Shown here piece by piece: positions 1 through 62,137 of a stretch of 62,137 bases of DNA. The DNA comes from Rickettsia typhi. GTDB taxonomy: Bacteria; Pseudomonadota; Alphaproteobacteria; Rickettsiales; UBA1997. The position numbers and the translations under genes are program-made. The notes under the pieces were generated by a model. It made no database searches and was not told the origin of the DNA. It was given only the letters and a program-made list of their open reading frames with translations. Where the stretch lies: NCBI GenBank assembly GCA_945900795.1, contig CAMDJN010000001.1, forward strand, positions 1 to 62,137. The letters are read 5' to 3'. Numbering within the stretch: the stretch's first letter is position 1; the number at the start of each line of letters is the position of its first letter.

Positions 1-1
1 T

Positions 2-127
2 TCTCTCTACGAAATTCTACAGGTTTTGAGCGTGAATGTTTTTGAACGAACCCAAGTAAATAAGCTCTTCGCGGACTTTAACTACAAAAGTTGTGAGGAT
101 GATCATCGCCAAGGCTTGTTGTTCTAG
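2..127 (+). mobile_element. 3' end of a transposase-like ORF running off the left window edge (possible IS4-like tail)
   Basis: Open frame from the window edge: SLYEILQVLSVNVFERTQVNKLFADFNYKSCEDDHRQGLLF*. The L..LS..FE...(V/I)N.LF pattern resembles remembered C-terminal tails of IS4-type transposases. It is very short, so this is weak. Confidence 0.25.
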
Positions 128-243
128 GTCGGACGTTGGGACGCTAGTGATTCGAAACCGGAAGCGCCAGTGTTTGCCTTGACGGTTTCAATGGCTGTAT
201 CTTTAAATATTGCAGGTTTTGACATTGCACTCTCAAGTTAAGT

Positions 244-1338
244 TTAAAAAAATTTATTCATCACCCCAACAACTTCCTTGATATCTTCCTTGCTGTGGAA
301 GTAGGAAATAGGCAGACTTAGTGTTGTGTTGTGAATTTCTTCTGAGATCGAATAACTCTCTCCAGCAAAAATTTCTTTCATTGCCTTTTGTTGATGTGGC
401 GGAACTGGATAATGGATTTCGGTTTTGATGTTGTGGTCTAGCAGATGTTGACGTAAGCGGTCTCTCTCTTTGTGTCTGATGTTGAAAATGTGGTAAACAT
501 CGTAGTAATTTTCGTCAATAACCGGCTTGATGAATCTATCTGAAAGTTCAAGTTCTTCGAAATAAATTTTTGCCAATTCGTTTTTGTGGGAATTTATCTC
601 GTCGAGTTTTTTTAATTTTACGGATAAAAATCCCGCCTGAACCTCATCCAGTCTTGAATTGTAGCCTATTAGTTCGTTGTAATATTTTGCATCAGAACCG
701 TAATTTCTAAGTTTTTTTAGAATCTTCAAAAAACTCTCATCATCTACCGTGATTGCTCCCGCGTCACCAATTGCCCCTAAATTTTTTGTCGGATAAAAAC
801 TGAATGCGCCGAAATCGCCAAAACTTCCAGCCATTCTGTTTTTGTATTTTGCGCCGTGAGCTTGAGCAGTATCTTCGATTAATTTTAGATCATGTTTCTT
901 ACAAATATTCATGATCGGATCCATGTCACAGCACTTTCCGTAAAGGTGCACAACCATTATTGCCTTGGTTTTATCGGTAATTTTTTCTTCGATTTTTGTT
1001 GGATCAATGTTGTAAGTTTTAATGTCTGGCTCAACTAAAACAGGCTTCAAACCATTTTGTAAAATAGCTAGAATAGTCGCGATGTAGGTGTTGGAAGGAA
1101 CGATCACCTCACTTCCTTTCGGAAGGTTAAGAGCGTTGAGCGAAAGAATTAATGCGTCCAATCCAGAAGCTACGCCAATGCAATATTTTCTTCCAGAATA
1201 TTTTGAGAATTCTTCTTCAAATTTTGTAACATTGGTGCCAAGGATGTACCAGCCGCTGGCAAGAGTTTTTGCAAACGAAGATTCGTAATCCTTAAAAAAA
1301 GATTGGTTAAGTTTTTGTAAATTTTCGTATTCAATCAT
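244..1338 (-). CDS. DegT/DnrJ/EryC1/StrS-family PLP-dependent sugar aminotransferase
   Basis: 364-aa ORF. The N-terminal [26 protein letters not shown] and [16 protein letters not shown] motifs are typical of this family. Confidence 0.85.
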
Positions 1339-1458
1339 CCTTGCCTGGTTTGACTTTTATTTTTTATCCACTTAAGCCCTGCGCTTAGATTTGGAGCGGT
1401 TGTAAGAAGTGGTTGAAGTTCGTTTATTTGATAAACTGTTTTTTAAAATAATTTTTTT

Positions 1459-2445
1459 ATGGTGTCACCTCGTAAAGATCAGGATAATAAATTTTCTAAA
1501 AGTGAATTGTTAGAATTCTACCGTGAAATGCTTTTAATTCGTCGCTTTGAAGAGAAGGCGGGGCAGCTTTACGGCATGGGTTTGATAGCAGGATTCTGCC
1601 ATCTTTACATCGGGCAAGAAGCGATCGCCACCGGCATGCGTTCTACGATGATTGATGGTGACAAAGTCATCACGACTTACCGTGATCACGGACACATGAT
1701 TTCTGCGGGAGCTGATCCAAAAAGAATCATGGCTGAGTTGCTTGGAAGGAGTGATGGATCCTCAAAAGGAAAAGGTGGATCAATGCATTTATTCGACACC
1801 GCTAAACATTTCTACGGCGGGCATGGAATTGTTGGAGCATCGGTTCCAATCGGCACGGGCCTTGCTTTTGCTGACAAATATCGTGGCAACAACAACGTGA
1901 CTTACTGCTATTTTGGTGATGGGGCTGCTAATCAAGGGCAGGTCTATGAAAGCTTCAACATGGCCAAGCTCTGGAACCTTCCGATACTATTCATCATTGA
2001 AAATAATCACTACGCAATGGGCACTTCACAAGCCCGCGCTTCCTCAATCGACGAGCTTCACAAACGTGGAGTTGGCTTCAATATTCCCGGCGTGAAAATT
2101 AATGGCATGGATGTTTTTGAAGTGATCAGAAACGGACAAGAATGTGTAAATTACGTTCGTGAAGGAAATGGTCCGATGATTGTTGAGATGGACACCTACC
2201 GTTACCGTGGACATTCAATGTCTGACCCCGCAACCTACAGAAGCAAAGAAGAGCTTAACTGCAAGAAGGAGCAAGACCCAATCGATTCCATCCGTACTCA
2301 CATTCTAACCAGCAAAATCGCTACTGAAGCTGATATTCAAAAAATTGATGATGAGATCAAAAAGCAAGTTAGCGATGTTGTTGAATTCGCGAAGAATAGT
2401 CCCGAGCCTGCTGAGTCGGAGCTCATGACTGAAATTTACAACTAG
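1459..2445 (+). CDS. pdhA: Pyruvate dehydrogenase E1 component, alpha subunit
   Basis: 328 aa. It has the ThDP-binding GDGA.NQG motif (YCYFGDGAANQGQVYES), plus RDHGH and YRYRGHSMSDP. Confidence 0.95.
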   Translation: MVSPRKDQDNKFSKSELLEFYREMLLIRRFEEKAGQLYGMGLIAGFCHLYIGQEAIATGMRSTMIDGDKVITTYRDHGHMISAGADPKRIMAELLGRSDGSSKGKGGSMHLFDTAKHFYGGHGIVGASVPIGTGLAFADKYRGNNNVTYCYFGDGAANQGQVYESFNMAKLWNLPILFIIENNHYAMGTSQARASSIDELHKRGVGFNIPGVKINGMDVFEVIRNGQECVNYVREGNGPMIVEMDTYRYRGHSMSDPATYRSKEELNCKKEQDPIDSIRTHILTSKIATEADIQKIDDEIKKQVSDVVEFAKNSPEPAESELMTEIYN

Positions 2446-2515
2446 AGACTCTCGATAATTTAATTACACCAAACAATATGACTAAGAATAAAGGTAAAGG
2501 AGTTCGCGTTGCAAA

Positions 2516-3358
2516 TTGGTACTGACTATTCAAATGGGGGGGGGTGTCACGTCAACAAATGGGGGTACGCCACTTTCTAAAAAAGTTGAGCCCTCGAGCC
2601 AGACTAATTTACCGAGTCAGGAAACGACAAACATGGACTTGCAGCCCACAGATACAAACACAGGTACAATCACAAATAAGGGCGATGGGAATAAAGAGGT
2701 AGGTTCAAAGCAGCTAGATGAAAAAAACAAAGGTGTGGACGATGGGGTGAAAGATAAGGGTGGGGATGGTAAGGAGGAAGAGGGTGATAAGGCGGCGAAT
2801 ATTTTTCTGATGATTGGTGGAGCGCTACTAATGCTAACTTGCATACTACTGATTTTTTTTGCTCCAGCTTTAGGTATAGCGGCTTTTGTGCCAGCTTTGG
2901 AAGGGGCGGCTGTAACTGGAGGGGTCGCGCTTGTTGGCGGGGCTGCTAGCAAACTTTTTAAAGAAAATCCAGATTCAAATAATGAAGTTGACAACAAATC
3001 ACCTAGGCCGGATGTAGAAAAAGGTAGAGGAAAAGAGTTAGAAACTGGACTAGACCACAGTCTAGCAACTAATTCAAAAGATGGTAAGGGGCCGGGTCAC
3101 AAAGTAGATCAGGATTCAGGTCAAAGTAATCCCTACGGTGCTACCCATGAACAATTGAAAGAATTTGATATAAATCACCCTTTTATGACTCAGGAAGATG
3201 AGAAGGCGGCGAGGGTGGAGGCACTTAAACAAGCAATAGATTCAGGGATAATGAGAGATCTATCATCTACTACAGCAGAGGGTGGAAATGAAGGTACATC
3301 ACCGCGAGCACCGACCTTTGCCGCGAGTGGTCAAGGTAGTATAAATATGAATAGATGA
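2516..3358 (+). CDS. Hypothetical membrane protein with a central bilobed hydrophobic domain. The likely real start is ATG 2534, which is followed directly by a G9 tract
   Basis: The ORF in the track begins at TTG; the first ATG is at 2534. Low-complexity G/K/D/E-rich N-terminal part, then about 55 hydrophobic residues (IFLMIGGALLMLTCILLIFFAPALGIAAFVPALEGAAVTGGVALVGGAA). The C-terminal tail is shared with ORF 3718-4518. Confidence 0.55.
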   Translation: MVLTIQMGGGVTSTNGGTPLSKKVEPSSQTNLPSQETTNMDLQPTDTNTGTITNKGDGNKEVGSKQLDEKNKGVDDGVKDKGGDGKEEEGDKAANIFLMIGGALLMLTCILLIFFAPALGIAAFVPALEGAAVTGGVALVGGAASKLFKENPDSNNEVDNKSPRPDVEKGRGKELETGLDHSLATNSKDGKGPGHKVDQDSGQSNPYGATHEQLKEFDINHPFMTQEDEKAARVEALKQAIDSGIMRDLSSTTAEGGNEGTSPRAPTFAASGQGSINMNR

Positions 3359-3360
3359 TA

Positions 3361-3443
3361 CTGACCAAAATTTACAATTAATCCAAACCAACATGACACT
3401 CAGAAAATTAACAGTTAGGGAAGCCTTACGCGAAGCCATCTAG
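3361..3443 (+). pseudogene. Duplicated pdhB leader plus first 16 codons (decoy pdhB start), ended by TAG
   Basis: 3361-3440 aligns almost base for base with 4529-4608, the genuine pdhB upstream region and start. It encodes [16 protein letters not shown] versus the genuine [19 protein letters not shown]. Confidence 0.85.
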
Positions 3444-3472
3444 AGTCTCTACTTTAATTACGCTAAATAACT

Positions 3473-3727
3473 ATGTCTAAAGAACTCAAACAAAAGTCTA
3501 AAGAACCCCAACAAAAGCCTAAAGAACCCCAACAAAAGCCCAGATTACTTAGCGATAAGATGGTTAGTAAACAGGAGCTTGAGGTGTATCTTCCTCTTTC
3601 ACAATTTTACGAAGACATGTCAGGCCTCACAAAAGAGCAAGAATCCAATCTGCTGGTTAATAGAGAGAAAGCGGAAGAGTATCAAAGAGAGGCGATAAAG
3701 ACTCAGGAAAATGGTGTATGCTTTTAG
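3473..3727 (+). CDS. Hypothetical protein with an N-terminal 7-aa (21-nt) tandem repeat
   Basis: 84-aa ORF with SKELKQK/SKEPQQK/PKEPQQK repeats. Its 5' flank is homologous to the flank after the pdhA stop. It overlaps the next ORF by 10 nt in another frame, so these may be two coupled genes or one frameshifted gene. Confidence 0.45.
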   Translation: MSKELKQKSKEPQQKPKEPQQKPRLLSDKMVSKQELEVYLPLSQFYEDMSGLTKEQESNLLVNREKAEEYQREAIKTQENGVCF

Positions 3728-4518
3728 AACAAGAATATCTGGTGCGCATGGTTAATTCTACTACAAATTACTCACGTTCTGCAAATAATCAGCAAGATAG
3801 TTATTCCCGGGAGATTATGGAACGAGAGAAGGATAACAAGAGAGCTGCAGAGGATCAAGTGATAAGTGGGATACAGAGAGATCAGGAAACCGAAATGGGA
3901 GATACTAAAGCTGAGTGGAGGCTTACAACCAATAACCTTGGTGAAGAGTCGATGCAACCTCAGAAAAAGAAAGATTATTTCATTAGCCATGGTTTTGGGA
4001 AAACAAATGTTAGAGAAACAGAAGGTCCTCTTCAATCGAGACCTGTAATAAATTATTACGCTCCGAAACAGTTCGCTTTTCATATGGAGGCTTCTGGATC
4101 AACACCGGGTTACAGTGTTGGTGATATTACAGTTATAACCAACGCTCAAATAATTAATAAAAAATTGCCCGAAGATCAAGAAGCAGAAAGAAAGAAACTG
4201 ACATGGGCAGATAAAGCAAAGGGTCTTTGGAATGATGGAGGCAAGACTCCTTGGCAGAGCATAAAGGCGATACTATCCCTGACATTTACAAAACAACCAG
4301 AAGAAGGTAAAAAAACTAATCAAGGCGCCGAAATGGGTGACTTTCAGAGTAATGAAGTGCAGAGGGAGGGGGCGATGGGGGGGGCACTTAAACAAGTAAG
4401 AGATTCAGGGATAATGGGAGATCTATCATCTACTACAGCAGATGGTGCGAAAGGAAATGGAGGTACATCATCGCCACCGACCGCTATCGCGACTAATAAT
4501 AAAGGTAGGGTAGTGTAA
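3718..4518 (+). CDS. Hypothetical protein; the C-terminal ~45 aa are paralogous to the tail of ORF 2516-3358
   Basis: 266-aa ORF. The tail ALKQVRDSGIMGDLSSTTADG... matches ALKQAIDSGIMRDLSSTTAEG... in the upstream ORF. A G8 tract lies at 4377-4384. Confidence 0.5.
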   Translation: MLLEQEYLVRMVNSTTNYSRSANNQQDSYSREIMEREKDNKRAAEDQVISGIQRDQETEMGDTKAEWRLTTNNLGEESMQPQKKKDYFISHGFGKTNVRETEGPLQSRPVINYYAPKQFAFHMEASGSTPGYSVGDITVITNAQIINKKLPEDQEAERKKLTWADKAKGLWNDGGKTPWQSIKAILSLTFTKQPEEGKKTNQGAEMGDFQSNEVQREGAMGGALKQVRDSGIMGDLSSTTADGAKGNGGTSSPPTAIATNNKGRVV

Positions 4519-4560
4519 ATAGATCATACTGACCAAAATTTACAATTAATCAAAACCAAT

Positions 4561-5553
4561 ATGACCCTCAGAAAACTAACAGTCCGTGAAGCCTTACGTG
4601 AAGCCATGACAGAAGAAATGCGCGCTAATCCAGAAGTTTTTGTGATGGGCGAAGAGGTTGCAGAGTACAATGGTGCCTACAAAGTTACGCAGGGACTGCT
4701 TGCGGAATTTGGTGAGAAGCGCGTGATTGACACTCCAATCACTGAGCATGGATTTGCAGGGCTTGGAGTCGGCGCAGCTTTTGCCGGCCTTACTCCAATC
4801 ATTGAATTCATGACCTTCAACTTTGCCATGCAGGCAATGGATCAAATCGTAAACTCTGCTGCAAAAACTAATTACATGTCGGGCGGACAAGTTCGTTGTC
4901 CAATTGTTTTTCGTGGACCAAACGGGGCAGCGTCTCGCGTTGGCGCTCAGCACTCGCAATGTTACGCCGCTTGGTATGGATCAATCCCTGGACTTAAAGT
5001 AATTTCTCCCTACAGCGCTGCTGATTGCAAAGGATTACTCAAGGCTGCAATTCGTGATCCAAATCCTGTAATTTTTCTTGAAAATGAAATCACCTACGGC
5101 CTCTCTTTCGAAGAGGATTACGATGATGATCATCTTGTTGAAATTGGCAAAGCAAAAGTTCTTCGTGAAGGAAAGGATGTGACAATAATCGCCTTTTCTT
5201 TAGTGGTAAAATATGCCCTTGAAGCCGCAGAAATTCTGGCTTCAAAAGGAATAGATGCAGAGGTAATTGACCTACGCACCATCCGCCCAATTGATCGCAA
5301 AACAATTGTTGAGTCGGTTAAAAAAACCTCACGCTGTGTAACGGTTGAGGAAGGATTTCCATTTGCTTCTGTAGGAAGTGAAATTGCTTCAATCTTGATG
5401 GAAGAGGCTTTCGATTACCTTGATGCCCCTGTAAAAAAACTTGCATCGGTTGATGCTCCACTACCTTACGCCGCAAATTTGGAGAAATTAGCCTTACCAA
5501 AAACTGAAAATATTGTTGCTGCTGTTGAAGAGATTTGCCGTGGGATTTTGTAA
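4561..5553 (+). CDS. pdhB: Pyruvate dehydrogenase E1 component, beta subunit
   Basis: 330 aa. [32 protein letters not shown] and the transketolase C-terminal region are typical of PdhB. Confidence 0.95.
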
Positions 5554-5577
5554 GGGATTTTATAAAAAATCGTTCAA

Positions 5578-5916
5578 ATGAAACAAAATTTTTTGTACAA
5601 GTTCATTAAACAAAATAATATCACTAAACCGACGTTTATCGGCTATTTCATAGCGATCGCGGTGGTTTTGTATTTTTCCTCTTTTACTATTTTTGGTGAG
5701 AAGGGTTTGATAAAATTATTTATCCTCAAACAACAAATCGCAGAAAAAAGTTCTTTAAAACACGAACTAAACTCTAAAGCTGCGGTAAAGAAAAACATGG
5801 TTGAAGGCATGAAACCAGAGTCTCTGGACATTGATTTATTGGACGAGCAAGCAAGAAGAGTTTTGGGATATGCTGGAAAGAATGAAGTGGTGGTTTACGA
5901 AGATAAGTCTAAATAA
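5578..5916 (+). CDS. ftsB: Septum formation initiator family protein (FtsB/DivIC-like)
   Basis: 112 aa with one N-terminal TM helix followed by a coiled-coil segment (GEKGLIKLFILKQQIAEKSSLKHEL). A pdh-adjacent position is common in alphaproteobacteria. Confidence 0.65.
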   Translation: MKQNFLYKFIKQNNITKPTFIGYFIAIAVVLYFSSFTIFGEKGLIKLFILKQQIAEKSSLKHELNSKAAVKKNMVEGMKPESLDIDLLDEQARRVLGYAGKNEVVVYEDKSK

Positions 5917-5925
5917 TTTGAACTG

Positions 5926-6534
5926 ATGATAATTCACGAATTGAAACGCAAATTATTTCACTTGCTGATCATTATTTTTCCTGTCACCTATTGCCTTGCC
6001 GGCAGATGGCCCAGCCTCCTACTCTTCTCCTCGTTAGGAATATTTGTTGTTTCATTCGACTATTTCCGTCACAAAAACCAATTCATTAATAATTTTTTTT
6101 GCAAGTTCTTTGGTTCGATATTGCGAGAGTACGAATTTAGCGGTAAAAGACTTTGTGGTGTAAGTTTTGTTTTCATCGCTGCATGCTTAAATTTTTTATT
6201 ATTTAAGACGGAAATTGCAGTTACAGCATTCTTCATTCTTGCGATTTCAGATGCCACCGCAGCACTGGTTGGTAAGATATTCTGTAGTTGGCCATTTTTT
6301 GAAAAATCATTTTTTGGTTCCCTAGCGTTTTTTGTTAGTGGGATTTTTATCTTGGTTACTTGTGGGATTATTTTTCACGTAGATTCCTGGTTTTACTTTT
6401 TTGGAATTTTTACCATAGCTTGTGTAACCATGCTGGAAGCGCGTCCAAGTCTAACCAAAATCGATGATAATTTTTTGATACCAATCGGATTTTCTACGAT
6501 ACTCGCCTTCTTCGACATCCTTTGGCATTACTGA
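5926..6534 (+). CDS. Polytopic membrane protein, dolichol kinase / phosphatidate cytidylyltransferase-like superfamily
   Basis: 202 aa, about 6 TM segments. The N-terminal ELKRKLFHLL motif resembles polyprenol/diacylglycerol kinase family proteins. Confidence 0.4.
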   Translation: MIIHELKRKLFHLLIIIFPVTYCLAGRWPSLLLFSSLGIFVVSFDYFRHKNQFINNFFCKFFGSILREYEFSGKRLCGVSFVFIAACLNFLLFKTEIAVTAFFILAISDATAALVGKIFCSWPFFEKSFFGSLAFFVSGIFILVTCGIIFHVDSWFYFFGIFTIACVTMLEARPSLTKIDDNFLIPIGFSTILAFFDILWHY

Positions 6535-6677
6535 TAAACGTAGAGCCTGTATCGTGAGAAGGAATCTTTACTAAACGCAGGAAAGAGCTCAACAAAATGT
6601 TGGATGAGATCAATAAGTTGGCGCAGAAATGGCGCAACTCTAAAGCATCCTAAACGATGAAACTAAAATCTCCTAAA

Positions 6678-6819
6678 GGGAATCTCTAAAAATTAGATTT
6701 TTTTTTAGAAATTTTTAGGCAACAAATTTTCGAGCAGGTAAGCGTACTTAGAGGTACGTGCTCGCGAGAAAATTTGGTAACAACAAAATTTACAAAAAAA
6801 ACAATTTTTAGAGGTTCCC
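6678..6819. mobile_element. Palindromic MITE-like element, family A, copy A1 (subfamily 1)
   Basis: Near-identical to 58508-58659. Ends are gggaatctctaaaaatt ... aatttttagaggttccc, with the core gcgagcaggtaagcgtacttagaggtacgtgctcgcgag. Confidence 0.8.
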
Positions 6820-6841
6820 TAAAGTTCTTTTTCCATTTTTT

Positions 6842-7027
6842 ATGGCCCTAGTCATGGCCTTAGTAATGTCTGGTTTTATGATTTTAATCAATGTTGGCTT
6901 TGTGTAGGGATTCTTTTTTATTTGGATGAGATCTTTTATTTTTGGCTTCTGCGTTGCCTTTCCAACTGCATTTTTTTTAGCACCACTCGTTCAGAGAATG
7001 GTTAAAAAAATCTGCGATGGAAAATGA
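6842..7027 (+). pseudogene. DUF2798-like membrane protein remnant with an in-frame TAG
   Basis: Translates to MALVMALVMSGFMILINVGFV*GFFFIWMRSFIFGFCVAFPTAFFLAPLVQRMVKKICDGK*. This is the DUF2798-like pattern interrupted by a stop. Confidence 0.55.
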
Positions 7028-7152
7028 ATATTTTGCCAGCAATTTTCTTCGGACATGGCAATCCGATGAATGCGATTGAAGAAAATTTTTACACTTTTAA
7101 CAGCGCAATTGATCTCGGATCAATCTCGATGCTTAGTGTAATTGCTGGTTAA
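7024..7152 (+). pseudogene. 4,5-DOPA dioxygenase extradiol (YgiD-like) remnant: the N-terminus is fused to the C-terminal tail by a large internal deletion
   Basis: The 42-aa ORF MNILPAIFFGHGNPMNAIEENFYTFN... matches the YgiD N-terminus (PALFLGHGSPMNVLEDNLYT). It then jumps to a C-terminal-like GSISMLSVIAG*. The full-length family is about 260 aa. Confidence 0.55.
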
Positions 7153-7155
7153 TTT

Positions 7156-7380
7156 ATGGCAAAATTTACGATCAGAAAATTACAAGAAAGAGGCTTCTTT
7201 AAGAATGGCTGGCTTAAGTCTTGCCACACATTTTCTTTTGCCGATTATTATGATCCGAAGCTCGTGAGTTTTCAATCGTTGCGGGTGATTAATGAGGATT
7301 TTATTGAGCCAAAAAAAGGGTTTGATTTTCATCCTCACAATAACAGGGAGATCATCACTGCTCGAAAATTTGTTGCCTAA
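7156..7380 (+). pseudogene. Pirin (YhhW-like) N-terminal fragment truncated by a half MITE
   Basis: ERGFFKNGWLKSCHTFSFADYYDPKLVSFQSLRVINEDFIEPKKGFDFHPHNNREIIT aligns with E. coli YhhW residues up to HPHKDMEILT. The reading frame then continues into MITE sequence (ARKFVA*). Confidence 0.8.
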
Positions 7381-7416
7381 AAATTTCTCAAAAAAATCTA
7401 ATTTTTAGAGCCTCCC
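7358..7416. mobile_element. Half copy of the family A MITE (left arm, inverted) abutting the pirin fragment
   Basis: ctgctcgaaaatttgttgcctaaaaatttctcaaaaaaatctaatttttagagcctccc is the reverse complement of the left arm of A1/A2. Confidence 0.7.
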
Positions 7417-7470
7417 TTGTTTCGAAAACCTTCTTCTGACTTCACAACTTTCCGATTTTAAGCCTTATTC

Positions 7471-9297
7471 ATGCTCTTCCCTAAGGACTTCCCAGACAAG
7501 CTCAGATCGTCAATTTTGGTTTCCGAAGTTGTTGGCAAAAGAGTAAAATTAAAACCCCGCGGCAGAGAGTTTTATGGGCTCTGTCCTTTTCACAACGAAA
7601 AAACTCCATCCTTTACCGTCAATGATCAGAAGGGTTTTTATCATTGTTTTGGATGCTCAGCCAATGGTGATGCGATTAGTTTTTTGATACAAAATGAAGG
7701 TCTAGAATTCAGGGATGCTGTTGTGCAATTGGCTAATGATTTTGGCATTCCAATTCCAAAGGTAAAACCTGAAGAATTCAGGAATAGCATGCCAGCAGAT
7801 GGGATAGAAAGAGACAGACTAATTCTTGAAAAGATCTGCGAATTTTTTGAAAAGAATCTTTACGATGAGATTGGAATCGAGGCAAGAAATTACCTTAAAA
7901 AGAGAAGATTGAGTAGAGTGATCGCAAAGAAATTCCGTCTCGGTTTTGCTAGGAATTCCTACGAATCATTGCTCAATTTTCTTAAATCAGAAAACTTTAC
8001 TGAGGCAGAAATAGCAAAGACCGGGGCCATAAATCGTAAGGATTCAAACAAGATTTATGACAAGTTTCGCAATCGCATAATTTTTCCAATTACTGACAAA
8101 AAAAATCGCATTATTGCTTTCGGCGGAAGAGTCTTGGGAGATGGTTTGCCAAAATATCTAAACTCTTCCGAGACAGAATTTTTTAAAAAGAGTCAAACTC
8201 TTTATAATCTTTTTCAAGCCCGCAAGCCTATATTCGACAAAGGCTACGCTGTAATCGTAGAAGGTTATATGGATGTAATTTCTCTAGTTTCGAATGGGAT
8301 CGAAAATGTTGTTGCAGGCCTTGGAACCGCAGTAGGAGACGAACATCTCAAGGAGCTTTTCTATATCACGGATAAAATCGTAATTTGTTTGGATGGTGAT
8401 GAGGCTGGGATTCGTGCTGCAAAACGTGTTTCAGAAATCTCTCTTTCGCTAATTACTTCTAAAAAAAATATCAGTTTCGCATTTTTACCAAACAAAATGG
8501 ATCCAGATGATTTTATTAAAGAATTTGGCAAGGATGAGTTGGATAAGAAGCTGTCACAAGCGATCCCGCTCTCTGAAGGCCTCTTCGAATTTTCCATGCT
8601 TGATCTTGGAATTGATAGGGGAGTAAAGATTTCTGCAGAAAATAAAGCTAAGCTTGAAGCGAGTCTATCCGCTAAAATCAACGCGATACAAGACCAATCT
8701 TCTAAAAAATATTTCTCACTTTTTTTTAAGGATTCGCTATTTTTCTTGGGAAGGAATGATAAAAAATCTAAGGGTAAAAATGAGTTTGAGTTGGTACAAA
8801 GAATTCATTCAAAACCATCATCTCGACCCGCAGATTCAATAGCTAGAAGCATTCTTGCATATATCATAAAATTTCCAGGCCTAATCAATTTTCATGACGA
8901 AGATTGTGACGTAAAGGGATTGCAGTTTACTAACGAAAATCTTACCAATGCTAAAGATTTGTTGGTTGAACTGTTAGAAAATGAATCCGATCTTTTGTCG
9001 GATGAAATCTTGACCTATCTGGAAGGTCAGGGTTTTTATGAGGATGTTGTTGAGATACGAAAAATCATTTCTGATTTCAAAAACAGTAATTTAGACATTG
9101 ATTCTGCAACATTCAGAATTCGTATTTTATTATTGCGCAACGTGTTGTTGCAGGCTGACTTGCAATATCGTGATCTTTTGAAAGAGAGCGAAATAGAAAC
9201 GCATCAAACAGAAATCATAAATCCGAAAATCACGGAAATTTTTAATTACAAAAACTCACTTGAGCAGAAAATTATTTTGCTTGAAGGAGATTTGTAA
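7471..9297 (+). CDS. dnaG: DNA primase
   Basis: 608 aa. It has the CHC2 zinc finger (CPFHNEKTPSFTV...YHCFGCSANGD) and the Toprim region (VEGYMDVISL, DGDEAG). Confidence 0.95.
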   Translation: MLFPKDFPDKLRSSILVSEVVGKRVKLKPRGREFYGLCPFHNEKTPSFTVNDQKGFYHCFGCSANGDAISFLIQNEGLEFRDAVVQLANDFGIPIPKVKPEEFRNSMPADGIERDRLILEKICEFFEKNLYDEIGIEARNYLKKRRLSRVIAKKFRLGFARNSYESLLNFLKSENFTEAEIAKTGAINRKDSNKIYDKFRNRIIFPITDKKNRIIAFGGRVLGDGLPKYLNSSETEFFKKSQTLYNLFQARKPIFDKGYAVIVEGYMDVISLVSNGIENVVAGLGTAVGDEHLKELFYITDKIVICLDGDEAGIRAAKRVSEISLSLITSKKNISFAFLPNKMDPDDFIKEFGKDELDKKLSQAIPLSEGLFEFSMLDLGIDRGVKISAENKAKLEASLSAKINAIQDQSSKKYFSLFFKDSLFFLGRNDKKSKGKNEFELVQRIHSKPSSRPADSIARSILAYIIKFPGLINFHDEDCDVKGLQFTNENLTNAKDLLVELLENESDLLSDEILTYLEGQGFYEDVVEIRKIISDFKNSNLDIDSATFRIRILLLRNVLLQADLQYRDLLKESEIETHQTEIINPKITEIFNYKNSLEQKIILLEGDL

Positions 9298-9324
9298 AGT
9301 CTAACCTGAAGCCATTTTTAAACG

Positions 9325-11841
9325 ATGAAAAAAACTACAAAATCTCAAAGTAAAAAAGTCAAAATTATGGCCAAGAAATCTCCAGTTAAAAAGGTAAAAA
9401 TAGCACAAAAGACCCTAAAAAAATTAGCTCAGAAAATAGCTCAGAAGGTAGTTAAAAACTCGGTCGTAAAAACGATAAAGAAGCCATTAAAAGCAACTTC
9501 AAAAACTACGAAAATTGTGAATAAGAAGTCTCACACAAAAACAGTTATATCTAAGATAAAAAAGCCCTTAGTCAAAAAAACTTTAGTCAAAAAAACTCCC
9601 ATCAAAATTAAGGTTAAAATATCTACAAAAAACTTACAAAAAAAACAGCCACAAATTATTAAGAAAAATAATCCTGTAATCAAAAATTCCGATAAAAAAC
9701 CGGCAAAAAAAATACTAAAATCTGTCGTTACTAAATCTGCAAATAAACTCGTCGCAAAAGCTTCTAAGTCAGGTAAGGTGGTCAAAAATTTACACCCAAA
9801 AAAGGCGAAACAAAAAAATAATCAGGAAGAAAAGCCGCCCACAACTCTGGTTAGAGCGAAGTCAAAAAAAAACGTTCCCGCCAATGACAGAACAAGTTTT
9901 CTTGTCGAAAAATTTCAACTGATTCAAGGCGTAAAATCTGCCCTGCAAAAAAGAGATGAAGAGGGAAGGAAGCTCTCAGAAGAGTTGGGAAGCGTCGTTA
10001 AAAAGCTTTTATCACTTGGAAAGAATCAGGGGTTTTTGACGCATGAGCAAATTAACGAGCATGTCGATTCGGACATAGATTCCCGCAAGATGGACCGCAT
10101 ACTCGATATTTTATCTGAGTTCAAAATTCAGGTTGTTGAGAAGGAGGATGATTTAGAAAATTTGATAGATGAAAACCTGGCAACGAAAGAAGAGGAAAAA
10201 AGTCAAAAACGCAGCGAAGACTCCGTTAAGACTTACCTGAAATCAATGAGTACTGTAAAGCTCTTAACAAGAGAAGATGAAGTCTCGATTGCGATGCGTA
10301 TTGAGGAAGGGCGCAACAAAACTATTAAATCGCTTTACCAGAGCCCAATTACAATGCACCATTTTGTTGAGTGGTATAACGGTTTGTCTGGCGGTACGAT
10401 TTTGCTCCGTGACCTAATCAGAATTGATGAGACTTACAATTCCGAACTTGAAGAGATGATGCGAAATAGTGAGCAGTCAGAAAGCGAGGAAGATATTACC
10501 GCGCTAATCAACGGTCCAGTTGATTCTGCCTCAGACAATCCTGATGAAAATTTATTTGAAGATGATGAGCTTGAAGAGATAGATGAAAGCGTTGTATCCT
10601 TCGTTTCAATGGAGCGCATCCTCATGCCGAAGATGCTCGACCTATTCCAAAGAATATCGCAATTATGCCAAAAAATAATCGACAAATCCGAAGGAAAATC
10701 CTACGAGCGCGCCAAAAAAGATAAAGAAATAAACAAGCTAAAAGAAGATTTTGAACAATTTGCTGAAGAGGTAAGTTTTAATGATTCTCTTATCAAAGAT
10801 TTAGTGGAGCAGCTTTACGAAGCGCAGCAAAAGCTGATCGGTGTTGAAGTTGCGCTGCTTAAACATGCACAAGAATTTGGTGTTGATAAGGCGACATTCC
10901 TTAAAAACTATCACGGATTTGAAGAGAAAGGATGGCTAGAAAATGCGAAAATGGTCAAAGACAAAAAATGGCAAAATTTTCTTACCAACGGTGCCGAAAA
11001 AATTCACGAAACCCAGAAAAAAATTTCTAAATTTGCCCAGATCACGGGCCTCTCAATTCCTGATTTTAAAAGACTCCTGAATAGTATTCACAAGAGTCAG
11101 GACGAGGAATTGAAAGCAAAAAAAGAAATGATCGAAGCCAATCTGCGCTTGGTTGTTTCTATTGCTAAAAAATATACCAATCGCGGTTTGCAGTTTTTGG
11201 ACTTGATTCAAGAGGGAAATATCGGATTGATGCGGGCGGTTGATAAATTTGAATATCGCCGTGGTTATAAGTTTTCCACTTACGCTACTTGGTGGATTCG
11301 CCAAGCCATTACACGTGCCATCGCAGATCAATCGCGCACTATCAGGATCCCAATCCACATGGTTGAAACCATCAACAAAATCGTCAAAACTTCTCGCCAA
11401 CTTACGCAAGAACTAGGGCGCACTCCTGATGCGCAAGAAATTTCTAACAGATTGTTGATGCCGGTTGATAAGGTTAGAAAAGTTCTCAGAACATCGAAAG
11501 ATCCAGTGAGTCTAGAATCTCCAATCTTAGGAGATGATGAAGAAAGTGTTCTTGGAGATTTTATCGAAGACAAAAGCGCGGTATTACCTTTCGACGCAGC
11601 ATCTCATACGAAACTAAAAGAAATTGCAGCCCAAATGCTTTCATCACTTACCCCAAGAGAGGAGAGGGTGCTACGCATGCGCTTTGGTATTGGTATGGTA
11701 ACAGATCACACACTAGAAGAAGTCGGAAAGCAATTTTCTGTAACGCGTGAAAGAATCAGACAAATTGAAGCTAAAGCTTTAAAGAAATTACAACATCCCA
11801 AAAGAGCAAAATTATTAAAAAGCTTTTTACAGGATATGTAG
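9325..11841 (+). CDS. rpoD: RNA polymerase sigma-70 factor RpoD with a lysine-rich N-terminal extension of about 190 aa
   Basis: 838 aa. Regions 2-4 are unmistakable ([90 protein letters not shown]). It follows dnaG, as is canonical. Confidence 0.95.
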
Positions 11842-12020
11842 TTTGCAGAACTTGGCCTAAGTCTTTTTATTTCCCATCTTCCAGACATTAGAGATACTTG
11901 CTTCAGCAAAATTGAAGTTAGATCTTTTTTGATCTGGGATGACAGGGGTGTCAAAAGATTTTGAGTAGGTTTTAGCAATTTAACCGCTATCAACAATGAC
12001 AAAGCTAAAAAAGTCCTCGA

Positions 12021-12734
12021 ATGAATTACAAGTTGGTAACAGATTTTTTAGCAGCGAATGATCTATCCAGAGTTTCGGATTTAAGTGAGAATATCAGAGA
12101 GAAAGTTTTGGAAGAATATCCTGCAATTATTGCAGGATTAATCAGACAATGTCTTGTTCCAAACCCGGATACGGGAGCATTAAAGTTTGAGATGTCGATG
12201 ACGACAGCAACGCAGACAATACGAGAATCATCTAATAAATTAATAGAGTTTTATAATTCTTGTAAAACGGATGAACAGCGTTTAATTGCTGAAAATATAA
12301 CAAGTGAAGCCTTGGCCAAACTTAAGAGACTGCCAGAAGAAATTAATATATCTTGTCGCCCTGAGATGAATTTCAGAAATTTACCAAGAGCTCTGACTAT
12401 GTTGCCTAAATTAAAGGAGTTAACAACTAGGCATTGCACATTTCAAGAGTTACATACCTCTGCACTACATGTTGATTGTTCTTTTAGTCCAAAACTTGAA
12501 ACTTTATTAGTTCCAAATGCAACCAATGTCATATGTGATTTTTGTCCATCTCTGCTTAATCTGAATGTTAAGAAGGGAGTTAAAATTGAAGGAAAGAATG
12601 AGATCGCGTTGGTAGATTATCATACTCATGAATCGCAAAATCCAACATTGCCACCTGGCAATATTGAGGTTAAAGGAGGTGGTAAATTATCAGCGACTAG
12701 TGGTCCCACATTTCCTTGTTGTACAATCTCGTAG
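12021..12734 (+). CDS. Hypothetical protein with LRR-like units and a C-terminal CaaX box (CTIS)
   Basis: 237-aa ORF. It has LPKLKELTTRHC..., SPKLETLLVPNATNV and CPSLLNLNVKKG repeats, and ends ...GPTFPCCTIS*. Confidence 0.6.
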   Translation: MNYKLVTDFLAANDLSRVSDLSENIREKVLEEYPAIIAGLIRQCLVPNPDTGALKFEMSMTTATQTIRESSNKLIEFYNSCKTDEQRLIAENITSEALAKLKRLPEEINISCRPEMNFRNLPRALTMLPKLKELTTRHCTFQELHTSALHVDCSFSPKLETLLVPNATNVICDFCPSLLNLNVKKGVKIEGKNEIALVDYHTHESQNPTLPPGNIEVKGGGKLSATSGPTFPCCTIS

Positions 12735-12764
12735 AATCCTTCTACTAGCAATATCACCATCATC

Positions 12765-13943
12765 TTGCAGCCTACTATGGTAAATTTCGAACTTTCCTCA
12801 TTTGCCATTGACGAAACGAAATCGCGAGGTCGGCTTCATCTGGAAGCGCACGATGACTCAAAATTCCGCTCAATCTTTGGTCGTGACCGTGACCGCATCA
12901 TCAACTCTTCCGCTTTCCGCCGCCTTCAATACAAGACCCAAGTTTTTGTAAATCATCAGGGTGACCATTACCGCACACGTCTCACTCATTCACTCGAAGT
13001 TGCTCAAATCGCTCGCTGGATTGCTGGCGCCCTTAATGTAAATAAAGATTTAGCAGAGATAGTTTCTCTCGCCCACGATCTTGGCCACACACCCTTTGGT
13101 CACGCAGGAGAAGATGCTTTGCATGAGAAGATGGAAAACTTCGGAGGTGAAGGGTTTAGTTTTTCACACAACGTTCACACGCTTAAAATCATTACAAAAC
13201 TTGAGACACGCTTCATTGAGTTTGAAGGTTTGAATTTGTCGTGGGAGATGCTCGAAGGAGTGGTGAAGCACAATGGTGCAATTATTGATGAATCAAATCT
13301 AGATGATTACATCCGGGAGTACAATTCGATTCACGACCTCGATCTAAAATCAACTCCATCGCTCGAGGCACAAATCTCAGCAATCGCTGATGACATCGCT
13401 TACAATAATCATGATTTGGAAGATGGTCTTAGGGCTGAGTTATTTACCGTTGAAGAAATTCTATCCCTCCCTCTTGTTGGAAAAATTTACCAAGAAATTT
13501 TGTGGAAATATCCAAATTTAAAACGCGAAATGTTGGTAGGTGAAGCTAAGAAGCGTCTTACTCTGACAATGGTTTTGGACGTTATTCAAAATACAAAAGA
13601 TAATCTAGAACAAGCTTTGATTAAAAATGTAGAGGATGTCAGAAATACAAAAAAATTCCTGGTAAATTTCTCTGATGAAATGGAGCGGGCCCACCAAGCG
13701 CTAAAAAAATTCCTGATGGAAAACATGTATCGTCACCCAATTGTTAACGAGATGACGCAGTATGCCACAAAGGTTGTCGAGGGGCTTTTTGATTTTTATA
13801 TCAATAATCCAAAATCACTGCCAAGAGAAAATGGTGATCCAGTAATCCACGACAAAAAACATTTGGCGATTACGGTTTCCGACTACATCGCTGGGATGAC
13901 TGATAGGTTTGCGATTAGAGAATTTAAAAATTTGAAGATATGA
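12765..13943 (+). CDS. dgt: Deoxyguanosinetriphosphate triphosphohydrolase-like protein (HD domain)
   Basis: 392 aa. RDRDRIINSSAFRRLQYKTQVF, RLTHSLEVAQIAR, HDLGHTPFGHAGE and DYIAGMTDRFA are all present. Confidence 0.9.
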   Translation: MQPTMVNFELSSFAIDETKSRGRLHLEAHDDSKFRSIFGRDRDRIINSSAFRRLQYKTQVFVNHQGDHYRTRLTHSLEVAQIARWIAGALNVNKDLAEIVSLAHDLGHTPFGHAGEDALHEKMENFGGEGFSFSHNVHTLKIITKLETRFIEFEGLNLSWEMLEGVVKHNGAIIDESNLDDYIREYNSIHDLDLKSTPSLEAQISAIADDIAYNNHDLEDGLRAELFTVEEILSLPLVGKIYQEILWKYPNLKREMLVGEAKKRLTLTMVLDVIQNTKDNLEQALIKNVEDVRNTKKFLVNFSDEMERAHQALKKFLMENMYRHPIVNEMTQYATKVVEGLFDFYINNPKSLPRENGDPVIHDKKHLAITVSDYIAGMTDRFAIREFKNLKI

Positions 13944-14515
13944 GTAAACGTTACGAATACTCGCAACCACAAACCAAGCCACAAAAACATGATTTAAACC
14001 ATCTTTTTGAAATATACAAAATCGATGAGGAGATGCGTGGCGACATAAAGGCCGCTGCTGTTAATTTGCAAATATCAGAAGATAATTTTGTTGGGTTTGT
14101 GTCTGGGTTTATTTGTAAAACGATAGGCGAAAATAACCCAGAAAATCCTGCTAGATCCTCTCATATAAATCTTTCCAAAATAATTGGTAGAAGAAAATTC
14201 AATCCAGATCCGAAATCATTAAAAGCTCTTGGTATCCTTGAGGCGATGGGTTTAAATTTAGATCGTAAGTCAAATGCTCCTGAGCAGACTTTGTGTGTCA
14301 GTGGAAGAGTTCCTGATCCCAATGATAATCTTGATCCGAACGGTAATTTAGGAATGAATCGGGTATTGGAAATGCTTCATGCCAAAGTAATTGAGGGTCA
14401 GGTGCTTCGGCTTTCTTCAGATGGTTTAACCGAGGAAGAGAGATCAGAAAAGACTGAAGAGATCAGAAGCAATGTTAAAAATCTTTTTAACCTCAACCTT
14501 AAAAACGCCAGCTGA
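13940..14515 (+). CDS. Hypothetical protein (orphan)
   Basis: 191-aa ORF whose ATG overlaps the dgt stop (ATGA). I recognise no motif. Confidence 0.45.
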   Translation: MSKRYEYSQPQTKPQKHDLNHLFEIYKIDEEMRGDIKAAAVNLQISEDNFVGFVSGFICKTIGENNPENPARSSHINLSKIIGRRKFNPDPKSLKALGILEAMGLNLDRKSNAPEQTLCVSGRVPDPNDNLDPNGNLGMNRVLEMLHAKVIEGQVLRLSSDGLTEEERSEKTEEIRSNVKNLFNLNLKNAS

Positions 14516-14519
14516 AGTA

Positions 14520-14830
14520 TGGTGAGGGAGGGGGGTCTTCTCGCAATTCTTTAAAGTTTTCAGCGGGGTAATCGCCAGGAGAGCGTAAACCTTTTTCTTT
14601 AGCTCTGTGTAGGTGTTTTTTACTGACTGAGCATCGATTATGATGAGGCTAGTTTTTAGGGTCTGACCATTGTTTGTAAGGATATTTCGAATTTTTTTTT
14701 AAAGCCACTTCTAAAACTTCAGTCACTCTCCAAGATTGTGAGGTAGTAATGAAGTAAGTTCCAATCTAGAGATTCCTTCGGGTATTTAATCTGTCTCAAG
14801 TCTTTTTTGGCCCACATACCTAGGGCGGGA
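14520..14830 (-). mobile_element. Degenerate IS5-family transposase relic
   Basis: The minus-strand translation contains IRNILTNNGQTLKTSLIIIDAQSVKNT, which is the IS5-family IIDSQSVKT motif. It is preceded by MWAKKDLRQIKYPKESLDWNLLHYYLTILESD* and an A9 slippery run. It is broken by stops and frameshifts. Confidence 0.55.
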
Positions 14831-14841
14831 TAGGTATAAAA

Positions 14842-15735
14842 TTACAAAGTCTTAATTTCTTTAATCATCAGATCTTCATACTCGAGATAGATTTTGTCCT
14901 CGATGCGCAGGTCGATAGACTTTAAACCTATTGTTGATCCAGGGGTGCTGTAGATTTTAATCAGATTTTGCCAGGCTCTGTTGATGTTACTTTCGGGAAG
15001 TTTTATGAGTAGTCCATTATCTAGACGAATGTCCCATCTTCGATTGCCAAGCCAAGTGGCGGAATAGATTCTGGCGCTGAATTCAGAATCAATAGAAAAA
15101 ATATTGAAGAGTGATTTGGCGTGGGTGTTTGCGCCATTGCCGGATAATATCACCATGTTTTTAAATTCCTCAGATTCTTCAAACGGAACCGTATTCCCAT
15201 CCTTGTCGATTATGTATTTTTCGTTTTCATTTTCCCAAATAGCGAATGGCTGGTATTCGATAATGGAAACGTTTAGAATATCTGGGATGCTGCGAGTGAT
15301 GACGATTTTATGGATCCAGGGTAGCTTTGTTTTCATCGTATCAATCAAGTTTTGTACCAATGGTCGATATTCATTACGCGTACTCTTGTTGCGATTTGTT
15401 TCAATTTTTGTTTCGTTGATCACTGCGATAATTTCTTCCTTACTTACCCTCCGATTACCATCAACGTTGATCGTTGAGAACTTATGATCATCAAGATTGA
15501 GATAATGCCAAACATAAGGAACCATTTTTCTGTACAACTTTTCCATCATTTGCGGTTGAAAGAAGACCATGAAAAAGAATATAAAGCCGCATAGTGCAAT
15601 AAAGATTGCGAAGTAATGGGTGATGCGAGGAATGATGATTTGAAAGATGAGGTAGCGTAATTTGCGGACGAGTCTGTTTGCTAGGATTATGTTCCTGATC
15701 CTAAGTCTAAGTGAGCGCTTTTTGGTCATTCGCAA
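14842..15735 (-). CDS. ftsQ: Cell division protein FtsQ
   Basis: 297 aa with one TM helix followed by POTRA/FtsQ-type domains. It lies immediately downstream of ddl, which is the conserved dcw-cluster order. Confidence 0.85.
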   Translation of the reverse strand: MRMTKKRSLRLRIRNIILANRLVRKLRYLIFQIIIPRITHYFAIFIALCGFIFFFMVFFQPQMMEKLYRKMVPYVWHYLNLDDHKFSTINVDGNRRVSKEEIIAVINETKIETNRNKSTRNEYRPLVQNLIDTMKTKLPWIHKIVITRSIPDILNVSIIEYQPFAIWENENEKYIIDKDGNTVPFEESEEFKNMVILSGNGANTHAKSLFNIFSIDSEFSARIYSATWLGNRRWDIRLDNGLLIKLPESNINRAWQNLIKIYSTPGSTIGLKSIDLRIEDKIYLEYEDLMIKEIKTL

Positions 15736-16664
15736 TGCGAAGTTTCAAGGAGGAATTCAACTATTTCTTCGAATGAAATTCCAACATGTTTAGCGATTTT
15801 TGGAACTAGGGAAGTTGCGGTAAAGCCTGGATGAGTATTGACCTCTAGCAAATAAAACTCGTTATCTCCGCCATCTTTATTGTTTAAAATAAAGTCAATT
15901 CTACTTACCCCTCTGCACCCCACAACCTTATGACATCTTTCGGATAAATCTAAAATCTCTGCATATTTTTCAGGTGAGATTTCTGCTGGCATGATATAAT
16001 CTGTCATGCCGGGCGTGTATTTACATTTATAATCGTAGAATAATCCGTGAGGCCTTACTTCGATTGCTCCCAAAGCTTTATCATTCATCACTGCCACCTG
16101 AATCTCTTGTCCTGCTAAATATTTTTCGATGATGATTTCGTTGCCATATTTCCACTCATATTCAGCAAAATTGAATTGCGTGTTTGGCAAGATTACTTCT
16201 ACACCAACACTTGATCCTTCGCTGATTGGCTTGATTACAAATGGCTTACCTATGTCAAGAATTTTTTCTTTATTTTGTGCGTCTTCGCCTTTTTTTAAAA
16301 GGTGATATTTTGGGTTTTTTACTCCGACTGTTGAGCAAATTTTGCGAGTTAAAACTTTGTCCATGCAAATTGCTGAAGCAACAATTCCGGAGTGGGTATA
16401 AGGGATCTGTAATATATCGCAAATGCCCTGAATACGCCCGTCTTCGCCATATGTTCCGTGAAGTGCGTTGAAAATTATGTCAGGCCTAACCTCTTCCAGG
16501 TGTTTAAAAATTTGGCGAGAGAAATCGATTTTTGTTACTTTGTAGCCAAGTTTGATTATTGCTTCGCAGGCTGCCTCTCCAGATCTTAAGGAAACTTCTC
16601 TTTCAGAATTCCATCCACCCATCAAAACAGCGATATGTTTATCTTTTAAGTTTTTGGCTTTCAT
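15726..16664 (-). CDS. ddl: D-alanine--D-alanine ligase
   Basis: 312 aa. HGTYGEDGRIQGICDILQIPYTHSG, FVIKPISEGSSVGV and LLEVNTHPGFT are present. Confidence 0.95.
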   Translation of the reverse strand: MKAKNLKDKHIAVLMGGWNSEREVSLRSGEAACEAIIKLGYKVTKIDFSRQIFKHLEEVRPDIIFNALHGTYGEDGRIQGICDILQIPYTHSGIVASAICMDKVLTRKICSTVGVKNPKYHLLKKGEDAQNKEKILDIGKPFVIKPISEGSSVGVEVILPNTQFNFAEYEWKYGNEIIIEKYLAGQEIQVAVMNDKALGAIEVRPHGLFYDYKCKYTPGMTDYIMPAEISPEKYAEILDLSERCHKVVGCRGVSRIDFILNNKDGGDNEFYLLEVNTHPGFTATSLVPKIAKHVGISFEEIVEFLLETSHCE

Positions 16665-16671
16665 GAATTAG

Positions 16672-17019
16672 TTAAGATTTTTTTGTATCAGAATTATTAG
16701 ATGAGGTGGATCCCGAAGAGTCGGAGGAAGAAAATTCCGAAGCTAGTTTAGCATCTTTTTTAAGAGCTTGTTCCGAGTTTATTTCATCTATCACGTAAGC
16801 GCACAGATCTTCAAAGGGAACTTTAGTTTTTTCAGAAATTTCCATGATTTTGGAAAATGATTCCATTACGGAGCTTGGTATTGCGCCACCTTTTTTTTCT
16901 CCAAGCCACTTACTTTGAAAGTTCAGTGGATGCGTGCCAAGAAATGGAGTGCCGACATAGAGTGTTATAGGAAATTTCTGCCCTCCAAAATCGCAATTTG
17001 TGGTAAATTTTTTGACCAT
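16672..17019 (-). CDS. Hypothetical protein (DUF2610-like)
   Basis: 115 aa. CDFGGQKFPITLYVGTPFLGTHPLNFQSKWLGEKKGGAIP resembles remembered DUF2610 proteins of alphaproteobacteria. It has a Ser-rich tail. Confidence 0.45.
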   Translation of the reverse strand: MVKKFTTNCDFGGQKFPITLYVGTPFLGTHPLNFQSKWLGEKKGGAIPSSVMESFSKIMEISEKTKVPFEDLCAYVIDEINSEQALKKDAKLASEFSSSDSSGSTSSNNSDTKKS

Positions 17020-17197
17020 TTCTTTAGGTTATTTTTTGCTATTCTGGGACTGTCGCAAATCTGCTTCTGCAAAAAAATTCACACTTTTTAGTGTAATTGC
17101 CGTTACTTGTGATACTGCCACTTGCCAAAAGTTGATCAGTGTACAGGGCCGCTTTCTTTAAAATTTGCTGGTTGATTAAATGGTATTAGCATTGTGC

Positions 17198-17746
17198 TTA
17201 TGTGATCCCCTTGTATTCCCGACCCAACTCGGCGTAATTGTCGGCTGAAATTTTCATATAATCTCTTTCTGCCTGACTCATGTCGCGGAAATATTTTGCT
17301 GGGTTTCCTGCCCAGATTTGACCTGATTTTACAACCTTTCCCGGAGTTAAAACCGCTCCCGCTGCAAGCATGCCAAATTCCTCGACCCTTGCTAAGTCCA
17401 TTACGATAGAACCCATGCCAATGAAAGCATTGTCCTCGATTATGCAGGCATGGATTATCGCTTTATGCCCAATCGTAACATTGTTTCCAACTATTACTGG
17501 AGCACCTTTATCGCCAGTTTTGTTTTGTGCATGATGGGGGCGCGTGCCGTGTAACACGGAATTGTCCTGAATATTAGTATTGTCGCCAATGATGATTGGC
17601 GTGACGTCTCCGCGCAGTATGCATCCATACCAAATCCCAGAGTTTTTGCCGATTTTTACATCTCCGGAAATGATAGCGGATGAGGCTACGAAGCTAGAAA
17701 AATCAATGGTTGGTAGGATATTTCTGTAAGGTAAAATATTTTTCAT
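17198..17746 (-). CDS. Gamma carbonic anhydrase family / hexapeptide-repeat protein
   Basis: 182 aa. It has left-handed beta-helix repeats plus IWYGCILRGDV and IGHKAIIHACII. Confidence 0.85.
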   Translation of the reverse strand: MKNILPYRNILPTIDFSSFVASSAIISGDVKIGKNSGIWYGCILRGDVTPIIIGDNTNIQDNSVLHGTRPHHAQNKTGDKGAPVIVGNNVTIGHKAIIHACIIEDNAFIGMGSIVMDLARVEEFGMLAAGAVLTPGKVVKSGQIWAGNPAKYFRDMSQAERDYMKISADNYAELGREYKGIT

Positions 17747-17748
17747 TT

Positions 17749-18813
17749 TTATATTCGGACAATTTCAAAAACTTCTTTTTTGGTTTTGCTCGCGATTTCT
17801 TTTGCCAGCATTCCTCCTTCTTGCAGAATCTTTTTGATGTAAGGCTGGTCTTGCTTGATATGGGTTAAATCTTTTTGGATCGGAGTAAGTTTTTCTATGA
17901 TGATTTCTGCAAGGTCAATTTTAAATTTTCCATAGCCGGAATTCTCATATTCTGATGCAATTTCTTGCTGAGGTCTGTTGGTAAAGGCTGAAAAGATGTT
18001 TAGAAGATTGTGAATTTCAGGACGAGCTTCGTCAAAAGTGATTGTTGCAAGCGAATCAGTTTTCGCTTTTTTGATTTTTTTTACGATTACTTCAGGTGTG
18101 TCAGAAAGATTGATGCGTGAGAGGTCGGACTCGTCTGATTTGCTCATTTTTTTTGTTCCATCTTGCAGCGACATGATGCGCTTTACGCCCGCCAAAATCA
18201 TCGGCTCGGGAAGTTTGAAATAATCAGTTTCAAAGCGACGATTAAATGCGCCGGCAATGTCACGAGTTAGCTCAAGATGCTGCTTCTGATCTTCGCCGAC
18301 TGGGACTAAATCTGCTTTGTAGAGTAAGATGTCGGATGCCATTAACACCGGGTAAGCATAAAGGCCCAGAGAGGCATTTTGTTTGTTGTATGCACTAAGA
18401 GAAGTCCACTCTTCCTTAGTTCTCGTCTCGTGCCCTGCAACAATTCTTTCTTTAAGAAATTCGCCTGGATCGCTTCTAATTTTATCTTTAAACTGCGTCA
18501 TTCGATCAAGCCATCCCATTGGAGTTAAAGTCCCCAAAACCCACGCCAATTCAGCATGCTCAGCCACATCACTCTGTGCAAAAATAATCGATTTTTTTGG
18601 ATCTAATCCGCAGGCTAAATATACAGCTGCCGCATCTAAAACATTTTGGCGCAGCTCTTTTGGATCTTGGGGCAGGGTGATCGCGTGTAGATTCATCACT
18701 CCAAAAATGCAGCGATGAGAGTCTTGTAAATCAATCCAGTTGCGGATTGATCCAAGATAATTTCCTAGATGAAGATTGCCGGTTGGTTGAATTCCCGAGA
18801 GGACTGTTTTCAT
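17749..18813 (-). CDS. trpS: Tryptophan--tRNA ligase
   Basis: 354 aa. It has SGIQPTGNLHLGNYLG (the HIGH region), KMSKS and YPVLMASDILLY. Confidence 0.95.
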   Translation of the reverse strand: MKTVLSGIQPTGNLHLGNYLGSIRNWIDLQDSHRCIFGVMNLHAITLPQDPKELRQNVLDAAAVYLACGLDPKKSIIFAQSDVAEHAELAWVLGTLTPMGWLDRMTQFKDKIRSDPGEFLKERIVAGHETRTKEEWTSLSAYNKQNASLGLYAYPVLMASDILLYKADLVPVGEDQKQHLELTRDIAGAFNRRFETDYFKLPEPMILAGVKRIMSLQDGTKKMSKSDESDLSRINLSDTPEVIVKKIKKAKTDSLATITFDEARPEIHNLLNIFSAFTNRPQQEIASEYENSGYGKFKIDLAEIIIEKLTPIQKDLTHIKQDQPYIKKILQEGGMLAKEIASKTKKEVFEIVRI

Positions 18814-18923
18814 TTAATTAAAAATAAATAAGGCTCATATTTTTATACAGAGCCTTAATTTTGTAAGGTGAAAATGATCGTAAAAAAAATTTGTAATTCT
18901 TAATTTTTAATTCTTAATTGATT

Positions 18924-19364
18924 TGTAAGACAAGCGGATGATCGCTGATTTTGACTTGCGTAAGTGAGCCTGAAAATTAGAGGAAAGTCCGGACTCCGCG
19001 AGAAAATGATTCCAGCTAACGGCTGGCCAGCAACTTGAATTCATAGAGTTGGTCTGAGGGAAAGTGTCACAGAGAACATACTGCCAACTGGTTTGAATTT
19101 ATTTTCAAGCAAAGGGCGAGAGTGAAAATGTGGGGTAAGAGCCTACACGCTTTCATGGTAACATGGATTTGGAAAAACCCAATCAGGAGCAAGACCAAAT
19201 AGGAGTAGCAGGTTTTGATTTATTTCAAAACAGACGTTCTCGCGTCGTTACTCGGGTAGGTTGCTAGAGGTTAACAGTGATGTTAATCCCAGATGAATGA
19301 TCGTCGGTTGTTGTGGGTGCAAACCTGCGGCAACTACAAAATCCGGCTTATAGCTTGTCTTACA
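18924..19364 (+). ncRNA. rnpB: RNase P RNA (bacterial type A)
   Basis: The P1 stem pairs tgtaagacaagc (18924) with gcttgtcttaca (19353-19364). The P4 halves gaggaaagtccggactc and acaaaatccggcttat are present, along with ggtaagagcc and gggtaggttgc motifs. A short hairpin plus T-run follows at about 19378-19400. Confidence 0.9.
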
Positions 19365-19493
19365 GCTGAGGGTGAGGCAACGAGGGTTGCTCGTTTTCAA
19401 ATACAATCTGGAAAGGGGCAATAATTTTCAAGTGATGATAGTTCTGTAAGGATTTGGATTTAATTTTTCTTCACCTTAATGTAAGGAAGTGGT

Positions 19494-20357
19494 TTACAAA
19501 TGCGTCCTTACCTCAAAGTGGGCATTGTCCTCTAATTTTAACGCAGAGAGTATTTTTGGTAAAATTTTGTTTAGTTTCTCATCTACTTGCCATGGAGCGT
19601 TCATAATAAACATTCCGCATGATGTCATCTTTTCCTCTTCATCTCTTTTTCCGATATCCAAAATCACCTGAAGAACTTTTGAAAATTTTAGATCTAGAAC
19701 TTTTTTGTAGAAGTTTTTCAGAATAGCTTCCTCCCCAGAAATAATCGGATACCAAATGATGTAGATACCGCTGGAGAAGCGTTTGTAACCCTCCTCGAGA
19801 CTTAGGATGATTTTTTCGTAATCGTCGCTAATTTTTTTCTGATCCTTTTCAAAAGATGGATCGATTATTATTAGCCCGCGTTTCTCAAGGGGTGGAAGTT
19901 TTGATTTTAGCAGATGGAATCCATCTTCGTTGAGAAGAGAAAATTTTTGATTTCCGGCAAAGTTTCTTTTTAGATTTAAAAATTCCTTTTGGTTCAGTTC
20001 AGCGAGAATTGCGCGATCGTTCTGGCGTAAGAAGTTTTTGATTATGATTGGTGAGCCGGTGTATATTTTTAACTTAGAAGGTAGTTCTTCAATGTTGCAG
20101 CAGTTGGTTCTGGCAAGAATTTCGAGATATCGTGAAGGTAAAATTTGTGAGGAAATAATTTTTTTAATCCCGTTATTTGCTTCAAAAGTTTTGAGAGATT
20201 TTTCATCACCAAGATCGTATTTGCCAGACCCTGCATGAGTATCTAAAATAAAAAAAGGAGTAGGTTTTTCACAAAGCTTTTCTAGGCAAAAAATCAGAAT
20301 AGTGTGTTTTAAGATGTCGGCGAAATTTCCAGCGTGGTAGATGTGGTAGTAGTTCAT
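19494..20357 (-). CDS. rlmJ: 23S rRNA (adenine2030-N6)-methyltransferase
   Basis: 287 aa. The N-terminus MNYYHIYHAGNFADILKH and the internal IIDPSFE and WYPI motifs are typical of RlmJ. Confidence 0.85.
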   Translation of the reverse strand: MNYYHIYHAGNFADILKHTILIFCLEKLCEKPTPFFILDTHAGSGKYDLGDEKSLKTFEANNGIKKIISSQILPSRYLEILARTNCCNIEELPSKLKIYTGSPIIIKNFLRQNDRAILAELNQKEFLNLKRNFAGNQKFSLLNEDGFHLLKSKLPPLEKRGLIIIDPSFEKDQKKISDDYEKIILSLEEGYKRFSSGIYIIWYPIISGEEAILKNFYKKVLDLKFSKVLQVILDIGKRDEEEKMTSCGMFIMNAPWQVDEKLNKILPKILSALKLEDNAHFEVRTHL

Positions 20358-20374
20358 GCGCCAAGATCTATTTT

Positions 20375-23300
20375 TTACTCAAACAGATTACTAATTGTGG
20401 TTGGCACAAAAGCGGAGGCTTTACTAGTTTTTAAAACTCCCTCCTTATCCTGCTTATTTTTTACATATTCGTAACGTAGTCCGAATAGTCCCGCATCCGC
20501 ATCTCCTCCCGTTAGAACACCGCTAATCAGTCCACCGATTATTGGGATTTTTCCAATACCAAATAAGTTATTTATCATAAATCCTGGGATGATCATGCCT
20601 TTGATGTTGTAGCTATTTTCTTTGAGATTAATTACTCCCTTAGCTGTGACACCGATTTTGTAATTATTGGCAACGAGTGATTTAATGTTTAATAGGCTAT
20701 CTTGCAGCTCTAAGTCCAACTTGGTTGAGGTGAAGATAATTTTTTCGCTGGCAAAAAGCTTGTCTCGTATTTTTGAAAAAAGCGTGTCTTTTGCGAAGCG
20801 TTTTACTGTTTCTGATTCGTAGACTGTTAACTCATCGTCGATTGTGATCTTGCCACCTATCACATTTTTGTTGTTGATGAATTTGTTTTGCAACCTAACG
20901 GAAGTGCTGCCCCCAGACATTATTTTAGCTACTCCAAGTACGTCAGCAAGATGTCCGATATTGGTTATTCTACCATCTAAGTTACTACTCATCTCTTTAA
21001 AATTTTTGACAAGACGCAGACTTATGGATTCGTTTTTACCATAGTAACCGTTGATTGATCCGGTATGACAAAATGAGTTGTCGCAATTGAGCGTTAGGCT
21101 GAGTTTTTTTATTAGCTTATTGTCTGGGAATAGTGCGTTATCAATAGCTGCTTTGAATCGTACATTAGGCGGGAAGCTTCCGCTTGAATTGCTGCTGGAT
21201 GATGATTTTTTCTTAAAAAATGGTGCAAAATCTAACCTTTTTCCTGTGATCAGAATGTTGTGAGATGAGCCTTTTTTGTTATTCAGGTATGAGGCGGAAT
21301 AGTTATTTTTTCCGAAATTGTCATTTTTGAAATTGGCAGATGCGAGTGAGAATGGCATGGTTTCGAACTCTAAATTGCCAGAAATTTTTGATGTTGCCAC
21401 TTCTTGCTGAAGTTGTTTTGCTGAAGTGGGAGTAGGGGATTGTTTGTTGGTAACGAGGCCAGATTCGTTTTTAACTAGGCTAATATTTTTGATGTGAAGT
21501 TTTTTTGGATCTTTTACGGAAACAGTAAAATTAAGGCTTGATGGGATATTGACTTCTTTTTCTACGTCAAAACTTTTTGCAGTTATTTTTGCTGCTGTGA
21601 GGTCGATATTATTCACAAAATCATAACTTCCAAAATCTTTTTTGGCATTGATGGTTGCGTTACCTTTTAGATACCCGTTCTCGAGCCCACTTATGACTGA
21701 GCTGGCAGCTATGTACATGTTTTTAAGATCGAGATTTTCTGTCAGAGGTAAGTGAATATCGAAACTATTTTGTGAATTTCCGTTCAGGTATTTTGTAATC
21801 GAATTTGCGAATTCTGAATCGTAATCAACGTGCTTCAAGGTATCTGCTGCGTGTCCTTGTGATCTTCCGGAAATTTTTAAAATTGTTGTGGGAGCGGAAA
21901 AGTCATCGATTGCAACTATTCCGTCAGAGATTTTGCTGCTCAAAACCGTTCCATCAGAGATTGAAATTTTCATCGAATTGATTCCAAAATTGGCTGAACC
22001 TGATGCGTTTAAAATTGGTGGAAAATTATCATCATAATTGACGTTTAGCCCTGAGAATGAAATTTGCGCATCCATATTTCCTAATTCAGTTTTTTCTTCG
22101 CTATATATGAGGGAAAATTTTGCGTAAGCGCTGCCAATCATTCCCCCCTTGATATGCTCCACAACCCACTGTCTTACCCCGTTATCATTAAGAGATGTTG
22201 GCCAGAATTTTTCCATTTTGTCATTTGGAACATTTTTTAGCGTAATATAGAAGTTCATTTTTTTGCTGGGCATTTTTTCGCTTGGCGCTTTTTCGCTGAG
22301 CAAGGGTTTGCTTGGAACGCTTTCTTTCATTGCTATTGGATCAGAGCTAGTGATAGCGCTTTGCTGTACGTTAGGAATTCCTGATTTAGCCATTGTAGCC
22401 AATTTTGACATTGAGCCTTTTTTTAGTTCAGAAATTAGCAGAGACATTTCTAGGTGCGGATGAATTGTGCTGGCATCTTGTATCTCTGGAAAAGTTATCT
22501 CCGGAAAATCAGCTTTAATTCTTGATAGATCGAGAACTCCAAGCCTGTCATCATATCCGCCTTCAAGAGAAAAGTTGGTGAAGGATATCTTCTGACTCAT
22601 GACGTTTGGAAGTTCGACAGTACCTTTTTTTGCTTCTGCTTTAAAGAGGATATTTTCTACTTCGCCATTTCTTACAACGAATGATGCTGAGGTTTTGAGG
22701 ACTGAATTTACGCGGTTGAGATAATTAAGATTCTGATGTAGATTAGCAATTGAGCTAGGAACGAAATTATCCAAAAGAAAATCACACTTAAGGCCGTCGC
22801 TCTTCGATAGGTGGCAGTTATAATCTAGGCTAACATCGTTACTTTCTTTGCCGAATTTGATTTTATTTGTTGAGGAAATATTGAGAGTTTTTCGTTTAAT
22901 AGCAGTTTTGATTTGCGAATTTTGAACAAAGATTTCTGTCGTAATATTTTTCCCTCTGAGCACCAATTCTGCATTCTCGATCTCAACATTTTTGATTGGG
23001 AATTCCCCGTTGCGAATCGAAGATAAAATTTCTATGAGCAGTGCTGTATGATTTGCTTGGCCAGTTTGAATAGTTTCGGTTTGAGATTGCTGCTGGATTT
23101 TGTCGAGATTGTCAATTATGAGTTTGAAATTACTGATTTTGATTTTGTTTGGATGTAGTCGTAAGCGGGCTAGATCGAACAGAGAGAATTCTGCTTGTAG
23201 TTTTGGGATGATAAAAAATTGCTTGTCACGGATATTTTCTATGACATATGGAATTCTCAAATCTTCAATTGTGATTTGTAGACTTCCATAGGCGGTAAAT

Positions 23301-23617
23301 TTAATGAAGGCATTTTTTAATTTAACCGCGTGGTCAATGTTTTTGCGCAGACTCGACTCGATTTTTTCAGTGACGAAAATAAAAGATTTTGGTTTTGTCG
23401 ATGTGAGTATAACGAAATAGAATAGGACTAGGAGGACTAGTACGGAGAGCGAGATGACTACTTTGCGTACAATTCTAAATCCTTTTTTTACATTTGGTGA
23501 ATGCAGAAGTAGGTCTTGCAGCTTATGCTCTTCTGGTTTAGAAGATTTTTTATTTTTGCTACCTTTGCGAGGGGTTAGTTTTTTAATCCAATTCATAAAC
23601 TTTTTGCCAGTTTTCAT
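20375..23617 (-). CDS. Large AsmA-like / YhdP-family envelope protein
   Basis: The open frame runs to 23665. The likely start is Met at 23617 or 23596, just after the upstream stop. It has an N-terminal TM helix, a long beta-rich body and a glycine-rich C-terminal GGLISGVLTGG...GLFGLRYEY, as in AsmA/YhdP proteins. Confidence 0.6.
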   Translation of the reverse strand: MKTGKKFMNWIKKLTPRKGSKNKKSSKPEEHKLQDLLLHSPNVKKGFRIVRKVVISLSVLVLLVLFYFVILTSTKPKSFIFVTEKIESSLRKNIDHAVKLKNAFIKFTAYGSLQITIEDLRIPYVIENIRDKQFFIIPKLQAEFSLFDLARLRLHPNKIKISNFKLIIDNLDKIQQQSQTETIQTGQANHTALLIEILSSIRNGEFPIKNVEIENAELVLRGKNITTEIFVQNSQIKTAIKRKTLNISSTNKIKFGKESNDVSLDYNCHLSKSDGLKCDFLLDNFVPSSIANLHQNLNYLNRVNSVLKTSASFVVRNGEVENILFKAEAKKGTVELPNVMSQKISFTNFSLEGGYDDRLGVLDLSRIKADFPEITFPEIQDASTIHPHLEMSLLISELKKGSMSKLATMAKSGIPNVQQSAITSSDPIAMKESVPSKPLLSEKAPSEKMPSKKMNFYITLKNVPNDKMEKFWPTSLNDNGVRQWVVEHIKGGMIGSAYAKFSLIYSEEKTELGNMDAQISFSGLNVNYDDNFPPILNASGSANFGINSMKISISDGTVLSSKISDGIVAIDDFSAPTTILKISGRSQGHAADTLKHVDYDSEFANSITKYLNGNSQNSFDIHLPLTENLDLKNMYIAASSVISGLENGYLKGNATINAKKDFGSYDFVNNIDLTAAKITAKSFDVEKEVNIPSSLNFTVSVKDPKKLHIKNISLVKNESGLVTNKQSPTPTSAKQLQQEVATSKISGNLEFETMPFSLASANFKNDNFGKNNYSASYLNNKKGSSHNILITGKRLDFAPFFKKKSSSSSNSSGSFPPNVRFKAAIDNALFPDNKLIKKLSLTLNCDNSFCHTGSINGYYGKNESISLRLVKNFKEMSSNLDGRITNIGHLADVLGVAKIMSGGSTSVRLQNKFINNKNVIGGKITIDDELTVYESETVKRFAKDTLFSKIRDKLFASEKIIFTSTKLDLELQDSLLNIKSLVANNYKIGVTAKGVINLKENSYNIKGMIIPGFMINNLFGIGKIPIIGGLISGVLTGGDADAGLFGLRYEYVKNKQDKEGVLKTSKASAFVPTTISNLFE

Positions 23618-25481
23618 TATCGGAGAAGTCTGGCTGGTTTTCTTTGTGTAAGATAAAATTTTCAATCACTAACACATCCATTTCAGTTCTCATGAAACAT
23701 TTATAAGAATCTTCCGGGCTGCAAACTATTGGCTCTCCACGAACGTTGAAAGATGTATTAATTAATACGGCTGATCCAGTTTTTTCCTCAAATTTTTTTA
23801 GTAGATTGTGGAAGCGTGGATTCGTTTGTTTGTGAACAGTCTGTATTCGGGCGGAGTAATCAATATGAGTTACAGCTGGAATGCTTGACCTGACAATATT
23901 CAACTTCTTTATTCCAAAAAGTTGTTCTTGTTCTGCGGTCATTTTTGTAGTTAATTCTCTTTTTACCGGCGCAACCAGGAGCATGTAAGGAGAATCGCAA
24001 TTAAGTTCAAAGTAATCATTAAGTTTTTCGCATAAAACTGCCGGAGCAAAAGGACGAAAGCTTTCGCGATATTTGATTTTTAGGTTCATTACCGACTGCA
24101 TTTTTATACTACGCGCATCGCCAAGAATACTTCTTGCACCTAGAGATCTTGGGCCGAATTCCATTCGTCCCTGATGCCATCCAATTACCTTTTCCTCTTT
24201 CAAAGCAGTGCTGATCAGATCTAAAAATTTTTCTTCGTCTGTGATGTGAAGATATTTTGCACCAACGGAATCAAGATAATTTTTAACTTCCTCGTCACTA
24301 AATTTTTTACCAAGATAAGAGCCGCGCATATTATCCAGGCCAGACTCGTAGCATTTTCGTGGGTTGCGTAAATGCTGGTAATAGATGGTTTGTGCAGCTC
24401 CCAAAGAGCCGCCAGCATCACCTGCTGCTGGTTGAATCCAGATATTTTCAAAGATTTTTTCTTGCAGTATTTTTCCATTACCGACGCAGTTGAGAGCTAC
24501 GCCGCCAGCCATAACGAGATTTTTACTACCAGTAATTCTTTGTGCCGTGCGCGCAAGTTTGATCATTACTTCTTCAGTTACGTCTTGAAGTGAGCGGGCG
24601 AGATCCATTTCAAACTGCGTTAGTACCGATTCTGATTTGCGTGGTTCGTGCTGAAATAGATCATTAAATTTACTGTTTGTCATGGTTAATCCAACGGTGT
24701 AGTTGAAGTAATCCATGTTGAGTTTGAACGAGCCATCCTCTTTTAGATCGATCAGATTTTTCTTGATGAGATCGACATATTTTGGTTCACCATATGGCGC
24801 CAATCCCATCACTTTATATTCTCCGGAATTTACTTTGAAGCCGGTATAGTAGGTGATTGCTGAGTAGAGTAAGCCTAAAGAGTGAGGAAAGTGAATTTCT
24901 TTTAGAAAGGTAATTTTATTATCAATGCCATGAGCTATTGAGGTTGTAGTCCATTCCCCAACTCCATCCATTGTTAAAATTGCAGCATCTTTAAAAGGAG
25001 ATGGATAGAAACAGCTGGCAGCGTGGGATTGATGATGCTCAGCAAAGAGGATTTTTGCTGTGATTTGTGATTTGATTTGTTTGGCTTCTGCGCTTAAAGA
25101 ATTGATCTTGAGTAGGTGTAGCTGTATCTCAGTAAGATCTTTTATCAACGTATCTTTTAAGAATAATTTATGCTTCAGCCAGATCGGCATCGAGGTTAAA
25201 AATGATTTAAAACCTCGGGGAGCTTCTGCGAGATAAGTTTCGATTAATCTTTCAAATTTTAGAAAAGGTTTTTCAAAAAAACCGATGAAACTAACTTGAT
25301 CAAGCGTAATGCCGGCCTCACTTAAAACATAACTCACAGCATGCTTCGGGAATGCTTCATCATGTTTTTTTCTGGTAAATCTTTCCTCTTGCGCAGCGGC
25401 TATTATTTCTTCTCCCTTGATTAAGCATGCTGCAGAATCATGGAAGAAGGCTGAAATTCCCAGAATGTAATCATTGTTCAT
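23583..25481 (-). CDS. Carbamoyltransferase (NodU/CmcH/SxtI-type)
   Basis: 632 aa. It has YILGISAFFHDSAACLIKGEEIIAAAQEERFTRKKHD and the C-terminal NTSFNVRGEPIVCSP. Confidence 0.9.
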   Translation of the reverse strand: MNNDYILGISAFFHDSAACLIKGEEIIAAAQEERFTRKKHDEAFPKHAVSYVLSEAGITLDQVSFIGFFEKPFLKFERLIETYLAEAPRGFKSFLTSMPIWLKHKLFLKDTLIKDLTEIQLHLLKINSLSAEAKQIKSQITAKILFAEHHQSHAASCFYPSPFKDAAILTMDGVGEWTTTSIAHGIDNKITFLKEIHFPHSLGLLYSAITYYTGFKVNSGEYKVMGLAPYGEPKYVDLIKKNLIDLKEDGSFKLNMDYFNYTVGLTMTNSKFNDLFQHEPRKSESVLTQFEMDLARSLQDVTEEVMIKLARTAQRITGSKNLVMAGGVALNCVGNGKILQEKIFENIWIQPAAGDAGGSLGAAQTIYYQHLRNPRKCYESGLDNMRGSYLGKKFSDEEVKNYLDSVGAKYLHITDEEKFLDLISTALKEEKVIGWHQGRMEFGPRSLGARSILGDARSIKMQSVMNLKIKYRESFRPFAPAVLCEKLNDYFELNCDSPYMLLVAPVKRELTTKMTAEQEQLFGIKKLNIVRSSIPAVTHIDYSARIQTVHKQTNPRFHNLLKKFEEKTGSAVLINTSFNVRGEPIVCSPEDSYKCFMRTEMDVLVIENFILHKENQPDFSDNENWQKVYELD

Positions 25482-25491
25482 TTTGTGATTT

Positions 25492-25641
25492 TTAGAAAAT
25501 TGTGTAAATAAAAGGTGCTACTACTGAGCCTTGCGCGACTACAATCAGAAGACCTAGCAACAGCATGATTGTTATGATTGGTAAGAGCCAAAATTTCTTT
25601 CTGGTTTTAAGGAATAGTAGAAGTTCTTTTATTAGGGACAT
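25492..25641 (-). CDS. Small membrane protein (DUF5989 / SxtK-like), absent from the ORF track
   Basis: Hand-translated 49-aa ORF: MSLIKELLLFLKTRKKFWLLPIITIMLLLGLLIVVAQGSVVAPFIYTIF*. From memory, this pattern accompanies carbamoyltransferase genes. Confidence 0.6.
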   Translation of the reverse strand: MSLIKELLLFLKTRKKFWLLPIITIMLLLGLLIVVAQGSVVAPFIYTIF

Positions 25642-25703
25642 TTTGTGTTATGGATGTTGATTACGAGATAAGTGAGATAAACGAGTATAAGATTGAAGAC
25701 GAT

Positions 25704-25917
25704 CGGAACCCCTGAAAAACCGTCTTTTTCGGTAACTTTGTCGTTCAGACCAATTTGCTCGCGAGCACGTACCTCTAAGTACGCTTACCTGCTCGCAAAC
25801 TGATCTTCCTAGAGATTCGCTTCGCTCATGCTCGTTCTCATCTAACGACGCAGGCGTCGTTTCGGCTAAAGCCGTTGATTCGAACTCCTCGAAAAATCTA
25901 GGTTTTTCAGAGGTTTC
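25704..25917. mobile_element. Family A MITE, copy A5 (subfamily 2, inverted, with an extra internal module)
   Basis: It has the same ends and core as 51440-51582 and 60757-60907 in reverse orientation. It also has an extra module of about 75 nt: gagattcgcttcgctcatgctcgttctcatctaacgacgcaggcgtcgtttcggctaaagccgttgattcgaac. Confidence 0.8.
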
Positions 25918-25970
25918 GACGATGATCAGTTTTGAATTCTTTTCAAAAAAGTTTTTTTCATTGAAGGTTG

Positions 25971-26354
25971 TTAGAATTGATTTCTCATATCTGCCGGCTG
26001 CGTATTACGATCAATGAAATAGCTGTCAGAAGAGGGATCTAGTTTTTTGAGAAGGAGATCTTTTTTAAAGAGTTTTAGTACAAAACCGGTTGGAACGAAG
26101 ATCGTGTAAAATAAGATAAAAGTGATGATGGTGCCATTAATTTTCCCTGCGGCATCACCAAATTTTATCCAGTTTTGGTAAAATCTGATTTGCAGGTAAA
26201 TGGTTGGATAGATGATTGCGCTTACAAAAAATACCAAGGAAATGCTGCCCAGTAAAGTAGTTAGAGTGCGGTATTTGTAGGCAAGAAAGTAAAAAATTAC
26301 TCCCCAAATAATTCCAAAAATACGCAGGTCCTTTGTGGTTACTTCTTTTTTCAT
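25971..26354 (-). CDS. SxtJ-like small membrane protein
   Basis: 127 aa with 3-4 TM segments. The N-terminal KDLRIFGIIWGVIFYFLAY resembles remembered SxtJ-family proteins found next to carbamoyltransferases. Confidence 0.5.
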   Translation of the reverse strand: MKKEVTTKDLRIFGIIWGVIFYFLAYKYRTLTTLLGSISLVFFVSAIIYPTIYLQIRFYQNWIKFGDAAGKINGTIITFILFYTIFVPTGFVLKLFKKDLLLKKLDPSSDSYFIDRNTQPADMRNQF

Positions 26355-27415
26355 TTTTCAATTAGACGATATGATGGGATGGTCAGAATAGCTGACTTAT
26401 CTCTGTTTTCCTTGTTATCAACAATCTCAAAGCGGCAGGTTTGTTTGTCTAAAATTTTACTGACTTGAGATTCGTCAGTGTTTTTTATGAAATCTGAATT
26501 TGGTAATTTTGAATCAATGTGGAATATGATGATCATGTTGTTTAGGTGATCAAGCATTATGGTGATTGTAACCATGGTTTCCAAATCGGTTTTAAATATT
26601 CCGGAAAGGATTTTTCTTAGAGCGTCGTGTAATACTAGGCGATCTACCTTGATTTGAGGCATTGATTCTGCTTCAAAAGGATGCTCGAAATTAATGTGAC
26701 TTCTAAACTTTTCACTTAGCCCCGCAATAAATTCATCGAGGAAATTTGTGATTACAAAAATTTCTTCATCGGTGTTGATTTTGTTATCGATTGCGCTTTC
26801 ATCCAAAGCGTTAGCAATAGCAGCTCTAATGCGTACAGAATTCATGTAAATTTTGTCCAACTCCTCAACATAACGACGATGAGGGAACGGCCCGTAAGGC
26901 TCTTCCTTTAGAATGGAGGAGGTTTGACTGATAATGTCGAGATAGGCAAAAACGGCTGATGGAAGCACAACGGAGATTTGGCTTTTAATGTTTTTGATGT
27001 CTCGATGATGTACTTCGGTCACTTTCGAAGCATTGAGAACTTTTTCTTTGATCTTGGCAATCAGTAAATCGAAATCTATTGGTTTGACCATGTAGTCATT
27101 GGCGGAAAGGTTGATCCCTTTGATCAAATTATCTTTTTGTCCTAGCGCTGTTAAGAAGATGAACGGTATGGTGTTGTGGCGTGTATTTTTACTTTCTCTG
27201 ACTAATTTTAATAATCCGTAACCATCAACTTCTGGCATCATGATGTCGGAAATTATGATGTCTGGCTTGTTTTGTAAAAAGCTCTCGAAGCCGTGCTTTC
27301 CATTGTCTGCTTCAAATACTTCGAATCCCTCGTCACGCAAAATTTCTGTAATATTTTCACGAATATCGCTTTCATCTTCAGCGCAAAGAACTTTTATTTT
27401 TTTACTTTCGGTCAT
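26351..27415 (-). CDS. Response regulator receiver domain fused to a degenerate histidine-kinase-like C-terminal region
   Basis: The REC domain is clear (VLCAEDE, IIISDIMMPEVDGYGLL, DYMVKP). The C-terminal ~230 aa looks DHp/CA-like, but the H-box position reads SVVLPS (no His) and the N-box reads ILSGIFK (no Asn). Confidence 0.75.
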   Translation of the reverse strand: MTESKKIKVLCAEDESDIRENITEILRDEGFEVFEADNGKHGFESFLQNKPDIIISDIMMPEVDGYGLLKLVRESKNTRHNTIPFIFLTALGQKDNLIKGINLSANDYMVKPIDFDLLIAKIKEKVLNASKVTEVHHRDIKNIKSQISVVLPSAVFAYLDIISQTSSILKEEPYGPFPHRRYVEELDKIYMNSVRIRAAIANALDESAIDNKINTDEEIFVITNFLDEFIAGLSEKFRSHINFEHPFEAESMPQIKVDRLVLHDALRKILSGIFKTDLETMVTITIMLDHLNNMIIIFHIDSKLPNSDFIKNTDESQVSKILDKQTCRFEIVDNKENRDKSAILTIPSYRLIEK

Positions 27416-27426
27416 TTTTTTAATGT

Positions 27427-28686
27427 CTAGATAAGTTGGGATCCTTCGAAGCTGCGTAAAATGTCGTTCACGACATCATTACCAGATTCGTTAATGTTTT
27501 TTTCTGGTGTAGAATAATTTGTGGCAAGAGATGGTTTTTCTTGACCGTCTCCCAGTAGAATCTTTTGTAAATTTGGTAAAGCTATGAGATGACAGATTCT
27601 TATCATCAACATTTCAAAGGTTATTTTTGGTGATTTTGAAAGATTGACCTCAGAAATGCCCCTGAGAAGCATTTGCCAAATTCTCATAATGGAATTAAGA
27701 GAAAGTTTTTCTGAGAGTTCGCGAATCTTTTTTTGTTCTGATTCGGAATATTCCCCAAGCTCGTAATTGGTTATCAGTTTTGCTGAAGTAGTTTTGTGTG
27801 TAATTTCCAGCAGATCATTTGTTAGCTGTAAAATGTCTGAGGAGTGAGAATAGAATTCGGAAAAAATTTGAAGTGATTTTATAAAATTGCCTTCCAACAA
27901 GCTTTCAAAAAGTGAAATGGTTTTTGATTTGCTGCCTATCCCAAGCATCTTTTCTACTATTTCTGTCGCCAAAAACTTCTGATGATCATTGTTTGCGAAT
28001 GCCTGATCTAATAAAGATAAAGAATCTCTAACGGATCCCTCAGACATTTTTGCGATAAGATCTAAAGCTCGTTCTTCTGCCTCGATTTTTTCAGTCTCCA
28101 GAATTTTTTTTAAATGATTCACGATTTCTTTTTCATCGAGACGACGTAGATCGAATCTTTGGCAGCGTGAAAGGATCGTGATCGGAACTTTTTTGATTTC
28201 TGTTGTGGCAAAAATAAATTTAACGTGAGGAGGTGGTTCTTCCAAAGTTTTTAACAAAGCGTTGAAGGCGCTGTTGCTAAGCATGTGAACTTCGTCTATG
28301 ATATAAATTTTGTTTTTTGCAAGGACTGGAGCGTATGCAACTGAATCAATAATTTCTCGAATATCGTCCACGCCAGTTCTGCTGGCAGCATCAATTTCGA
28401 TTACATCTTGGTGTTTTGATGAGGCAATCAATTTGCAATTGTTGCAAATGTCGCATGATTTGGTTGAGTTATTGTCTCGGTTCAGACAATTGATTGTTTT
28501 GGCAATGATGCGTGCTGTTGTTGTTTTTCCAACCCCTCTTATTCCTGTGAGGATGTAGGCGTGATGTAGACGATTGTTTTTGATGGCGTTACTCAGCGTT
28601 GTAACCAAAACACTTTGTCCGATTAATTGGTCAAAATTTTGTGGACGATATTTGCGAGCTAAAACTAAGTAGGAGGAGTCAGACAT
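27427..28686 (-). CDS. dnaX: DNA polymerase III subunit gamma/tau (short form)
   Basis: 419 aa. It has LARKYRPQNFDQLIGQ, the Walker A motif GIRGVGKTTTARI, a Cys-rich zinc module, IYIIDEVHMLS and SRCQRF. Confidence 0.9.
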   Translation of the reverse strand: MSDSSYLVLARKYRPQNFDQLIGQSVLVTTLSNAIKNNRLHHAYILTGIRGVGKTTTARIIAKTINCLNRDNNSTKSCDICNNCKLIASSKHQDVIEIDAASRTGVDDIREIIDSVAYAPVLAKNKIYIIDEVHMLSNSAFNALLKTLEEPPPHVKFIFATTEIKKVPITILSRCQRFDLRRLDEKEIVNHLKKILETEKIEAEERALDLIAKMSEGSVRDSLSLLDQAFANNDHQKFLATEIVEKMLGIGSKSKTISLFESLLEGNFIKSLQIFSEFYSHSSDILQLTNDLLEITHKTTSAKLITNYELGEYSESEQKKIRELSEKLSLNSIMRIWQMLLRGISEVNLSKSPKITFEMLMIRICHLIALPNLQKILLGDGQEKPSLATNYSTPEKNINESGNDVVNDILRSFEGSQLI

Positions 28687-28711
28687 GTAATTTGGAATTC
28701 TGTAAAAGCGA

Positions 28712-28800
28712 GAATGACCCGAACCAAATTACTTTGGGATGCTTTCTTTCGAATCTGGCCCTTTAAGTAGCAAATCCGCCCATTCCCGCCGGGTCAGAAT
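28712..28800 (-). ncRNA. ffs: Probable SRP RNA (4.5S-type)
   Basis: On the minus strand, cuuAAAGGGCCAGAUUCGAAAGAAAGCAUCCCAAAG reproduces the domain IV architecture. That is a 3-bp stem, an asymmetric loop with a single 3' A, GGG/CCC, a loop with a 3' AGCA, UUC/GAA and a GNRA (GAAA) tetraloop. The closing stem is gacccg/cgggtc. It lies immediately upstream of dnaX, the canonical position. Boundaries are uncertain, and the 5' part resembles a family B repeat arm. Confidence 0.5.
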
Positions 28801-28853
28801 TTGGTATTGGATGGATAATATTTCAAGAAAAAAATTATGAGGGGGAGTTTATC

Positions 28854-28997
28854 TATACCCAACCAACCTCAAGAAGCTGATTGGGTATAGTTTTTATTTT
28901 GTACGCGACACGAAGTCGCCCCCCCCAAGAATTCTTGGCTTACGGGGTCCCTATATACCAAGCAGAGTTCGGTATCTTCAATCGTGTTTGGTATATA
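28854..28997. repeat. Composite hairpin repeat, family B, copy B1
   Basis: It is the reverse complement of 51601-51730. The modules are tatacccaaccaac..gttgggtata, a gcgacacga..tcgc segment with a C8 run, and tataccaa.cagagttcggtatcttcaatcgtgtttggtata. Confidence 0.75.
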
Positions 28998-29111
28998 CCG
29001 ATACACCACTCAAGTTCACGAATATTTTATTTTTATTAGACACGTGTTGTGTCCGGCGTTGCAGGGATTTTCGATATACCAAACTCTGATAAAAAATATT
29101 GGTATGTTGAA

Positions 29112-30374
29112 TCAAATTCGGTATAGGGAATCAATTTTACTGACAATTTTTTTTGCTATATTGTCTGAATTTTTTATTACCGCTGTGGCCTTAGTAGATA
29201 AGGATTTAGAAATTGATTTGTCCTGTAAGAATTTTGCCACCACCTCTATTAGTTCTTCTTTTTTTTGAACAATTATGCAGGCATCATTCTCGGTAAGAAG
29301 TCCGAAGATTTCCTTAGAATTTGATACTTTATGACCGGATATAATTGCACATCCTAATTTAGCTGGTTCATACGGATTGTGTCCTCCGACATCTACCAGA
29401 GAGCCGCCAAGGAAAGTAAAATCGGCGAGGTGATAAAAAATTCCAAGCTCATTCAAACTATCAGCAAGATAGATTTCCGTAGTATCAACGATGATCTCAT
29501 TTTTGCTACGTTGAGCCAAAATTAAATCCTTCATTATTTCTTTGATTTCCTCAGCGCGGTTTGGATGGCGTGGAACTAGGATGGTTAGAAGGTTCGGAAA
29601 AATCTTTTTTAGCTGTTGATGTGTACGCAAGATAATCCGCTCTTCCCCAGCGTGGGTATTGGTTGCAAGCCAGAATCTTCTATCGCCGATTTGTGATTTT
29701 AATTCTTCTAATTTTTTTATATCGAAATGCAGGTCTTGTGCCTGAGATTTTAGATTTCCGTAAGAAAAAATCTTTTGATTTGTGAGCTGTTCGAAACGTT
29801 TTTTATCCCCTTCGTTTTGAATAAAAATTGCGGTAAAATAATCAAAAATTTTCAGTCCGATTTTAGTGGCAAAGCGCCAATTACGAAAAGATTTTTCTGA
29901 TATTCTGGCATTAACTAAGAAGTTGGGAATGTTTGATTTGCGTACCTCAAAAAGTAGGTTTGGCCAAATTTCTGACTCAATAAAAATTGCCAGACTAGGT
30001 TTCCAAAAGTATAAAAATTTTCTTACACAGAAAACGGAATCTACCGGAAGAAATTGATGTAAGACCTGTCCATTCAACTCTGATAGTTTGGTTGCAACAA
30101 TTGTGGCCGATGTAAGTGTTGTGGTGGTAATCAAAATGGAGGTATTTTTTTGAATTGCGAGTAGCTCTGGGATTAGACTGAATGCTGAGTTTATTTCTCC
30201 TACACTAACGGCGTGAAGCCAGACTAAGTGGCCTTTTGGACGATTTGTTGTCGCGATTCCAAAACGTTCTTTGAATCGATTTTTGTCTTCCTTTTTTTTT
30301 GCAAGGCGAATTAGTAAATAGAAGAAAATGATAGGGAAGAATATGACGGATAGGAGGCGGTAAGTGATGAGCAT
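29112..30374 (-). CDS. waaA: 3-deoxy-D-manno-octulosonic acid transferase
   Basis: 420 aa. It has an N-terminal TM helix, RFKERFG, VWLHAVSVGE and GGSLVDVGGHNPYEPA. Confidence 0.9.
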   Translation of the reverse strand: MLITYRLLSVIFFPIIFFYLLIRLAKKKEDKNRFKERFGIATTNRPKGHLVWLHAVSVGEINSAFSLIPELLAIQKNTSILITTTTLTSATIVATKLSELNGQVLHQFLPVDSVFCVRKFLYFWKPSLAIFIESEIWPNLLFEVRKSNIPNFLVNARISEKSFRNWRFATKIGLKIFDYFTAIFIQNEGDKKRFEQLTNQKIFSYGNLKSQAQDLHFDIKKLEELKSQIGDRRFWLATNTHAGEERIILRTHQQLKKIFPNLLTILVPRHPNRAEEIKEIMKDLILAQRSKNEIIVDTTEIYLADSLNELGIFYHLADFTFLGGSLVDVGGHNPYEPAKLGCAIISGHKVSNSKEIFGLLTENDACIIVQKKEELIEVVAKFLQDKSISKSLSTKATAVIKNSDNIAKKIVSKIDSLYRI

Positions 30375-30381
30375 TAGACGT

Positions 30382-31797
30382 TTAGAAGTGAATCACTTTT
30401 CCGTAGGCATCTAATACAGCTTCGTGCATCATTTCAGACATTGTTGGATGAGCAAAAATTGTGTGCATCAAATCTTCCTCAGTCAATTCCGCCTGCTTAG
30501 CTATTACGTAGCCCTGAATCATTTCGGTTACTTCTGCACCAATTAGATGAGCTCCTAAAAGTTCTCCGGTTTTTTCGTCAAAAATCACCTTAATTAAGCC
30601 ATCAGTTTCTCCGGCTGCAATAGCTTTGCCATTGGCCATGTAAGGAAATCTACCCACTTTAATTTTTTTGCCTGCTTCTTTTGCCTTTTTTTCGGTTAGG
30701 CCAATAGAAGCGATTTGTGGCATTGAGTAAGTACAGCCGGGAATATTCTCTTTTTTAATCGGATGAATTTTTTTGGCGTCGTATTTCCCGAGTTTGCTTG
30801 CAATTTTTTCAGCTGCGATGACGCCTTCATGAGATGCCTTATGAGCAAGCCATGGACCATCAACAACATCACCAATTGCAGAGATGTTAGCTTCCGCAGT
30901 TTCAAGATATTGATTGGTTTGGATATGACCTTTGTCTAGTTTTACCTTAGTTTTTTCGAGTCCAAGATTTTCAACATTAGCTACGATTCCTACTGCCATG
31001 ATGGCTTTTTCGGTTTTAATTTCTTCGATCTTGCCGTTAACCTCAATATTTGCAATGATCTCTCCCTTGTCTTTCTTTAAAGATTTTAGTGTGGCAGATG
31101 TGTGAATTTTTATTCCTTGTTTCTCGAAAGATTTTCTTGCGAGTTTAGAAATTTCTTCATCTTCAACTGGAAGAATATTCTCTGCCATCTCAATGATGGT
31201 AACCTCAGAACCCATGTTTCTATAGAAAGAAGCGAATTCAATTCCAATTGCGCCACTTCCAACAACTAACAAAGATTTTGGTAGAGTCTTTGGAATCATG
31301 GCTTCGCGATATGTCCAAATATTTTCGCTATCTGGTTCCATGTTGGGAATAATACGCGCTCTAGCGCCGGTTGCAATTATGAAATATTCAGCTTCAACCT
31401 GCGTTACTTCTTTTTCATCTTTTGAAACTAAGATTCTCTTATTGTCTAAGAATTTTGCAAAGCCATCAACTACTTCGATTTTATTTTTTTTCATTAATCC
31501 TGCGATGCCGGTACTGAGGCGTTTTGAAACCGAGCGAGAACGTTCGATGATTTTGGTAAAATCAAATTTAATGTTTTCAGCGCTAAATCCGTAGGCATCA
31601 AGGTTGTGCAGTAGGTGATTTACTTCTGAAGATTTCAGTAAAGCTTTGGTAGGGATACAGCCCCAATTTAAGCATATTCCTCCCAGGTGATTTGCTTCAA
31701 CAATTCCTACCTTGAGTCCTAGCTGTGCAGCGCGAATTGCGGCAACATATCCGCCTGGACCGGCGCCGATTACACAAAGGTCAAATTTTTTAGTCAT
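30382..31797 (-). CDS. lpdA: Dihydrolipoyl dehydrogenase (E3)
   Basis: It has FDLCVIGAGPGGYVAAIRAAQLG, GGICLNWGCIPTKALL and a C-terminal HAHPTMSE. The open frame extends to 31815, but those six codons overlap repeat B3, so Met at 31797 is preferred. Confidence 0.93.
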   Translation of the reverse strand: MTKKFDLCVIGAGPGGYVAAIRAAQLGLKVGIVEANHLGGICLNWGCIPTKALLKSSEVNHLLHNLDAYGFSAENIKFDFTKIIERSRSVSKRLSTGIAGLMKKNKIEVVDGFAKFLDNKRILVSKDEKEVTQVEAEYFIIATGARARIIPNMEPDSENIWTYREAMIPKTLPKSLLVVGSGAIGIEFASFYRNMGSEVTIIEMAENILPVEDEEISKLARKSFEKQGIKIHTSATLKSLKKDKGEIIANIEVNGKIEEIKTEKAIMAVGIVANVENLGLEKTKVKLDKGHIQTNQYLETAEANISAIGDVVDGPWLAHKASHEGVIAAEKIASKLGKYDAKKIHPIKKENIPGCTYSMPQIASIGLTEKKAKEAGKKIKVGRFPYMANGKAIAAGETDGLIKVIFDEKTGELLGAHLIGAEVTEMIQGYVIAKQAELTEEDLMHTIFAHPTMSEMMHEAVLDAYGKVIHF

Positions 31798-31805
31798 TCT
31801 TTCTG

Positions 31806-31899
31806 TACCAAACACAATTGAATATACCCAAACATTGCTTGGTGTATATGTGGATACTCGCAGCGCGAGGCGCGACTAATGTCGCATAAAAATAAAAAC
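31806..31899. repeat. Family B repeat, partial copy B3
   Basis: taccaaacacaattgaatatacccaaacattgcttggtgtata...cgcgactaatgtcgcataaaaataaaaa parallels the left two-thirds of 51601-51730. Confidence 0.6.
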
Positions 31900-31903
31900 T
31901 CCA

Positions 31904-31938
31904 GGGCACCTCTAAAAATTCTAATTTTTAGAGGTGCC
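31904..31938. terminator. Perfect palindrome made only of family A terminal inverted repeats, just downstream of queF
   Basis: gggcacctctaaaaatt c taatttttagaggtgcc lies about 20 nt after the queF stop, between queF and the lpdA start. Confidence 0.5.
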
Positions 31939-31959
31939 TCATAGTTGTTGTCAGTAAAT

Positions 31960-32415
31960 CTATCTTCCTTTGTAACTAGGGATTTCTTGCTCTTTCACCC
32001 AAATTCCCTTCGGCAATTCTCCGCTTTGGAAAAAAATATCGATAGGAATTCCTCCCCTTGGATACCAGTAGCCGCCGATTCTGAGCCATTTTGGTTTAAT
32101 GCAAGCGATAATGTCTTTGGCTATTTTTATGGTACAATCTTCATGAAAGGCGCCGTGATTACGGTAAGAAAAAAGATAAAGCTTTAGCGACTTGCTTTCG
32201 AGAATGAATTTATTTGGAACATAATCAATCACGAGGTTGGCAAAGTCTGGTTGAGAGGTGATGGGGCAGATAGAAGTGAATTCGGGGCACGTAAATCTTA
32301 TTGAATAATCAACGTCTTGATGCGGATTATTTTCTGGATATAAAATTTTTTGATCTGGTTTTTTAAACTGATATTCGGTTTTTTTTCCGAGAAGTATTTG
32401 TGATTTTTGTTTCAT
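31960..32415 (-). CDS. queF: NADPH-dependent 7-cyano-7-deazaguanine reductase (type I)
   Basis: 151 aa. It has [50 protein letters not shown]. Confidence 0.9.
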
Positions 32416-32464
32416 AGTTTCCTCTTCTTGCTGTTTAAAACTTCTTTACGAAATTGTATTGTGC

Positions 32465-32521
32465 TATACCCATTCCGCCTGAAGAAGCCGATCTCTGACT
32501 TCTTCAGGCGGAATGGGTATA
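32465..32521. repeat. Perfect 23-bp stem / 11-nt loop hairpin, related to family B arms
   Basis: tatacccattccgcctgaagaag ccgatctctga cttcttcaggcggaatgggtata. The 3' arm contains the ATG at 32513. Confidence 0.85.
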
Positions 32522-34069
32522 ATTTTTCTCCTTACCCATCTTAACAAACTGACTAAAGTGAGTCTCGTTAGCAACATCTACCTGCTTATTTTTCTGCCGT
32601 TAATTTCATCCCTATTTTGTCAAATTTTTGGCAAAAGAGGAGTGTCGTTTTTAATTGCGATTACCGCTTGTGTTGCCTTGTTTTTTATGATTATTCGGAT
32701 CTTTCCCGATATCTTGATTTATGAAAAAGTAAGTAATGATTTTGAGCTTTCACCACTTTCTCTTGCCCTTGAATTCAGGCTAGACATACTAGGAGCGGCA
32801 TTTTTGTTATTGGCGGTATTTCTTAAAATCGTTATTTTGTTTTTCTACGCTTCAGACATAAAAAAATTTCTAAACGAGAGAAATGATCGCATTTTTTATT
32901 CTGTTTTTCTTCTGCAATTATTTGGTTTGGTTGGGATATTTACAACCAATAATTTGCTAAATCTTTTTTTATTTTTTGAGATTTACGCCTTCAGTTTCTT
33001 TGCAACGATTTCAATTTCTCGCGATAATAATCTTCTCAAACTTTCTTTTCGTTATTTTTGTCTTAACGCCGTCTCGTCTCTATTAACCCTATTCTGTATC
33101 TTGGTAATTTATCTCACATTTGATGAGGTGAGAATTGATAGAATTTCTGAAAATTTATCAATGTTATCAGGTTCTCAGGCGTGGTTTGTGATTACGATTT
33201 CCCTACTTTTGATTGCTTCCTTAATAACTAAATTTTTTCCATTTTGGCTTTATTTTGAGAAGCTAAAAAGCGATAGTTTGATTGCCAATTTTCTTACCAT
33301 TGAATCACTTTTTATTAAGACAATTGTTGGCATTTTTTTGGTTGTAAAGTTTACCTATTTTTTTGGTTATTCGATGCTGTTTGATAGGTTTTGGTTTATG
33401 GAAATCTCCATTCTGATCGCCGCATCTTTGATCGTTTATAGCTCGTTTAAGATATGCAAACAAAAGCACTTAAAGATAATCGCAACCTATCTGTGTCTGA
33501 ATAATTTGGGTTTTATCATCCTATGTCTTGCGCTTTACTCGCTTGATTCATTACGGGCGATGTTTTTTTATCTCTTAAATTTTAGCTTGGTGAATTTGTT
33601 AATTTTTATTTTTTCTACCTTCTTGAAGCGCTATTATCACACTTCTGCACTTAGTAAAATTTTTCTAATCAAACAAGATCACTTCTCTTTGGTTTTGCCA
33701 TTGAAGTTTTTAACCTTCGCTATTGTGGCATTTCCGATGACGATTTTATTTTTTGCTAATTGGTATTTTGCGCAGGCTAGCATTGGTTTTGGTCCAAGAT
33801 CGTCCCTTCTGATATTTGTGGTGATAGCAAATTTTTCCTACATGGTTTTGGTAATTAGATTGATTTCAGTATTTTTCGCAGAAAAACCTGCCGAACGAAA
33901 TGAGTTGCGTCAGGTAGGATTTAAAAAGTATCAGTACCTGGTTTCTTTCTGGTTTTTAATTATGGCCATTTACACGATATCATTGGCATCGGGACAGGTA
34001 AATAACGTTTCTGATAAGTTTGCACATTATCTTTTACTTGATCCCACATCAAAAAAATTTAACCCATAA
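32513..34069 (+). CDS. Divergent proton-antiporter-like membrane subunit (NuoN/MnhD, Proton_antipo_M-type), stand-alone
   Basis: 518 aa, about 14 TM segments. GLVGIFTTNNLLNLFLFFEIYAFSFFATI (conserved TM5 Glu), ITKFFPFWLYFEK (Lys retained, the PFH.W.PD motif degenerate) and LKIIATYLCLNNLGFIILCLAL are present. The start is uncertain: either ATG 32513 inside the hairpin or GTG near 32558. Confidence 0.55.
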   Translation: MGIIFLLTHLNKLTKVSLVSNIYLLIFLPLISSLFCQIFGKRGVSFLIAITACVALFFMIIRIFPDILIYEKVSNDFELSPLSLALEFRLDILGAAFLLLAVFLKIVILFFYASDIKKFLNERNDRIFYSVFLLQLFGLVGIFTTNNLLNLFLFFEIYAFSFFATISISRDNNLLKLSFRYFCLNAVSSLLTLFCILVIYLTFDEVRIDRISENLSMLSGSQAWFVITISLLLIASLITKFFPFWLYFEKLKSDSLIANFLTIESLFIKTIVGIFLVVKFTYFFGYSMLFDRFWFMEISILIAASLIVYSSFKICKQKHLKIIATYLCLNNLGFIILCLALYSLDSLRAMFFYLLNFSLVNLLIFIFSTFLKRYYHTSALSKIFLIKQDHFSLVLPLKFLTFAIVAFPMTILFFANWYFAQASIGFGPRSSLLIFVVIANFSYMVLVIRLISVFFAEKPAERNELRQVGFKKYQYLVSFWFLIMAIYTISLASGQVNNVSDKFAHYLLLDPTSKKFNP

Positions 34070-34076
34070 ACAGACT

Positions 34077-35108
34077 ATGAGCATAGCTGCACTAGATTCT
34101 TACCTCTTACCTTTAAAACAGATTCTTGATCGTGATGGAGTAAATGAGGTTTCTATTAATCGACCTTTTGAAGCTTGGATTGAACTGAGAGGAGATATGT
34201 CGCGTGAGAGCTTGCCGACATTCGATTTAGAGCATTTAAAATCTCTTGGAAGGCTTGTTGCGCAAGCAACTGAGCAGAGGTTAAGCGAGGAAGAGCCTCT
34301 TCTTTCCGCAACTTTGCCGAATGGTTTTCGTGTCCAAATAGTTTTTCCTCCAGCCTGTGAGACGGGATGCGTAGTGATGTCAATTAGAAAGCCATCAGTT
34401 TTAAAATGGAATTTGGATGATTATGAAACGATGGGAATGTTTGAGTCTACCTCAGTTGGTGAAGTCGAGGACAAAAATAATCTGATTTTGATGAAGTTGT
34501 TAAAGCTGAATCGTGTTAAAGATTTTCTTGAACGCTGTGTTATTTACAAAAAAAATATCATCATTTCCGGTGGTACCTCAACCGGTAAAACGACTTTCAC
34601 TAATGCCGTGATACGCTCCATTCCTCACGAGGAAAGATTAATAACTGTTGAGGATGTGAGGGAAATCGAACTGTCATCGCATGAAAATCGAGTACATCTT
34701 TTGGCGTCTAAAGGTGGGCAGGGTAGGGCAAAAGTTACCACTCAAGATTTAATTGAGGCCTGTCTCAGACTTCGTCCTGAAAGAATTATCGTTGGTGAGT
34801 TGAGGGGTTCTGAAGCCTTTTCTTTCTTGCGCGCAATCAATACCGGTCATCCGGGATCAATCTCAACTCTCCATGCTGATACTCCAAAAATGGCTTTGGA
34901 ACAATTAAAAATGATGGTTATGCAAGCTGGTCTTGGTGTAACGCCAAGTGAAATTGCTTCTTATATTCACAATGTGATTGATGTTGTGGTACAGTTGAAG
35001 AGGGGTAGCGGTGGTTTGCGTTATGTTTCGGAAGTCTATTTTAAACCATTGTCAGATCGACAAGATGCGCAGCAAAAACAACATGAGGAAACAAAAAACA
35101 ATGAATAA
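34077..35108 (+). CDS. virB11: Type IV secretion system ATPase VirB11
   Basis: It has [16 protein letters not shown], the Walker A motif [25 protein letters not shown] and [13 protein letters not shown]. The start is taken at ATG 34077 ([10 protein letters not shown]), 8 nt after the upstream stop. Confidence 0.9.
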
Positions 35109-36144
35109 TCGTGACAGGTTTTTTAACAAAAAATTTGATTTTCTGACATTGGATAGGGTGATTGAAATCACTGGGGCTCAAGTGATTGACACTGGCGCTA
35201 CCATAGTTAGTGAGCGTGAATTAAAGACAAAGATTTCTGATGTTTCAACTCTAGGAAGCGCTAACGAGTCTGAAATTTCCTTCTTAAATTCTTCAAAATA
35301 TTTAGATAAATTTCTTTCATCAAGAGCTGGGTTTTGTTTTGTTGAAGAGAAAAATCGGGAGAGAGCTAATAATGGTAAAACGCTCCTATTGACCCATCGT
35401 AATCCGTATTTTGCTCATGCTAAAATCGTTGCAAGTTTTTATGAAGAAAAGTCCGATAATTTTTTAACCGATAGTTTGGTTGCAAAAACTGCTGTAATTG
35501 GTGAGAACACACGAATTGCACCTAATGCTTATGTGGGAGAGGGGGTTATTATCGGAAAAAATTGTTATATCGGGCCAAGTGTTTCTATCATGTCCAGATG
35601 TATCATCGGAGATAATTGTATAATTAATGCTGGTGCGGTTGTTTCTTTCGCCGTACTTGGATCAAATTGCATAATTCATAATGGCGTAAAAATTGGTCAG
35701 GATGGCTTTGGTTTCGTACATGATTCTGGAATAAATCACAAAATTGTTCAGATTGGAATTGTTCGCATAGGAAATTCTGTTGAGATCGGGGCCAACTCCT
35801 GTGTAGATCGCGGGGCGATTGAGGATACGGTAATCGGAGATGATACTAAGATTGATAACCTGGTTCAAATTGCTCACAATGTTGTAGTGGGGTGTGGAAC
35901 AGTTATAGCAGGATGTACTGCAATTGCCGGCAGTGCCAAGATCGGTAATTTTGTTCAAGTCGGTGGTGGCGCAAATATTGCTGGTCACATTACAATTGGT
36001 GATGGTGTAAAAATTGCTGGTATGACTGGCGTAATGCGTGACATTGAGCCGATGCAAATTGTCGCCGGTATTCCTTCAGTGCCAATTCGCAAATGGCACA
36101 AAGCCAATGCTATGTTGGCAAAAATGACTAATGCGGTAGGTTAG
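35101..36144 (+). CDS. lpxD: UDP-3-O-acylglucosamine N-acyltransferase
   Basis: It has an extensive hexapeptide-repeat beta-helix ([13 protein letters not shown].., [31 protein letters not shown]). The start ATG at 35101 overlaps the virB11 stop. Confidence 0.9.
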
Positions 36145-36167
36145 AGCTATTGAATAGAAATGGAGGT

Positions 36168-36222
36168 CACCCATTCCCAACCTCAAGAAGTTGAAAGGGT
36201 GTTTTTTACGTGATTTGCGACA
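36168..36222. repeat. Family B repeat, partial copy B5
   Basis: cacccattcccaacctcaagaagttgaaagggtg ttttttacgtgatttgcgac parallels the first modules of B1. Confidence 0.4.
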
Positions 36223-36246
36223 GCCCCTGTGAGGATCTCTGATATT

Positions 36247-38429
<2,183 letters not shown>

Positions 38430-38473
38430 GTGATTCTCGCTAATTTTTAGAGGTTCCCTCCAATCGTTATGGT

Positions 38474-40438
38474 CTAAATTTTCATTGGAAGAATAACCAT
38501 TGTCATGCCTTTAACATGTAACCTGCGTTGCATGATGTAAGGCACGTGGTTGTAAAGGATTTGGGTAAAGATATTCTCATTATCGAAGATAAATTTCGTG
38601 CCGAAAAACACAGTATTTGGGTAATCTTTTGCAACTCTGTCTGTAAGTTTCATTAGCTTGTCTACGATGTCAGTTCCATATCCAACGTAGGCTTTAGCAA
38701 ATCGTCCATTAGCATTGCAGTAGTTTTTGTATTTTCGTAAAACCATTTTGGTTTTTCTGCGCATGTCTCGCCATTTTTTTTCTTCACGGAAATTGTTGGA
38801 ATCAACTTCTCCTACGGTTACAAAAATAAAATTCTTAAAAATTCCTGGAAAAAGTTTTTTGATTTCAAGAAGGCAATTCATGCCGCTACCGAAGGTTTGA
38901 TCGACGATAATTGCCGCTGTTGGTTCTGATTTATTTGAACCCTCTTCCATCATTCCAAGAGGCGGTTCTATGTCATAGCCATAAAAATACATCTCCTTTT
39001 GCATCAGACGTAGTTTGAACTTACGGTAATTTCTTTTAATGGAAAATCCGATACCAACAAAAACTGATGTAATCAGTAAAGTGACCCAACCACCTTCATG
39101 AAATTTTTCAAAAATTGTTACAGACAAAATGCAAAAACAGAGGATAAATCCGACGAAGGCGGTAAGGAATTTTCTGAGCCATTTTGGCTTTTTCTTGCGA
39201 CCACGCAACCAGTAGATTGTAAGGCCGAGTAGTGACATCGAGAAGGTGATGAATACGTTGATTGAGTAAAGAATTACTAAAACATGGACTCTTCCTCCCG
39301 TAATCAAAAGGGTTGCAATCGCTGCCACAGCCATGAATAGAACGCCATTTTTTACTACTAATCTGCTAGAGAGTGAGCTAAATGATTTTGGCATCCATTC
39401 ATCATTTGCCATGTTGGCAACTACGGTCGGGCCGGCGAGAAATCCTGAATTTGCTGCAACTAATAAAAGTCCAGCTTCGAAGATTAAAACAATGGGTACG
39501 ATGAATTTTCCAAACTCGATGTCTTTGTAATTCCAGACCTCGGTGATGAAGTAGAAGGTGGTGGCGTTGAGAGTTTGTCCCTCAACTTTTTGTACTCCCC
39601 AAAGCAGGTAAAGCAGAATAATGCCAGTGGCCATGAAGGCGAGGGAGATGGCAACTAAGAACATCGTTAATTTTGCGGTGTGAACTCTTGGTTCTGAAAG
39701 AGTGTCAACATTGTTTGAAACTGCTTCAAGACCGGTGTAAGTTCCTCCTCCCATTGAGAAGGCTTTAAGAAAAAGCGAGAGGATAAAAATAAGTCCGAAC
39801 GAATCTTTTAAGTGATTGGTTTTTTCTATCGCTTGGGGGACTAGGTTAGAAATGCCGTAATGGTGAGTTGTTATTCCGTAGATGATGAGGAAGACGTGAG
39901 TAATGACAAATCCAAGAAAAATCGGGAGAAGGAATTTGATCGATTCTTTCATGCCGCGCAAATTCAAGATTGCGAGTAGGCCAACGAGGACGATGGCTAA
40001 GATAAGCTTGGCTTGTTGCCACTCTGGAGGGAAGAAGCTAAAAACAGCATCAACTCCACTCGCAACTGAAATGGCGATTGTCAAAACGTAATCGATGATC
40101 AGAGCTGATCCGGAAACTAATCCAGCATGTTTTCCAAGTAATCTTGTGGCGACGCGGTAACCGCCACCACCGTTTGGAAAAAGTTCAATTACTTGAATGT
40201 AGGCGTAGGAGATGATGAAGACGGTGAGGGCGGTGGCAATTGCTAGATAAATTGCGAGCTCTTTGTGAATACCGAGTGCGAGGAAGGCTTCTTCAGGACC
40301 ATAACATGAAGACGAGATTCCGTCTGCACCAAGTCCAATCCAGGCTAGAAATGCAACTAGGGAAATATTTTTCCGAGTCTCTTTGTCGAAAGGATCGCGC
40401 GGATTGCCAAATAGAAGCTTTCCAAGTTTTAATGGCAT
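38474..40438 (-). CDS. APC-family amino acid/polyamine permease with a C-terminal cytoplasmic domain
   Basis: 654 aa, about 12 TM segments. It has the N-terminal SLVAFLAWIGLGADGISSSCYGPEEAF. Confidence 0.75.
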   Translation of the reverse strand: MPLKLGKLLFGNPRDPFDKETRKNISLVAFLAWIGLGADGISSSCYGPEEAFLALGIHKELAIYLAIATALTVFIISYAYIQVIELFPNGGGGYRVATRLLGKHAGLVSGSALIIDYVLTIAISVASGVDAVFSFFPPEWQQAKLILAIVLVGLLAILNLRGMKESIKFLLPIFLGFVITHVFLIIYGITTHHYGISNLVPQAIEKTNHLKDSFGLIFILSLFLKAFSMGGGTYTGLEAVSNNVDTLSEPRVHTAKLTMFLVAISLAFMATGIILLYLLWGVQKVEGQTLNATTFYFITEVWNYKDIEFGKFIVPIVLIFEAGLLLVAANSGFLAGPTVVANMANDEWMPKSFSSLSSRLVVKNGVLFMAVAAIATLLITGGRVHVLVILYSINVFITFSMSLLGLTIYWLRGRKKKPKWLRKFLTAFVGFILCFCILSVTIFEKFHEGGWVTLLITSVFVGIGFSIKRNYRKFKLRLMQKEMYFYGYDIEPPLGMMEEGSNKSEPTAAIIVDQTFGSGMNCLLEIKKLFPGIFKNFIFVTVGEVDSNNFREEKKWRDMRRKTKMVLRKYKNYCNANGRFAKAYVGYGTDIVDKLMKLTDRVAKDYPNTVFFGTKFIFDNENIFTQILYNHVPYIMQRRLHVKGMTMVILPMKI

Positions 40439-41064
40439 AAATCTCTGACCTTTTCCATAAATTCTTTGATTAATTTTGGCGATTTTCTTCCGCGAATTTC
40501 CTCAATTCCAGATGAGATATCGATCATCTTTGCGCCGGTGATTTTTATGGCCTCTTCAATGTTGTCGATGTTTAATCCGCCTGATAAAAACCACTCTTTT
40601 TTACTAATAAAATTTTGTAAAATTTTCCAATCAAAATTCTTTCCGCTTCCCCCAATCTCTCCCTTGATTTTTGCATCAAACAAGAAGCAATCAGCGCAAT
40701 TTTCAAAAATTTTTACCGAATCTAAATCTTGAATTAAAGCTATTTTAAAGGCTTTAATGATTTTTATTTTTGGAAATTTTTGTTTGACCTCGTTTAGAAA
40801 ACTTGCGGTTTCTGAACCGTGAAATTGAAAAAAATCCGGATGAAATTTGTCAGAGATTTCTTGTAAGAGATTAATGGGAGGATCAACCGTCACCGCAACT
40901 TTGGAGATATTTTTTGGAATTGAATAGGAGAGGGCGGAGGCTTGATTTGGCGTAACAAATCGAGGAGATTTTTCGTAAAATACAAAGCCCAGAAAATCAC
41001 ACTTCTGGGCAATAGCAACTGCAAGAGCTTCAGGGTCAGTGAAGCCGCAAAGTTTAATTTTCAT
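40429..41064 (-). CDS. trpF: Phosphoribosylanthranilate isomerase
   Basis: 211 aa. It has MKIKLCGFT, DFLGFVFYEKSPR, FQFHG and LSGGLNIDNIEEAI. Confidence 0.85.
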   Translation of the reverse strand: MKIKLCGFTDPEALAVAIAQKCDFLGFVFYEKSPRFVTPNQASALSYSIPKNISKVAVTVDPPINLLQEISDKFHPDFFQFHGSETASFLNEVKQKFPKIKIIKAFKIALIQDLDSVKIFENCADCFLFDAKIKGEIGGSGKNFDWKILQNFISKKEWFLSGGLNIDNIEEAIKITGAKMIDISSGIEEIRGRKSPKLIKEFMEKVRDLCH

Positions 41065-41107
41065 TTAAGATTCTAAACAGGTTGTGAGCAGCTCAAACTA
41101 GAGGTTC

Positions 41108-41425
41108 CTAGAATTTAAATCCTGGCGGAAGTGGAATGCCAGCGGTTGCTGATTTTATCGAGTCAGCAGAGCTGTCATCTGATTTCTTTTTAGCATCGTT
41201 GAAAGCTGCGATTAGCAGATCTTCGAGTATTTCTTTTTCATCCGCATTTCCAACCAAAGAAGGATCGAGGAATATTTTTTTGACCAATCCCGCTCCGGTG
41301 ATTGTAATTGTAACCATGCCTCCACCAGAAGAGCCTTCATATTCACTATTCGCCAAGTCATCTTGGATTTTTTGCATTTTCTTTTGAACTTCTTGCGCTT
41401 GGCGCATCAGTAATTTCATGTCCAT
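41108..41425 (-). CDS. ybaB: Nucleoid-associated protein YbaB/EbfC
   Basis: 105 aa. It has MRQAQEVQKKMQKIQDDL, GSSGGGMVTITITG and a C-terminal GIPLPPGFKF. Confidence 0.9.
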   Translation of the reverse strand: MDMKLLMRQAQEVQKKMQKIQDDLANSEYEGSSGGGMVTITITGAGLVKKIFLDPSLVGNADEKEILEDLLIAAFNDAKKKSDDSSADSIKSATAGIPLPPGFKF

Positions 41426-41664
41426 GTTAATTCCTAAAATTATTGTTTAGTTATTTCTTTGCCTTTTGGTGCAAGTGGTGTAGTTGATGGATCAGATACT
41501 ATTACTTCTGGAGTAACTCGTTGCGCCCCCTCTTTTAGTTCTTTGAGGATCTCAAGCATACCTTGATGGCTCAAAAGGCACTGGTGCCGGACGTGTTGAT
41601 TTTTTAGGAGAAGAATCGTCAGATTTAGACATAATTAGATTGAATTAAGGTTGAGGGAAGTCTG

Positions 41665-43170
41665 TCACAAAAAATCAGAGATCTTTTTACAAGCCTGCAT
41701 CAGGGCCTGAGCCTTGTTTAGGCATTCTTGATATTCTGATTCTGGATCGGAATCGAAGACAATTCCAGCTCCCGCCTGAAGGTAAATTTTTCCATTTTTG
41801 ATCAAGGCTGATCTGAGAGTGATACAGGTTTCCATGTCGCCATTGCCAGAGAAATATCCAACACATCCAGCGTAAAAACTACGTTTTACTTTCTCGATCT
41901 CTTCGATGATTTCCATGGCGCGGATTTTTGGTGCGCCGCTGACAGTACCAGCTGGAAAGCCTGAAATTAAAGCATCGAGACCATCATAACCATCTTTCAG
42001 AATTCCTTCAACATTTGAAGAAATATGCATGACATGTGAATAATTTTCGATGGTCATTTTTTCAGTAACGACAACTGAACCTTCTTTCGCAACACGCCCT
42101 ACATCATGCCTCCCTAGGTCAATCAGCATTAGATGTTCGGCAACCTCCTTTTCGTCAGCGAGTAATTCGGTAGCAATTTTTTTATCTTCTTCAGGATTTT
42201 TTCCTCTTTTTCTAGTGCCAGCAAGCGGTCTAATTGTAACTTTTTTTTCCTTCAACGAGACCATGATTTCGGGACTAGAGCCAGTCAAAACGAAATCATC
42301 AAATTTCAAATAAAACAAAAAAGGGGAGGGGTTCACTGCGCGTAATGCACGATAAAAAGCGAATTCAGGTAAATCTTTGTCAAAATTTGAAGTAAATCTT
42401 TGTGAAGGTAAGACCTGAAAAATATCACCATCCGTAATGTATTTTTTTGCCGCTAGAACCGCGTTACAATATTCTTCTTTTGAGTAGTTAGAGGTGAAGT
42501 TAAACTCTGGCTTAGCGTTTAGTCTAGGAGTTGCATAAGGTTTTTGTAAAATCTCCTCAACAAAAGAAATTTTGTTAATTACCTCTTCGTAAGTCGGATT
42601 ATTTTTGGAAGCAAAAACCGGAGCACAAATCAAAAGATTGTCAAAAAGATTGTCAAAAACCAAGATGATTTGTGGGCGAATAAAAATACTGTCAGGGATT
42701 TTTAGTTCATCTTGTAGGTTGCGATTGGGAATTTTTTCCATCAAACGCACCATGTCGTAACCCATGTAGCCAAAGACCCCACTACACATTGCTGGAAGCG
42801 GTATCGCTCCTTTATCTAAAGTATCACAATTAATTTTGGATTGCTGAATGAATTGACGGAGATTTTCTAAAACATCTCCCTTTTCTTTCGTAAAACTTTG
42901 CGGTTTTTGTGCAAAATCAGAATTAAAAAATGACTCACCAGCAGTGCATTTCCAAACTACGTCAGGCATGAATCCTATCACAGAAAATCTTCCCTTGTTA
43001 TTCCCATTCTCTGCTGACTCGAATAAGAAATGATGATCTGGAAAATGCTGAAAAATTTTCAGTGATGCCAGAATGGGAGTAATGACATCTGCAGGAATTT
43101 TTTTAAAAACTAAAGCAGATCCCAAGCTTTGCAAATGCCAAGAGAACTCGTCTTTTGTTAAATTGCTCAT
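41665..43170 (-). CDS. trpE: Anthranilate synthase component I (chorismate-binding enzyme)
   Basis: 501 aa. It has FESAENGNNKGRFSVIGF, GTRKRG, the GAPKIRAMEIIEE.E...R..Y pattern and GAGIVFDSDPESEYQE. Confidence 0.8.
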   Translation of the reverse strand: MSNLTKDEFSWHLQSLGSALVFKKIPADVITPILASLKIFQHFPDHHFLFESAENGNNKGRFSVIGFMPDVVWKCTAGESFFNSDFAQKPQSFTKEKGDVLENLRQFIQQSKINCDTLDKGAIPLPAMCSGVFGYMGYDMVRLMEKIPNRNLQDELKIPDSIFIRPQIILVFDNLFDNLLICAPVFASKNNPTYEEVINKISFVEEILQKPYATPRLNAKPEFNFTSNYSKEEYCNAVLAAKKYITDGDIFQVLPSQRFTSNFDKDLPEFAFYRALRAVNPSPFLFYLKFDDFVLTGSSPEIMVSLKEKKVTIRPLAGTRKRGKNPEEDKKIATELLADEKEVAEHLMLIDLGRHDVGRVAKEGSVVVTEKMTIENYSHVMHISSNVEGILKDGYDGLDALISGFPAGTVSGAPKIRAMEIIEEIEKVKRSFYAGCVGYFSGNGDMETCITLRSALIKNGKIYLQAGAGIVFDSDPESEYQECLNKAQALMQACKKISDFL

Positions 43171-43176
43171 TAGGAT

Positions 43177-45117
43177 TTATTTCTTACCAGCACTCTCTTG
43201 TTCTGCTGATTCAAAAAACTTTTCGTTTACTTGAATCGGATATTTTTTTAACAGGAATGAGTTATATTCTTGGACTATTTCATTTCTGAAGAGTTTAGAA
43301 TTTTTCATTTCTGCAATTTGTTTTTCTTCAGAAGTTAAGAAGTGTTTTTTTACCCCCTTAAGAACGCCGATGGTTAACTCATTTTGTCCAGAAGCAACTA
43401 CCGGCGTGGTTTCGTTGATCTTTATTTTAAATAACTCATCCAGGAATTGGTTTGGATAAGCGATCTGTCTTCCTTGGAAATTAACGTACGTTACCCTCGG
43501 AAATTCACGATTTTTGTCGAATTTAGCGCCATATCTGGTTGCGATTTGAGCTGCTTGAGCAGGGTTTTTAGATATTTCTTCCTGCAATTTTGCGGCAATT
43601 TCTTTAAGCTTAAGTTGTCTTGTTTGAATTAATAAACCTGCCAAAACATCTGATCTCGCTTCAGTAAAGCTCAGCTCTCTTGCCGGTTCTACTTCTTCAA
43701 TCTTTACAATGTAAAATTTACTTTGATCGCTACTGAGTATGACTTGTGAGGTTTGGCCTTTTTTTAGAGCAAAAACATTTTCACTAAAATTTCCTATCGA
43801 CTCGAGATCGCTTACTTCCTTACCGTTTGCTCCAAGTAGGGTCTGATTGATTACAACTTGTACAGGTTTTTTTAGTTTGAACTTTGTTGAAATTTCATCG
43901 AGTGAATTTGCAACCAATAGAGAGTCATTAATTTCAGAAATTCTTTTATGTAGAACCTCTTCCTCCCTACCAGCAAGCATAGATTTACGTAACTCATCCC
44001 TAACTTTTGCAAACGGAACTGGTTTGGAGGGGTTAACTTTAATCACCAAGAAAATATGAGAGCCAAGAGGGCTTTGAAGTACTTCGCTATGTTGATTAAG
44101 ATCTAGTGTAAACACTGCATTGGAAAGCTCGGGAATTAACACCTCTTTCGTTGCCTTTGCTATGGTTATAGATTTTTCATCTCCTTTGCCAAACTTCTTT
44201 GCCAGCTTTACAAAATCAGATTTTTCTACATTGCCTGACTTTTTGATTTCATTTAGTTCTTGCAAGAATTCTTTACCCTTAGACTCGTCATCAAACTTGA
44301 CGTGAAGCAGGTCGCGACTTTCTGGATTAAGGAATTTATCTTTATTACTTTCATATTCAGACATAACTTCTGCATCAGAAAGCGTAAAATCCTTTGCAAA
44401 AAGATCTTTGCTAAAGTGAGTGTAAGAGACTGTTCTTAGTTCGTTTGAAAGATAATGGCTTTTGTTTTTGGTAAAGAATTCCTCAACTTGCTTCTCTTCT
44501 GGTTGTGGTAAAGATTTAATACTGCTCAATGAAAGAGTGGTTATGTCGGCAATGCGTTTCTCTTCCTCAAAATTTACCATTTCTACGACAATATTTTGAT
44601 TTATTGGAGCTGCGGCGGAAATGCTTTGTAATATGATGCTTGCGGCAATTTTATCGCCCATCTCACCAACATATTTCTCTTCGTTAAGTTTGTTATTTTT
44701 TAGAAATGATTCAAAGATTTTGTGATCAAACTTACCATCATCTCCACGAAAATTTGGATCTCTTGCTATAGATTCTAAAATAATTTGCTTGTCTGCCTTT
44801 ATTCCATTTTCATCAGTGACTTTTTTGATCATCAAGTCATTGACCATGTTTTGTACAATCTCAGATTTAAATTGCGCTGATTCCAAATATTTCATCACCT
44901 CTTCATCTTTGCGTGAAGATAAAATTCTATCTCTGTAGGTTTGCATAACCTTGCTTACAGCGTTAGCAGAGATGGTCTTGCTGCCAACTTTAACTACCCA
45001 AGATTCGCGTCCACCCAGAATAAAATCGCTAACACCAAACAATATGAATGTTAGAACCACGAAGGCTAAGATGATTTTGAAAAAAATACTTCCTGCAAGT
45101 TTGCGAGCTAGAGACAT
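43177..45117 (-). CDS. ppiD: Periplasmic chaperone / peptidyl-prolyl isomerase PpiD-like
   Basis: 646 aa. It has an N-terminal TM anchor, a SurA-N-like region and a parvulin-like segment (SPLGSHIFLV). Confidence 0.7.
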   Translation of the reverse strand: MSLARKLAGSIFFKIILAFVVLTFILFGVSDFILGGRESWVVKVGSKTISANAVSKVMQTYRDRILSSRKDEEVMKYLESAQFKSEIVQNMVNDLMIKKVTDENGIKADKQIILESIARDPNFRGDDGKFDHKIFESFLKNNKLNEEKYVGEMGDKIAASIILQSISAAAPINQNIVVEMVNFEEEKRIADITTLSLSSIKSLPQPEEKQVEEFFTKNKSHYLSNELRTVSYTHFSKDLFAKDFTLSDAEVMSEYESNKDKFLNPESRDLLHVKFDDESKGKEFLQELNEIKKSGNVEKSDFVKLAKKFGKGDEKSITIAKATKEVLIPELSNAVFTLDLNQHSEVLQSPLGSHIFLVIKVNPSKPVPFAKVRDELRKSMLAGREEEVLHKRISEINDSLLVANSLDEISTKFKLKKPVQVVINQTLLGANGKEVSDLESIGNFSENVFALKKGQTSQVILSSDQSKFYIVKIEEVEPARELSFTEARSDVLAGLLIQTRQLKLKEIAAKLQEEISKNPAQAAQIATRYGAKFDKNREFPRVTYVNFQGRQIAYPNQFLDELFKIKINETTPVVASGQNELTIGVLKGVKKHFLTSEEKQIAEMKNSKLFRNEIVQEYNSFLLKKYPIQVNEKFFESAEQESAGKK

Positions 45118-45159
45118 TGTATGGTAAAATAAAATTGAAGGTTGTTAGAGGTTCTTACT

Positions 45160-46596
45160 CTAGTTGTGATAAATATCCAAATTGCCAAATTTTGTAAATT
45201 CTGCATCAAAGTAAAGATCAAAATCTCCGACCGGACCATTTCTTTGTTTTGCTATAATAATCTTAGCCTTGTGAGAGAATTGCTGCATTTGCTCTTTCCA
45301 CTTTTGAAATTTTTCCACGTCCTCTTCTGCTGGACGTTTTCTTTCCAGGTAATAGCTCTCGCGATAGATAAAAGCAACTACGTCAGCATCTTGCTCAATC
45401 GATCCCGATTCGCGTAAGTCAGATAATTGCGGCCTTTTATCTTCCCTTTGTTCGACGGCACGCGACAATTGTGACAAGGCTAGAACGGGAATGTTAAATT
45501 CCTTTGCGAGGGCCTTCAGTCCTTGAGTTATTTCAGAAACTTCTTGAACACGATTTTCTTTTGAGTGAGCTGAAACGCCGCGCACCAACTGCAAATAATC
45601 AATAACCAAAAATGCCAATTTGTTTTTTCGAATCATTCTGCGTGTACGAGTTCTGATCGCAGAAATCGAAAGGGCAGGGGTGTCATCAATAAAAAGTGGC
45701 ATTTTGGAAATTTCTGCACTGCGCAGTGCGACAGCTTCCCACTCGTGTTCATTTAGCTGGCCCGTTCTAAACTTAGTTGCGTTGATGCTACTTTCCATGG
45801 AAAGAACTCTTGCTGCAAGTTGGTCTGAAGACATTTCAAGTGAAAAGAATCCCACCGCTTTTTGATCTTTTTTGTCACTAATTTCATTGTTAAGAAATCT
45901 GCAGGCATTGACTGCTATGTTGATGCCAAGCGCCGTTTTACCCATAGAAGGTCTGCCAGCAAGAATAATCAAATCCGATTGTTGCATGCCACTTAGGATT
46001 TTATCCATGTCAACCAGGCCTGTGGATATACCACTGATATGACTATCGCGCTGTTTTGCAATTATAGTTTTATCGAGAGTTTCTTTAAGTGAGGAGGAAA
46101 TGCTGCGAAAATCCACTCTAACTCCACCATGTTCTGTAAGTTGAAATAATTTTGATTCAGCAAGCTCAACCTGATCTTCAGCAGAAGATTTTTCCTCAGC
46201 TTTGTAAGCCGTATTTACTATGTCTTCACCAATTATTACTAATGCGCGTTTAAGAGATAAATCGTGAACCAATTTTGCGTAATTGGCAATATCGATAATT
46301 GCGGATGCTGATGCAAGTAAGGTTGAGAGGTATAGCGCTCCGCCAGCTGCTTTAATTGAAGGTTCCGATTCAAAAAATTGTTTTAGGGTAATTTGATTTG
46401 CAACGATGTTTACTTTCTCGATATTGTGAAGAATTTGTGTGAAAATTTTTTGATGAGATGGTTCGTAAAAATGTTCTTCACGCAAAAATTCTGAAACTCG
46501 ATTTAGATATTCGTTGTTAAGAATGATGGTACCGAGTATTGCCTGCTCAGCCTCGATATTAAACAATTCTTTTCTTGATTCGCTTTGCTGCCTCAT
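45160..46596 (-). CDS. dnaB: Replicative DNA helicase
   Basis: 478 aa. It has NIEAEQAILGTIILNN, the Walker A motif GRPSMGKTALG, IDYLQL, LSQLSR..E.R and LRESGSIEQDAD. Confidence 0.95.
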   Translation of the reverse strand: MRQQSESRKELFNIEAEQAILGTIILNNEYLNRVSEFLREEHFYEPSHQKIFTQILHNIEKVNIVANQITLKQFFESEPSIKAAGGALYLSTLLASASAIIDIANYAKLVHDLSLKRALVIIGEDIVNTAYKAEEKSSAEDQVELAESKLFQLTEHGGVRVDFRSISSSLKETLDKTIIAKQRDSHISGISTGLVDMDKILSGMQQSDLIILAGRPSMGKTALGINIAVNACRFLNNEISDKKDQKAVGFFSLEMSSDQLAARVLSMESSINATKFRTGQLNEHEWEAVALRSAEISKMPLFIDDTPALSISAIRTRTRRMIRKNKLAFLVIDYLQLVRGVSAHSKENRVQEVSEITQGLKALAKEFNIPVLALSQLSRAVEQREDKRPQLSDLRESGSIEQDADVVAFIYRESYYLERKRPAEEDVEKFQKWKEQMQQFSHKAKIIIAKQRNGPVGDFDLYFDAEFTKFGNLDIYHN

Positions 46597-46898
46597 TTGT
46601 TTATGGCGGTAAAAATTAGAGCTAAAATCATCAGAACCATGCTACAGTAAAGCGAAGCAAGAAAGTATGGATTGTGAAGCGAAAATTTTTCTACTTTTTT
46701 ATCAAAAGAATAGACCGATTCGTTTGCTGTATGATTTTTAGAGTAAGGTGTGGAGCCTTTTCCCACAATTTTGTACTCACCATCAATGTTTTTTTTTGAT
46801 TGAAACTTTTTTTTCAAATCTTTCGCAATATAAACCCAGAGTAAATACAGGATGATTGGTATTAGTGCTGGCCAGAGTTTGAGTAGGATTTTTATCAT
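46593..46898 (-). CDS. Hypothetical small membrane protein
   Basis: 101 aa with two predicted TM helices. Its stop overlaps the dnaB start (ATGA). Confidence 0.4.
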   Translation of the reverse strand: MIKILLKLWPALIPIILYLLWVYIAKDLKKKFQSKKNIDGEYKIVGKGSTPYSKNHTANESVYSFDKKVEKFSLHNPYFLASLYCSMVLMILALIFTAINK

Positions 46899-47019
46899 TC
46901 TTAAAAAGGAACTGATCCAAGATGTTACAATTTCTCTGCAAAAGCCTTTTGGACTTTATTATGTTTTTGTATTTTTTATGTGACACGAGAGGTGCGCTCC
47001 ACCTTTGCGTAAGTCCCAT

Positions 47020-47204
47020 TTAAGGAGCCCTCTGAAAAACCATCTTTTTCGGTCATTTTGTCGTCAGACCAATTTGCTCGCAAACTGATCTTCCTAGAGA
47101 TTCACTTCGCTCATGCTCGTTCTCATCTAACGACGCATGCGTCGTTTCGGCTAAAGCCGTCGATTCGAACTTCTCAAAAAATACAGGTTTTTCAGAGGTT
47201 CCTT
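47020..47204. mobile_element. Family A MITE, copy A6 (has the extra module, lacks the central hairpin)
   Basis: It has the same ends and extra module as A5. The segment gagcacgtacc...cctgctcgc is missing between two tgctcgc direct repeats. Confidence 0.8.
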
Positions 47205-47241
47205 CAGTTTTAATGGGTAAGTCTGGATAGCAAATTTTGGT

Positions 47242-48234
47242 CTATTTTACTTCAAGTCCAAGAATTTTCATGATACCATCTTTGGTGATTTTTTCTTCTA
47301 ATGAGGCTATCGCCGCGCGATAAGACTCCTTCTCGCTAATCATAGAGCTTCCGGTAACTTCGACTGAATTACTTGCGGCAACTTTACCATCGGCCATATT
47401 TTCAAAATCAACTTCAACTTTGGTCATTTTAGCACCATAAACCTCATTTGTTCTGCTCTCAGATTTAACGCGAATTACAACCTGGTTTGGATTAGATGGA
47501 TTGCGGTTTGTTGAAATTTTTATTTGTTCGCGATTTAAAGCGGTACGAATTATTTTTGCGATTTCTTTTGGTGAATCAATTTCAAAATAAAACTCAATTT
47601 TATTTGAAAAAGAATCTAACTGACTTTTGAAGTCTGCTATACGAGCCAATTTTTGTTTTAGGTTAATATCGTCTCCAACGCCGTTAAGAATTCGACTTTT
47701 CAACTCTAATTCATTGCCTAAGCCTGTTATTTTTAGCAGAGCATTTCGTCTTTGAATTGTGTTTTTCCCTAAAGAGTTTTTATCTAAATCGGTAATTTGT
47801 CTCTCTAAGAATCCGGCCCTGTCTCTTTGTTCATTAACAAACGGAGCTTTGTCTACAGCTACTTCAACAAAGAATTTTTGTCCAATCTTGTCACTTTCCG
47901 TAACCTTAAAATTTGAAAAACTTATTTTCTCAACATTTTGTCTGACACTTTGACGCATCTCTTCATTGACCGCGTTAGAATTTTCTTCGCGTACCAGGGT
48001 AGACTCTGATGACACGGTAACAATTAGGCGTGCCGCAACATCGGCAAGTGCATACTTTGTGGCATCCTCCATAGTGTAGCCTTCTGATACCCCGTATAGT
48101 TTTTCAGAGTTATTTTGTTTCGGAGATATGTACCAGGAAGGGCTGTCGGAAATTTTTTCTGCCGCACTAACATTTTGGGCAAAAAAAAGTGCTACCGCGA
48201 TTAACGGTAGCACTGAAAAAAAACGATTTTTCAT
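47242..48234 (-). CDS. Secreted LPP20-like protein
   Basis: 330 aa. It has a signal peptide (..FFAQNVSAAEK) and the N-terminal PSWYISP...YGVSEGYTMEDATKYALADVAARL, as in LPP20-domain proteins. Confidence 0.5.
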   Translation of the reverse strand: MKNRFFSVLPLIAVALFFAQNVSAAEKISDSPSWYISPKQNNSEKLYGVSEGYTMEDATKYALADVAARLIVTVSSESTLVREENSNAVNEEMRQSVRQNVEKISFSNFKVTESDKIGQKFFVEVAVDKAPFVNEQRDRAGFLERQITDLDKNSLGKNTIQRRNALLKITGLGNELELKSRILNGVGDDINLKQKLARIADFKSQLDSFSNKIEFYFEIDSPKEIAKIIRTALNREQIKISTNRNPSNPNQVVIRVKSESRTNEVYGAKMTKVEVDFENMADGKVAASNSVEVTGSSMISEKESYRAAIASLEEKITKDGIMKILGLEVK

Positions 48235-48240
48235 ATGAAT

Positions 48241-48402
48241 TTAGTCAAGTTCTTTAAAAACGTCCTTACTATTCTGTTCGCTAGAATTGATGCGGTCTGC
48301 TGACGCACCGGACTTTCCGCTCTTAACCATTTCTTTTTTTAATTCAGACTGGCAAGAGAAGATAAAAAATAGCGTAAATAGTGTGAGTAATTTTTTTGCC
48401 AT
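48241..48402 (-). CDS. Small putative lipoprotein, absent from the ORF track
   Basis: Hand-translated 53-aa ORF: MAKKLLTLFTLFFIFSCQSELKKEMVKSGKSGASADRINSSEQNSKDVFKELD*. It has a lipobox-like IFSC. Confidence 0.4.
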   Translation of the reverse strand: MAKKLLTLFTLFFIFSCQSELKKEMVKSGKSGASADRINSSEQNSKDVFKELD

Positions 48403-48406
48403 AAAT

Positions 48407-49057
48407 TTATTCAGCTTTTGGTTTTTCAGTTGTAGTTGCAGGAGCTGCTGCGTTGGAAGAAATTTGTGACTTTCCTTCTCTTTCTTTTTCTAGCTCATCA
48501 AATAATTCCTTGGAAGCTTCTTGACTCTTGGCGATATTGTCTCTGCCAAGTTTGGATTTTAACAATCCAGCTTCAAGATTTTTTTGGCTATTTTCCAAGA
48601 ATTTTGAGTAATCTTCTTTTTTCAAAACCATTTGAACATAAAGGGTTCCGTCTTTTGCTTGGAAGATATTGATTCTTCTAACGCCAGAGAGTGGGAGGTT
48701 TTTGACAACGTCTTTAGTTGCTTGAGCAAAAAACTCTTCAACATCATCATTATCATTAACCTTCGCTGATTTTAGAGAGTTTTTAGTGATTCTGCTAATT
48801 TCAGATTGAATTGTAGCGGCAATGTTTCCCTTCGCATCAAGCTCCGCTTTCGGTAATTGAAATTTAATACCACCTCTTGACGGGCTAGCAATACCAACTC
48901 CACCAACACCATCTGCAACGGAGGGATCAAGTACCCAGGTTGGAAGATCTGACAATGAGCCACCAGCATCAACTGTTTTTACATCATCCTTTTTCTTGCA
49001 AGCAAACGAAAGAGACAGCGCTGCTATCGATGCGATAATGAGAATTTTATTTTTCAT
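48407..49057 (-). CDS. LPP20-family lipoprotein
   Basis: 216 aa. It has the lipobox LSFAC, then LPTWVLDPS...GVGIASPS...AELDAKGNIAATIQSEI. Confidence 0.55.
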   Translation of the reverse strand: MKNKILIIASIAALSLSFACKKKDDVKTVDAGGSLSDLPTWVLDPSVADGVGGVGIASPSRGGIKFQLPKAELDAKGNIAATIQSEISRITKNSLKSAKVNDNDDVEEFFAQATKDVVKNLPLSGVRRINIFQAKDGTLYVQMVLKKEDYSKFLENSQKNLEAGLLKSKLGRDNIAKSQEASKELFDELEKEREGKSQISSNAAAPATTTEKPKAE

Positions 49058-49106
49058 ATTTTTGTTGTGATTAGTTAAATTTAGTCACGAAGTTTGAGAG
49101 GTGAAA

Positions 49107-49241
49107 ATACCTCAACACGATTGAAAATACTAAGCTTAGTTGGCATATCGGAGCTCTCCTTAATGCGGGGCACGACTCGTGTCGTGTACTACAAATAAAA
49201 ACCTAACTCATTCCAAGTTTTTAAGCTCGTAGTGAGTGCGG
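49107..49241. repeat. Family B repeat, degenerate copy B4
   Basis: atacctcaacacgattgaaaatactaagcttagttggcatat...ggggcacgactcgtgtcgtgtactacaaataaaaacc is collinear with 51601-51730 but has diverged. Confidence 0.4.
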
Positions 49242-49317
49242 ACTTTCTAAAGCTGATAACTCCAACTGCTAAATTAAGCTCTTTTGTGAGAAAGAAAAAT
49301 GCAAGATGATTTCTTTT

Positions 49318-50112
49318 TTATTTGTAAAAGTGGCGAAGTACTAAACTACCGTTTCCGATACGGAGTCTTTCAATAATCGCATTGTAAACATAGTCATTAG
49401 CTTTTCTTACCGACTCAATAATTCCAATTTTTTTTGCTATATTGCAGGCAATGGAGGTTGCGAGCGCGCATCCGGTGCCATGAATATTTTTATGTCCGAT
49501 TTTTTTATTAGTAATGATGTGAATTTTGTCTTTCTCATCAAGCAAAATGTTGTAAATATTTTTATCTGCAAAGCTGAGATGCCCACCTTTTACTAAAACA
49601 TTTTTTGCCCCCAAATTTTTTATTCTTCTGGCCGCAACCTGCATTTCCTCTAGACTACCAATCTTCATGTCTGCCAAAATTTCAGCTTCGTCAATATTTG
49701 GAGTTACCAAATAAGAACTGCTGATAAGTCTTGATTTTAGTGCGTCTACAGCACTTTTCCTTAGTAAAGAATCGCCAGATGTTGAAATCATTACCGTATC
49801 CAAAACTAAGGGAATTCTCTTATCTAATATGTCCGCTATGCAATGAATGACTTGGCTAGTGCCAAGCATTCCGATTTTTATTACATCGAAATTAATATCA
49901 TCCAAAAGGGTTTCGATTTGGGTTCGTAAAAATGAAATTGGGGGAGTATGAATCGTGACAACTTTTTGTGTATTTTGTGCAGTAAGGCAGGTGATGACGG
50001 AGGAGGAATAAACTTGATGAGCGCATGCAGTTTTGATATCAGCTTGAATACCTGCGCCTCCTGAGGGATCTGATCCGGCAATGATAAGAATTTTTTTTAG
50101 TTTTTGCACCAA
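49318..50112 (-). CDS. thiD: Hydroxymethylpyrimidine/phosphomethylpyrimidine kinase
   Basis: 264 aa. It has IAGSDPSGGAGIQADIKT, KIGMLG and HGTGCALATSIA. Confidence 0.9.
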   Translation of the reverse strand: MVQKLKKILIIAGSDPSGGAGIQADIKTACAHQVYSSSVITCLTAQNTQKVVTIHTPPISFLRTQIETLLDDINFDVIKIGMLGTSQVIHCIADILDKRIPLVLDTVMISTSGDSLLRKSAVDALKSRLISSSYLVTPNIDEAEILADMKIGSLEEMQVAARRIKNLGAKNVLVKGGHLSFADKNIYNILLDEKDKIHIITNKKIGHKNIHGTGCALATSIACNIAKKIGIIESVRKANDYVYNAIIERLRIGNGSLVLRHFYK

Positions 50113-50113
50113 A

Positions 50114-51409
50114 TCAATATTTTAAAAATCTATCTAGTGGCTCTTCAGCTATTTCAAATTTTCCATTACCAACCTGCAATACAGCTAGATTGCGCTGTAC
50201 CAAACCATTTGGTAAAAATCTAAATAATCCGTCAATTCCTTCGAAGCCGTTCTTGGGAGGGTTAGTTTGTTCAACAAAGTTTTTTGCGGTAGGTATTTCG
50301 CCGTTCCTGTAGTCTACCATTTTTGAAACCAGCGCTACGGCGTCGTAAACTAAAGAAGAGACCCTAACCGGCTGTTTGTGACAGATCTCGAAATAAGACT
50401 TTTCAAATTCTCTAAATTTTTTATTTTCTGGAGCGGCAAACCAGCTACCAACAAGGTTTGGATCATTCACCGTTGAAATGTCATCCCATTGACTTGTGCC
50501 AATGATTTTGAAATTTCTTTCATCGCCATTTTGATTTTTAATTGAAGCCGCAATCTTCGATAAAACTTTTCCCGATTCCGGAACCATTATCACTTGAGGG
50601 TAGATTTTATCTGATTCCGTCACCACTAAATTTTTTTTATTTTTTGCTCTAGTAATCCTTGATGAAAGAGTGAAGGAATTGATCACCCTATTTACAACCC
50701 GATCTATCGTTTTATCCGAACCATTTTCGTAAAATTCTGCCGTAACAAGTGTTGCATCGCGATTTTTTACAACCTCTTTAAAAATGCTGTGAATTGTGGT
50801 TCCATACTGATTATTGGGGGCGATAATTGCGAAGCTGAATTTGCCCTTATCGAGAGCGAAACTGACAATCTTGTCAATCTGCATTTCTGGTATCATCCCG
50901 GCAATAAAGATTCCGCCGTTGCCATACATTTTATCTGCCAATTGTTGATTATTGGAAAGCGAGATAACGGTTATTTCATTGCGCTTCACATCATTTTCGA
51001 TTGCCTCTATTGCTGAGCTAAAAACTGGACCGATTACGATTTTAATTTTACGATTGACTATTTCCTTGAACGCTTGCGCAGCTTCTGCTGGAGTGTCTTT
51101 ACTATCCACCATCACAAGTTCAACATTGTTGTTCATGTCGTTGGCAAAAAGTGACAATGTGGCAGCGTTAAAGATGTTCCAACCAAGTTCCTTGTTTTTT
51201 CCAGAGAATGGTAAAAACAAGGCAACCTGAACTTTTATATTACCGCCAATTTTGTTTAAATTTTCGCTTGGAATTTTGTCATACTGATCGTCACTCGTTC
51301 CAGGATGTTCTTTTGGTGCAGCTTCAAATGGACTAACAATCATTGAGCTCTTGCAGCCATTCAGACTCATCGATGAAAGAATGATTAAGATCTTAAGTAT
51401 TTTTTTCAT
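50114..51409 (-). CDS. lpoA: Penicillin-binding protein activator LpoA-like lipoprotein (periplasmic binding protein fold)
   Basis: 431 aa. It has the lipobox SLNGC and a type I periplasmic-binding-protein-like body. It is divergent from rsmI-yraN, the arrangement conserved in E. coli (yraM/yraL/yraN). Confidence 0.6.
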   Translation of the reverse strand: MKKILKILIILSSMSLNGCKSSMIVSPFEAAPKEHPGTSDDQYDKIPSENLNKIGGNIKVQVALFLPFSGKNKELGWNIFNAATLSLFANDMNNNVELVMVDSKDTPAEAAQAFKEIVNRKIKIVIGPVFSSAIEAIENDVKRNEITVISLSNNQQLADKMYGNGGIFIAGMIPEMQIDKIVSFALDKGKFSFAIIAPNNQYGTTIHSIFKEVVKNRDATLVTAEFYENGSDKTIDRVVNRVINSFTLSSRITRAKNKKNLVVTESDKIYPQVIMVPESGKVLSKIAASIKNQNGDERNFKIIGTSQWDDISTVNDPNLVGSWFAAPENKKFREFEKSYFEICHKQPVRVSSLVYDAVALVSKMVDYRNGEIPTAKNFVEQTNPPKNGFEGIDGLFRFLPNGLVQRNLAVLQVGNGKFEIAEEPLDRFLKY

Positions 51410-51439
51410 GGAGTTTTAGAGGAAATTTTTTATACAAAT

Positions 51440-51582
51440 GGAACCTCTAAAAAGCCTGGATTTTTCGAGGCATTTTTAGGAAGATCAGTTTGCGAGCAGG
51501 TAAGCGTACTTAGAGGTACGTGCTCGCGAGCAAATTGGTCTGACGACAAAATTACCGGAAAAGATGGTTGTTCAGAGGCTCC
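51440..51582. mobile_element. Family A MITE, copy A3 (subfamily 2)
   Basis: ggaacctctaaaaagcctggatttttcgagg...gcgagcaggtaagcgtacttagaggtacgtgctcgcgag...ttcagaggctcc is near-identical to 60757-60907. Confidence 0.8.
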
Positions 51583-51600
51583 AAAAGAGCTCGTCAAGGC

Positions 51601-51730
51601 TATATACCAAACACGATTGAAGATACCGAACTCTGTTTGGTATATGGGGACCCCGCAAGGCGGGGCGCGAATCGTGTCGCGTAAAAATAAAAAATATACC
51701 CGATCAACTTCTTGAAGTTGGTTGGGTATA
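51601..51730. repeat. Composite hairpin repeat, family B, copy B2
   Basis: tataccaaacacgattgaagataccgaactctgtttggtata, ggggaccccgcaaggcggggcgcgaatcgtgtcgcg and tatacccgatcaacttcttgaagttggttgggtata make up the copy. It is the inverted counterpart of B1. Confidence 0.75.
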
Positions 51731-51756
51731 GTAACCTTTTTTCCAGATTAAACTTT

Positions 51757-52638
51757 ATGCAAGATTTTTTTCCCAATTTAAAAAACCAGATAAAAATTGA
51801 AAATGCACTTTATGTTGTAGCGACGCCAATAGGTAATCTAGGCGATATTACGTTACGTGCTTTACAGGTTTTAAGTGGAGTAGATTTTGTAATTTGTGAG
51901 GACACAAGAGTTTCCAATAAACTGCTAGAAGCTTACGAAATCAGGGAAAAGAAGATGATTACTTACAATGATCATTGCGATGAAAAAGTCAGAAACAAGA
52001 TTTTTGATTTGTTAATACGGGGCCACTCAATGGCCTTGATAAGCGATGCCGGAACGCCGTTAATATCAGATCCTGGTTACAAATTGGTGAATTTTTTGCG
52101 CATAAATAATAGAAAAATTATTCCGATTCCCGGCGCTTCGGCAGTCGCATCTGCGCTTTGCGTTAGTGGTTTGGCATGTGATAATTTTCTATTTTTAGGA
52201 TTCCTTCCTTCTTCTAAAATTCAAAAAGAAAAACTTTTAAAATCTTTACCAAGAGAATTCACGCTTGTGTTTTTTGAAGCCGCAAATCGAGTAATAGAAA
52301 GCTTAGAATTGATCCAAAAAAATCTTGGAAATCGTAAAATTTGTGCGGCTAGGGAAATAACAAAGCTTTACGAAGAGATTGTTTCTGACGAAGTGGAGAA
52401 TGTTTTGCAATTTTTCGTGAAGCAGTCGGAGAAGTTACGGGGTGAATTTGTTATTCTGGTTGAAAAGGCCGATAAAAATGAAAATAATTTTACCGAAGAA
52501 GAGTTGATAAAACAAATAGGAAGCGCGATTAGTTCGGGTTTGAGTCTTAAAGATTTATCAAGTGATTTGTCAGAAATTTATGGAATCAAGAAAAAGGAAG
52601 TCTACCAACTGGCGCTCTCCATATCGAAAAAAGAATAG
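51757..52638 (+). CDS. rsmI: 16S rRNA (cytidine1402-2'-O)-methyltransferase
   Basis: It has LYVVATPIGNLGDITLRAL, CEDTRVS and SDAGTPLISDPG. The start is taken at ATG 51757, because upstream codons lie inside repeat B2. Confidence 0.9.
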   Translation: MQDFFPNLKNQIKIENALYVVATPIGNLGDITLRALQVLSGVDFVICEDTRVSNKLLEAYEIREKKMITYNDHCDEKVRNKIFDLLIRGHSMALISDAGTPLISDPGYKLVNFLRINNRKIIPIPGASAVASALCVSGLACDNFLFLGFLPSSKIQKEKLLKSLPREFTLVFFEAANRVIESLELIQKNLGNRKICAAREITKLYEEIVSDEVENVLQFFVKQSEKLRGEFVILVEKADKNENNFTEEELIKQIGSAISSGLSLKDLSSDLSEIYGIKKKEVYQLALSISKKE

Positions 52639-52975
52639 AAAAACTTATAACTTTGGTATTCTGTCTGAAAAAATTGTGATGATTTTTTTGCGATTAAAGT
52701 TGTACAGAATTCTGCAATGGCGATATAGATCGCCATTCGGGGAAATCGATATTATTGCTAAGAAATCAAAAACCATCATCATCGTTGAAGTGAAGGCAAG
52801 AAGGTCTAAAGTCTTAACGGAGGAGGTTCTGCGACCAAAACAAATTCGTCGTCTAAAAAACTCAGCAGAATTTTTTGTTGCCAAAAATCCAGAATTTCAT
52901 AATCATAATTTGCGTTTTGACCTAGTTGAAGTTACTCAGTTTTTGCTTCCCAAGCATCGCAAGAATTTTTTTTGA
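52580..52975 (+). CDS. yraN: YraN-family (UPF0102) endonuclease-like protein
   Basis: It has GILSEKIVMIFLRLKLYRILQWRYRSPFGEIDIIA...IIIVEVKAR...RFDLVEV. The start is uncertain (GTG 52562 or ATG 52580), and the gene overlaps the rsmI 3' end. Confidence 0.75.
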   Translation: MESRKRKSTNWRSPYRKKNRKTYNFGILSEKIVMIFLRLKLYRILQWRYRSPFGEIDIIAKKSKTIIIVEVKARRSKVLTEEVLRPKQIRRLKNSAEFFVAKNPEFHNHNLRFDLVEVTQFLLPKHRKNFF

Positions 52976-53073
52976 AATATCGAGGTTGAAATTTTCCAAC
53001 CCCATTTCATAAATCGTTCCGAGTTCAATCATTCAAAATGTTCGACATTCTCCTAACAATCTAAATTAACCTC

Positions 53074-53616
53074 GTGAGACCAATAAAATCGCATCCTCAA
53101 CCTACAGCTTCCAACAATCCTTTTAAAATTAACGAGCAGATTAAGTCGGCAGAGATTAGGTTGATCGATCATGAGGGAACGATGATTGGGGTGACAACGG
53201 TTGTTGACGGGATTAGGATGGCTAGGGATGTTGGTCTTGATTTGGTTGAAGTCTCTCCGAACGCTAGCCCGCCAGTTTGTAAGATCGCAAATTTTGGCAA
53301 GATGAAATATGAAATTCAGAAAAAAACTGCTGATTCTAGAAAGAAGCAAAAGGTGGTTGAGGTCAAAGAAGTCAAGATGACAATCAACATCGGCAAGGGT
53401 GATTACGATACAAAAATCAGACATACAAAAAAATTCATCGAAAATGGAGATAAGGTCAGAGTCTCAATTAGGATGAAAGGAAGAGAAATTACGCATCGAG
53501 ATCTCGCTGAAAAAATGATGGTTAATATTTTGAAAGATGTGGATGATTTTGCGAAGGCAGAAGTTTTTCCGAAGCTAGAGGGGATGCAGATGGTCACTAT
53601 TCTAATTAAAAAATAA
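53074..53616 (+). CDS. infC: Translation initiation factor IF-3
   Basis: 180 aa. It has INEQIKSAEIRLIDHEG...GV, PPVCKIANFGKMKYE and VKEVKM. The start is non-ATG (GTG), which is common for infC. Confidence 0.9.
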   Translation: MRPIKSHPQPTASNNPFKINEQIKSAEIRLIDHEGTMIGVTTVVDGIRMARDVGLDLVEVSPNASPPVCKIANFGKMKYEIQKKTADSRKKQKVVEVKEVKMTINIGKGDYDTKIRHTKKFIENGDKVRVSIRMKGREITHRDLAEKMMVNILKDVDDFAKAEVFPKLEGMQMVTILIKK

Positions 53617-53628
53617 CTAAAAAAAGTC

Positions 53629-56600
53629 ATGCAAACTCTAATCGGTGATGTAGTCGGTTTTTTGCAAAAAAAGAAACGCTACTCAAGTCTTGATAAGAAA
53701 AATTTTAGTAAGTTTGTAGAAATTTTTTACCTAGAGAATAAGCCAAATGATTTTGTAAATTACTCGCATGATGAGTTGTGCGACGCTGTTATAGCCAGTG
53801 CAGATTTTTTTCACACAAGGAAGCGAGGTAAGCTCAAAATCAGAGTTTACAACCCCACGTTAAAAGACCATGGCTTTGAATCGCCACACACTTTTGTTGA
53901 TATTGTCAATGATGACATGCCATTCCTTGTTGATTCCGCAGTATTGAATCTTGAGAAACGTGGTCTTGTGATTAATAACATAATCCATCCAACTTACCAC
54001 GTCATTCGTGATAAAAGTGGCTTGCTGCAAGAAATTTCAAACGCAAAAGGCTCATCTAAAGAGTCAGTGATGCAATTTCACTTAGATAAAATTTCCTCAC
54101 AATCCGAGCTCAAATCAGTTGAAAAAAATATTGGAGATATTCTAGAGACCATCTCATTGGTTGTGGATGACTGGAAGCCCATGTTAGACCTTGCTAAGGT
54201 TGCGCAAAAGCAAATTAAAAATGCTAAAGCAATCGTAAAAGATGTGGGTGACATTGCTGAGATTGAAGACTTCATCTCTTGGATGACTGGCGGAAATTTC
54301 ATTCTTCTTGGGGCGAAGGAATTTAACATTAAGCAGGCAAAAAAAAATGAATATTTTTTAGAGGAGGTGCAGAATTCCTCCTTTGGAATTTTTCGATCCA
54401 AGTGTGCTGATCTAAGGCCGGAAGTGGTTAATTCTTCTTTCGAAGAAGTTGCTGATTCGGTTACGAATCCTTACATAGTCGAAATTTTAAAATCGCGTTA
54501 TCGCTCAAGAATCCACAGATTGGCCAATGCGGAAAGAATACGTATCCAAAAAATTCAAGTAGATGAAGATGGTGCGAAAGTAATAGGAGAGTTTCGGTTT
54601 ATAGGTTTATTTACTTCTTCTACCTACCACGAAAAGGCGGACTCTATCCCGCTTGTTCGAAATAAAATTTCTAAAGTTATTGCTGACTCAGGCTACGGCA
54701 AAGGAAGTCATAACCACAAAGATCTCGTCTCAGTTCTCGAATCTTATCCAAGAGATGAGCTTTTTCAAATTAGCTCAAAAGATTTGCTTAAGAATGCTAC
54801 CGGCATAGTTGCGATTTGCGGTCGTTCGCAAGTAAGATTTTTTGCTCGCAAAGATAAATTCTCTCGCTTTGTTAGCTGCCTGATTTTCATGCCACGAGAC
54901 CATAGCAATTCTGAGCTAAGAGAAAAGATCAAAAATTATTTGTCTGAAATTTACTGCGGAGAAATTGCGGATTCATTCGTTCAAATCACTGACTCGACCT
55001 TGATGAGATTTCATGTCATTGTTAGGACGAATAAAAAAATTCCTGAAATTGATGAGTCTAAAGTTGAGCGTGAAATTACTAACATGACCAGAATTTGGGG
55101 CGATGATTTGCTTGAGATGATAAAGCAAAAATTCGGTGATGAAAAATACCTTCCGTTTTTAACCAGATATAAAAAAGCATTCTCCATCAGTTACATGAAT
55201 CGTTTTGAACCAGCACAGGCGGTGAACGACATTGGTTTTGTAGAAGAATGTTTAGAAAAAAAATCTGTTATTTTCAACCTTTACGAATCTTCAAATCCAT
55301 TACTAAAAGATGTTACGAAGTTAAAGATTTATAGTCACGGGAAGGAGCTAATTCTTTCAGAAATTATGCCAATTTTGGAGAGTTTTGGTTTTAATGTAAT
55401 TCAAGAACAGATCTACTTAGTTAGTATCAATGAAGATGAAAAAATAAGATCAAGACAGAATATCTGGATACATCACTTCCATCTCAATTTAAGTAAGTCC
55501 GGCGCTCAATTTTCTTTGGAAATTAAGAAAAATTTTGAGGAAACAATTTCATCGATTTGGAACGGGGCTGCTCGCGTTAGTCTGCTGAATCGTTTGGTTG
55601 TTGCGGCCAGGCTGAACTGGAGGCAGATATATTCGCTTCGTGCTTACACAAAATATCTTTACCAAACCGGCTTCCATTACAGTCAAAGCTGCGTTGCAGA
55701 TGTTCTAGTTAATCATCATGAAGTTACTAAGCTTTTGGTGGAATTGTTTGAAACAAAATTTGATCCATCTTTAAAAACCACTTTTGCAGCACGCCAGAAG
55801 CAAGTTGGTGAAATTTCGAATCAAATTGAACAGCGTCTAGCCAATCTCAAAGAGATAACCGATGACAATGTGCTCCGACGGTTTTTTGGTGCAATAAATG
55901 CTACGTTGCGCACCAACTACTATCAATCAAGCCTTGATACCGTTAGCTTTAAGGGTTATGTTTCATTCAAGTTTGATTCTCAAAAAGTTCCGGGATTACC
56001 TCTTCCAATTCCTTATGCGGAAATTTTTGTCTATTCCGCAAGGGTTGAAGCTATTCACTTAAGGGGTGGAAAGGTTGCGCGTGGGGGGCTTCGTTGGTCT
56101 GATCGTAATGAAGATTTTAGAACGGAAGTTCTCGGATTAATGAAAGCGCAAATGACCAAAAATGCCGTAATCGTACCGGTTGGCTCTAAGGGTGGATTTG
56201 TGCTGAAGCGTGATGTTTCTGGCTTAAGCCGCGATGAAATTCAGCAAGAAGGAATAGAATGTTACAAAACTTTTCTTCGTGGAGTTCTGGATGTTACAGA
56301 CAATGTAATCAATGGCGAAGTTGTTCACCCAAAAGACGTGGTGATGTATGATGCTGCTGATCCATATCTTGTAGTTGCTGCAGATAAGGGCACGGCAACA
56401 TTCTCTGACATCGCAAATTCAATTTCTGCTGAATATAATTTTTGGCTTGGTGACGCTTTTGCTTCTGGCGGTTCAGTTGGGTATGATCACAAAAAAATGG
56501 GAATTACCGCAAAGGGCGCTTGGATTTCTGTTATGCGCCATTTTCGTGAAGTTGGGATTGATACGCAGAAACAAGATTTTACCTGCATTGGTATTGGAGA

Positions 56601-58473
56601 TTTGGCTGGTGACGTGTTTGGTAACGGAATGCTTTTGTCCAAGCATATCAAGCTTGTAGCAGCCTTCAATCATCTTCACATCTTTTTTGATCCAAATCCA
56701 GATGCGGCAAAATCATTTTCTGAACGTGATCGCATGTTTAGGCTTCCACGCTCATCTTGGGTGGATTACGACAAATCTTTGATTTCCAAAGGTGGAGGTG
56801 TATTTGAAAGAAGTGCTAAATCAGTAAAAATTTCTACTGAAGTAAAAGCGGTTTTAGGAATTGAAGATAATGAATTAACGCCAACCGACCTTATCCTCGC
56901 CATTTTAAAAGCTCCTGTTGATTTGCTCTGGAATGGGGGAATAGGTACTTACGTAAAAGCGTCGGAAGAATCGAATCAAGAAGTTGGTGATCGTGCGAAC
57001 GATGTCCTTAGAATCAATGGAAGTGAGCTTCGCTGTAAGGTAGTAGGTGAGGGTGGTAATTTAGGATTTACCCAAAAAGGTCGTATCGAATATGCCTTAA
57101 AGGGTGGAAGAATAAACACTGATGCAATGGACAACTCGGCCGGCGTTGATTGTTCCGACCATGAAGTGAATATTAAAATTGCCCTAACCTCCGCATTACG
57201 CAGTAAAAAAATTACACTTGAAGAACGAAATAAAGTTCTTGAATCCATGACTGATGAGGTTTCTGAGTTAGTGTTAAGTGACAATCGCTTACAAACTCAG
57301 GCAATATCAGTTGCTAATTTTCAAGGTATTTCTCTCATTGGTGATCAATCGCAATTTTTGGATAAATTGGAAAAATCCGGATTGCTTAATCGTAAAATTG
57401 AATTCCTTCCATCCAAGCAAGAGCTAAACAAAAGGCAAAATGAAAAGATTGGCCTAACTAAGCCGGAACTTTGCGTGATGTTGGCTTACTCCAAAATGGA
57501 TATTTATAATTCCTTGCTTACCTCGGATCTTCTCAAAGATAAATATTTTGAACATGATTTGCTTTCTTACTTCCCGAAAGTCATGCAACAAAAATTTGGG
57601 GATGAAGTTCTGAATCATCAGCTGCGCAACGAGATTATCGCTACTCAAATCACAAATTTTGTAGTGAATAGAATGGGGATAACTTTTGTTACTCAGATTT
57701 GCCAGGATAATGGATTCGGTCTTATTGAGGTGGTTAAAAATTTAATTATCGCCTGTGATTCATTCAGGCTTAGAGAGATTTGGGAAAAGATCGAAAATCT
57801 TAATGACTCTGTTGCATTGCATATTCAAATGCAAATGTTTCTAAGTGTTAATAAGCTTTTGGAGAGGTCAGTTACATGGCTTTTACGCAATCAGTCGAAA
57901 GAAAATTTAGAAACTACGATTGTTCGTTTTAGAAAAATAGCTGATGAACTTTCTTCGATTCTTTCTCAAGTTTTAGCTACTGCCTCGAGAGAATCTTTTG
58001 AGAGGAAGATAGAGAGTTACCGCCTCAACAATGTTGATGAAAAATTAGCAGAAAAGGTTGCGGCATTAGACTTGATCGCTTCTACCTTTGATATCGCAGA
58101 AATCTCTAATGCATCAAATTTTGACATCAAAATTATTGCCAAAATTTATTTCGTGATTGGCGCGAGATTCTCTTTACAATGGCTTCGCAATAAGGCTTCA
58201 GAAATAATTTTTGATAATTATTGGCAGAAGCTTTCTGGCAAAGCAGTTCTTGAGGATACCTATTCCTATCAGATGCGGATTGCTAAATCGGTTGTGAATT
58301 TTAGTTGTAATGATCAGACGTTGTGTGAAGTAGAGTCGCTTAATAAGTGGATCAAGCACAATAATTTTTTAGTCGAACGTTTTGATAATTTTATCTCTGA
58401 ACTTAAGACCGGAAGCAATTACGATTTATCGGTGTTTATTGTGGCGTTGAACAGGATTAAATCCTTAGGTTAG
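53629..58473 (+). CDS. gdh: NAD-specific glutamate dehydrogenase, large (about 180 kDa) type
   Basis: 1614 aa. It has RGGLRWSDRNEDFRTEVLGLMKAQMTKNAVIVPVGSKGGFV, VVAADKGTATFSD and GGSVGYDHKKMGITAKGAW. Confidence 0.9.
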   Translation: MQTLIGDVVGFLQKKKRYSSLDKKNFSKFVEIFYLENKPNDFVNYSHDELCDAVIASADFFHTRKRGKLKIRVYNPTLKDHGFESPHTFVDIVNDDMPFLVDSAVLNLEKRGLVINNIIHPTYHVIRDKSGLLQEISNAKGSSKESVMQFHLDKISSQSELKSVEKNIGDILETISLVVDDWKPMLDLAKVAQKQIKNAKAIVKDVGDIAEIEDFISWMTGGNFILLGAKEFNIKQAKKNEYFLEEVQNSSFGIFRSKCADLRPEVVNSSFEEVADSVTNPYIVEILKSRYRSRIHRLANAERIRIQKIQVDEDGAKVIGEFRFIGLFTSSTYHEKADSIPLVRNKISKVIADSGYGKGSHNHKDLVSVLESYPRDELFQISSKDLLKNATGIVAICGRSQVRFFARKDKFSRFVSCLIFMPRDHSNSELREKIKNYLSEIYCGEIADSFVQITDSTLMRFHVIVRTNKKIPEIDESKVEREITNMTRIWGDDLLEMIKQKFGDEKYLPFLTRYKKAFSISYMNRFEPAQAVNDIGFVEECLEKKSVIFNLYESSNPLLKDVTKLKIYSHGKELILSEIMPILESFGFNVIQEQIYLVSINEDEKIRSRQNIWIHHFHLNLSKSGAQFSLEIKKNFEETISSIWNGAARVSLLNRLVVAARLNWRQIYSLRAYTKYLYQTGFHYSQSCVADVLVNHHEVTKLLVELFETKFDPSLKTTFAARQKQVGEISNQIEQRLANLKEITDDNVLRRFFGAINATLRTNYYQSSLDTVSFKGYVSFKFDSQKVPGLPLPIPYAEIFVYSARVEAIHLRGGKVARGGLRWSDRNEDFRTEVLGLMKAQMTKNAVIVPVGSKGGFVLKRDVSGLSRDEIQQEGIECYKTFLRGVLDVTDNVINGEVVHPKDVVMYDAADPYLVVAADKGTATFSDIANSISAEYNFWLGDAFASGGSVGYDHKKMGITAKGAWISVMRHFREVGIDTQKQDFTCIGIGDLAGDVFGNGMLLSKHIKLVAAFNHLHIFFDPNPDAAKSFSERDRMFRLPRSSWVDYDKSLISKGGGVFERSAKSVKISTEVKAVLGIEDNELTPTDLILAILKAPVDLLWNGGIGTYVKASEESNQEVGDRANDVLRINGSELRCKVVGEGGNLGFTQKGRIEYALKGGRINTDAMDNSAGVDCSDHEVNIKIALTSALRSKKITLEERNKVLESMTDEVSELVLSDNRLQTQAISVANFQGISLIGDQSQFLDKLEKSGLLNRKIEFLPSKQELNKRQNEKIGLTKPELCVMLAYSKMDIYNSLLTSDLLKDKYFEHDLLSYFPKVMQQKFGDEVLNHQLRNEIIATQITNFVVNRMGITFVTQICQDNGFGLIEVVKNLIIACDSFRLREIWEKIENLNDSVALHIQMQMFLSVNKLLERSVTWLLRNQSKENLETTIVRFRKIADELSSILSQVLATASRESFERKIESYRLNNVDEKLAEKVAALDLIASTFDIAEISNASNFDIKIIAKIYFVIGARFSLQWLRNKASEIIFDNYWQKLSGKAVLEDTYSYQMRIAKSVVNFSCNDQTLCEVESLNKWIKHNNFLVERFDNFISELKTGSNYDLSVFIVALNRIKSLG

Positions 58474-58507
58474 CTTCTCTAGGCTAGTCTTAAACTCCCC
58501 TTCACGT

Positions 58508-58659
58508 CCTAAGGGAACCTCTAAAAATTAGATTTTTTTTTAGAAATTTTTAGGCAACAAATTTTCGAGCAGGTAAGCGTACTTAGAGGTATGTGCTCGC
58601 GAGAAAATTTGGTAACGACAAAATTTACAAAAAAAGCAATTTTTAGAGGTTCCCTTAGG
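58508..58659. mobile_element. Family A MITE, copy A2 (subfamily 1, best preserved)
   Basis: It has perfect 22-nt terminal inverted repeats, cctaagggaacctctaaaaatt ... aatttttagaggttcccttagg, and the whole element is an imperfect long palindrome. Confidence 0.85.
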
Positions 58660-58707
58660 TTTTGTGCAGTTGGCGAGTGTGGAAAAAGGGAGTCGGATTA
58701 TTTTATT

Positions 58708-58793
58708 GCGGTCGTGGCGGAACGGTATACGCGCAACGTTGAGGTCGTTGTGGGGTAAAACCCGTGGAAGTTCAAATCTTCTCGACCGCACCA
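58708..58793 (+). tRNA. tRNA-Leu (anticodon GAG), class II with a long variable arm; CCA is encoded
   Basis: Hand-folded. The acceptor stem is gcggtcg/cgaccgc. The anticodon stem is caacg/cgttg with loop ttGAGgt. The variable arm is ggggtaaaaccc, and the T arm is ggaag-ttcaaat-cttct. Confidence 0.9.
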
Positions 58794-58823
58794 AATTTAT
58801 CCTTCATTAATCATTAACAAAGT

Positions 58824-59132
58824 ATGCCAGAAAATACGGAGAAAGTCTTAGAAAAAACCATGAATGCTGCTGGTGTAACTCCTCCTGTAAGTTCATATTC
58901 AACTAGGGAGTTAGGAGAGGTAAACTTGGGAGCGACGGGTTTAAATCATCCTGTACGTTCATATTCACGTACTGTGTTACAAGAGGCGCAAGAGGTAAGA
59001 GGTGCAGACTTGACGGCGACCCGTGGCGTGAATCCTCCCAGAAATTCTGAATCTCATGTTGACGAATCTTTTGCAGCTAAGATACTAAAAGAAAGGAAAG
59101 TCGCTAGTGCAAGTAATAGGGGAAGAAACTAA
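58824..59132 (+). CDS. Hypothetical protein with an internal repeat
   Basis: 102-aa ORF. The units GVTPPVSSYSTRELGEV / LNHPVRSYSRTVLQEA / GVNPPRNSES are visible at DNA level too (cctcctgtaagttcatattcaact vs catcctgtacgttcatattcacgt). Confidence 0.4.
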   Translation: MPENTEKVLEKTMNAAGVTPPVSSYSTRELGEVNLGATGLNHPVRSYSRTVLQEAQEVRGADLTATRGVNPPRNSESHVDESFAAKILKERKVASASNRGRN

Positions 59133-59140
59133 GGACCGCG

Positions 59141-59578
59141 GTGCTTAGTGAGTATTATTTAGATTTTATTGCAGACCTAATAAATCCATTTCTTGCAGTT
59201 TTTGTAGTCGTAATTTCCATCGTGAAGTTGCGTAAGAAAGAAATCGCCACCAACTTTTTTTGGATATTTATTTTTAAGACATCGCTTTTAGTTGCGATGG
59301 CTTACGGCGCTTCCTGTCTAGATCGTAGTTTAAACTTGTATGGTAAAGTAGGATTAGACTTTAGTGGACATGGCGCAATCGCTATTTCTTTGTTTGTCTC
59401 TTTTTGCGCTTTGTATCTACAAAAAACAATTTTAATCCTCCTGTTCTCGCTGTTAATTTTTTATGCCATGTTGATGATTTATCTAAATTATCATTCTTTG
59501 ATAGATATCGTCACAACCACTGCGGTAATGGTTCCAATCGCATACATTACTCATTTTAAATTCCTTCGCAAACCATGA
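59141..59578 (+). CDS. Hypothetical membrane protein with weak PAP2-like motifs
   Basis: 145 aa, 4-5 TM segments. FSGHG and YHSLIDIV loosely resemble the PAP2 C2/C3 motifs. It has a GTG start, and its stop overlaps the pntAA ATG. Confidence 0.4.
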   Translation: MLSEYYLDFIADLINPFLAVFVVVISIVKLRKKEIATNFFWIFIFKTSLLVAMAYGASCLDRSLNLYGKVGLDFSGHGAIAISLFVSFCALYLQKTILILLFSLLIFYAMLMIYLNYHSLIDIVTTTAVMVPIAYITHFKFLRKP

Positions 59579-60690
59579 AACTTCTCGTTCTCAAAGAAAA
59601 TTATTCCAGTGAAAATCGTGTCGCGCTTACTCCTGACTTGGTTTTAAAATATCAAAAATTTGGTGTAGAAATTTTTGTGGAAACGAAAGCCGGAGAAAAA
59701 TCTTCAATTTCAGATGCTGATTTTGAGAAAGTCGGAGCAAAAATTATTTCTGATATCGCAAAAATTTTACCTGAAATTGATGTCATTATTTCGGTGCAAA
59801 GAACCGAGATTGATTTCTCTAAAATCAAACCTGGCGCTGTTTTTATCGCCCTTCTCAATCCTTATTTTCAAAAAGAAAAAATTGTTGAGATTGCTAAAAG
59901 TGGAGTTTCTGCCTTTGCGCTTGATCTTCTTCCACGTATCACCCGTGCGCAAAGTATGGACGCTCTTTCATCTCAAAGTAATTTGGCTGGATATGTGTCG
60001 GTACTGGTTGCAACCAATCACATGTCAAAATGTATTCCTATGATGATGACCGCCGCCGGCACGATTTCTGCAGCAAAATTTTTGATTCTTGGTGCCGGAG
60101 TTGCTGGGCTACAGGCGATTGCAACTGCTAAAAGATTGGGTGGGATTGTCTCCGCTTTTGATGTTAGAGCGGTTGCGAAAGAACAGGTGCAAAGCTTGGG
60201 GGCAAAATTTATTGAAGTGAAGTCGGATGAAAAAGTGGACGGAGTTTATGCTAAAGAAATGAGCGAAGACTACAAGCAGAAGCAAAATCAGCTTCTAATA
60301 GATACGATAAAGAATCAGGATGTTGTTATTGCAACTGCGCTGATTCCTGGAAAAAAAGCGCCAACTCTGATCTCGGAAGAGATGGTGATGATGATGAAAC
60401 CTGGATCGGTGATTGTTGATTTGGCTGCAGTCAATGGTGGAAACTGTGCTTTAACCAGGAAAGGGGAAGTAATTGAAATCGCAAATGGTGTAAAAATTAT
60501 TGGTTACGATAATTTTCCAAGCCTTGTTGCGTCTGACGCTAGCAAGTTGTTTGCTAAAAATATTTTTAACTTTCTTGAACTTTTGATTGATAAAAATTCC
60601 AACTTACTCGCCATTGATCGTGATGACGAAATAGTCAAAGCAACCTTAATTTCTCATCAGAAAGAATTGTTAATTTTAGAGTCCGCCTAA
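59575..60690 (+). CDS. pntAA: NAD(P) transhydrogenase subunit alpha, part 1
   Basis: 371 aa. It has RVALTPDLV, the alanine-dehydrogenase/PNT N- and C-domains, and ILGAGVAGLQAIATAKRLG. Confidence 0.9.
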   Translation: MKLLVLKENYSSENRVALTPDLVLKYQKFGVEIFVETKAGEKSSISDADFEKVGAKIISDIAKILPEIDVIISVQRTEIDFSKIKPGAVFIALLNPYFQKEKIVEIAKSGVSAFALDLLPRITRAQSMDALSSQSNLAGYVSVLVATNHMSKCIPMMMTAAGTISAAKFLILGAGVAGLQAIATAKRLGGIVSAFDVRAVAKEQVQSLGAKFIEVKSDEKVDGVYAKEMSEDYKQKQNQLLIDTIKNQDVVIATALIPGKKAPTLISEEMVMMMKPGSVIVDLAAVNGGNCALTRKGEVIEIANGVKIIGYDNFPSLVASDASKLFAKNIFNFLELLIDKNSNLLAIDRDDEIVKATLISHQKELLILESA

Positions 60691-60756
60691 GACTGGTTAA
60701 CATGCTTTAGTTGATTTCTACAAACCATTTTTTAGATTTTTGGTGGAGCGCTTTTG

Positions 60757-60907
60757 TTAAGGAACCTCTGAAAAACCTGGATTTTTCGAGGCATTTTTAG
60801 GAAGATCAGTTTGCGAGCAGGTAAGCGTACTTAGAGGTACGTGCTCGCGAGCAAATTGGTCTGACGACAAAATTACCGAAAAAAATGGTTTTTCAGAGGT
60901 TCCTTAA
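60757..60907. mobile_element. Family A MITE, copy A4 (subfamily 2, best preserved)
   Basis: It has perfect 21-nt terminal inverted repeats: ttaaggaacctctgaaaaacc ... ggtttttcagaggttccttaa. Confidence 0.85.
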
Positions 60908-60955
60908 ATTACTTCCCGCCTCAATCTTGCATATTCAACCTTAAAAATAAGTAAC

Positions 60956-61165
60956 ATGGGTACTAAGAATAATCCAAAAAATCGTGTAAAAAGCGTTGAA
61001 AAGAAAAAGCATAATGGCAAAGAGATTGAACCGGTTTACTACTACGGAGTTCATGCCGGACATGGTAAATATATGGCTGCAAAATATGTTGGAACAACAA
61101 CTGGTTTAGTCGTTGATGATTCAGGCAGGCCTCTTAATTGGGATCAAGTTGTTTCTGCGAATTAA
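60956..61165 (+). CDS. Hypothetical small protein
   Basis: 69-aa ORF whose stop overlaps the next gene's ATG (TAATG). I recognise no motif. Confidence 0.4.
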   Translation: MGTKNNPKNRVKSVEKKKHNGKEIEPVYYYGVHAGHGKYMAAKYVGTTTGLVVDDSGRPLNWDQVVSAN

Positions 61166-61929
61166 TGCCGGAAGTTATTATAAACGGTTCAGCTGGAAGG
61201 ATTGAGGGTCGTTACCATCAAAATACAAGTCCGAAAGCTCCTGTTGCTTTAGTCCTGCATCCTCACCCGCTTCATGGGGGTACGATGAATAACAAGATTG
61301 TTTACAATCTGTACAAATCATTTGTTGATAATGGTTTTTCTGTTTTGCGTATCAATTTTCGTGGAGTTGGAAAATCGCAGGGTAAGTTTGATAATGGTTT
61401 TGGTGAGTTGCTAGACGTGACATCAGTTATGAACTGGCTTCATGATCAAAATATGGAAGCTTCGGAATATTGGATTTCTGGTTTTTCTTTTGGCGCATGG
61501 ATTGCTTTACAAACGGTGATGAGAAGACCGGAATTAGAGAATTATATTCTTGTCGCTCCTCCTGTAACGAAATATGATTTTAATTTCATCGTGCCCTGCA
61601 CCTCTGCTGGTCTTGTTATACAGGGTGGAAAAGATGATGTTACAAAAGAGTCCGACTCTGCAAAGTTAGTAGAAAAATTATCAGCAAGAGAGGGTGCGGA
61701 TGTTGTGTATCAGTTAGTTCATGGAGCTGATCACTTTTTTAAAGATCACCTGAAAGAGTTTGTATCGATTGTTGATAATCATATCAAACACCGCATGGTT
61801 GTTGACTCCACCAAAGTCAGAAAAGTTAAACGCGATAGAAGAAGGCGTAGAAAAAAGAAAAATGCTTCCGACATCAAGCCGGAAAGAAATTATTTTCCCG
61901 TCAAAGCGCTTCCGTCTTTCGAGGGTTGA
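61165..61929 (+). CDS. Alpha/beta hydrolase (conserved alphaproteobacterial family) with a polybasic C-terminal tail
   Basis: It has MPEVIINGSAGRIEGRYH, LHPHPLHGGTMNNK, the nucleophile-elbow context GFSFGAW and ADHFF. The extra tail is KVRKVKRDRRRRRKKKN... Confidence 0.8.
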   Translation: MPEVIINGSAGRIEGRYHQNTSPKAPVALVLHPHPLHGGTMNNKIVYNLYKSFVDNGFSVLRINFRGVGKSQGKFDNGFGELLDVTSVMNWLHDQNMEASEYWISGFSFGAWIALQTVMRRPELENYILVAPPVTKYDFNFIVPCTSAGLVIQGGKDDVTKESDSAKLVEKLSAREGADVVYQLVHGADHFFKDHLKEFVSIVDNHIKHRMVVDSTKVRKVKRDRRRRRKKKNASDIKPERNYFPVKALPSFEG

Positions 61930-62001
61930 TCCCATTTCTTCTCCAATTTTGGAGAGATTGCTTATGAAGCAAGCGGGCGGGTCGTGTTAAACAATAATCT
62001 C

Positions 62002-62137
62002 ATGTTTCGCAAAATATCCAACATCGTTTTTTTTATTGTATTGGTTTTGGCGAATGGTAATGTTTGTAATGCAGCAAACCAGCCTTCATCAGAACCTTTC
62101 CTGATTAAAAAAAAATCCGAAAATTCTAGTTCAAAAC
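62002..62137 (+). CDS. 5' end of a secreted protein gene (partial, runs off the window)
   Basis: MFRKISNIVFFIVLVLANGNVCNAANQPSS... is a signal-peptide-like N-terminus. The frame is still open at the window end. Confidence 0.35.
   Translation, partial: MFRKISNIVFFIVLVLANGNVCNAANQPSSEPFLIKKKSENSSSK

Follow-up and report, generated by a model that had tools for sequence, protein, structure and literature searches.

Gene-sized inserts that duplicate part of the gene they land beside have been described in other bacteria. In insertion with long target duplication (Nobusato/Kobayashi; Furuta et al. 2010, PMC2853133), the duplicated target overlaps the 3' end of a gene, and in displacement arrays, attributed to homology-facilitated illegitimate recombination, stubs of genes are kept (PMC5361080). 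Here we analyse a locus that shares features with both, in a 62,137-nt stretch of DNA (hereafter the window) in which 2115 nt separate the stop codon of pdhA (TAG, 2443-2445) from the start codon of pdhB (ATG, 4561). The first-pass annotation of this DNA described an arrangement that it did not recognise; this no longer holds, since this junction is a hotspot for insertions in relatives as well and comparable scars are on record in the two studies cited.

The insert consists of two head-to-tail units, 2443-3440 and 3441-4608, which are related in their 5' leader and in a 3' block of 237 nt but lack detectable similarity in their centres (Table 1). The leaders (2443-2480 and 3441-3475) align at 30 identical and 4 mismatched positions, with 5 gap columns, a score of 24 that none of 1000 shuffles reached (null 9.9 +/- 1.9). 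The gapless parts of the two 3' blocks, which differ by three small indels, are 90% identical, and the 59-nt core pattern of the block occurs twice in the window, against zero occurrences expected from shuffles. Between the centres (2504-3203 and 3501-4366), neither DNA nor translated comparison found similarity (Smith-Waterman score 16, null 17.2 +/- 2.1), and similarity between the units stops sharply at about 3204-3210; unrelated centres with so sharp a boundary point to replacement rather than drift. Self-alignment recovered both flank homologies, and the two-unit geometry with conserved ends and unrelated centres, like every sequence statement of the first-pass annotation, was reproduced. 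Downstream, the order pdhB-divIC-membrane gene-dnaG is the same as in relatives.

Table 1. Features between and including pdhA and pdhB (window coordinates)
Feature	Position	Strand	Evidence or remark
pdhA (E1 alpha, 328 aa), intact	1459..2445	+	Pfam E1_dh 1.7e-100
Leader 1, non-coding, after pdhA stop	2446..2477	+	homologous to leader 2
Dead mini-ORF (MTKNKGKGVRVANWY, then stop)	2478..2525	+	ATG aligned with ORF2a start; out of frame with ORF1 body
ORF1, 274 aa, orphan	2534..3358	+	self match only
G9 homopolymer, directly after ORF1 start codon	2536..2544	+	contig L082 begins inside G9
Conserved 3' block, unit 1 (last ~50 ORF1 codons, pdhA relic, spacer, decoy)	3204..3440	+	
Relic 1 of ancestral pdhA 3' end (…LTKIYN, TAA), decayed via in-frame TAG	3347..3381	+	35-mer scan, alignment
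11-nt spacer, unit 1	3382-3392	+	directly 3' of relic 1
Decoy pdhB start (47 nt of pdhB 5' end + C; 16 codons, then TAG)	3393..3443	+	
Leader 2	3444..3472	+	homologous to leader 1
ORF2a, 84 aa, orphan	3473..3727	+	same sequence in Logan contig L082
ORF2b, 266 aa, orphan	3718..4518	+	without hydrophobic segment
Conserved 3' block, unit 2 (ORF2b C-terminus, relic 2, spacer, first 48 nt of real pdhB)	4367..4608	+	
G8 homopolymer, 5' edge of ORF2b conserved C-terminal block	4377..4384	+	contig L001 begins at 4385
Relic 2	4515-4549	+	35-mer scan; followed by spacer, 4550-4560
pdhB (E1 beta, 330 aa), intact, ancestral leader kept	4561..5553	+	Pfam Transket_pyr, Transketolase_C

The 3' ends of the units had been taken for cassette sequence. 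They do match each other, but part of what they hold is resident: each unit closes on a copy of the ancestral pdhA-pdhB junction, in which a relic of the last ~35 nt of pdhA is followed by an 11-nt spacer and then by a pdhB start. When every 35-mer of the window was scored against the pdhA ends of relatives, the real end of pdhA (2411-2445), which is the left copy of the duplicated target, ranked first, followed by relic 1 (z ~6) and relic 2 (z ~5). The decoy pdhB start and its relic can be aligned to intact junctions of relatives (blastn E 6e-8 for 3362-3439 against one of them, L130), and the decoy averages 36.9 identities over 47 nt with relatives' pdhB starts, compared with 24.4 for the next best site in the window. 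Its 16 codons and following TAG were found as claimed, at 3393-3440 and immediately beyond, and the proposed fusion of the pdhB start to the pdhA stop flank at 3440/3441 was borne out, the join falling at pdhB nt 47. Leader 1 weakly resembles the sequence of pdhA relic, spacer and pdhB start (score 18, null 10.6, reached by 6 of 1000 shuffles).

Differences between the copies are distributed unevenly. The decoy and the real pdhB start differ by 6 synonymous and 0 nonsynonymous substitutions (P ~3e-4 to 9e-4 under random substitution), which corresponds to 6 of 11.2 synonymous sites versus 3 of 43 nt in the adjacent non-coding DNA (p 0.001). Since the decoy differences are all synonymous and exceed the non-coding level, two functional pdhB alleles must be involved; the pattern requires exchange with a diverged functional allele, and simple duplication in place followed by drift fails to explain it. 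The shared ORF C-terminus shows 8 nonsynonymous and 0 synonymous differences, a ratio also expected neutrally (P ~0.1). Overall, the unit ends have diverged by 7-12%, and the second part of the C-terminal block by ~25%.

Comparison with 55 relatives (PdhB 81-92% identical) upheld the premise that pdhA and pdhB are normally adjacent: the usual gap is 0-62 nt, and 44 of the 55 loci have 62 nt or less. Six loci (5 distinct) carry unrelated, co-oriented cargo of 0.8-1.9 kb exactly at this junction; among 100 neighbouring junctions, no such case was seen (Fisher p 0.002-0.005). This cargo comprises a restriction-modification (R-M) system (N6_N4 methylase plus partner), a DUF4160 + DUF2442 pair, an AAA_15/21 ATPase and an orphan, the R-M systems being those of relatives L114 and L092. 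A seventh locus holds a 263-nt insert with a Y1_Tnp fragment, and in one further relative (L132) pdhA is not upstream of pdhB. The pdhA|pdhB junction is thus a lineage-wide insertion hotspot, at which related freshwater bacteria have also gained foreign genes. The hotspot inserts of other relatives contain no relics or decoys, and a single common mechanism is therefore not demonstrated.

No homologue of ORF1, ORF2a or ORF2b was found in searches of billions of proteins, so that the old, independently conserved families that would have spoken against the first-pass interpretation did not appear. ORF1 matched only itself among 5.8e9 proteins and no family in Pfam, NCBIfam, PADLOC or PHROGs; an exhaustive HMMER search with ORF2b returned itself and one weak match composed of nine short stretches (E 5e-5). 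The N-terminal part of ORF1 is rich in Gly, Lys and Asp and its C-terminal part is hydrophilic; between them lies a hydrophobic core, at about residues 85-134 (nt 2786-2935; KD19 maximum 2.79). The ORF1 codon score is host-like (0.30 bits/codon). Three tandem repeats of 21 nt lie within ORF2a (3475-3537) and specify K(E/S)(L/P)(K/Q)QK-type repeats; this ORF overlaps ORF2b by 10 nt in a different frame, so the two are either one frameshifted gene or two coupled genes; the AF2 model of ORF2b has a pLDDT of 53. We infer that ORF1 would be a small protein of the membrane and that the products of ORF2a/b would be hydrophilic, all of them fast-evolving orphans.

We tentatively favour, at a little under an even chance, a reading of the 2.1-kb block as the passive product of illegitimate and homologous recombination at the pdhA|pdhB hotspot. 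An ancestral gene bearing this leader and this C-terminus would have inserted ~35 nt short of the end of pdhA, duplicating its target and leaving a decaying pdhA 3' relic ahead of an intact spacer and pdhB start. In one lineage the centre would later have been replaced, with sharp breakpoints near 2500 and 3204, giving two alleles with common ends. A single illegitimate event, joining pdhB at nt 47 with the stop codon of pdhA, would then have placed these already diverged alleles in tandem, most likely by additive homology-facilitated illegitimate recombination in which pdhA or pdhB served as the anchor for DNA of a related strain, and at least one further homologous exchange would have imported a diverged functional pdhB 5' end. 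A tandem of already diverged units should resist RecA-mediated collapse, which a duplicate arising in place would have to survive until it reached 7-12% divergence. On the other side, microhomology at the junction is 0-1 nt, below what is typical for homology-facilitated illegitimate recombination; no single-unit strain (pdhA-unit1-pdhB or pdhA-unit2-pdhB) was found in the searched collections, and since the conserved ends occur nowhere else in them, the two alleles are hypothetical.

The tandem duplication of the whole spacer proposed in the first-pass annotation is less probable, and on balance we consider it unlikely. It supposes that unequal exchange between sister chromosomes copied the DNA spanning the stop of pdhA through codon 16 of pdhB, after which foreign DNA replaced one centre and the pdhB 5' end, or all of pdhB, was replaced from a diverged relative. 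Tandem duplications are the most frequent rearrangement in bacteria. The junction has exactly the geometry expected of one, and this part of the proposal stands; duplication in place followed by drift alone does not account for the 6:0 pattern of the decoy. An extra homologous exchange at the pdhB start is needed under any model, and once it is granted duplication in place fits as well: with 7% non-coding divergence, ~1.2 nonsynonymous differences are expected in the decoy against the 0 observed (P ~0.3), and the hotspot makes replacement of a centre plausible. However, direct repeats of ~1 kb would have had to escape homologous deletion while their ends and the second part of the C-terminal block diverged as far as they have, the decoy retains its ATG, frame and all 15 amino acids, and the number of events equals that of the two-allele scheme.

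Rather improbable, in our estimate, is a programmed variation (contingency) locus, in which slippage at the poly-G tracts would turn expression of ORF1 and ORF2, as surface or secreted proteins, on and off, and the centres of both would be exchanged through the leader and C-terminal block with donors elsewhere in the genome or population. Across the 62 kb, G runs of at least 7 nt occur just twice, both times in these ORFs and once immediately behind the ORF1 ATG (expected number of runs of 8 or longer, 0.15), and the Logan contigs break exactly at these runs; the hydrophobic core of ORF1, the ORF2a repeats, the 8:0 ratio in the C-terminal block and the sharply bounded centres are also consistent with such a locus. 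Against this, no further copy of the conserved ends was found in the window, in the relatives or in one exact 23-mer metagenome scan, and the ends are partly just the ancestral pdhA-pdhB junction. The out-of-frame leader ATG of ORF1 and the split ORF2 resemble decay, the 8:0 ratio fits neutrality, and breaks at poly-G are common technical events in short-read assemblies.

It is very doubtful that the tandem is an artefact, that is, a chimeric join of two co-occurring strains with one cassette each or an amplification chimera, even though the contig comes from an uncultured-sample assembly, the species was detected in one sample and run only, and the two units resemble alleles. The same junction is present in a second assembly, in which Logan contig L082 (run ERR3719165) matches window 2543-3985 at every base, 3440/3441 included, and contig L001 equals 4385-6705; these contigs and the window assembly may derive from identical reads. 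The pdhA end and the junction have only ~6 nt (CTAGAG) in common, too little for a k-mer mis-join, and copies that differ by ~10% are not a collapsed or duplicated repeat. Least credible of all is a site-specific, integron-like cassette array or a transposable element in the operon: tandem, co-oriented, promoter-less ORFs with a repeated 3' element recall one, but the scanned window ORFs include no integrase or transposase, the conserved ends have no inverted repeats, attC-like or stable hairpin (single-strand hairpin z -1.2 to +1.4) or terminal inverted repeats, and the repeated element stems from pdhA and pdhB.

No terminator-like site was found at the unit ends, in a scan that showed no excess and whose two matches in the insert fall inside ORF1; transcription starting at the pdh promoter therefore probably reads through the cargo. 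The decoy probably yields a 16-aa peptide whose translation ends at the TAG 29 nt before ORF2a, a position that mirrors the context of the pdhA stop in unit 1. Since pdhB has kept its native leader, the essential operon presumably still works.

Several known systems share part of this architecture. Anaplasma msp2/p44 and Neisseria pilE/pilS gene conversion, together with poly-G contingency loci, likewise have conserved ends, a variable centre and G tracts, and the two tracts found here leave a small chance of a phase-variable locus; in contrast to those systems, where the centres are hypervariable forms of a single protein, the centres here are entirely unrelated, and donor copies were not found. 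Integron gene-cassette arrays are also tandem arrays of co-oriented, promoter-less ORFs with a related 3' element after each, but they are distinguished by intI, attI and attC-like imperfect palindromes, none of which is present here, where each 3' element instead copies the junction of pdhA and pdhB. The notion of swappable cassettes finds no integrase, attC-like structure or extra copies to sustain it, nor any other carrier of the ends in the databases searched. Integration hotspots and flexible genomic islets, such as defence-system hotspots, similarly bring different cargo to one core-gene junction in each lineage, as the R-M system, toxin-antitoxin-like pair, ATPase and orphans at pdhA|pdhB do; they differ in that the site described here lies inside an operon, between the subunits of one essential enzyme, and its cargo is joined by 0-11 nt spacers or ATGA overlaps without integrase or tRNA. 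Displacement arrays (Rhs/CDI orphan C-termini; V. cholerae T6SS immunity arrays) are similar in that an incoming module is added beside the resident rather than replacing it, stubs of flanking genes are kept, and conserved and unrelated parts alternate head-to-tail, whereas our locus has no toxin or immunity genes, is anchored in a housekeeping operon and counts only two units. In insertion with long target duplication, a gene-sized insert without a mobility gene is likewise flanked by target direct repeats of more than 30 bp over the 3' end of a resident gene. Here the cargo consists of orphan ORFs rather than R-M genes, the repeat has diverged to 21-23 of 35 positions identical to the window's own pdhA end, and the insert itself comprises two units in tandem and includes the pdhB decoy as a second stub. 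The segment 2411-2445 recurs as 3347-3381 and again as 4515-4549, the classic R-M cargo of such insertions sits at this very junction in L114 and L092, and the insert as a whole looks like the scar of sloppy recombination rather than a dedicated cassette-swapping device.

The 2115 nt that separate pdhA from pdhB in the window are made up of two units arranged head to tail, with homologous ends and dissimilar centres. The leaders (2443-2480 and 3441-3475) align with a score of 24 (null 9.9 +/- 1.9), and the distal parts, or 3' blocks (3204-3440 and 4367-4608), are 90% identical in their gapless parts, with three small indels; a 59-nt core of this block occurs exactly twice in the window, where 0 occurrences are expected. 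At 3440|3441, pdhB nt 47 is joined directly to the pdhA stop TAG, and the first copy of the pdhB start is a decoy that runs for 16 codons and then meets TAG, the second copy being the genuine gene. The centres (2504-3203 and 3501-4366) have no similarity at the DNA or translated level (Smith-Waterman score 16; null 17.2 +/- 2.1), and unit similarity ends abruptly at approximately 3204-3210. This sharp boundary and the null-level score rule out the possibility that the centres are merely highly diverged homologues. Self-comparison of the window reproduces both end homologies claimed in the first-pass annotation and bears out its decoy start and its unrelated centres. A further match, 83% between 2480-2503 and 4491-4514, pairs the mini-ORF start (TKNKGKGV) with the extreme end of ORF2b (TNNKGRVV) and is near chance.

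Features of the pdhA-pdhB interval in the window, and contents of the same junction in relatives' loci (pdhB-oriented coordinates)
Feature	Source	Coordinates	Strand or orientation	Description
pdhA	window	1459-2445	+	Pfam E1_dh
Unit 1	window	2443-3440	+	TAG, 32-nt leader, mini-ORF, ORF1, 34-nt gap, decoy
Dead mini-ORF	window	2478-2525	+	15 codons; ATG aligns with ORF2a start, out of frame with ORF1
ORF1	window	2534-3358	+	274 aa
Decoy pdhB start	window	3393-3440	+	
Unit 2	window	3441-4608	+	TAG, 29-nt leader, ORF2a, ORF2b, 42-nt gap, pdhB
ORF2a	window	3473-3727	+	three 21-nt repeats
ORF2b	window	3718-4518	+	overlaps ORF2a, different frame
pdhB	window	4561-5553	+	Pfam Transket_pyr + Transketolase_C
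Cargo	L114	1539-3436	co-oriented	N6_N4 DNA methylase + partner ORF (R-M system)
Cargo	L092/L102	L092 1265-3183	co-oriented	N6_N4 DNA methylase + partner ORF (R-M system)
Cargo	L097	6927-7803	co-oriented	signal-peptide ORF + DUF4160 + DUF2442
Cargo	L105	5753-7351	co-oriented	AAA_15/AAA_21 ATPase
Cargo	L107	591-1382	co-oriented	263-aa orphan
Insert	L085	~680-940		hairpin + IS200-like Y1_Tnp fragment

The structure is real and neatly interpretable. The window corresponds to one entire public contig of 62,137 nt. The junction noted in the first-pass annotation is also present in a second, independent assembly, the Logan assembly of run ERR3719165, in which one contig is an exact substring of the window at 2543-3985, spanning 3440|3441, and another (4385-6705) is likewise exact. 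Neither a mis-join in the graph nor a collapsed repeat is likely, since the sequences that meet at 3440|3441 have only ~6 nt in common and the copies of the repeated ends are ~10% different. Searches with the exact PdhB, DivIC and ORF proteins found the species in no sample besides ERR3719165, and a literature search found no paper on this run.

Comparison with relatives reveals an old pdhA-pdhB junction inside each 3' block. In insert-free relatives the junction reads ...ATGACTGAAATTTATAATTAA-ATCAAA-ATGAC... (L130, a relative's pdh locus), and in the alignment both window units read ...CTGACCAAAATTTACAATTAA-TC(C/A)AAACCAA(C/T)-ATGAC.... When each 35-mer of the window was scored against the last 35 nt of pdhA from 55 relatives, the true pdhA end (2411) ranked first, followed by 3347 (z ~6) and 4515 (z ~5); the corresponding repeats of >30 bp (2411-2445, 3347-3381 and 4515-4549) also align to intact junctions. 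Against relatives' pdhB starts, the real start scores 38.2 and the decoy second at 36.9/47, the next best site in the window reaching 24.4. Therefore, each unit terminates in a pdhA 3' relic, a spacer and a pdhB start, and direct repeats of the pdhA end bracket the whole insert. Metagenome contigs contained no match to an exact 23-mer from the relic. Reading the entire C-terminal block as a decayed pdhA 3' region found no significance past the 19-35-nt relic. Leader 1 weakly resembles relic, spacer and ATGAC (6/1000 shuffles), a likeness to the ancestral junction that is suggestive only.

Spacing in relatives was compared as the first-pass annotation had proposed, and adjacency proved to be the rule. 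In the two nearest genomes of a species-representative set, whose PdhB is 88% and 82% identical, pdhA-pdhB gaps are 1-30 nt and the downstream synteny is that of the window, and among 57 metagenome loci collected with a degenerate PdhB N-terminus pattern, which we judged to be freshwater by contig names alone, the gap is <=62 nt in 44 of the 55 that have both genes. In six of the 55 (five distinct), co-oriented cargo of 0.8-1.9 kb fills precisely the space from the pdhA stop to the pdhB start; it has no integrase and is joined by spacers of 0-11 nt or through ATGA stop/start overlaps. Inserts of at least 700 nt are thus found at 6/55 pdhA|pdhB junctions versus 0/100 neighbouring junctions of the same loci (pdhB-divIC, divIC-membrane gene and membrane gene-dnaG; Fisher p 0.002, or 0.005 once the duplicate locus is removed). 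With at least four unrelated cargo types, pdhA|pdhB qualifies as a core-gene insertion hotspot, and it is newly recognised as one within an operon. The relatives' cargo bears no likeness to the window insert, with which solely the decoy and relic align, and no convincing relics or decoys were found within the relatives' inserts.

Three further loci depart from simple adjacency in other ways. In L132 (PdhB 91% identical; pdhB start at 1005, oriented) an ABC-transporter ATPase gene lies upstream and the pdhA-pdhB linkage is broken. In L085 the pdhA stop is directly followed by a REP-like hairpin, GTAGTGGAGGGTTTCAAACCCTCCACTAC, whose 12-bp stem is perfect, and then by an IS200/RAYT-like fragment; the junction in L109 holds a GC-rich 83-nt insert with hairpin potential.

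Divergence between the two copies of the 3' block has a discontinuity at the pdhB start codon. Over codons 2-15 the decoy departs from the real pdhB start at six sites, every one of them synonymous (P ~3e-4 to 9e-4 for random substitution), while the eight codons that differ in the common ORF C-terminus are all nonsynonymous; this C-terminus shows no sign of purifying selection. Synonymous divergence in the pdhB fragment (6/11.2 sites) far exceeds divergence in the adjoining relic and spacer (3/43) and in the C-block (8/81; Fisher p 0.001 for each), so the two pdhB 5' ends were functional alleles that diverged in separate lineages. Since the window pdhB has <=80% DNA identity to all sampled relatives, no donor can be named and a sliding-window search for breakpoints in pdhB is uninformative.

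The insert ORFs are orphan cargo. They are coding now or were until recently, as their in-frame codon scores (0.30, 0.21 and 0.22 bits/codon) are inside the range of host genes (0.35 +/- 0.08, minimum 0.17). ORF1 has a strongly hydrophobic core at residues ~85-134; none was found in ORF2. The homologue searches proposed in the first-pass annotation returned essentially self matches: a set of 5.8 billion clustered proteins contained no match to ORF1, fused ORF2 or ORF2b apart from the queries themselves, and exhaustive HMMER against 1.84 billion representatives added one weak match (P0006, E 5e-5), its similarity spread over nine short stretches. The insert ORFs had no significant match in Pfam, NCBIfam, PADLOC or PHROGs, a PDB profile search gave spurious matches alone (an engineered repeat protein and beta-galactosidase, no FlgM), and the AlphaFold2 model of ORF2b, at pLDDT 53, is unreliable and too poor for a fold search. 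A profile of the common C-terminus, a weak query of 60 residues that also left its own two source proteins unlisted, yielded no candidates. The common C-terminal motif (A)RVEALKQAIDSGIMRD (3206-3262 and 4369-4425) weakly resembles the FlgM anti-sigma factor; identity of the motif RVEALKQAIDSG as FlgM anti-sigma-28 was rejected as below threshold (PF04316 E 0.16 and 12.7 bits, where the cut-off is 25; TIGR03824 E 0.36). An Rfam scan of the insert had no match, and promoter- or terminator-like sites showed no excess and none at unit ends, the two hits both falling within ORF1.

Collectively, these results are consistent with passive recombination in several steps at this hotspot. [quoted passage not shown] We tentatively favour an additive joining of two pre-diverged alleles, of the type known as homology-facilitated illegitimate recombination, because such an array would be immediately stable against homologous collapse and because the decoy remains a perfect pdhB N-terminus. 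Relic and decoy stubs and a non-homologous junction are present, and microhomology at the junction amounts to just 0-1 nt.

A tandem duplication of the whole spacer in situ, as proposed in the first-pass annotation, would need a similar number of events once centre replacement and import of pdhB are added to it. The head-to-tail ends and the 3440|3441 junction that suggested it stand. Homology along the whole length of the units is lacking, the centres being dissimilar. We regard this route as somewhat less probable than the joining of diverged alleles.

It is improbable, in our assessment, that ORF1 and ORF2 form a small programmed variation locus in the pdh operon or, more broadly, that pdhA|pdhB is a dedicated integrase-free docking site. 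The window contains just two G homopolymers of at least 7, G9 (2536-2544), which immediately follows the start codon of ORF1, and G8 (4377-4384), on the margin of the C-terminal block of ORF2b. Both lie in insert ORFs; for the whole window, 0.15 G runs of at least 8 are expected. Tandem repeats, a membrane protein and change that is exclusively nonsynonymous could also fit such a locus. Both ERR3719165 contigs start exactly at the G tracts, which could reflect phase variation or mere sequencing difficulty. If such a locus existed, G9 and G8 would toggle expression, the leader and C-terminal block would recruit new centres, and a membrane or secreted protein that keeps changing would be expressed from a housekeeping promoter; a docking site would serve promoter-less accessory genes across a freshwater alphaproteobacterial clade. 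However, part of the supposed conserved end is the old pdhA-pdhB junction, and no donor copies of the conserved ends are known; no silent copies were found in the 62-kb window, and a short-query protein search gave no candidates. The sole C homopolymer of at least 7 in the window, C8 (28919-28926), is intergenic, between the DNA polymerase III gamma/tau and Kdo transferase genes.

Several other features of the window and its relatives are worth recording. The gap from a 202-aa membrane gene to dnaG (6535-7470) measures 936 nt, against 7-141 nt in relatives, and holds another short ORF besides a Pirin N-terminal fragment (7156-7380, E 3e-8) that is truncated; it is a second nearby lineage-specific insertion or pseudogene remnant. 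Overlaps of 50-98 nt join successive ORFs on the same strand at 32513-34069 / 34020-35108 / 35011-36144 and at 20375-23665 / 23583-25481, reflecting either over-extended starts or frameshifts. The 838-aa product of rpoD (9325-11841) has region 1.1 starting at residue ~225, giving it a long N-terminal extension. The 82%-identical relative, which is a Rickettsiales MAG, has a gene (L003, 35-2572) a few kb upstream of its pdh genes for an 845-aa protein of low complexity that is rich in coiled coils and has no window counterpart.

The insert provides a natural example of foreign or orphan genes entering an essential operon while leaving it unbroken, the pdhA end and the native pdhB leader both being kept because the target junction was duplicated, and the pdhA relic and decoy pdhB start record the sequence of events. 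The decoy and the relics are also traps for gene callers during annotation. More useful is the comparative result that, in this clade, R-M, TA-like, ATPase and orphan genes lacking promoters recur at the E1 alpha/E1 beta junction, fitted in nearly without spacers, and such an integrase-free intra-operon hotspot could serve the study of how accessory genes are acquired and expressed in streamlined genomes.

With respect to known systems, an integron or transposon mechanism was rejected for want of an integrase among the scanned ORFs, attC-like hairpins and terminal inverted repeats. The scanned ORFs of the insert and its neighbours carry no integrase, transposase or other mobile-element Pfam domain, the ORFs scanned across the 62-kb window included no integrase domain, and the 3' blocks contain no inverted repeats (ssDNA folding z -1.2 to +1.4). 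Whereas an integron cassette array has intI and attI adjacent, the window insert has pdhA directly upstream. On present evidence, this is not a new kind of cassette system but an informative recombination scar with orphan cargo. Insertions with long target duplication have repeats of >=46 bp that overlap a gene 3' end, without a mobility gene (PMC2853133), and the window insert similarly has direct repeats of >30 bp matching the relatives' single-copy target, with no mobile element in or adjoining it. It also parallels displacement arrays, which retain stubs of conserved genes (PMC5361080), in having kept such stubs.

Follow-up and report, generated by a model that had tools for sequence, protein, structure and literature searches.

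Two long tracts of G, one of nine residues and one of eight, lie within a 2.1 kb (2115-nt) insert that splits pdhA from pdhB in the stretch of DNA analysed here (the window, 62,137 nt). The tracts are real and non-random, and the gain or loss of a single G in either is predicted to shift an orphan gene between a full-length and a truncated product. We tentatively propose that they are slipped-strand contingency switches, a plausible arrangement of a kind known from Campylobacter and from pmpG of Chlamydia, and one to which we give somewhat less than an even chance. The structural features of a contingency locus are present; the slippage rate, the reversibility of the change, the action of selection and a surface or host role for the proteins are what we infer. 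The bacterium itself is an uncultured, probably host-associated, Rickettsiales-like alphaproteobacterium.

Two G tracts within a 2.1 kb insert

The first tract (G9) occupies positions 2536–2544 of the + strand in the sequence context TTCAAATGGGGGGGGGTGTCACG. It begins with the third base of the first ORF1 ATG, at 2534–2536 (ATG GGG GGG GGT), and the tract falls in codons 1–4 of that gene (M-G-G-G); this is the textbook position for a phase switch, immediately after the start codon. The second tract (G8), at 4377–4384 of the + strand in the context GGCGATGGGGGGGGCACTT (ATG GGG GGG GCA), falls in codons 220–223 of ORF2b (M-G-G-A). There is one tract per gene, and both are uninterrupted and lie inside ORFs, in keeping with contingency loci, where mononucleotide tracts of ~7–8 or more are expected within an ORF or promoter. 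A homopolymer census found these to be the only + strand G runs of at least 8 in the 62 kb window, both of them inside 2.1 kb. The remaining + strand G runs of at least 6 are two G6 runs, at 14530 and 56083, and the C runs of at least 6 on that strand are C6 at 22143 and C8 at 28919–28926, with no others. The C8 run, which is intergenic and reads as G8 on the − strand, has the same immediate context (TGGGGGGGGC) as the tracts and serves as an internal control. The census confirms the tract positions and the start codon at 2534 given by an earlier, sequence-only reading of this DNA, along with its statements that no other G run is longer than 6 and that a C8 run is present. The same reading called the DNA very AT-rich, which overstates the bias, as the window is moderately AT-rich (38.5% GC).

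The two tracts exceed what base composition predicts. Under an iid model, G runs of at least 8 should number 0.15 over the window and 0.02 over the insert; a first-order model trained on the insert, which is itself G-rich, raises the latter figure to 0.097, against two observed. In the closest relatives, 148 kb of syntenic sequence (GC 26–41%) contains no G or C run of at least 7. The codons are also unusual: GGG is the rarest glycine codon of the genome, accounting for 9.5% of glycine codons in the reference genes, and GGG-GGG makes up just one of 43 Gly-Gly pairs in those genes, yet both tracts consist of GGG-GGG pairs.

The G8 tract has two further properties. It is contained in a G-quadruplex motif, GGGAGGGGGCGATGGGGGGGG, at 4364–4384 of the + strand, which in a regular-expression scan is the only canonical motif of this type (G3+N1-7 x4) on either strand of the window. 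In Neisseria, antigenic variation of pilin (the pilE type) starts at a G-quadruplex next to the variable locus. In addition, the site in the first of the two units of the insert that aligns without gaps to G8 reads GGGTGGAGG, an interrupted form of the run; substitutions either created or interrupted the run and left its length unchanged. Alleles of contingency loci are expected to gain and lose mutability.

Architecture of the insert and its genes

The insert is flanked by two genes on the + strand, pdhA (1459–2445; pyruvate dehydrogenase E1 alpha; Pfam E1_dh, E=1.7e-100) upstream and pdhB (4561–5553; E1 beta; Pfam Transket_pyr and Transketolase_C) downstream, which are probably co-transcribed. 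In the closest genomes and metagenome contigs, with pdhB 82–88% identical and annotated as Rickettsiales, Pseudomonadota or alphaproteobacterial MAGs, the gap between pdhA and pdhB is 1–65 nt. The two genes nearly abut in these relatives, and the 2.1 kb insert is therefore specific to the present lineage. One relative (L086/L087) carries a different insert of 1.9 kb at the same junction, a type II restriction-modification pair consisting of an N6_N4 methyltransferase and a PADLOC REase_II protein, which marks the pdhA-pdhB junction as an insertion hotspot. Known RNA families were sought in the insert and none was found, and promoter and terminator scans did no better than on shuffled sequence.

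Two cassettes in tandem make up the insert. Their ends are homologous, over ~45 nt in the 5' leader and ~240 nt in the 3' segment, and their bodies show no similarity to each other. Each unit starts with CTAGAG(A/T)CTC...TTTAATTAC...ATG, a start that takes in the pdhA stop codon, TAG, and the C before it; the unit 1 leader (CTAGAG..TTTAATTAC.., 2442–2477, + strand, including the pdhA stop codon) aligns to 3438–3472. Each unit ends with a tail-coding segment of ~150 nt, followed by a pdhA 3' remnant of ~28 nt, an 11-nt ancestral spacer and the start of pdhB. Tail 1, the C-terminal segment common to ORF1 and ORF2b, lies at 3204–3358 of the + strand and holds GGGTGGAGG at the site of the unit 2 G8. 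The earlier reading had placed G8 exactly at the border between variable body and conserved tail; the homology in fact begins at 4367 in unit 2, corresponding to 3204 in unit 1, 10 nt upstream of the tract. Derivation of the tail from the 3' coding region of pdhA was considered and rejected, as the similarity extends over only ~28 nt.

Parts of the flanking genes are duplicated along with the cassettes. The unit 1 copy of the pdhA 3' remnant and ancestral pdhA-pdhB spacer (3355–3392, + strand) resembles the end of pdhA at 2418–2445 and is identical at 35 of 38 nt to 4523–4560, the copy that lies directly upstream of functional pdhB on the + strand. It is followed by a duplicated 47-nt fragment of the pdhB 5' end (3393–3439, + strand; mini-ORF to 3443), identical at 41 of 47 nt to 4561–4607. 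At the junction 3439/3440, nucleotide 47 of this fragment is joined directly to the C and TAG of the pdhA end that begins the unit 2 leader. The 3' end of pdhA is consequently present in three copies, and the tandem unit carries partial flanking genes. All six differences between the fragment and the real pdhB are synonymous, including AGG versus CGT for one arginine. Neutral drift to this level of divergence would have altered the peptide, and we infer that the two units represent diverged alleles of a cassette-bearing junction brought together by unequal or illegitimate recombination, an origin that appears more likely than an old in-place duplication. Within the window, only these two units share ends, and a profile search built from the two tails gave no candidates for further family members. 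The silent donors of pilE-type recombination were likewise found neither by the window scan nor by the tail-profile search.

ORF1 (2534–3358, + strand) encodes an orphan protein of 274 aa, with apparently disordered N- and C-terminal parts flanking a hydrophobic stretch of ~55 aa (aa 88–142; 2795–2959, + strand; Kyte-Doolittle windows >1.6) that is consistent with a two-helix membrane hairpin. It retrieved only itself in a word-index search of 5.8 billion (clustered) proteins and in a full phmmer search of 1.84 billion representatives. ATG is the start codon in 33 of the 34 genes of the window and a Shine-Dalgarno motif precedes two of the 34; with ATG near-universal and Shine-Dalgarno motifs nearly absent, the first ATG, at 2534, is a credible start for ORF1, and it is also the start picked by the gene caller on the corresponding ENA contig. 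A Shine-Dalgarno-like AAGGAG at 2497–2502 was rejected as defining the start, given that such a motif occurs in only two of the 34 genes. A second in-frame ATG, at 2633, could yield an N-terminally shortened ORF1 whatever the length of G9, and speaks against a switch insofar as it could bypass the tract. Upstream lies a mini-ORF of 15 codons (2478–2525, + strand), out of frame with ORF1, with an ATG homologous to the ORF2a start.

Unit 2 contains two ORFs on the + strand. ORF2a (3473–3727; 84 aa) includes three 21-nt repeats at 3477–3540, the highest-scoring tandem repeat in the window (TRF score 107). ORF2b (3718–4518; 266 aa) is an orphan without a transmembrane segment that ends in tail 2; its AlphaFold2 model is of low confidence (pLDDT 52), and the word-index search of 5.8 billion (clustered) proteins returned the protein itself and no other. 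ORF2a is probably the N-terminal part of one gene with ORF2b, split by a 1-nt frameshift within 3664–3717 that lies away from any long homopolymer. Given this frameshift, decay is a live alternative. None of ORF1, ORF2a and ORF2b has a match in Pfam or PADLOC. ORF1 and ORF2b nevertheless look like real coding sequence: each is open for >260 codons, G is enriched at codon position 1, and GC3 is 0.33–0.34 in these two genes (0.34 in ORF1) and 0.39 in ORF2a versus 0.36 in host genes. A codon score trained on host genes is positive only in the annotated frame.

Consequences of tract-length change and rival explanations

Changes of one G were simulated at both tracts. At the first, G9 gives the ORF1 product of 274 aa, G8 one of 55 aa and G10 one of 15 aa; at the second, G8 gives the 266-aa ORF2b product with its tail, and both G7 and G9 lead to a stop 2–5 codons on, with loss of the 45-aa tail. 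The suggestion that one G at the first tract would turn ORF1 on or off therefore holds in silico, provided that ATG 2534 is the start, as does the suggestion that one G at the second removes or restores the tail. In the proposed mechanism, two orphan, lineage-specific genes would be transcribed and translated from the tandem two-cassette insert, and their runs of 8–9 G would be prone to slipped-strand mispairing during replication. A change of one G in G9 would put ORF1 out of frame just past its start and turn the membrane-hairpin protein off, with the reverse change turning it on, and a change of one G in G8 would cause ORF2b to lose or regain the tail that it has in common with ORF1. As the genes lie between the probably co-transcribed pdhA and pdhB, such a translation-level switch could vary both proteins and leave transcription of pdhB unaffected. 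Slipped-strand switching plausibly fits all of the frame and codon evidence, and the type of gene, with a hydrophobic hairpin in ORF1 and the best tandem repeat of the window in the same insert, adds to the case.

The available assemblies offer only an indirect hint of tract-length variation. Over the 40.9 kb retrieved, which takes in both tracts, ENA contig ERZ27280286:k141_156478 (62,132 nt) matches the window at 100% identity; it derives from the same read set (ERR3719165), so that the two are not independent evidence. Logan k=31 contigs are an independent assembly of the same run and are fragmented (1.4–7.7 kb). Contig L094 (2543–3985) keeps only the last two G of G9, and L081 (4385–6705) begins one base past G8 with no G kept; L096 (25886–28992) crosses the control run of context TGGGGGGGGC at 28919–28926. 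Among ten Logan contig ends, two fall at the tracts, four at repeats, which account for them, and four in unremarkable unique sequence, the last group pointing to low coverage. Repeats were rejected as the cause of the breaks at the tracts, as there is no repeated 20-mer at 2543 and the one nearest to 4385 begins at 4418, 33 nt inside the contig. Unexplained breaks otherwise occur about once per 4.5 kb, and at that rate it is not by chance that a break falls within 2 nt of each tract; the tracts themselves disturb the assembly graph. The breaks are suggestive, not proof, of length heterogeneity. A simple mixture of G8, G9 and G10 predicts that shared G residues are kept at the contig start, and the contigs observed keep two and none. 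The G-quadruplex motif at G8 could also lower coverage for technical reasons, an effect in which the control run would have no part.

Comparison between strains was sought through several data sets. Exact-protein look-ups matched only run ERR3719165 and ENA assembly ERZ27280286, and a scan of genome contigs gave a best pdhB identity of 88% and no second strain. No contig of the same species was found in JGI metagenomes, where the best identity was 56%, for the neighbouring membrane protein. A literature search on the run accession ERR3719165 found no publication.

The main rival, to which we give almost the same weight as to a switch, is that the tracts are incidental, representing chance extremes of G-rich composition in young, fast-evolving or decaying orphan ORFs rich in glycine and purines. 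The runs may slip in this case as well, but a frameshift produced in this way would belong to ordinary pseudogenisation and not to a reversible switch under selection. The insert is rich in G runs, with runs of at least 4 at 4.7 per kb versus 1.0 per kb elsewhere and an enrichment of 3- to 10-fold at every run length, and the long runs could be the tail of this compositional bias, which tells against a switch. Few steps are needed, as two substitutions turn GGGTGGAGG into G8. Signs of decay also tell against a switch and are in keeping with incidental tracts: the frameshift of unit 2 does not fall in a tract, and in unit 1 the ORF that begins at the conserved leader ATG is cut short at 15 codons. 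Homologues of the ORFs were not found, and the relatives are without the insert. On the other side, even the local first-order model falls far short of two runs of at least 8 (0.097 expected). Both tracts are, moreover, in frame now with ORFs of >260 codons and host-like codon usage, they use the rarest glycine codon twice in a row, and they are distributed one per gene, with G9 directly after the start codon.

Two further explanations carry less weight. That the tract lengths or their apparent instability are artefacts, arising from Illumina or assembly trouble at poly-G and at the G-quadruplex, with the k=31 breaks reflecting low coverage and errors, is unlikely, and would touch only the hint of heterogeneity and not the existence of the tracts. 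MEGAHIT (contig prefix k141) assembled across both of them; the length of G8 keeps ORF2b in the frame of the paralogous tail of unit 1 and is thus correct modulo 3, and with G9 at its stated length the 274-codon ORF is read in frame from the first ATG. An 8-nt run of the same immediate context was crossed by a Logan contig, but the contigs of that assembly are short, their four ends in unique, unremarkable sequence indicate low coverage, G8 sits within the only canonical G-quadruplex motif of the window, and next-generation sequencing is known to be biased at homopolymers (PMC4488443; PMC3323650). The other explanation, which we regard as very improbable, is that the tracts mark recombination junctions, in which the G-quadruplex motif at 4364–4384, and perhaps G9, would promote breaks or template switching that swap cassette bodies between conserved ends. 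Homologous ends around unrelated bodies, the position of G8 and its motif at the border of body and tail, and a Logan contig that starts exactly at 4385, as at a branch point of the graph, would all fit such exchange; so would the six synonymous differences of six in the pdhB fragment, which suggest a merger of two diverged alleles, and the restriction-modification system at the same junction in a relative, which indicates an insertion hotspot. Yet the window scan and the tail-profile search found neither donor copies nor further family members, unit 1 is without the motif at the homologous place, G9 lies away from any homology border, and there is no sign of ongoing exchange.

Contingency switching could also be part of a more elaborate arrangement, which is speculative and unlikely: the pdhA-pdhB junction may be a hypervariable site whose cassettes encode exported proteins that interact with a host, with the shared tail as an export signal (e.g. 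for type IV secretion) and one poly-G switch per cassette. G9 would then toggle the hairpin protein and G8 would add or remove the export tail, with the result that secretion, not synthesis, would phase-vary. Lying between the probably co-transcribed pdhA and pdhB, the cassettes would be under constant transcription, which would leave translation as the only level of control.

Comparison with known systems and implications

Poly-G/C contingency loci of C. jejuni have a modal tract length of 9, with cj1139 (G8), cj0031 (G9) and capA (G11) as examples; switching occurs at ~4x10^-4 per division for G8 and ~1.2x10^-3 for G9, and a tract at the 3' end alters the C-terminus of the product through a cj0031/cj0032 fusion (PMC3401435). 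The tract lengths found here, 8 and 9, are within the range of measured switching in C. jejuni, which supports the proposal that they act as switches. Similar to C. jejuni, the G8–G9 tracts are in frame in an AT-rich genome, with a 5' tract that would give ON/OFF control and a 3' tract that would change the C-terminus. However, unlike C. jejuni, in which switching has been measured, dozens of loci are present per genome and the products are surface-modifying enzymes, the present case consists of orphan genes and three tracts in one 62 kb window, known from sequence alone.

The pmpG-family genes of Chlamydia carry in-frame poly(G) tracts of 8–9 in an obligately intracellular bacterium, and in this case real slippage and sequencing artefact could not be separated by the authors (PMC4488443; PMC3323650). 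ORF1 resembles them in its in-frame poly(G) of this length and its predicted membrane hairpin, and an obligately intracellular lifestyle is likely in both. The Pmp proteins are conserved autotransporters with known domains, whereas neither a domain nor a homologue can be recognised for ORF1 and ORF2, which belong to a different phylum. A further chlamydial likeness is to the Inc-type proteins with their bilobed hydrophobic domain, as ORF1 has a hydrophobic stretch of ~55 aa, divisible into two helices, and hydrophilic, apparently disordered flanks; this is a resemblance only, without sequence homology.

Closer in lineage, Ehrlichia ruminantium, also of the Rickettsiales, is reported to contain tandem duplications that span gene boundaries. 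Here too the tandem unit carries parts of flanking genes (the first 47 nt of pdhB) and makes new intergenic space and ORFs. The unit bodies, in contrast, are unrelated to each other in the present insert, and the pdhB fragment, having diverged at synonymous sites only, favours a merger of two diverged alleles over a recent in-place duplication. A literature search for phase variation in Rickettsiales or Ehrlichia gave no reports.

Irrespective of switching, the operon junction is of some interest alone: it has been the site of repeated invasion, with cassettes in this genome and a restriction-modification system in one relative, and the tandem array seems to have been built from two alleles that had diverged. 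Without switching, the tracts are no more than two ordinary oddities of composition in orphan ORFs undergoing decay. If they do switch, the range of poly-G contingency genes would widen to include a Rickettsiales-like lineage that is uncultured, comes from environmental samples and is probably host-associated, and two orphan proteins would be marked as likely host- or surface-interaction factors. Poly-G would then also be a cheap marker with which to pick such genes from metagenome-assembled genomes (MAGs).

Sequence features of the two cassette units

Counting both strands, the 62 kb window has a single canonical G-quadruplex motif, GGGAGGGGGCGATGGGGGGGG; it lies at 4364–4384 in the second unit of the insert, and the G8 tract of ORF2b (4377–4384) falls inside it. 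At the start of ORF2a, three 21-nt repeats (3477–3540) run in frame and encode KSKEPQQ-like heptads; this array is the top-scoring tandem repeat of the window, and it is a possible second source of length variation within the same cassette. In the first unit, the G9 tract at the start codon gives ORF1 the N-terminus MGGGVTS (2534–2554). This peptide matches G-{EDRKHPFYW}-x(2)-[STAGCN]-{P}, a permissive consensus for N-myristoylation in eukaryotes; since that consensus is very common, the match would be only a curiosity unless the protein reaches the interior of a host cell.

Intergenic repeats, structured RNAs and translation starts

Families of intergenic repeats, each 100–150 nt long and 93–97% identical, are present at 6671–6820, 7358–7418, 25705–25915, 47075–47200, 51477–51582, 58507–58655 and 60798–60903. 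They resemble miniature transposable elements; inverted arms (6699–6737 and 7358–7396) flank a 74-residue Pirin gene fragment (7156–7380), and several contig ends in the Logan assembly lie within such repeats. Another 8-nt run (28919–28926; C8 on the forward strand, G8 on the reverse) is located in a 425-nt spacer upstream of a reverse-strand dnaX-like gene (27427–28686), where short GGTATATA-type repeats surround it and the Logan k=31 contig L096 spans it. The sole Rfam matches in the window at the gathering threshold are a bacterial class A RNase P RNA (18926–19366, 238 bits) and one tRNA (58708–58790). Among the starts of 34 conserved genes in the window, 33 are ATG codons preceded by A/T-rich sequence and only two have a Shine-Dalgarno-like motif; translation initiation here appears to proceed largely without Shine-Dalgarno pairing.

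Origin of the tandem units and the pdhA–pdhB junction

The 47-nt copy of the pdhB 5' end that closes the first unit (3393–3439) differs from the matching stretch of the functional gene (4561–4607) at six positions, including AGG versus CGT. Because all six mismatches are synonymous, the comparison suggests that the two tandem units are diverged alleles joined by recombination, rather than products of an old in-place duplication. In a relative whose pdhB is 87% identical, a type II restriction-modification pair, comprising an N6_N4 methyltransferase and an REase_II protein (the latter identified by PADLOC), sits precisely between pdhA and pdhB (contig L086, 1265–3183; also on L087). The pdhA–pdhB operon junction is an insertion hotspot, recurrent within the lineage.

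Follow-up and report, generated by a model that had tools for sequence, protein, structure and literature searches.

Gene Content and Genomic Neighborhood of the ORF237 Locus

The analyzed stretch of DNA (62,137 nucleotides, hereafter the window) contains, between rpoD (end at 11841) and dgt (ATG start at 12777), an orphan protein-coding gene, ORF237, in agreement with the placement given in the initial annotation. The reading frame of 237 aa and its C-terminal end, ...GPTFPCCTIS* (...SATSGPTFPCCTIS*), are also as described there. The locus consists of the following parts:

11842..12020, + strand: spacer of 179 nt between rpoD and ORF237 (promoter/terminator scan)
12021..12734, + strand: ORF237, orphan protein-coding gene with an ATG start, 237 aa plus TAG
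12021..12386, + strand: N-terminal region, residues 1-122, predicted to be mainly helical (AF2 secondary structure, pLDDT 44-86)
12387..12590, + strand: three 19-residue, Cys-containing LRR-like units, residues 123-190 (phmmer alignments; first unit with a 2-residue deletion)
12510..12563, + strand: best-preserved repeat unit, VPNATNVICDFCPSLLNL, residues 164-181 (single-unit HMM)
12603..12716, + strand: predicted disordered linker rich in small and polar residues, residues 195-232, sequence ...PPGNIEVKGGGKLSATSGPTFP
12720..12731, + strand: CaaX box C-T-I-S, with Cys234 as the would-be farnesyl acceptor

ORF237 is not a chance frame: at the base composition of the window (36% GC), the expected number of open frames of 237 codons over its six frames is ~0.00075. 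The same frame is recovered from two assemblies (ENA ERZ27280286 and Logan ERR3719165) and is the best of the six by codon score. That score is the lowest among all plausible genes in the window and lies below that of every core gene (0.041 bits/codon vs at least 0.145), and GC3 is 0.27 vs 0.31-0.46 in the core genes. The promoter/terminator scan of the 11842..12020 spacer found no consensus promoter or terminator. The missing Shine-Dalgarno motif is uninformative because such motifs are rare genome-wide (9/48 genes). ORF237 is followed after 42 nt by dgt in the same frame, so that the two are separated by one TAG and 14 sense codons; a shared frame is a ~1 in 8 coincidence. Read-through of this TAG into dgt was considered and rejected, given that the start residue of dgt is the same in the relatives. 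A mobile-element insertion was likewise rejected: the palindromic repeat family of the window has no copy in 11842-12777.

A word-indexed search of 5.8 billion sequences retrieves nothing but ORF237 itself, and no orthologue was found among 1.84 billion representatives searched exhaustively, at 43 dgt loci or at the two nearest rpoD loci; nor does tblastn detect a match in plasmids and phages. In the nearest genomes, the flanking genes are 76-79% identical, and ORF237 is missing beside both dgt and rpoD. These flanks are occupied by other genes in the relatives, where dgt is preceded by kbl or thiL and rpoD is followed by recJ or dps, and therefore ORF237 is absent from the relatives rather than diverged. 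The gene order of the relatives is kbl-dgt-hexapeptide transferase-DUF2610-ddl-ftsQ, whereas the window has rpoD-ORF237-dgt-ORF191 followed by an inverted block. ORF237 is a true orphan located at a synteny breakpoint, and the combination of such a location with atypical composition is a pattern common among accessory host-interaction genes.

The LRR-Like Repeats of ORF237 and Their Relatives

Searches of Pfam and NCBIfam with the complete protein yield a single non-significant match, to NleF_casp_inhib (E=0.091), and no relatives of residues 1-122 are detected in these databases. ORF237 contains neither a signal peptide nor a TM segment (maximum Kyte-Doolittle(19) value of 1.15).

The about three Cys-containing LRR-like units that were originally noticed in this protein are borne out by alignment of residues 123-190 with the repeats of three other proteins, P0003, P0005, and P0006. 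This region scores 17-29 bits compared to at most 11.3 bits in local shuffles, and 0 of 400 shuffles reach the real score; the match to the 19-residue repeat is weak yet non-random. With a single-unit HMM built without ORF237, the unit at residues 164-181 scores 13.3 bits, and the highest-scoring of 2000 shuffles reaches 8.7. This is the only unit of ORF237 that matches this profile alone, has the highest score among the window proteins, and is the only match outside loci L046 and L047 in 457 kb of loci. The other two units are degenerate. Residues 123-190 consist of tandem units of ~19 residues with regularly placed Leu/Ile/Val and Cys/Asn, as is characteristic of LRR proteins. Assignment to LRR by profile did not hold, however: no Pfam LRR model matches ORF237 with E-values up to 10, and there is no NCBIfam match either. 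In the AF2 model, pLDDT per 10-residue block exceeds 90 for residues 131-180 (75 for 121-130 and 83 for 181-190), with short strands every ~9-10 residues; the source of this high confidence is the hand-built, shallow alignment of repeat segments used for the repeat region, and modeling of ORF237 from the single sequence gives a pLDDT of 37.5. The best Foldseek match in the PDB is not significant (E=0.35), and the list of weak matches is dominated by LRR proteins, none of which reaches significance. The protein is rich in cysteine (9 residues, or 3.8% vs 1.1% background), and the best unit contains a CxxC motif (C172 and C175).

The repeat, with the consensus xPNATxLxCxGCxxLxSI, is rare and is otherwise found in P0003, P0005, and P0006, which are proteins of uncultured bacteria and the sole detectable sequence relatives of ORF237, with modest E-values (5e-6 to 9e-4, whole library). 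The alignable segments include degenerate variants of the repeat (CSFSPKLETL/CSYSPVIESI and KELTTRHC/KEITTHDC). The relatives carry 8-17 units as opposed to about three in ORF237, and none of them has a CaaX ending. P0003 reaches the Pfam LRR_4 model (31 bits vs a cut-off of 27), contains a HECT domain above the Pfam threshold, and is encoded within an array of HECT paralogues; this setting, together with the eukaryote-like HECT domain, is an effector-like context. A BTB match in P0006 is below the threshold (18.7 vs 20.5 bits). All three repeat proteins are uncharacterized. Two further candidates from the exhaustive search, P0002 and P0004, are spurious, being an unrelated NHL repeat protein and a low-complexity protein. 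A profile search with the repeat alignment yielded no more than three short pieces, each encoded on a contig of ~1 kb (P0009-P0011), and missed the proteins from which the profile was built, so that it is little informative.

The C-Terminal CaaX Box and the Preceding Tail

The extreme C-terminus of ORF237 is encoded as follows:

12717-19, + strand: TGT, C233, adjoining the CaaX cysteine; candidate S-acylation site, with a role suggested by analogy with PelC (...CCTII)
12720-22, + strand: TGT, C234
12723-25, + strand: ACA, T
12726-28, + strand: ATC, I
12729-31, + strand: TCG, S
12732-34, + strand: TAG, stop codon

This is the textbook CaaX box already recognized in the initial annotation, with Cys in the fourth position from the C-terminus, Ile at a2, and, as X, Ser, a residue compatible with farnesyltransferase or GGTase-I. 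Moreover, CTIS is the exact CaaX tetrapeptide of a farnesylated human protein, GBP1. The latter is farnesylated at CTIS, and a GFP-Gly4-CTIS fusion is targeted to the Golgi, which is abolished by a farnesyltransferase inhibitor (PMC2903825, PMC2998424). By its identity to this published substrate, the tetrapeptide of ORF237 would be expected to be accepted by a eukaryotic prenyltransferase. The remainder of the two proteins is unrelated, and the residues ahead of the box differ: those of GBP1 form a polybasic stretch, and those of ORF237 a neutral linker of Gly/Ser/Thr/Pro that is followed by the additional Cys. In both AF2 models, pLDDT is below 50 at residues 195-214 and 218-237, and the last ~43 residues are predicted to be disordered. 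These predictions and the abundance of Gly, Ser, Thr, and Pro before CTIS suggest a flexible linker of the kind that prenyltransferase substrates need.

Acylation of the adjacent cysteine had been proposed by comparison with H-Ras. Cys233 indeed adjoins the CaaX cysteine, but the comparison itself is inappropriate given that the palmitoylated cysteines of H-Ras do not adjoin theirs. Better analogies are RhoB, which ends in CCKVL, and the Legionella protein PelC. Localization of this Dot/Icm effector to the vacuole needs the CaaX cysteine, and the published reverse primer decodes to ...CCTII*; if this apparent ending is correct, PelC (CCTII) and ORF237 (CCTIS) share the same Cys-Cys-Thr-Ile context. 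The CCTIS ending also fits the CCXXX pattern of Rab-type double geranylgeranylation. This candidate modification was rejected: it requires a Rab GTPase fold recognized by the Rab escort protein, and ORF237 has no GTPase domain detectable with Pfam or NCBIfam.

Under a generous definition of the box (C-x-[ILVM]-[SMAQCLFTN]), 0.14% of proteins are expected to carry it by composition, that is, ~0.065 per 48-gene window and ~1-2 per small genome. Among the real genes of the window, ORF237 alone has Cys at position -4, and such a cysteine is found in 0 of 328 ORFs of at least 150 aa in the loci of related genomes. Taken alone, the CaaX ending is weak evidence because ~1-2 chance cases are expected per genome. 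The ending of ORF237 was, in addition, selected after the fact.

Secretion and Host Context

One component of a secretion system is encoded in the window:

34020..35108, + strand: VirB11 type IV secretion ATPase (NCBIfam NF010475, 573 bits vs a cut-off of 389; TIGR02788, 391 vs 250; Pfam T2SSE)

This VirB11 is of the Rickettsia type and is the only part of a type IV secretion system (T4SS) seen in the window; the respective system is the sole plausible translocation route visible there. Lake Rickettsiales MAGs, including one labelled UBA1997, are the genomes closest to the window. Members of the UBA1997 family have been imaged as epibionts attached to cryptophyte algae. The kinship between the window and UBA1997 is based on a single marker with 67% identity and on 76% identity to lake MAGs without a label. 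The CaaX motif is an accepted feature for predicting alpha- and gammaproteobacterial type IV effectors (S4TE, PMC3814349), and in silico surveys have identified proteins with this motif in many pathogens that inject effectors (PMC2916131). None of the papers retrieved in a literature search on CaaX in genera of Rickettsiales mentions the term CaaX.

A Possible Host-Farnesylated Effector

ORF237 can be tentatively interpreted, at somewhat less than even chances, as a lineage-specific effector of a eukaryote-associated, freshwater, Rickettsiales-like bacterium that is exported to the partner and farnesylated by the host. Several observations bear on the reading of this protein as a host-prenylated effector, as originally proposed. 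In its favor are the CTIS box, the tail predicted to be disordered, the Cys-Cys-Thr-Ile context apparently shared with PelC, the similarity of the repeats to those of the HECT protein P0003, the missing Sec signal and TM segment, the presence of VirB11, the orphan status at a synteny breakpoint, and the proximity to lake Rickettsiales; the lack of a Pfam LRR match and the non-significant Foldseek result are not. Under this interpretation, the gene would have been recently acquired or would have recently evolved. The soluble product would reach the eukaryotic partner by export, most plausibly via the T4SS, and the host farnesyltransferase would attach a farnesyl to Cys234 of CTIS. The -TIS tripeptide would then be trimmed and the new C-terminus methylated, and the neighboring Cys233 might be S-acylated. 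The flexible tail of ~40 residues would pin ORF237 to a host membrane where the short LRR-like repeat domain could bind a host protein. For ORF237, we infer each of these activities, namely expression, translocation, prenylation, acylation, and target binding. The low codon score counts against the effector interpretation in that it would equally suit a gene in decay or one with very little expression. Also counting against it are the chance frequency of the CaaX box and its selection after the fact, the failure to find an orthologue or paralogue, the non-CaaX ends of the repeat relatives, the detection of VirB11 rather than of a complete T4SS with its coupling protein, the single-marker link to UBA1997, and the derivation of the AF2 confidence from a shallow alignment.

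An alternative that we consider almost as credible, although still on the doubtful side, is that ORF237 is a real protein with a small LRR-like binding domain and that its CaaX-like end is coincidental; such a protein would act without prenylation, either in the bacterium or after being secreted or injected, and the Cys pair would have no role in lipidation. The chance frequency of the box (~0.14% per protein, ~1-2 per genome) fits this possibility, and a terminal Cys is likelier because ORF237 is Cys-rich throughout (9 Cys, 3.8% vs 1.1%). Furthermore, no repeat relative ends in CaaX, and no orthologue was found that could show conservation of the Cys. However, the match goes beyond a loose pattern, involving a specific tetrapeptide of proven farnesyltransferase competence, the box is located at the end of a predicted disordered linker and is preceded by a second Cys as in PelC, and ORF237 shows several independent effector-like traits.

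It seems considerably less likely that ORF237 is non-functional, either as a decaying, truncated piece of a larger, horizontally acquired repeat or effector gene, or as a young proto-gene at a rearrangement junction that has not yet accumulated stops. Such an origin would account for the lowest codon score among the plausible genes (0.041 vs at least 0.145 bits/codon) and for the GC3 (0.27) below the core range. It is also consistent with the presence of just three units, two of them degenerate, vs 8-17 plus a catalytic domain in the relatives, with the location at a synteny breakpoint, and with the failure of the scan to find a consensus promoter upstream. Nevertheless, 237 open codons at 36% GC are very unlikely without selection or a very recent origin (~0.00075 expected), the frame is the best of the six, and the tidy layout of a helical N-terminal region, repeats, linker, and CaaX stops exactly at the functional motif. 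Finally, the nine cysteines, with CxxC (C172 and C175) in the best unit and the terminal CC, could point to a purely bacterial chemistry of the C-terminal Cys-Cys. In this case, ORF237 would be a cytoplasmic or periplasmic protein in which the pair serves, for example, in metal or redox binding or forms a disulfide with a partner. This is highly improbable considering that CxxC is part of the repeat consensus, with a structural role in the relatives, that there is no export signal toward an oxidizing compartment, and that no metal-binding family matches in Pfam or NCBIfam.

Returning to the host-farnesylated effector, a more specific version of this interpretation, rather unlikely in its entirety, is that ORF237 represents the first host-farnesylated type IV effector of Rickettsiales. 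A freshwater lineage that is epibiotic or at an early stage of host association would inject it into a protist or algal partner, and it would be built on an undescribed 19-residue, Cys-containing, LRR-like scaffold found fused to HECT ubiquitin-ligase domains in unrelated uncultured bacteria. Prenylation by the host is well established for proteins injected by Legionella and Salmonella; to our knowledge, and in the literature searched, no such case has been demonstrated in Rickettsiales. If the specific version is correct, host prenylation has been hijacked independently of Legionella and Salmonella, by a lineage near the transition to intracellular life. Farnesylation of ORF237 would provide an easily cloned handle on the interaction of freshwater Rickettsiales-like bacteria with protist or algal partners, would support the presence of T4SS-based host-cell manipulation already in these lineages, and would give a first functional context for a rare repeat family that accompanies HECT domains elsewhere. 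If CTIS is coincidental, the locus is just another orphan gene located where a rearrangement took place.

Comparison with Known Prenylated and LRR-Containing Effectors

The systems most similar to the one proposed here are AnkB and PelA-K/CMPs of Legionella pneumophila (Dot/Icm, type IVB), which share with ORF237 a CaaX box on a tail that is flexible (predicted in ORF237). In both cases, these are bacterial proteins without a prenyltransferase of their own. The box is combined with a eukaryote-like interaction domain both in AnkB, where this is F-box/ankyrin, and in ORF237, with its LRR-like repeats. Host prenylation anchors the Legionella CaaX effectors to host membranes (PMC2916131, PMC13081727). 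ORF237 is not homologous in sequence to these effectors and comes from a Rickettsiales-like alphaproteobacterium with a putative VirB-type IVA system as opposed to Dot/Icm IVB. Translocation and prenylation have been demonstrated experimentally for the Legionella effectors whereas for ORF237 we infer both. SifA of Salmonella, with the C-terminal sequence CLCCFL, is a translocated effector that is prenylated by the host and S-acylated on the neighboring cysteines. SifA differs from ORF237 in being a type III substrate that is geranylgeranylated rather than farnesylated, and it has another fold and shows no homology.

With respect to the repeats, the closest parallel is with LRR effectors of the YopM/IpaH/SspH type, which, similarly to ORF237, contain short repeats of ~20 residues. 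In these effectors, the repeats form a solenoid for host-protein binding, and those of ORF237 may do likewise. The best, albeit non-significant (E=0.055), sequence match of ORF237 in the PDB is the YopM LRR, with ...NATNVICDFCPSLLNLNVKK aligned to N..s.lcDlPPSLv.LnV. ORF237 has about three 19-residue units and a CxxC signature that is missing in YopM.

The orphan gene downstream of rpoD

The orphan gene ORF237 is laid out as the initial annotation described it, with an ATG start, 237 codons and the end ...SATSGPTFPCCTIS followed by TAG. The proposed flanks are borne out as well: rpoD ends at 11841, 179 nt upstream, and the ATG of dgt is at 12777, 42 nt downstream. The relevant features are:

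12021-12734 (+), ORF237, 237 aa
12717-12719 (+), a further Cys codon of ORF237 directly before the box (Cys233), read from the sequence
12720-12731 (+), codons of the C-terminal prenylation (CaaX) box, read from the sequence
13940-14515 (+), ORF191, a second orphan of 191 aa, overlapping the dgt stop codon

The same ORF237 call was made on two assemblies sharing one origin. At the stop frequency of 0.066 per codon, approximately 0.00075 ORFs of 237 codons are expected in the six frames of the window; with this base composition, chance would hardly ever leave so long a frame open. The frame of ORF237 is the best-scoring of the six by codon usage, with a score (0.041 bits/codon) that is the lowest among plausible genes (core genes from 0.145, mean 0.25) and a GC3 of 0.27 vs 0.31-0.46 in core genes. 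Such codon usage is compatible with a foreign or recent origin, and with weak selection too. Between rpoD and ORF237, neither a consensus promoter nor a terminator was found, and the absence of a Shine-Dalgarno motif is uninformative because such motifs are present in just 9 of the 48 window genes. Between ORF237 and dgt, which share a reading frame, there are only one TAG and 14 sense codons (12732-12779); we judged the shared frame a coincidence because dgt of the relatives begins at the same residue.

No relatives of ORF237 were detected in a word-indexed search of 5.8 billion sequences, among plasmids and phages, in 43 dgt loci of related genomes or in the two closest rpoD loci (79% identity). 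In one of these, recJ and an unrelated orphan come after rpoD; in the other, dps does. The relatives share the gene order kbl-dgt-hexapeptide transferase-DUF2610-ddl-ftsQ; in the window, the ftsQ-ddl-DUF2610-hexapeptide block has the opposite orientation, with ORF237 and ORF191 at its two junctions. ORF191 has no Pfam or NCBIfam match, and none of the 43 related dgt loci contains it. The orphan after rpoD-recJ in the nearest rpoD relative (L048, 7379-8602) encodes 407 aa with a repeated C-terminal segment (SRPSAISIGS.R.A.E), so lineage-specific genes seem to accumulate preferentially downstream of rpoD. The rpoD product itself carries a Lys-rich N-terminal extension of ~200-250 residues with KK..K.K repeats (9325-10100), which is also present in L048 (2741-3500) and is much shorter in the more distant locus L049.

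The C-terminal tail

The CaaX box noticed in the initial annotation is present and has the sequence-level hallmarks of prenylated effectors, making ORF237 a candidate member of this class, but taken alone it is weak evidence. Under a generous definition (C-x-[ILVM]-[SMAQCLFTN]), amino acid composition predicts such endings in 0.14% of proteins, that is, ~0.065 per 48-gene window and 1-2 per small genome. Among the real genes of the window, ORF237 alone has Cys at -4 (the remaining matches are shadow ORFs), and none of the 328 ORFs of at least 150 aa in the loci of related genomes has it. By itself, the motif thus appears only weakly more than chance, and the case rests on its accompanying features.

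Neither a hydrophobic segment (maximum Kyte-Doolittle(19) value 1.15) nor a signal peptide was found in ORF237. Gly, Ser, Thr and Pro are abundant in the final ~40 residues, and residues 195-237 are predicted to be disordered (AF2 with a hand-built alignment). In RhoB and SifA, an adjacent Cys is known to be S-acylated once the protein has been prenylated. The box is identical to CTIS of human GBP1, which is lost from membranes without it, and GFP-Gly4-CTIS localizes to the Golgi unless farnesyltransferase is inhibited (PMC2998424); farnesyltransferase is thus proven to accept CTIS in a minimal setting much like the ORF237 tail. In the Legionella effector PelC, the CaaX cysteine is required for vacuole localization (PMC13081727), and the published reverse primer decodes to ...CCTII*, sharing the Cys-Cys-Thr-Ile context with CCTIS of ORF237. 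ORF237 would resemble the Legionella AnkB/Pel effectors and Salmonella SifA in function, without homology to them. CaaX is already a predictor of type IV effectors of alpha- and gammaproteobacteria in S4TE (PMC3814349), and CaaX proteins were present in every one of 20 surveyed pathogens and one endosymbiont (PMC2916131).

The repeat region

When 1.84 billion representatives were searched exhaustively with phmmer, ORF237 yielded five weak matches, two of which were set aside as unrelated repeat proteins. The others are:

P0003, 1063 aa, E=5e-6
P0005, 498 aa, E=4e-4
P0006, 554 aa, E=9e-4

A 19-residue repeat (consensus APNATELNCSGCTALTSLS, 8-17 copies) is common to all three. Three consecutive units of it align with ORF237 residues 123-190, with a two-residue gap in the first; the degenerate units of ORF237 match degenerate ones of P0003 (CSFSPKLETL/CSYSPVIESI, KELTTRHC/KEITTHDC). 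With the matches as queries, ORF237 scores 17-29 bits, vs at most 9.0 for 400 global and 11.3 for 400 local shuffles. A single-unit HMM built without ORF237 recognizes only unit 164-181 (13.3 bits vs a shuffle maximum of 8.7) and, over 457 kb of loci, matches nothing further outside the relatives' own loci. Together, these controls support the repeat similarity. P0003 contains a HECT domain (42.9 bits vs the cut-off of 23.9), reaches Pfam LRR_4 (31 bits vs 27) and lies within an array of HECT paralogues; P0006 has only a below-threshold BTB match. In that array (L046, 1552-15192; 2.86-Mb contig, GC 37%), four or five genes for HECT-domain proteins that carry the 19-residue repeat lie side by side; on another contig (L047, 5950-9149; GC 43%), two tandem 498-aa repeat proteins adjoin a secretin gene.

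Of the roughly three Cys-containing LRR-like units originally proposed, three 19-residue units stand, but ORF237 itself matches no LRR profile, and its best PDB sequence match, the YopM LRR, is non-significant (E=0.055). AF2 from the single sequence gave pLDDT 37.5. A second model, from a shallow hand-built alignment of repeat segments that is a possible source of bias, reached >90 at residues 131-180, 75 at 121-130 and 83 at 181-190, with short strands recurring at intervals of ~9-10 residues and a helical N-terminal 120 residues at moderate confidence. Foldseek found no significant match in PDB (best E-value 0.35); the weak list consists mostly of LRR proteins (ADR1, SDS22, TLR3, InlC, Toll, LRRC8D, SHOC2, VLR and others), so that 'LRR-like' is a reasonable description rather than a demonstrated family membership.

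Organism and secretion

The window, from an AT-rich alphaproteobacterium, is a stretch of housekeeping genes and also includes a secretion gene:

pdhA/B, dnaG-rpoD, dgt, ftsQ, ddl, trpS, RNase P RNA, kdtA, lpdA
queF, lpxD, eno, trpF, trpE, NAD-glutamate dehydrogenase, pntA
membrane proteins of the NADH:quinone oxidoreductase/Mrp antiporter family
34020-35108 (+), VirB11 ATPase

The best dgt matches (57-76% identity) come from lake-water MAGs labelled Rickettsiales or Alphaproteobacteria, among them 'Rickettsiales bacterium UBA1997' (67%). Family UBA1997 is confined to fresh water, has a reduced genome rich in amino acid biosynthesis, and was seen attached to cryptophyte algae by CARD-FISH (preprint 10.1101/2023.01.31.526412); trpE and trpF agree with this description, and the family assignment is tentative. 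VirB11 passes the Rickettsia-type equivalog model (573 bits vs the cut-off of 389), indicating that a type IV secretion system (T4SS) is present, at least in part. The gene stands alone between a membrane protein gene (32513-34069) and lpxD, with no other vir genes within the window.

Possible function

From these features we infer, as a tentative first choice, that ORF237 might be expressed, exported, lipidated and engaged in binding. The soluble protein would be produced in the bacterium and exported by the T4SS into a eukaryotic partner; host farnesyltransferase would then modify Cys234, followed by -TIS trimming, methylation and possibly acylation of Cys233. ORF237 would thereby be tethered to a host membrane, with the repeat domain binding a host target. 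The case rests on a single sequence without evolutionary replication. Next in probability, and a serious contender, is a real protein with a coincidental CaaX ending, which the chance rate of such endings favors and the exact GBP1 box and PelC-like context disfavor. That ORF237 is a proto-gene or the remnant of a decaying gene, left at a rearrangement junction, is unlikely: the codon usage and the inverted block fit it, and the length of the open frame argues against it. A bacterial redox or metal role of the Cys pair is highly improbable. For experiments, ORF237 offers an inexpensive and clear-cut way into how an uncultured lineage interacts with its host.

Other features of the window

Two further orphans lie between pdhA and pdhB (region 2516-4607):

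2516-3358, 280 aa
3718-4518, 266 aa

Neither has a Pfam or NCBIfam match. They share a 43-residue C-terminal motif (56% identity; ...ALKQ.(I/R)DSGIM.DLSSTTA.G...), and DNA 3204-3439 copies 4367-4607 at 90% identity, with the 5' end of pdhB occurring a second time in the copy; this points to a tandem ~1.17-kb duplication as the probable origin of this diverging pair. A family of palindromic intergenic repeats of ~100-150 nt, none of them near ORF237, is dispersed in both orientations (6676-6826, 7358-7418, 25716-25915, 47029-47204, 51438-51588, 58511-58661 and 60759-60909) and is reminiscent of Rickettsia palindromic elements or MITEs.

Follow-up and report, generated by a model that had tools for sequence, protein, structure and literature searches.

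Palindromic elements in the window

The window analysed here is a stretch of 62,137 nt that forms contig C1 of genome G000. Pfam searches identify gdh, pntAA, rsmI, dnaB, dnaG and a periplasmic-binding lipoprotein gene resembling LppC/LpoA among its genes; the names gdh, pntAA, rsmI and lpoA, used in a preliminary description of this DNA, are thus broadly right. The window also contains a bacterial RNase P RNA gene (class A; 18926–19366), and a tRNA gene at 58708–58790. Between the protein-coding genes lie copies of a short palindromic repeat, designated family A, and all six of the full copies listed in the preliminary description were recovered from the sequence.

The copy that gave rise to this work occupies 58513–58654 (plus strand, 142 bp), 40 nt past the gdh stop codon and 54 nt upstream of the tRNA gene. 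It belongs to subfamily A1 and carries, at 58567–58600 on the plus strand, the core hairpin GAGCAGGTAAGCGTACTTAGAGGTATGTGCTCGC. Its earlier placement was correct while its limits were not: the interval 58508–58659 takes in an additional 5 nt on each side (CCTAA/TTAGG), which are inverted relative to one another. Accordingly, the immediate flanks (CTAA at 58509–58512, TTAG at 58655–58658) are inverted rather than directly duplicated, and could reflect decay, or else a recombination or inversion event involving two copies. A second A1 copy, at 6678–6819 (plus strand), is 96% alike according to the repeat finder, and is bordered by a TAAA duplication (6674–6677 and 6820–6823).

The same repeat finder places two further full copies in a second subfamily, A2, in agreement with the proposal of two subfamilies with different arms. 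The first of these (51440–51582, plus strand) sits where the LppC/LpoA-like and rsmI genes diverge, with flanks AAAT/AAAA. The second is a 143-bp element 70 nt past the pntAA stop codon, on the plus strand; the copy itself is real, and the interval first given for it (60757–60907) includes both of its TTAA duplications (60757–60760 and 60904–60907), such that the element proper is 60761–60903. The remaining two full copies are long variants with an extra module, both in the opposite orientation to the other full copies (repeat finder): a 213-bp A2 variant at 25705–25917 (minus strand), with an extra module of ~75 nt and a core at 25761–25794 on the minus strand, and a variant at 47024–47202 (minus strand; flanks TTAA/TTCA) that, as had been noted for the interval 47020–47204, is without the core.

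Partial copies are also present. These include (i) half an A1 element, from the left arm to the start of the core (7358–7418, minus strand), (ii) a 34-bp mini-element at 31905–31938 in which two terminal repeats are joined into a hairpin with a perfect 15-bp stem, and to which no strand is assigned, and (iii) a solo terminal repeat, TAATTTTTAGAGGTTCC, at 38441–38457 (minus strand). Two other proposed fragments, at 41098–41112 and 45146–45158, are weak, with matches of only 11–13 nt. Other repeats share the window: composite hairpins of a separate family, B, lie at 28853–28997 and 51601–51731, and a repeat with K-like ends (GGGACTGTCGCAAATCC; see below), a different interior and no core occurs at 17046 and on contigs C29, C34, C49 and C64 of the same genome.

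Census of family A in the genome

The G000 assembly, a metagenome-assembled genome of Rickettsiales-like type from freshwater, comprises 1.47 Mb in 95 contigs, with 39% G+C. Used as blastn queries, the six full copies detect 120 loci. A search for the end pattern GGAACCTCT[AG]AAAA, allowing at most two mismatches, returns 281 end-like motifs, which resolve into 88 inward-facing pairs and ~100 solo ends; the genome-wide scan gives ~190 loci. Pair sizes fall mainly at 130–150 bp (~51 pairs), 210–230 bp (5 pairs) and 33–80 bp (~30 pairs, the minis). Full elements number ~56 and span 139–227 bp, a typical one being an imperfect palindrome of 139–143 bp with terminal inverted repeats of 16–22 nt (GGGAACCTCTAAAAAT in A1, GGAACCTCTGAAAAAC in A2). 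Over the entire size range of 33–227 bp there is no transposase gene, and such open frames as exist are read-through only.

Chance is excluded as a source of family A by three lines of evidence. Firstly, the 14-nt end motif has 109 exact matches in G000, while its reversed control has none in 44 genomes. Secondly, the 34-nt core has 49 matches in G000 with at most five mismatches, and is commonly variable at one loop position only. Thirdly, family A elements have folding z-scores of −8 to −11. Identity among elements is 92.8% within A1 (n = 28) and 94.9% within A2 (n = 14).

The word "modular", applied to the family from the window alone, is apt: chimeras of A1 and A2 arms, minis, long variants and nested composites are all present. 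In the nested composites, one and the same point of the family A core is occupied by a third palindromic element, which has TAGCATATCAGCATGAAAT ends and TA-like flanks (C42:3691–4014; also C10:24675, C44:12439 and C70:147). Site-specific targeting of the core by this element was considered and rejected; the identical junctions look like those of one composite subfamily, which probably spread after it had formed.

Target-site duplications and filled sites

The preliminary description could not separate the taa/tta next to the ends from a target-site duplication. With the element edges defined as GGGAACC...GGTTCCC (A1) and GGAACC...GGTTCC (A2), a perfect 4-bp direct repeat is found at the edges of 50 of the 88 pairs. 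By chance 0.7% of pairs would have one (~1 of 88), and at offsets of 2–4 nt the count is 0 or 1. The words that are duplicated are rich in A and T, with TTAA (9), TTTA (8) and TAAA (6) in front and a T-T-A-A consensus, and many are non-palindromic (TGAA, TGAT, CGAT, TCAT, TGTA), which settles the earlier doubt; minis bear 4-bp duplications like those of the full elements. A perfect duplication is missing from 43% of paired copies, including 58513–58654.

An occupied site and its unoccupied counterpart can be compared within one genome. The A1 copy at C21:1313–1451 of G000 splits a family B hairpin, with TGAA duplicated: intact family B hairpins, one of which lies in the window at 51684–51731, read CAACTTCTTGAAGTTGG, and the filled site reads ...TTGAA, followed by the element and then TGAAGTTGG. 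A further case comes from a metagenome contig (L193), on which a 273-bp A1-like MITE (miniature inverted-repeat transposable element) lies inside the transposase gene of the IS5-family element described below, with TAGT duplicated. Removing this MITE in silico restores GDPLVSLN, as in the intact transposase. No DNA-level match to the empty site was found in L126 or L130 within three mismatches; the argument from L193 is one of restored protein frame.

Copies within genes

All copies in the window are intergenic, as first described. This does not hold genome-wide: three G000 copies are embedded in long open reading frames, in frame, in the genes for leucyl-tRNA synthetase (LeuRS), RecR and a CcoG-like protein. 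The accompanying statement that no copy has coding capacity must also be given up, since A2 elements and minis are open in one frame; with the duplication included, an A2 element amounts to 147 nt and a 35-bp mini to 39 nt.

The LeuRS insert (C4:47836–47978) contributes 49 aa, which map to the interval from residue 693 to residue 724 of the chain in solved LeuRS structures. It is absent from all 40 of the 40 congeners with a match, in which the flanking sequences are only 20–60 nt apart. The RecR insert adds 13 aa, and lies within a 43-aa segment that is extra relative to solved RecR; the insert in the CcoG-like protein is likewise 13 aa long.

A probable partner insertion sequence in related genomes

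An autonomous insertion sequence (IS) with matching inverted repeats, suggested early on as something to look for, exists in relatives and in freshwater metagenomes, and is absent from the G000 assembly. The terminal 16 nt of family A are the inverted repeats of a 1,446-bp IS5-family element known from congeners and a metagenome contig. Only the terminal 16–18 nt are common to the two; the interiors are unrelated.

The complete element is found on the metagenome contig L126, with ends GGGCGCCTCTAAAAATCC and GGCAACCTCTAAAAATGC and an intact open reading frame of 369 aa. Its flanks, TAAA/TTAA, are alike at three of four positions, short of a perfect 4-bp duplication; this is the only complete copy, other copies being cut by contig ends. 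The left end, GGGCGCCTCTAAAAATCC, is also found in genome G003, and in G058, G007, G057, G011 and G014 the IS end (...VKIGMMNLTYNMVRLGQLL) lies ~190 nt past the stop codon of an IS5-type transposase. In G015, five contigs start with one and the same sequence of 139–190 nt ending in ...AAATTTGGATTTTTAGAGGTTCCC, followed by unique DNA; these contig-end sequences carry ends identical to those of family A (GGGAACCTCTAAAAATCC...), and the pattern reads as the signature of a multicopy IS that breaks the assembly. The assignment of the transposase to DUF772 and DDE_Tnp_1 comes from a Pfam scan of a homologue in G111 (another genus of the family; 357 aa, full-length, 53% identical; PF01609, 2.4e-25; PF05598, 5e-21). 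A decayed copy of the IS, without the first catalytic region, lies on contig C86 of G003 (L064), where an IS630-like element interrupts it close to the 3' end.

In the 98%-complete G000 assembly, tblastn finds no match to the partner transposase. Short remnants of the IS end are present. PF01609 has four matches in G000: two clear transposases (C32 and C15), and two weak, sub-threshold fragments on C31 that contain stop codons. The C32 and C15 transposases were rejected as partners of family A, their inverted repeats being unrelated. As the transposase gene is absent from the assembly, the family is either orphaned or mobilised by an unbinned IS copy. Orphan MITE families are known; an autonomous partner in the same genome is common without being required. 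The distribution in G015 is the reverse of that in G000: at least five IS copies (by the contig-end signature) and almost no family A MITEs, versus ~190 MITE loci and no IS.

We conclude, with a probability of about 0.88, that family A consists of non-autonomous DNA transposons (MITEs) that have the ends of an IS5-family IS and would have been mobilised in trans. The role of the IS5-family transposase is inferred from the identical termini and the matching type of target. The many loci found genome-wide and the lack of shared positions in a sister species (see below) support the earlier label "MITE-like, recently mobilised"; judged by its sequences, family A appears to have spread recently and to be, in itself, an ordinary family among MITEs.

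A mechanism may be proposed along the following lines. Transposase supplied in trans would excise a family A element and paste it into an A/T-rich TWWA site, duplicating 4 bp. Copies would then recombine, generating chimeras of A1 and A2 arms with a shared core; internal deletion would produce the 34-bp minis and solo ends; and further diversification would come from the capture of extra modules and from nested insertion. Most copies lie between genes, and because A2 elements and minis, with their duplications, are open in one frame, a few of those in genes survive as extra peptide loops.

The core hairpin outside family A

The 24-nt core consists of a CG[C/U]/GCG helix, an AA bulge, a GCGUAC/GUACGU helix and a loop of 5–7 nt. 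The core pattern, G-N-AAGCGTAC-loop-GTACGTGC, hardly varies among elements that have four or more types of end, and in congeners a core of 23–25 nt sits in elements whose ends differ from those of family A. Among these are the K type (ends GGCACTGTCGCAAATCAA; core present; a 5-bp duplication that is perfect in 21 of 23 copies), a type with TAGGACTTACGCAAAA ends (G050, and once in G000), and a G+C-rich type (G005). In an alignment of ten elements with unrelated arms and ends, the core is the sole contiguous invariant block. Separately, in G262 the core is carried by elements with family A-like ends (GGGAACCTCTATAAACCC).

Of 44 congeners, 17 contain the pattern G[T/A]AAGCGTAC-N5-7-GTACGTG. At the level of the order, G-N-AAGCGTAC-N5-7-GTACGTGC occurs in 40 of 401 genomes from 23 genera, with no match in most families; beyond it, five of ~298 sampled genomes of other orders contain the pattern (G605, G730, G634, G502 and G769), all of them of 1.6–2.0 Mb. 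Reversed-pattern controls of these searches gave 0 or 1. The core is far older and wider than family A. Its G000 form is another matter: the exact 34-nt core has no match in 185,579 species representatives and a looser pattern has six, so few as to mark this form as lineage-specific. Neither the core nor the A1 end was found in viral contigs, giving no sign of a phage vehicle.

In other families of the order the core is part of a conserved block of ~60 nt (...GAGMAYCGNAGC-GYAAGCGTAC-loop-GTACGTGC-GNAGCGGAAGCGCAGAAA...) inside a longer hairpin. The block is kept across at least nine families (L206–L225), and its helices covary: of the 36 pairs predicted by RNAalifold, 22 show compensatory changes, and neither the AA bulge nor the innermost 6-bp helix varies in that alignment. 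The helix adjoining the core varies (GAAA/TTTC, GGAA/TTCC, GGGA/TCCC, AAAA/TTTT, CAAA/TTTG), and rare double changes in the core helix itself keep the pairing (CATAC/GTATG, TGTAC/GTACA, CCTAC/GTAGG).

Searches for an identity of the hairpin gave little. Against Rfam 15, at gathering and permissive thresholds, only sub-threshold hits to plant miRNA-precursor hairpins were obtained, and a literature search for the letters of the core motif returned nothing relevant. In the copies that follow gdh and pntAA, a scan detected no consensus for a promoter, a terminator or IHF, so that a terminator role is not supported. Inspection by eye gave no support for a resemblance to domain V of group II introns, for a tRNA-like derivation of the extra module or for an IHF site.

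Strand behaviour

Computed with RNA parameters, the core-sense strand has a more stable fold than the opposite strand in 38 of 39 copies from G000 (mean −10.7 kcal/mol), 27 of 27 copies in G017 (−14.2) and 18 of 20 copies from other families of the order (−7.8). With DNA parameters the strand difference has the same direction and is smaller.

In G017, the K-type MITEs (L226–L265; ends GAGACTGTCGCAAATC, 5-bp duplication) have their sense strand on the strand of negative GC skew in 24 of 27 cases (binomial p = 5e-5). All seven of the contigs concerned agree (C1, C2, C4, C6, C8, C10 and C11; up to 243 kb), and the orientation is independent of the direction of nearby genes (14 of 27). In most bacteria the leading strand is the G-rich one; if this applies to G017, the better-folding strand would avoid the lagging-strand template. 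In a survey of IS orientation, IS91, IS110 and IS200 were the only ones to show strong replication bias in Proteobacteria (PMC3971601), which makes the G017 pattern an unusual one among elements that have inverted repeats and duplications of fixed length. The bias may reflect either the manner of insertion or the survival of one orientation. In G000, core orientation shows no bias with respect to GC skew (14 of 35 agree) or to neighbouring genes (11 same, 12 anti); within the window, four of five cores are on the G-rich strand.

These observations raise the possibility that the central bulged hairpin acts as single-stranded RNA or DNA and is the main reason that the elements are kept, transposition being only the vehicle. 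Candidate roles would include recognition by a protein in replication or repair, a part in transposition itself, and RNA processing, each compatible with the MITE reading, to which it would add a function. The invariance of the core among unrelated arms and ends, its reach across congeners, the order and five genomes outside it, the compensatory changes in the flanking helices, the better folding of the sense strand in all three sets of copies, and the G017 strand alignment irrespective of gene direction all speak for such a role. Against it stand the patchy spread of the core (~10% of genomes), which indicates that the host does not need it, the even orientation of G000 cores relative to genes and replication strand, and the failure to match any Rfam family or any promoter or terminator consensus. 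Moreover, within a subfamily, conservation of the core does not exceed that of the arms (minor-allele fraction 0.025–0.029 in the core versus 0.031–0.041 in the arms). On balance we consider it rather unlikely that the hairpin is what keeps the elements. The specific proposal, that the 24-nt core is a functional single-stranded module, strand-specifically recognised, that rides MITEs with at least four end types in small-genome alphaproteobacteria, is offered as tentative and in our estimation doubtful.

Alternative transposases and the age of the family

The MITE reading could hold with a different enzyme. A transposase of, for example, the IS630/Tc1 type might mobilise family A, its TA duplications hidden within TTAA, in which case the ends shared with the IS5-family element would be coincidental or secondarily captured. 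It is true that the stretch in common is just 16–18 nt, that an IS630-like element exists in the genus, that G000 has another MITE family with TA-like flanks, and that TTAA is the commonest family A flank. Nevertheless, many of the 4-bp duplications have no central TA (TGAA, CGAT, TCAT, TGAT, TTCA), and a model with a 2-bp duplication fits the element edges worse. The identity to the IS is 16 of 16 at the exact termini, the IS has equally A/T-rich flanks, and a related MITE sits inside that very IS (L193). We regard a different transposase as improbable.

Among 44 congeners, family A occurs in numbers in one other genome only, G058 (114 end motifs), the sole sister species to share the family. 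The genes of G058 and G000 are ~72% identical at the nucleotide level, and there is little synteny between the two. Their MITEs are, by eye, far more alike than their genes, and both arm types are present in both species. On both arm types, the core takes a form particular to each genome (GGTAAG/TTAGAG in G000, GGAAAG/CTTGAT in G058); together with the arm chimeras, this indicates that copies recombine with each other. Conservation at orthologous positions, named at the outset as the mark of an ancient structural motif, was not seen beyond chance: a G000 end is present within 400 nt of 9 of 37 G058 loci, roughly as often as chance would give, and the closest case consists of two independent insertions ~50 nt apart, with different duplications. 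The recency of the burst in G000 is inferred from these unshared sites, from the identity among copies of a subfamily and from the leuS insertion that congeners lack.

That family A is an old, vertically inherited and immobile motif (REP/BIME-like, or a regulatory palindrome) might be argued from the ancient and widespread core and from the missing transposase in G000, and is very hard to credit given the fixed-length target-site duplications, the empty and filled sites, the lineage-specific leuS insertion, the non-orthologous G058 positions, and the 93–95% identity among copies versus ~72% for G058 and G000 genes.

Comparison with known palindromic repeats

Family A matches the IS5 subgroup in its 4-bp, A/T-rich target duplication. 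The label "type II" is used for MITEs that have nothing but the terminal repeats in common with a parent IS. Such a class is described in PMC10969869. The ends of family A are the ends of an IS with DUF772 and DDE_Tnp_1. Like IS-derived MITEs, family A is small, high-copy and able to fold into a long hairpin, and decays to partial copies and solo ends. Unlike that class of MITEs, it shares its hairpin module with MITEs that have other ends and a 5-bp duplication, and its parent IS is missing from G000.

The Rickettsia palindromic elements (RPEs), for which in-frame insertion into genes has been described (Ogata et al., as cited in PMC10969869), offer a second comparison. Family A resembles RPEs in being a ~150-bp palindrome of a Rickettsiales-like genome that is found in frame in housekeeping genes and tolerated as an extra peptide. 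The proportions differ, with three of ~88 paired family A copies in genes and the rest mostly intergenic. Set against RPEs, family A has clear inverted repeats, duplications and an identifiable IS partner; the likeness described here is one of behaviour.

The QMITE2 elements of Coxiella burnetii (150–190 bp; PMC5896051) likewise combine terminal and direct repeats with a central core of their own, and their full-length copies coexist with truncated ones that resemble bare hairpins. They differ from family A in having direct repeats of 7–11 nt (4 bp in family A) and a core that is a GTAG REP serving as IS1111 target (PMC5896051); the family A core is different in sequence, and conserved across orders. 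An origin from REP/RAYT or IS200/IS605 elements, which a Y1 (HUH) enzyme mobilises as single strands and which have neither terminal inverted repeats nor a target duplication, does not fit: family A has inverted repeats and 4-bp duplications, and the K type 5-bp duplications. Correia elements make TA duplications. Those of Neisseria are, like family A, palindromic MITEs of ~100–150 bp with many copies and internal-deletion subtypes, and possible effects on neighbouring transcripts are a Correia-like trait (PMC10969869). Correia elements carry promoters and an IHF site, neither of which was detected in the family A copies scanned.

Implications

Family A is a palindromic repeat of a Rickettsiales-like genome that lies in essential genes and comes with inverted repeats, duplications and an IS5-family partner; RPE-like insertion thereby becomes testable against a named transposase. 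The MITE-rich, IS-less G000 and the IS-rich, MITE-poor G015 form a natural pair for asking how non-autonomous elements outlive their parent. A hairpin of 24–60 nt stays near-invariant while arms, ends and duplication length change around it, and, together with the strand bias, points to an undescribed interplay between palindromic transposons and the single-stranded DNA or RNA machinery of the host. If the doubtful single-strand proposal were true, recognition of the core, in replication-exposed single-stranded DNA or in RNA, would explain both the persistence of the elements and their strand alignment in at least one species.
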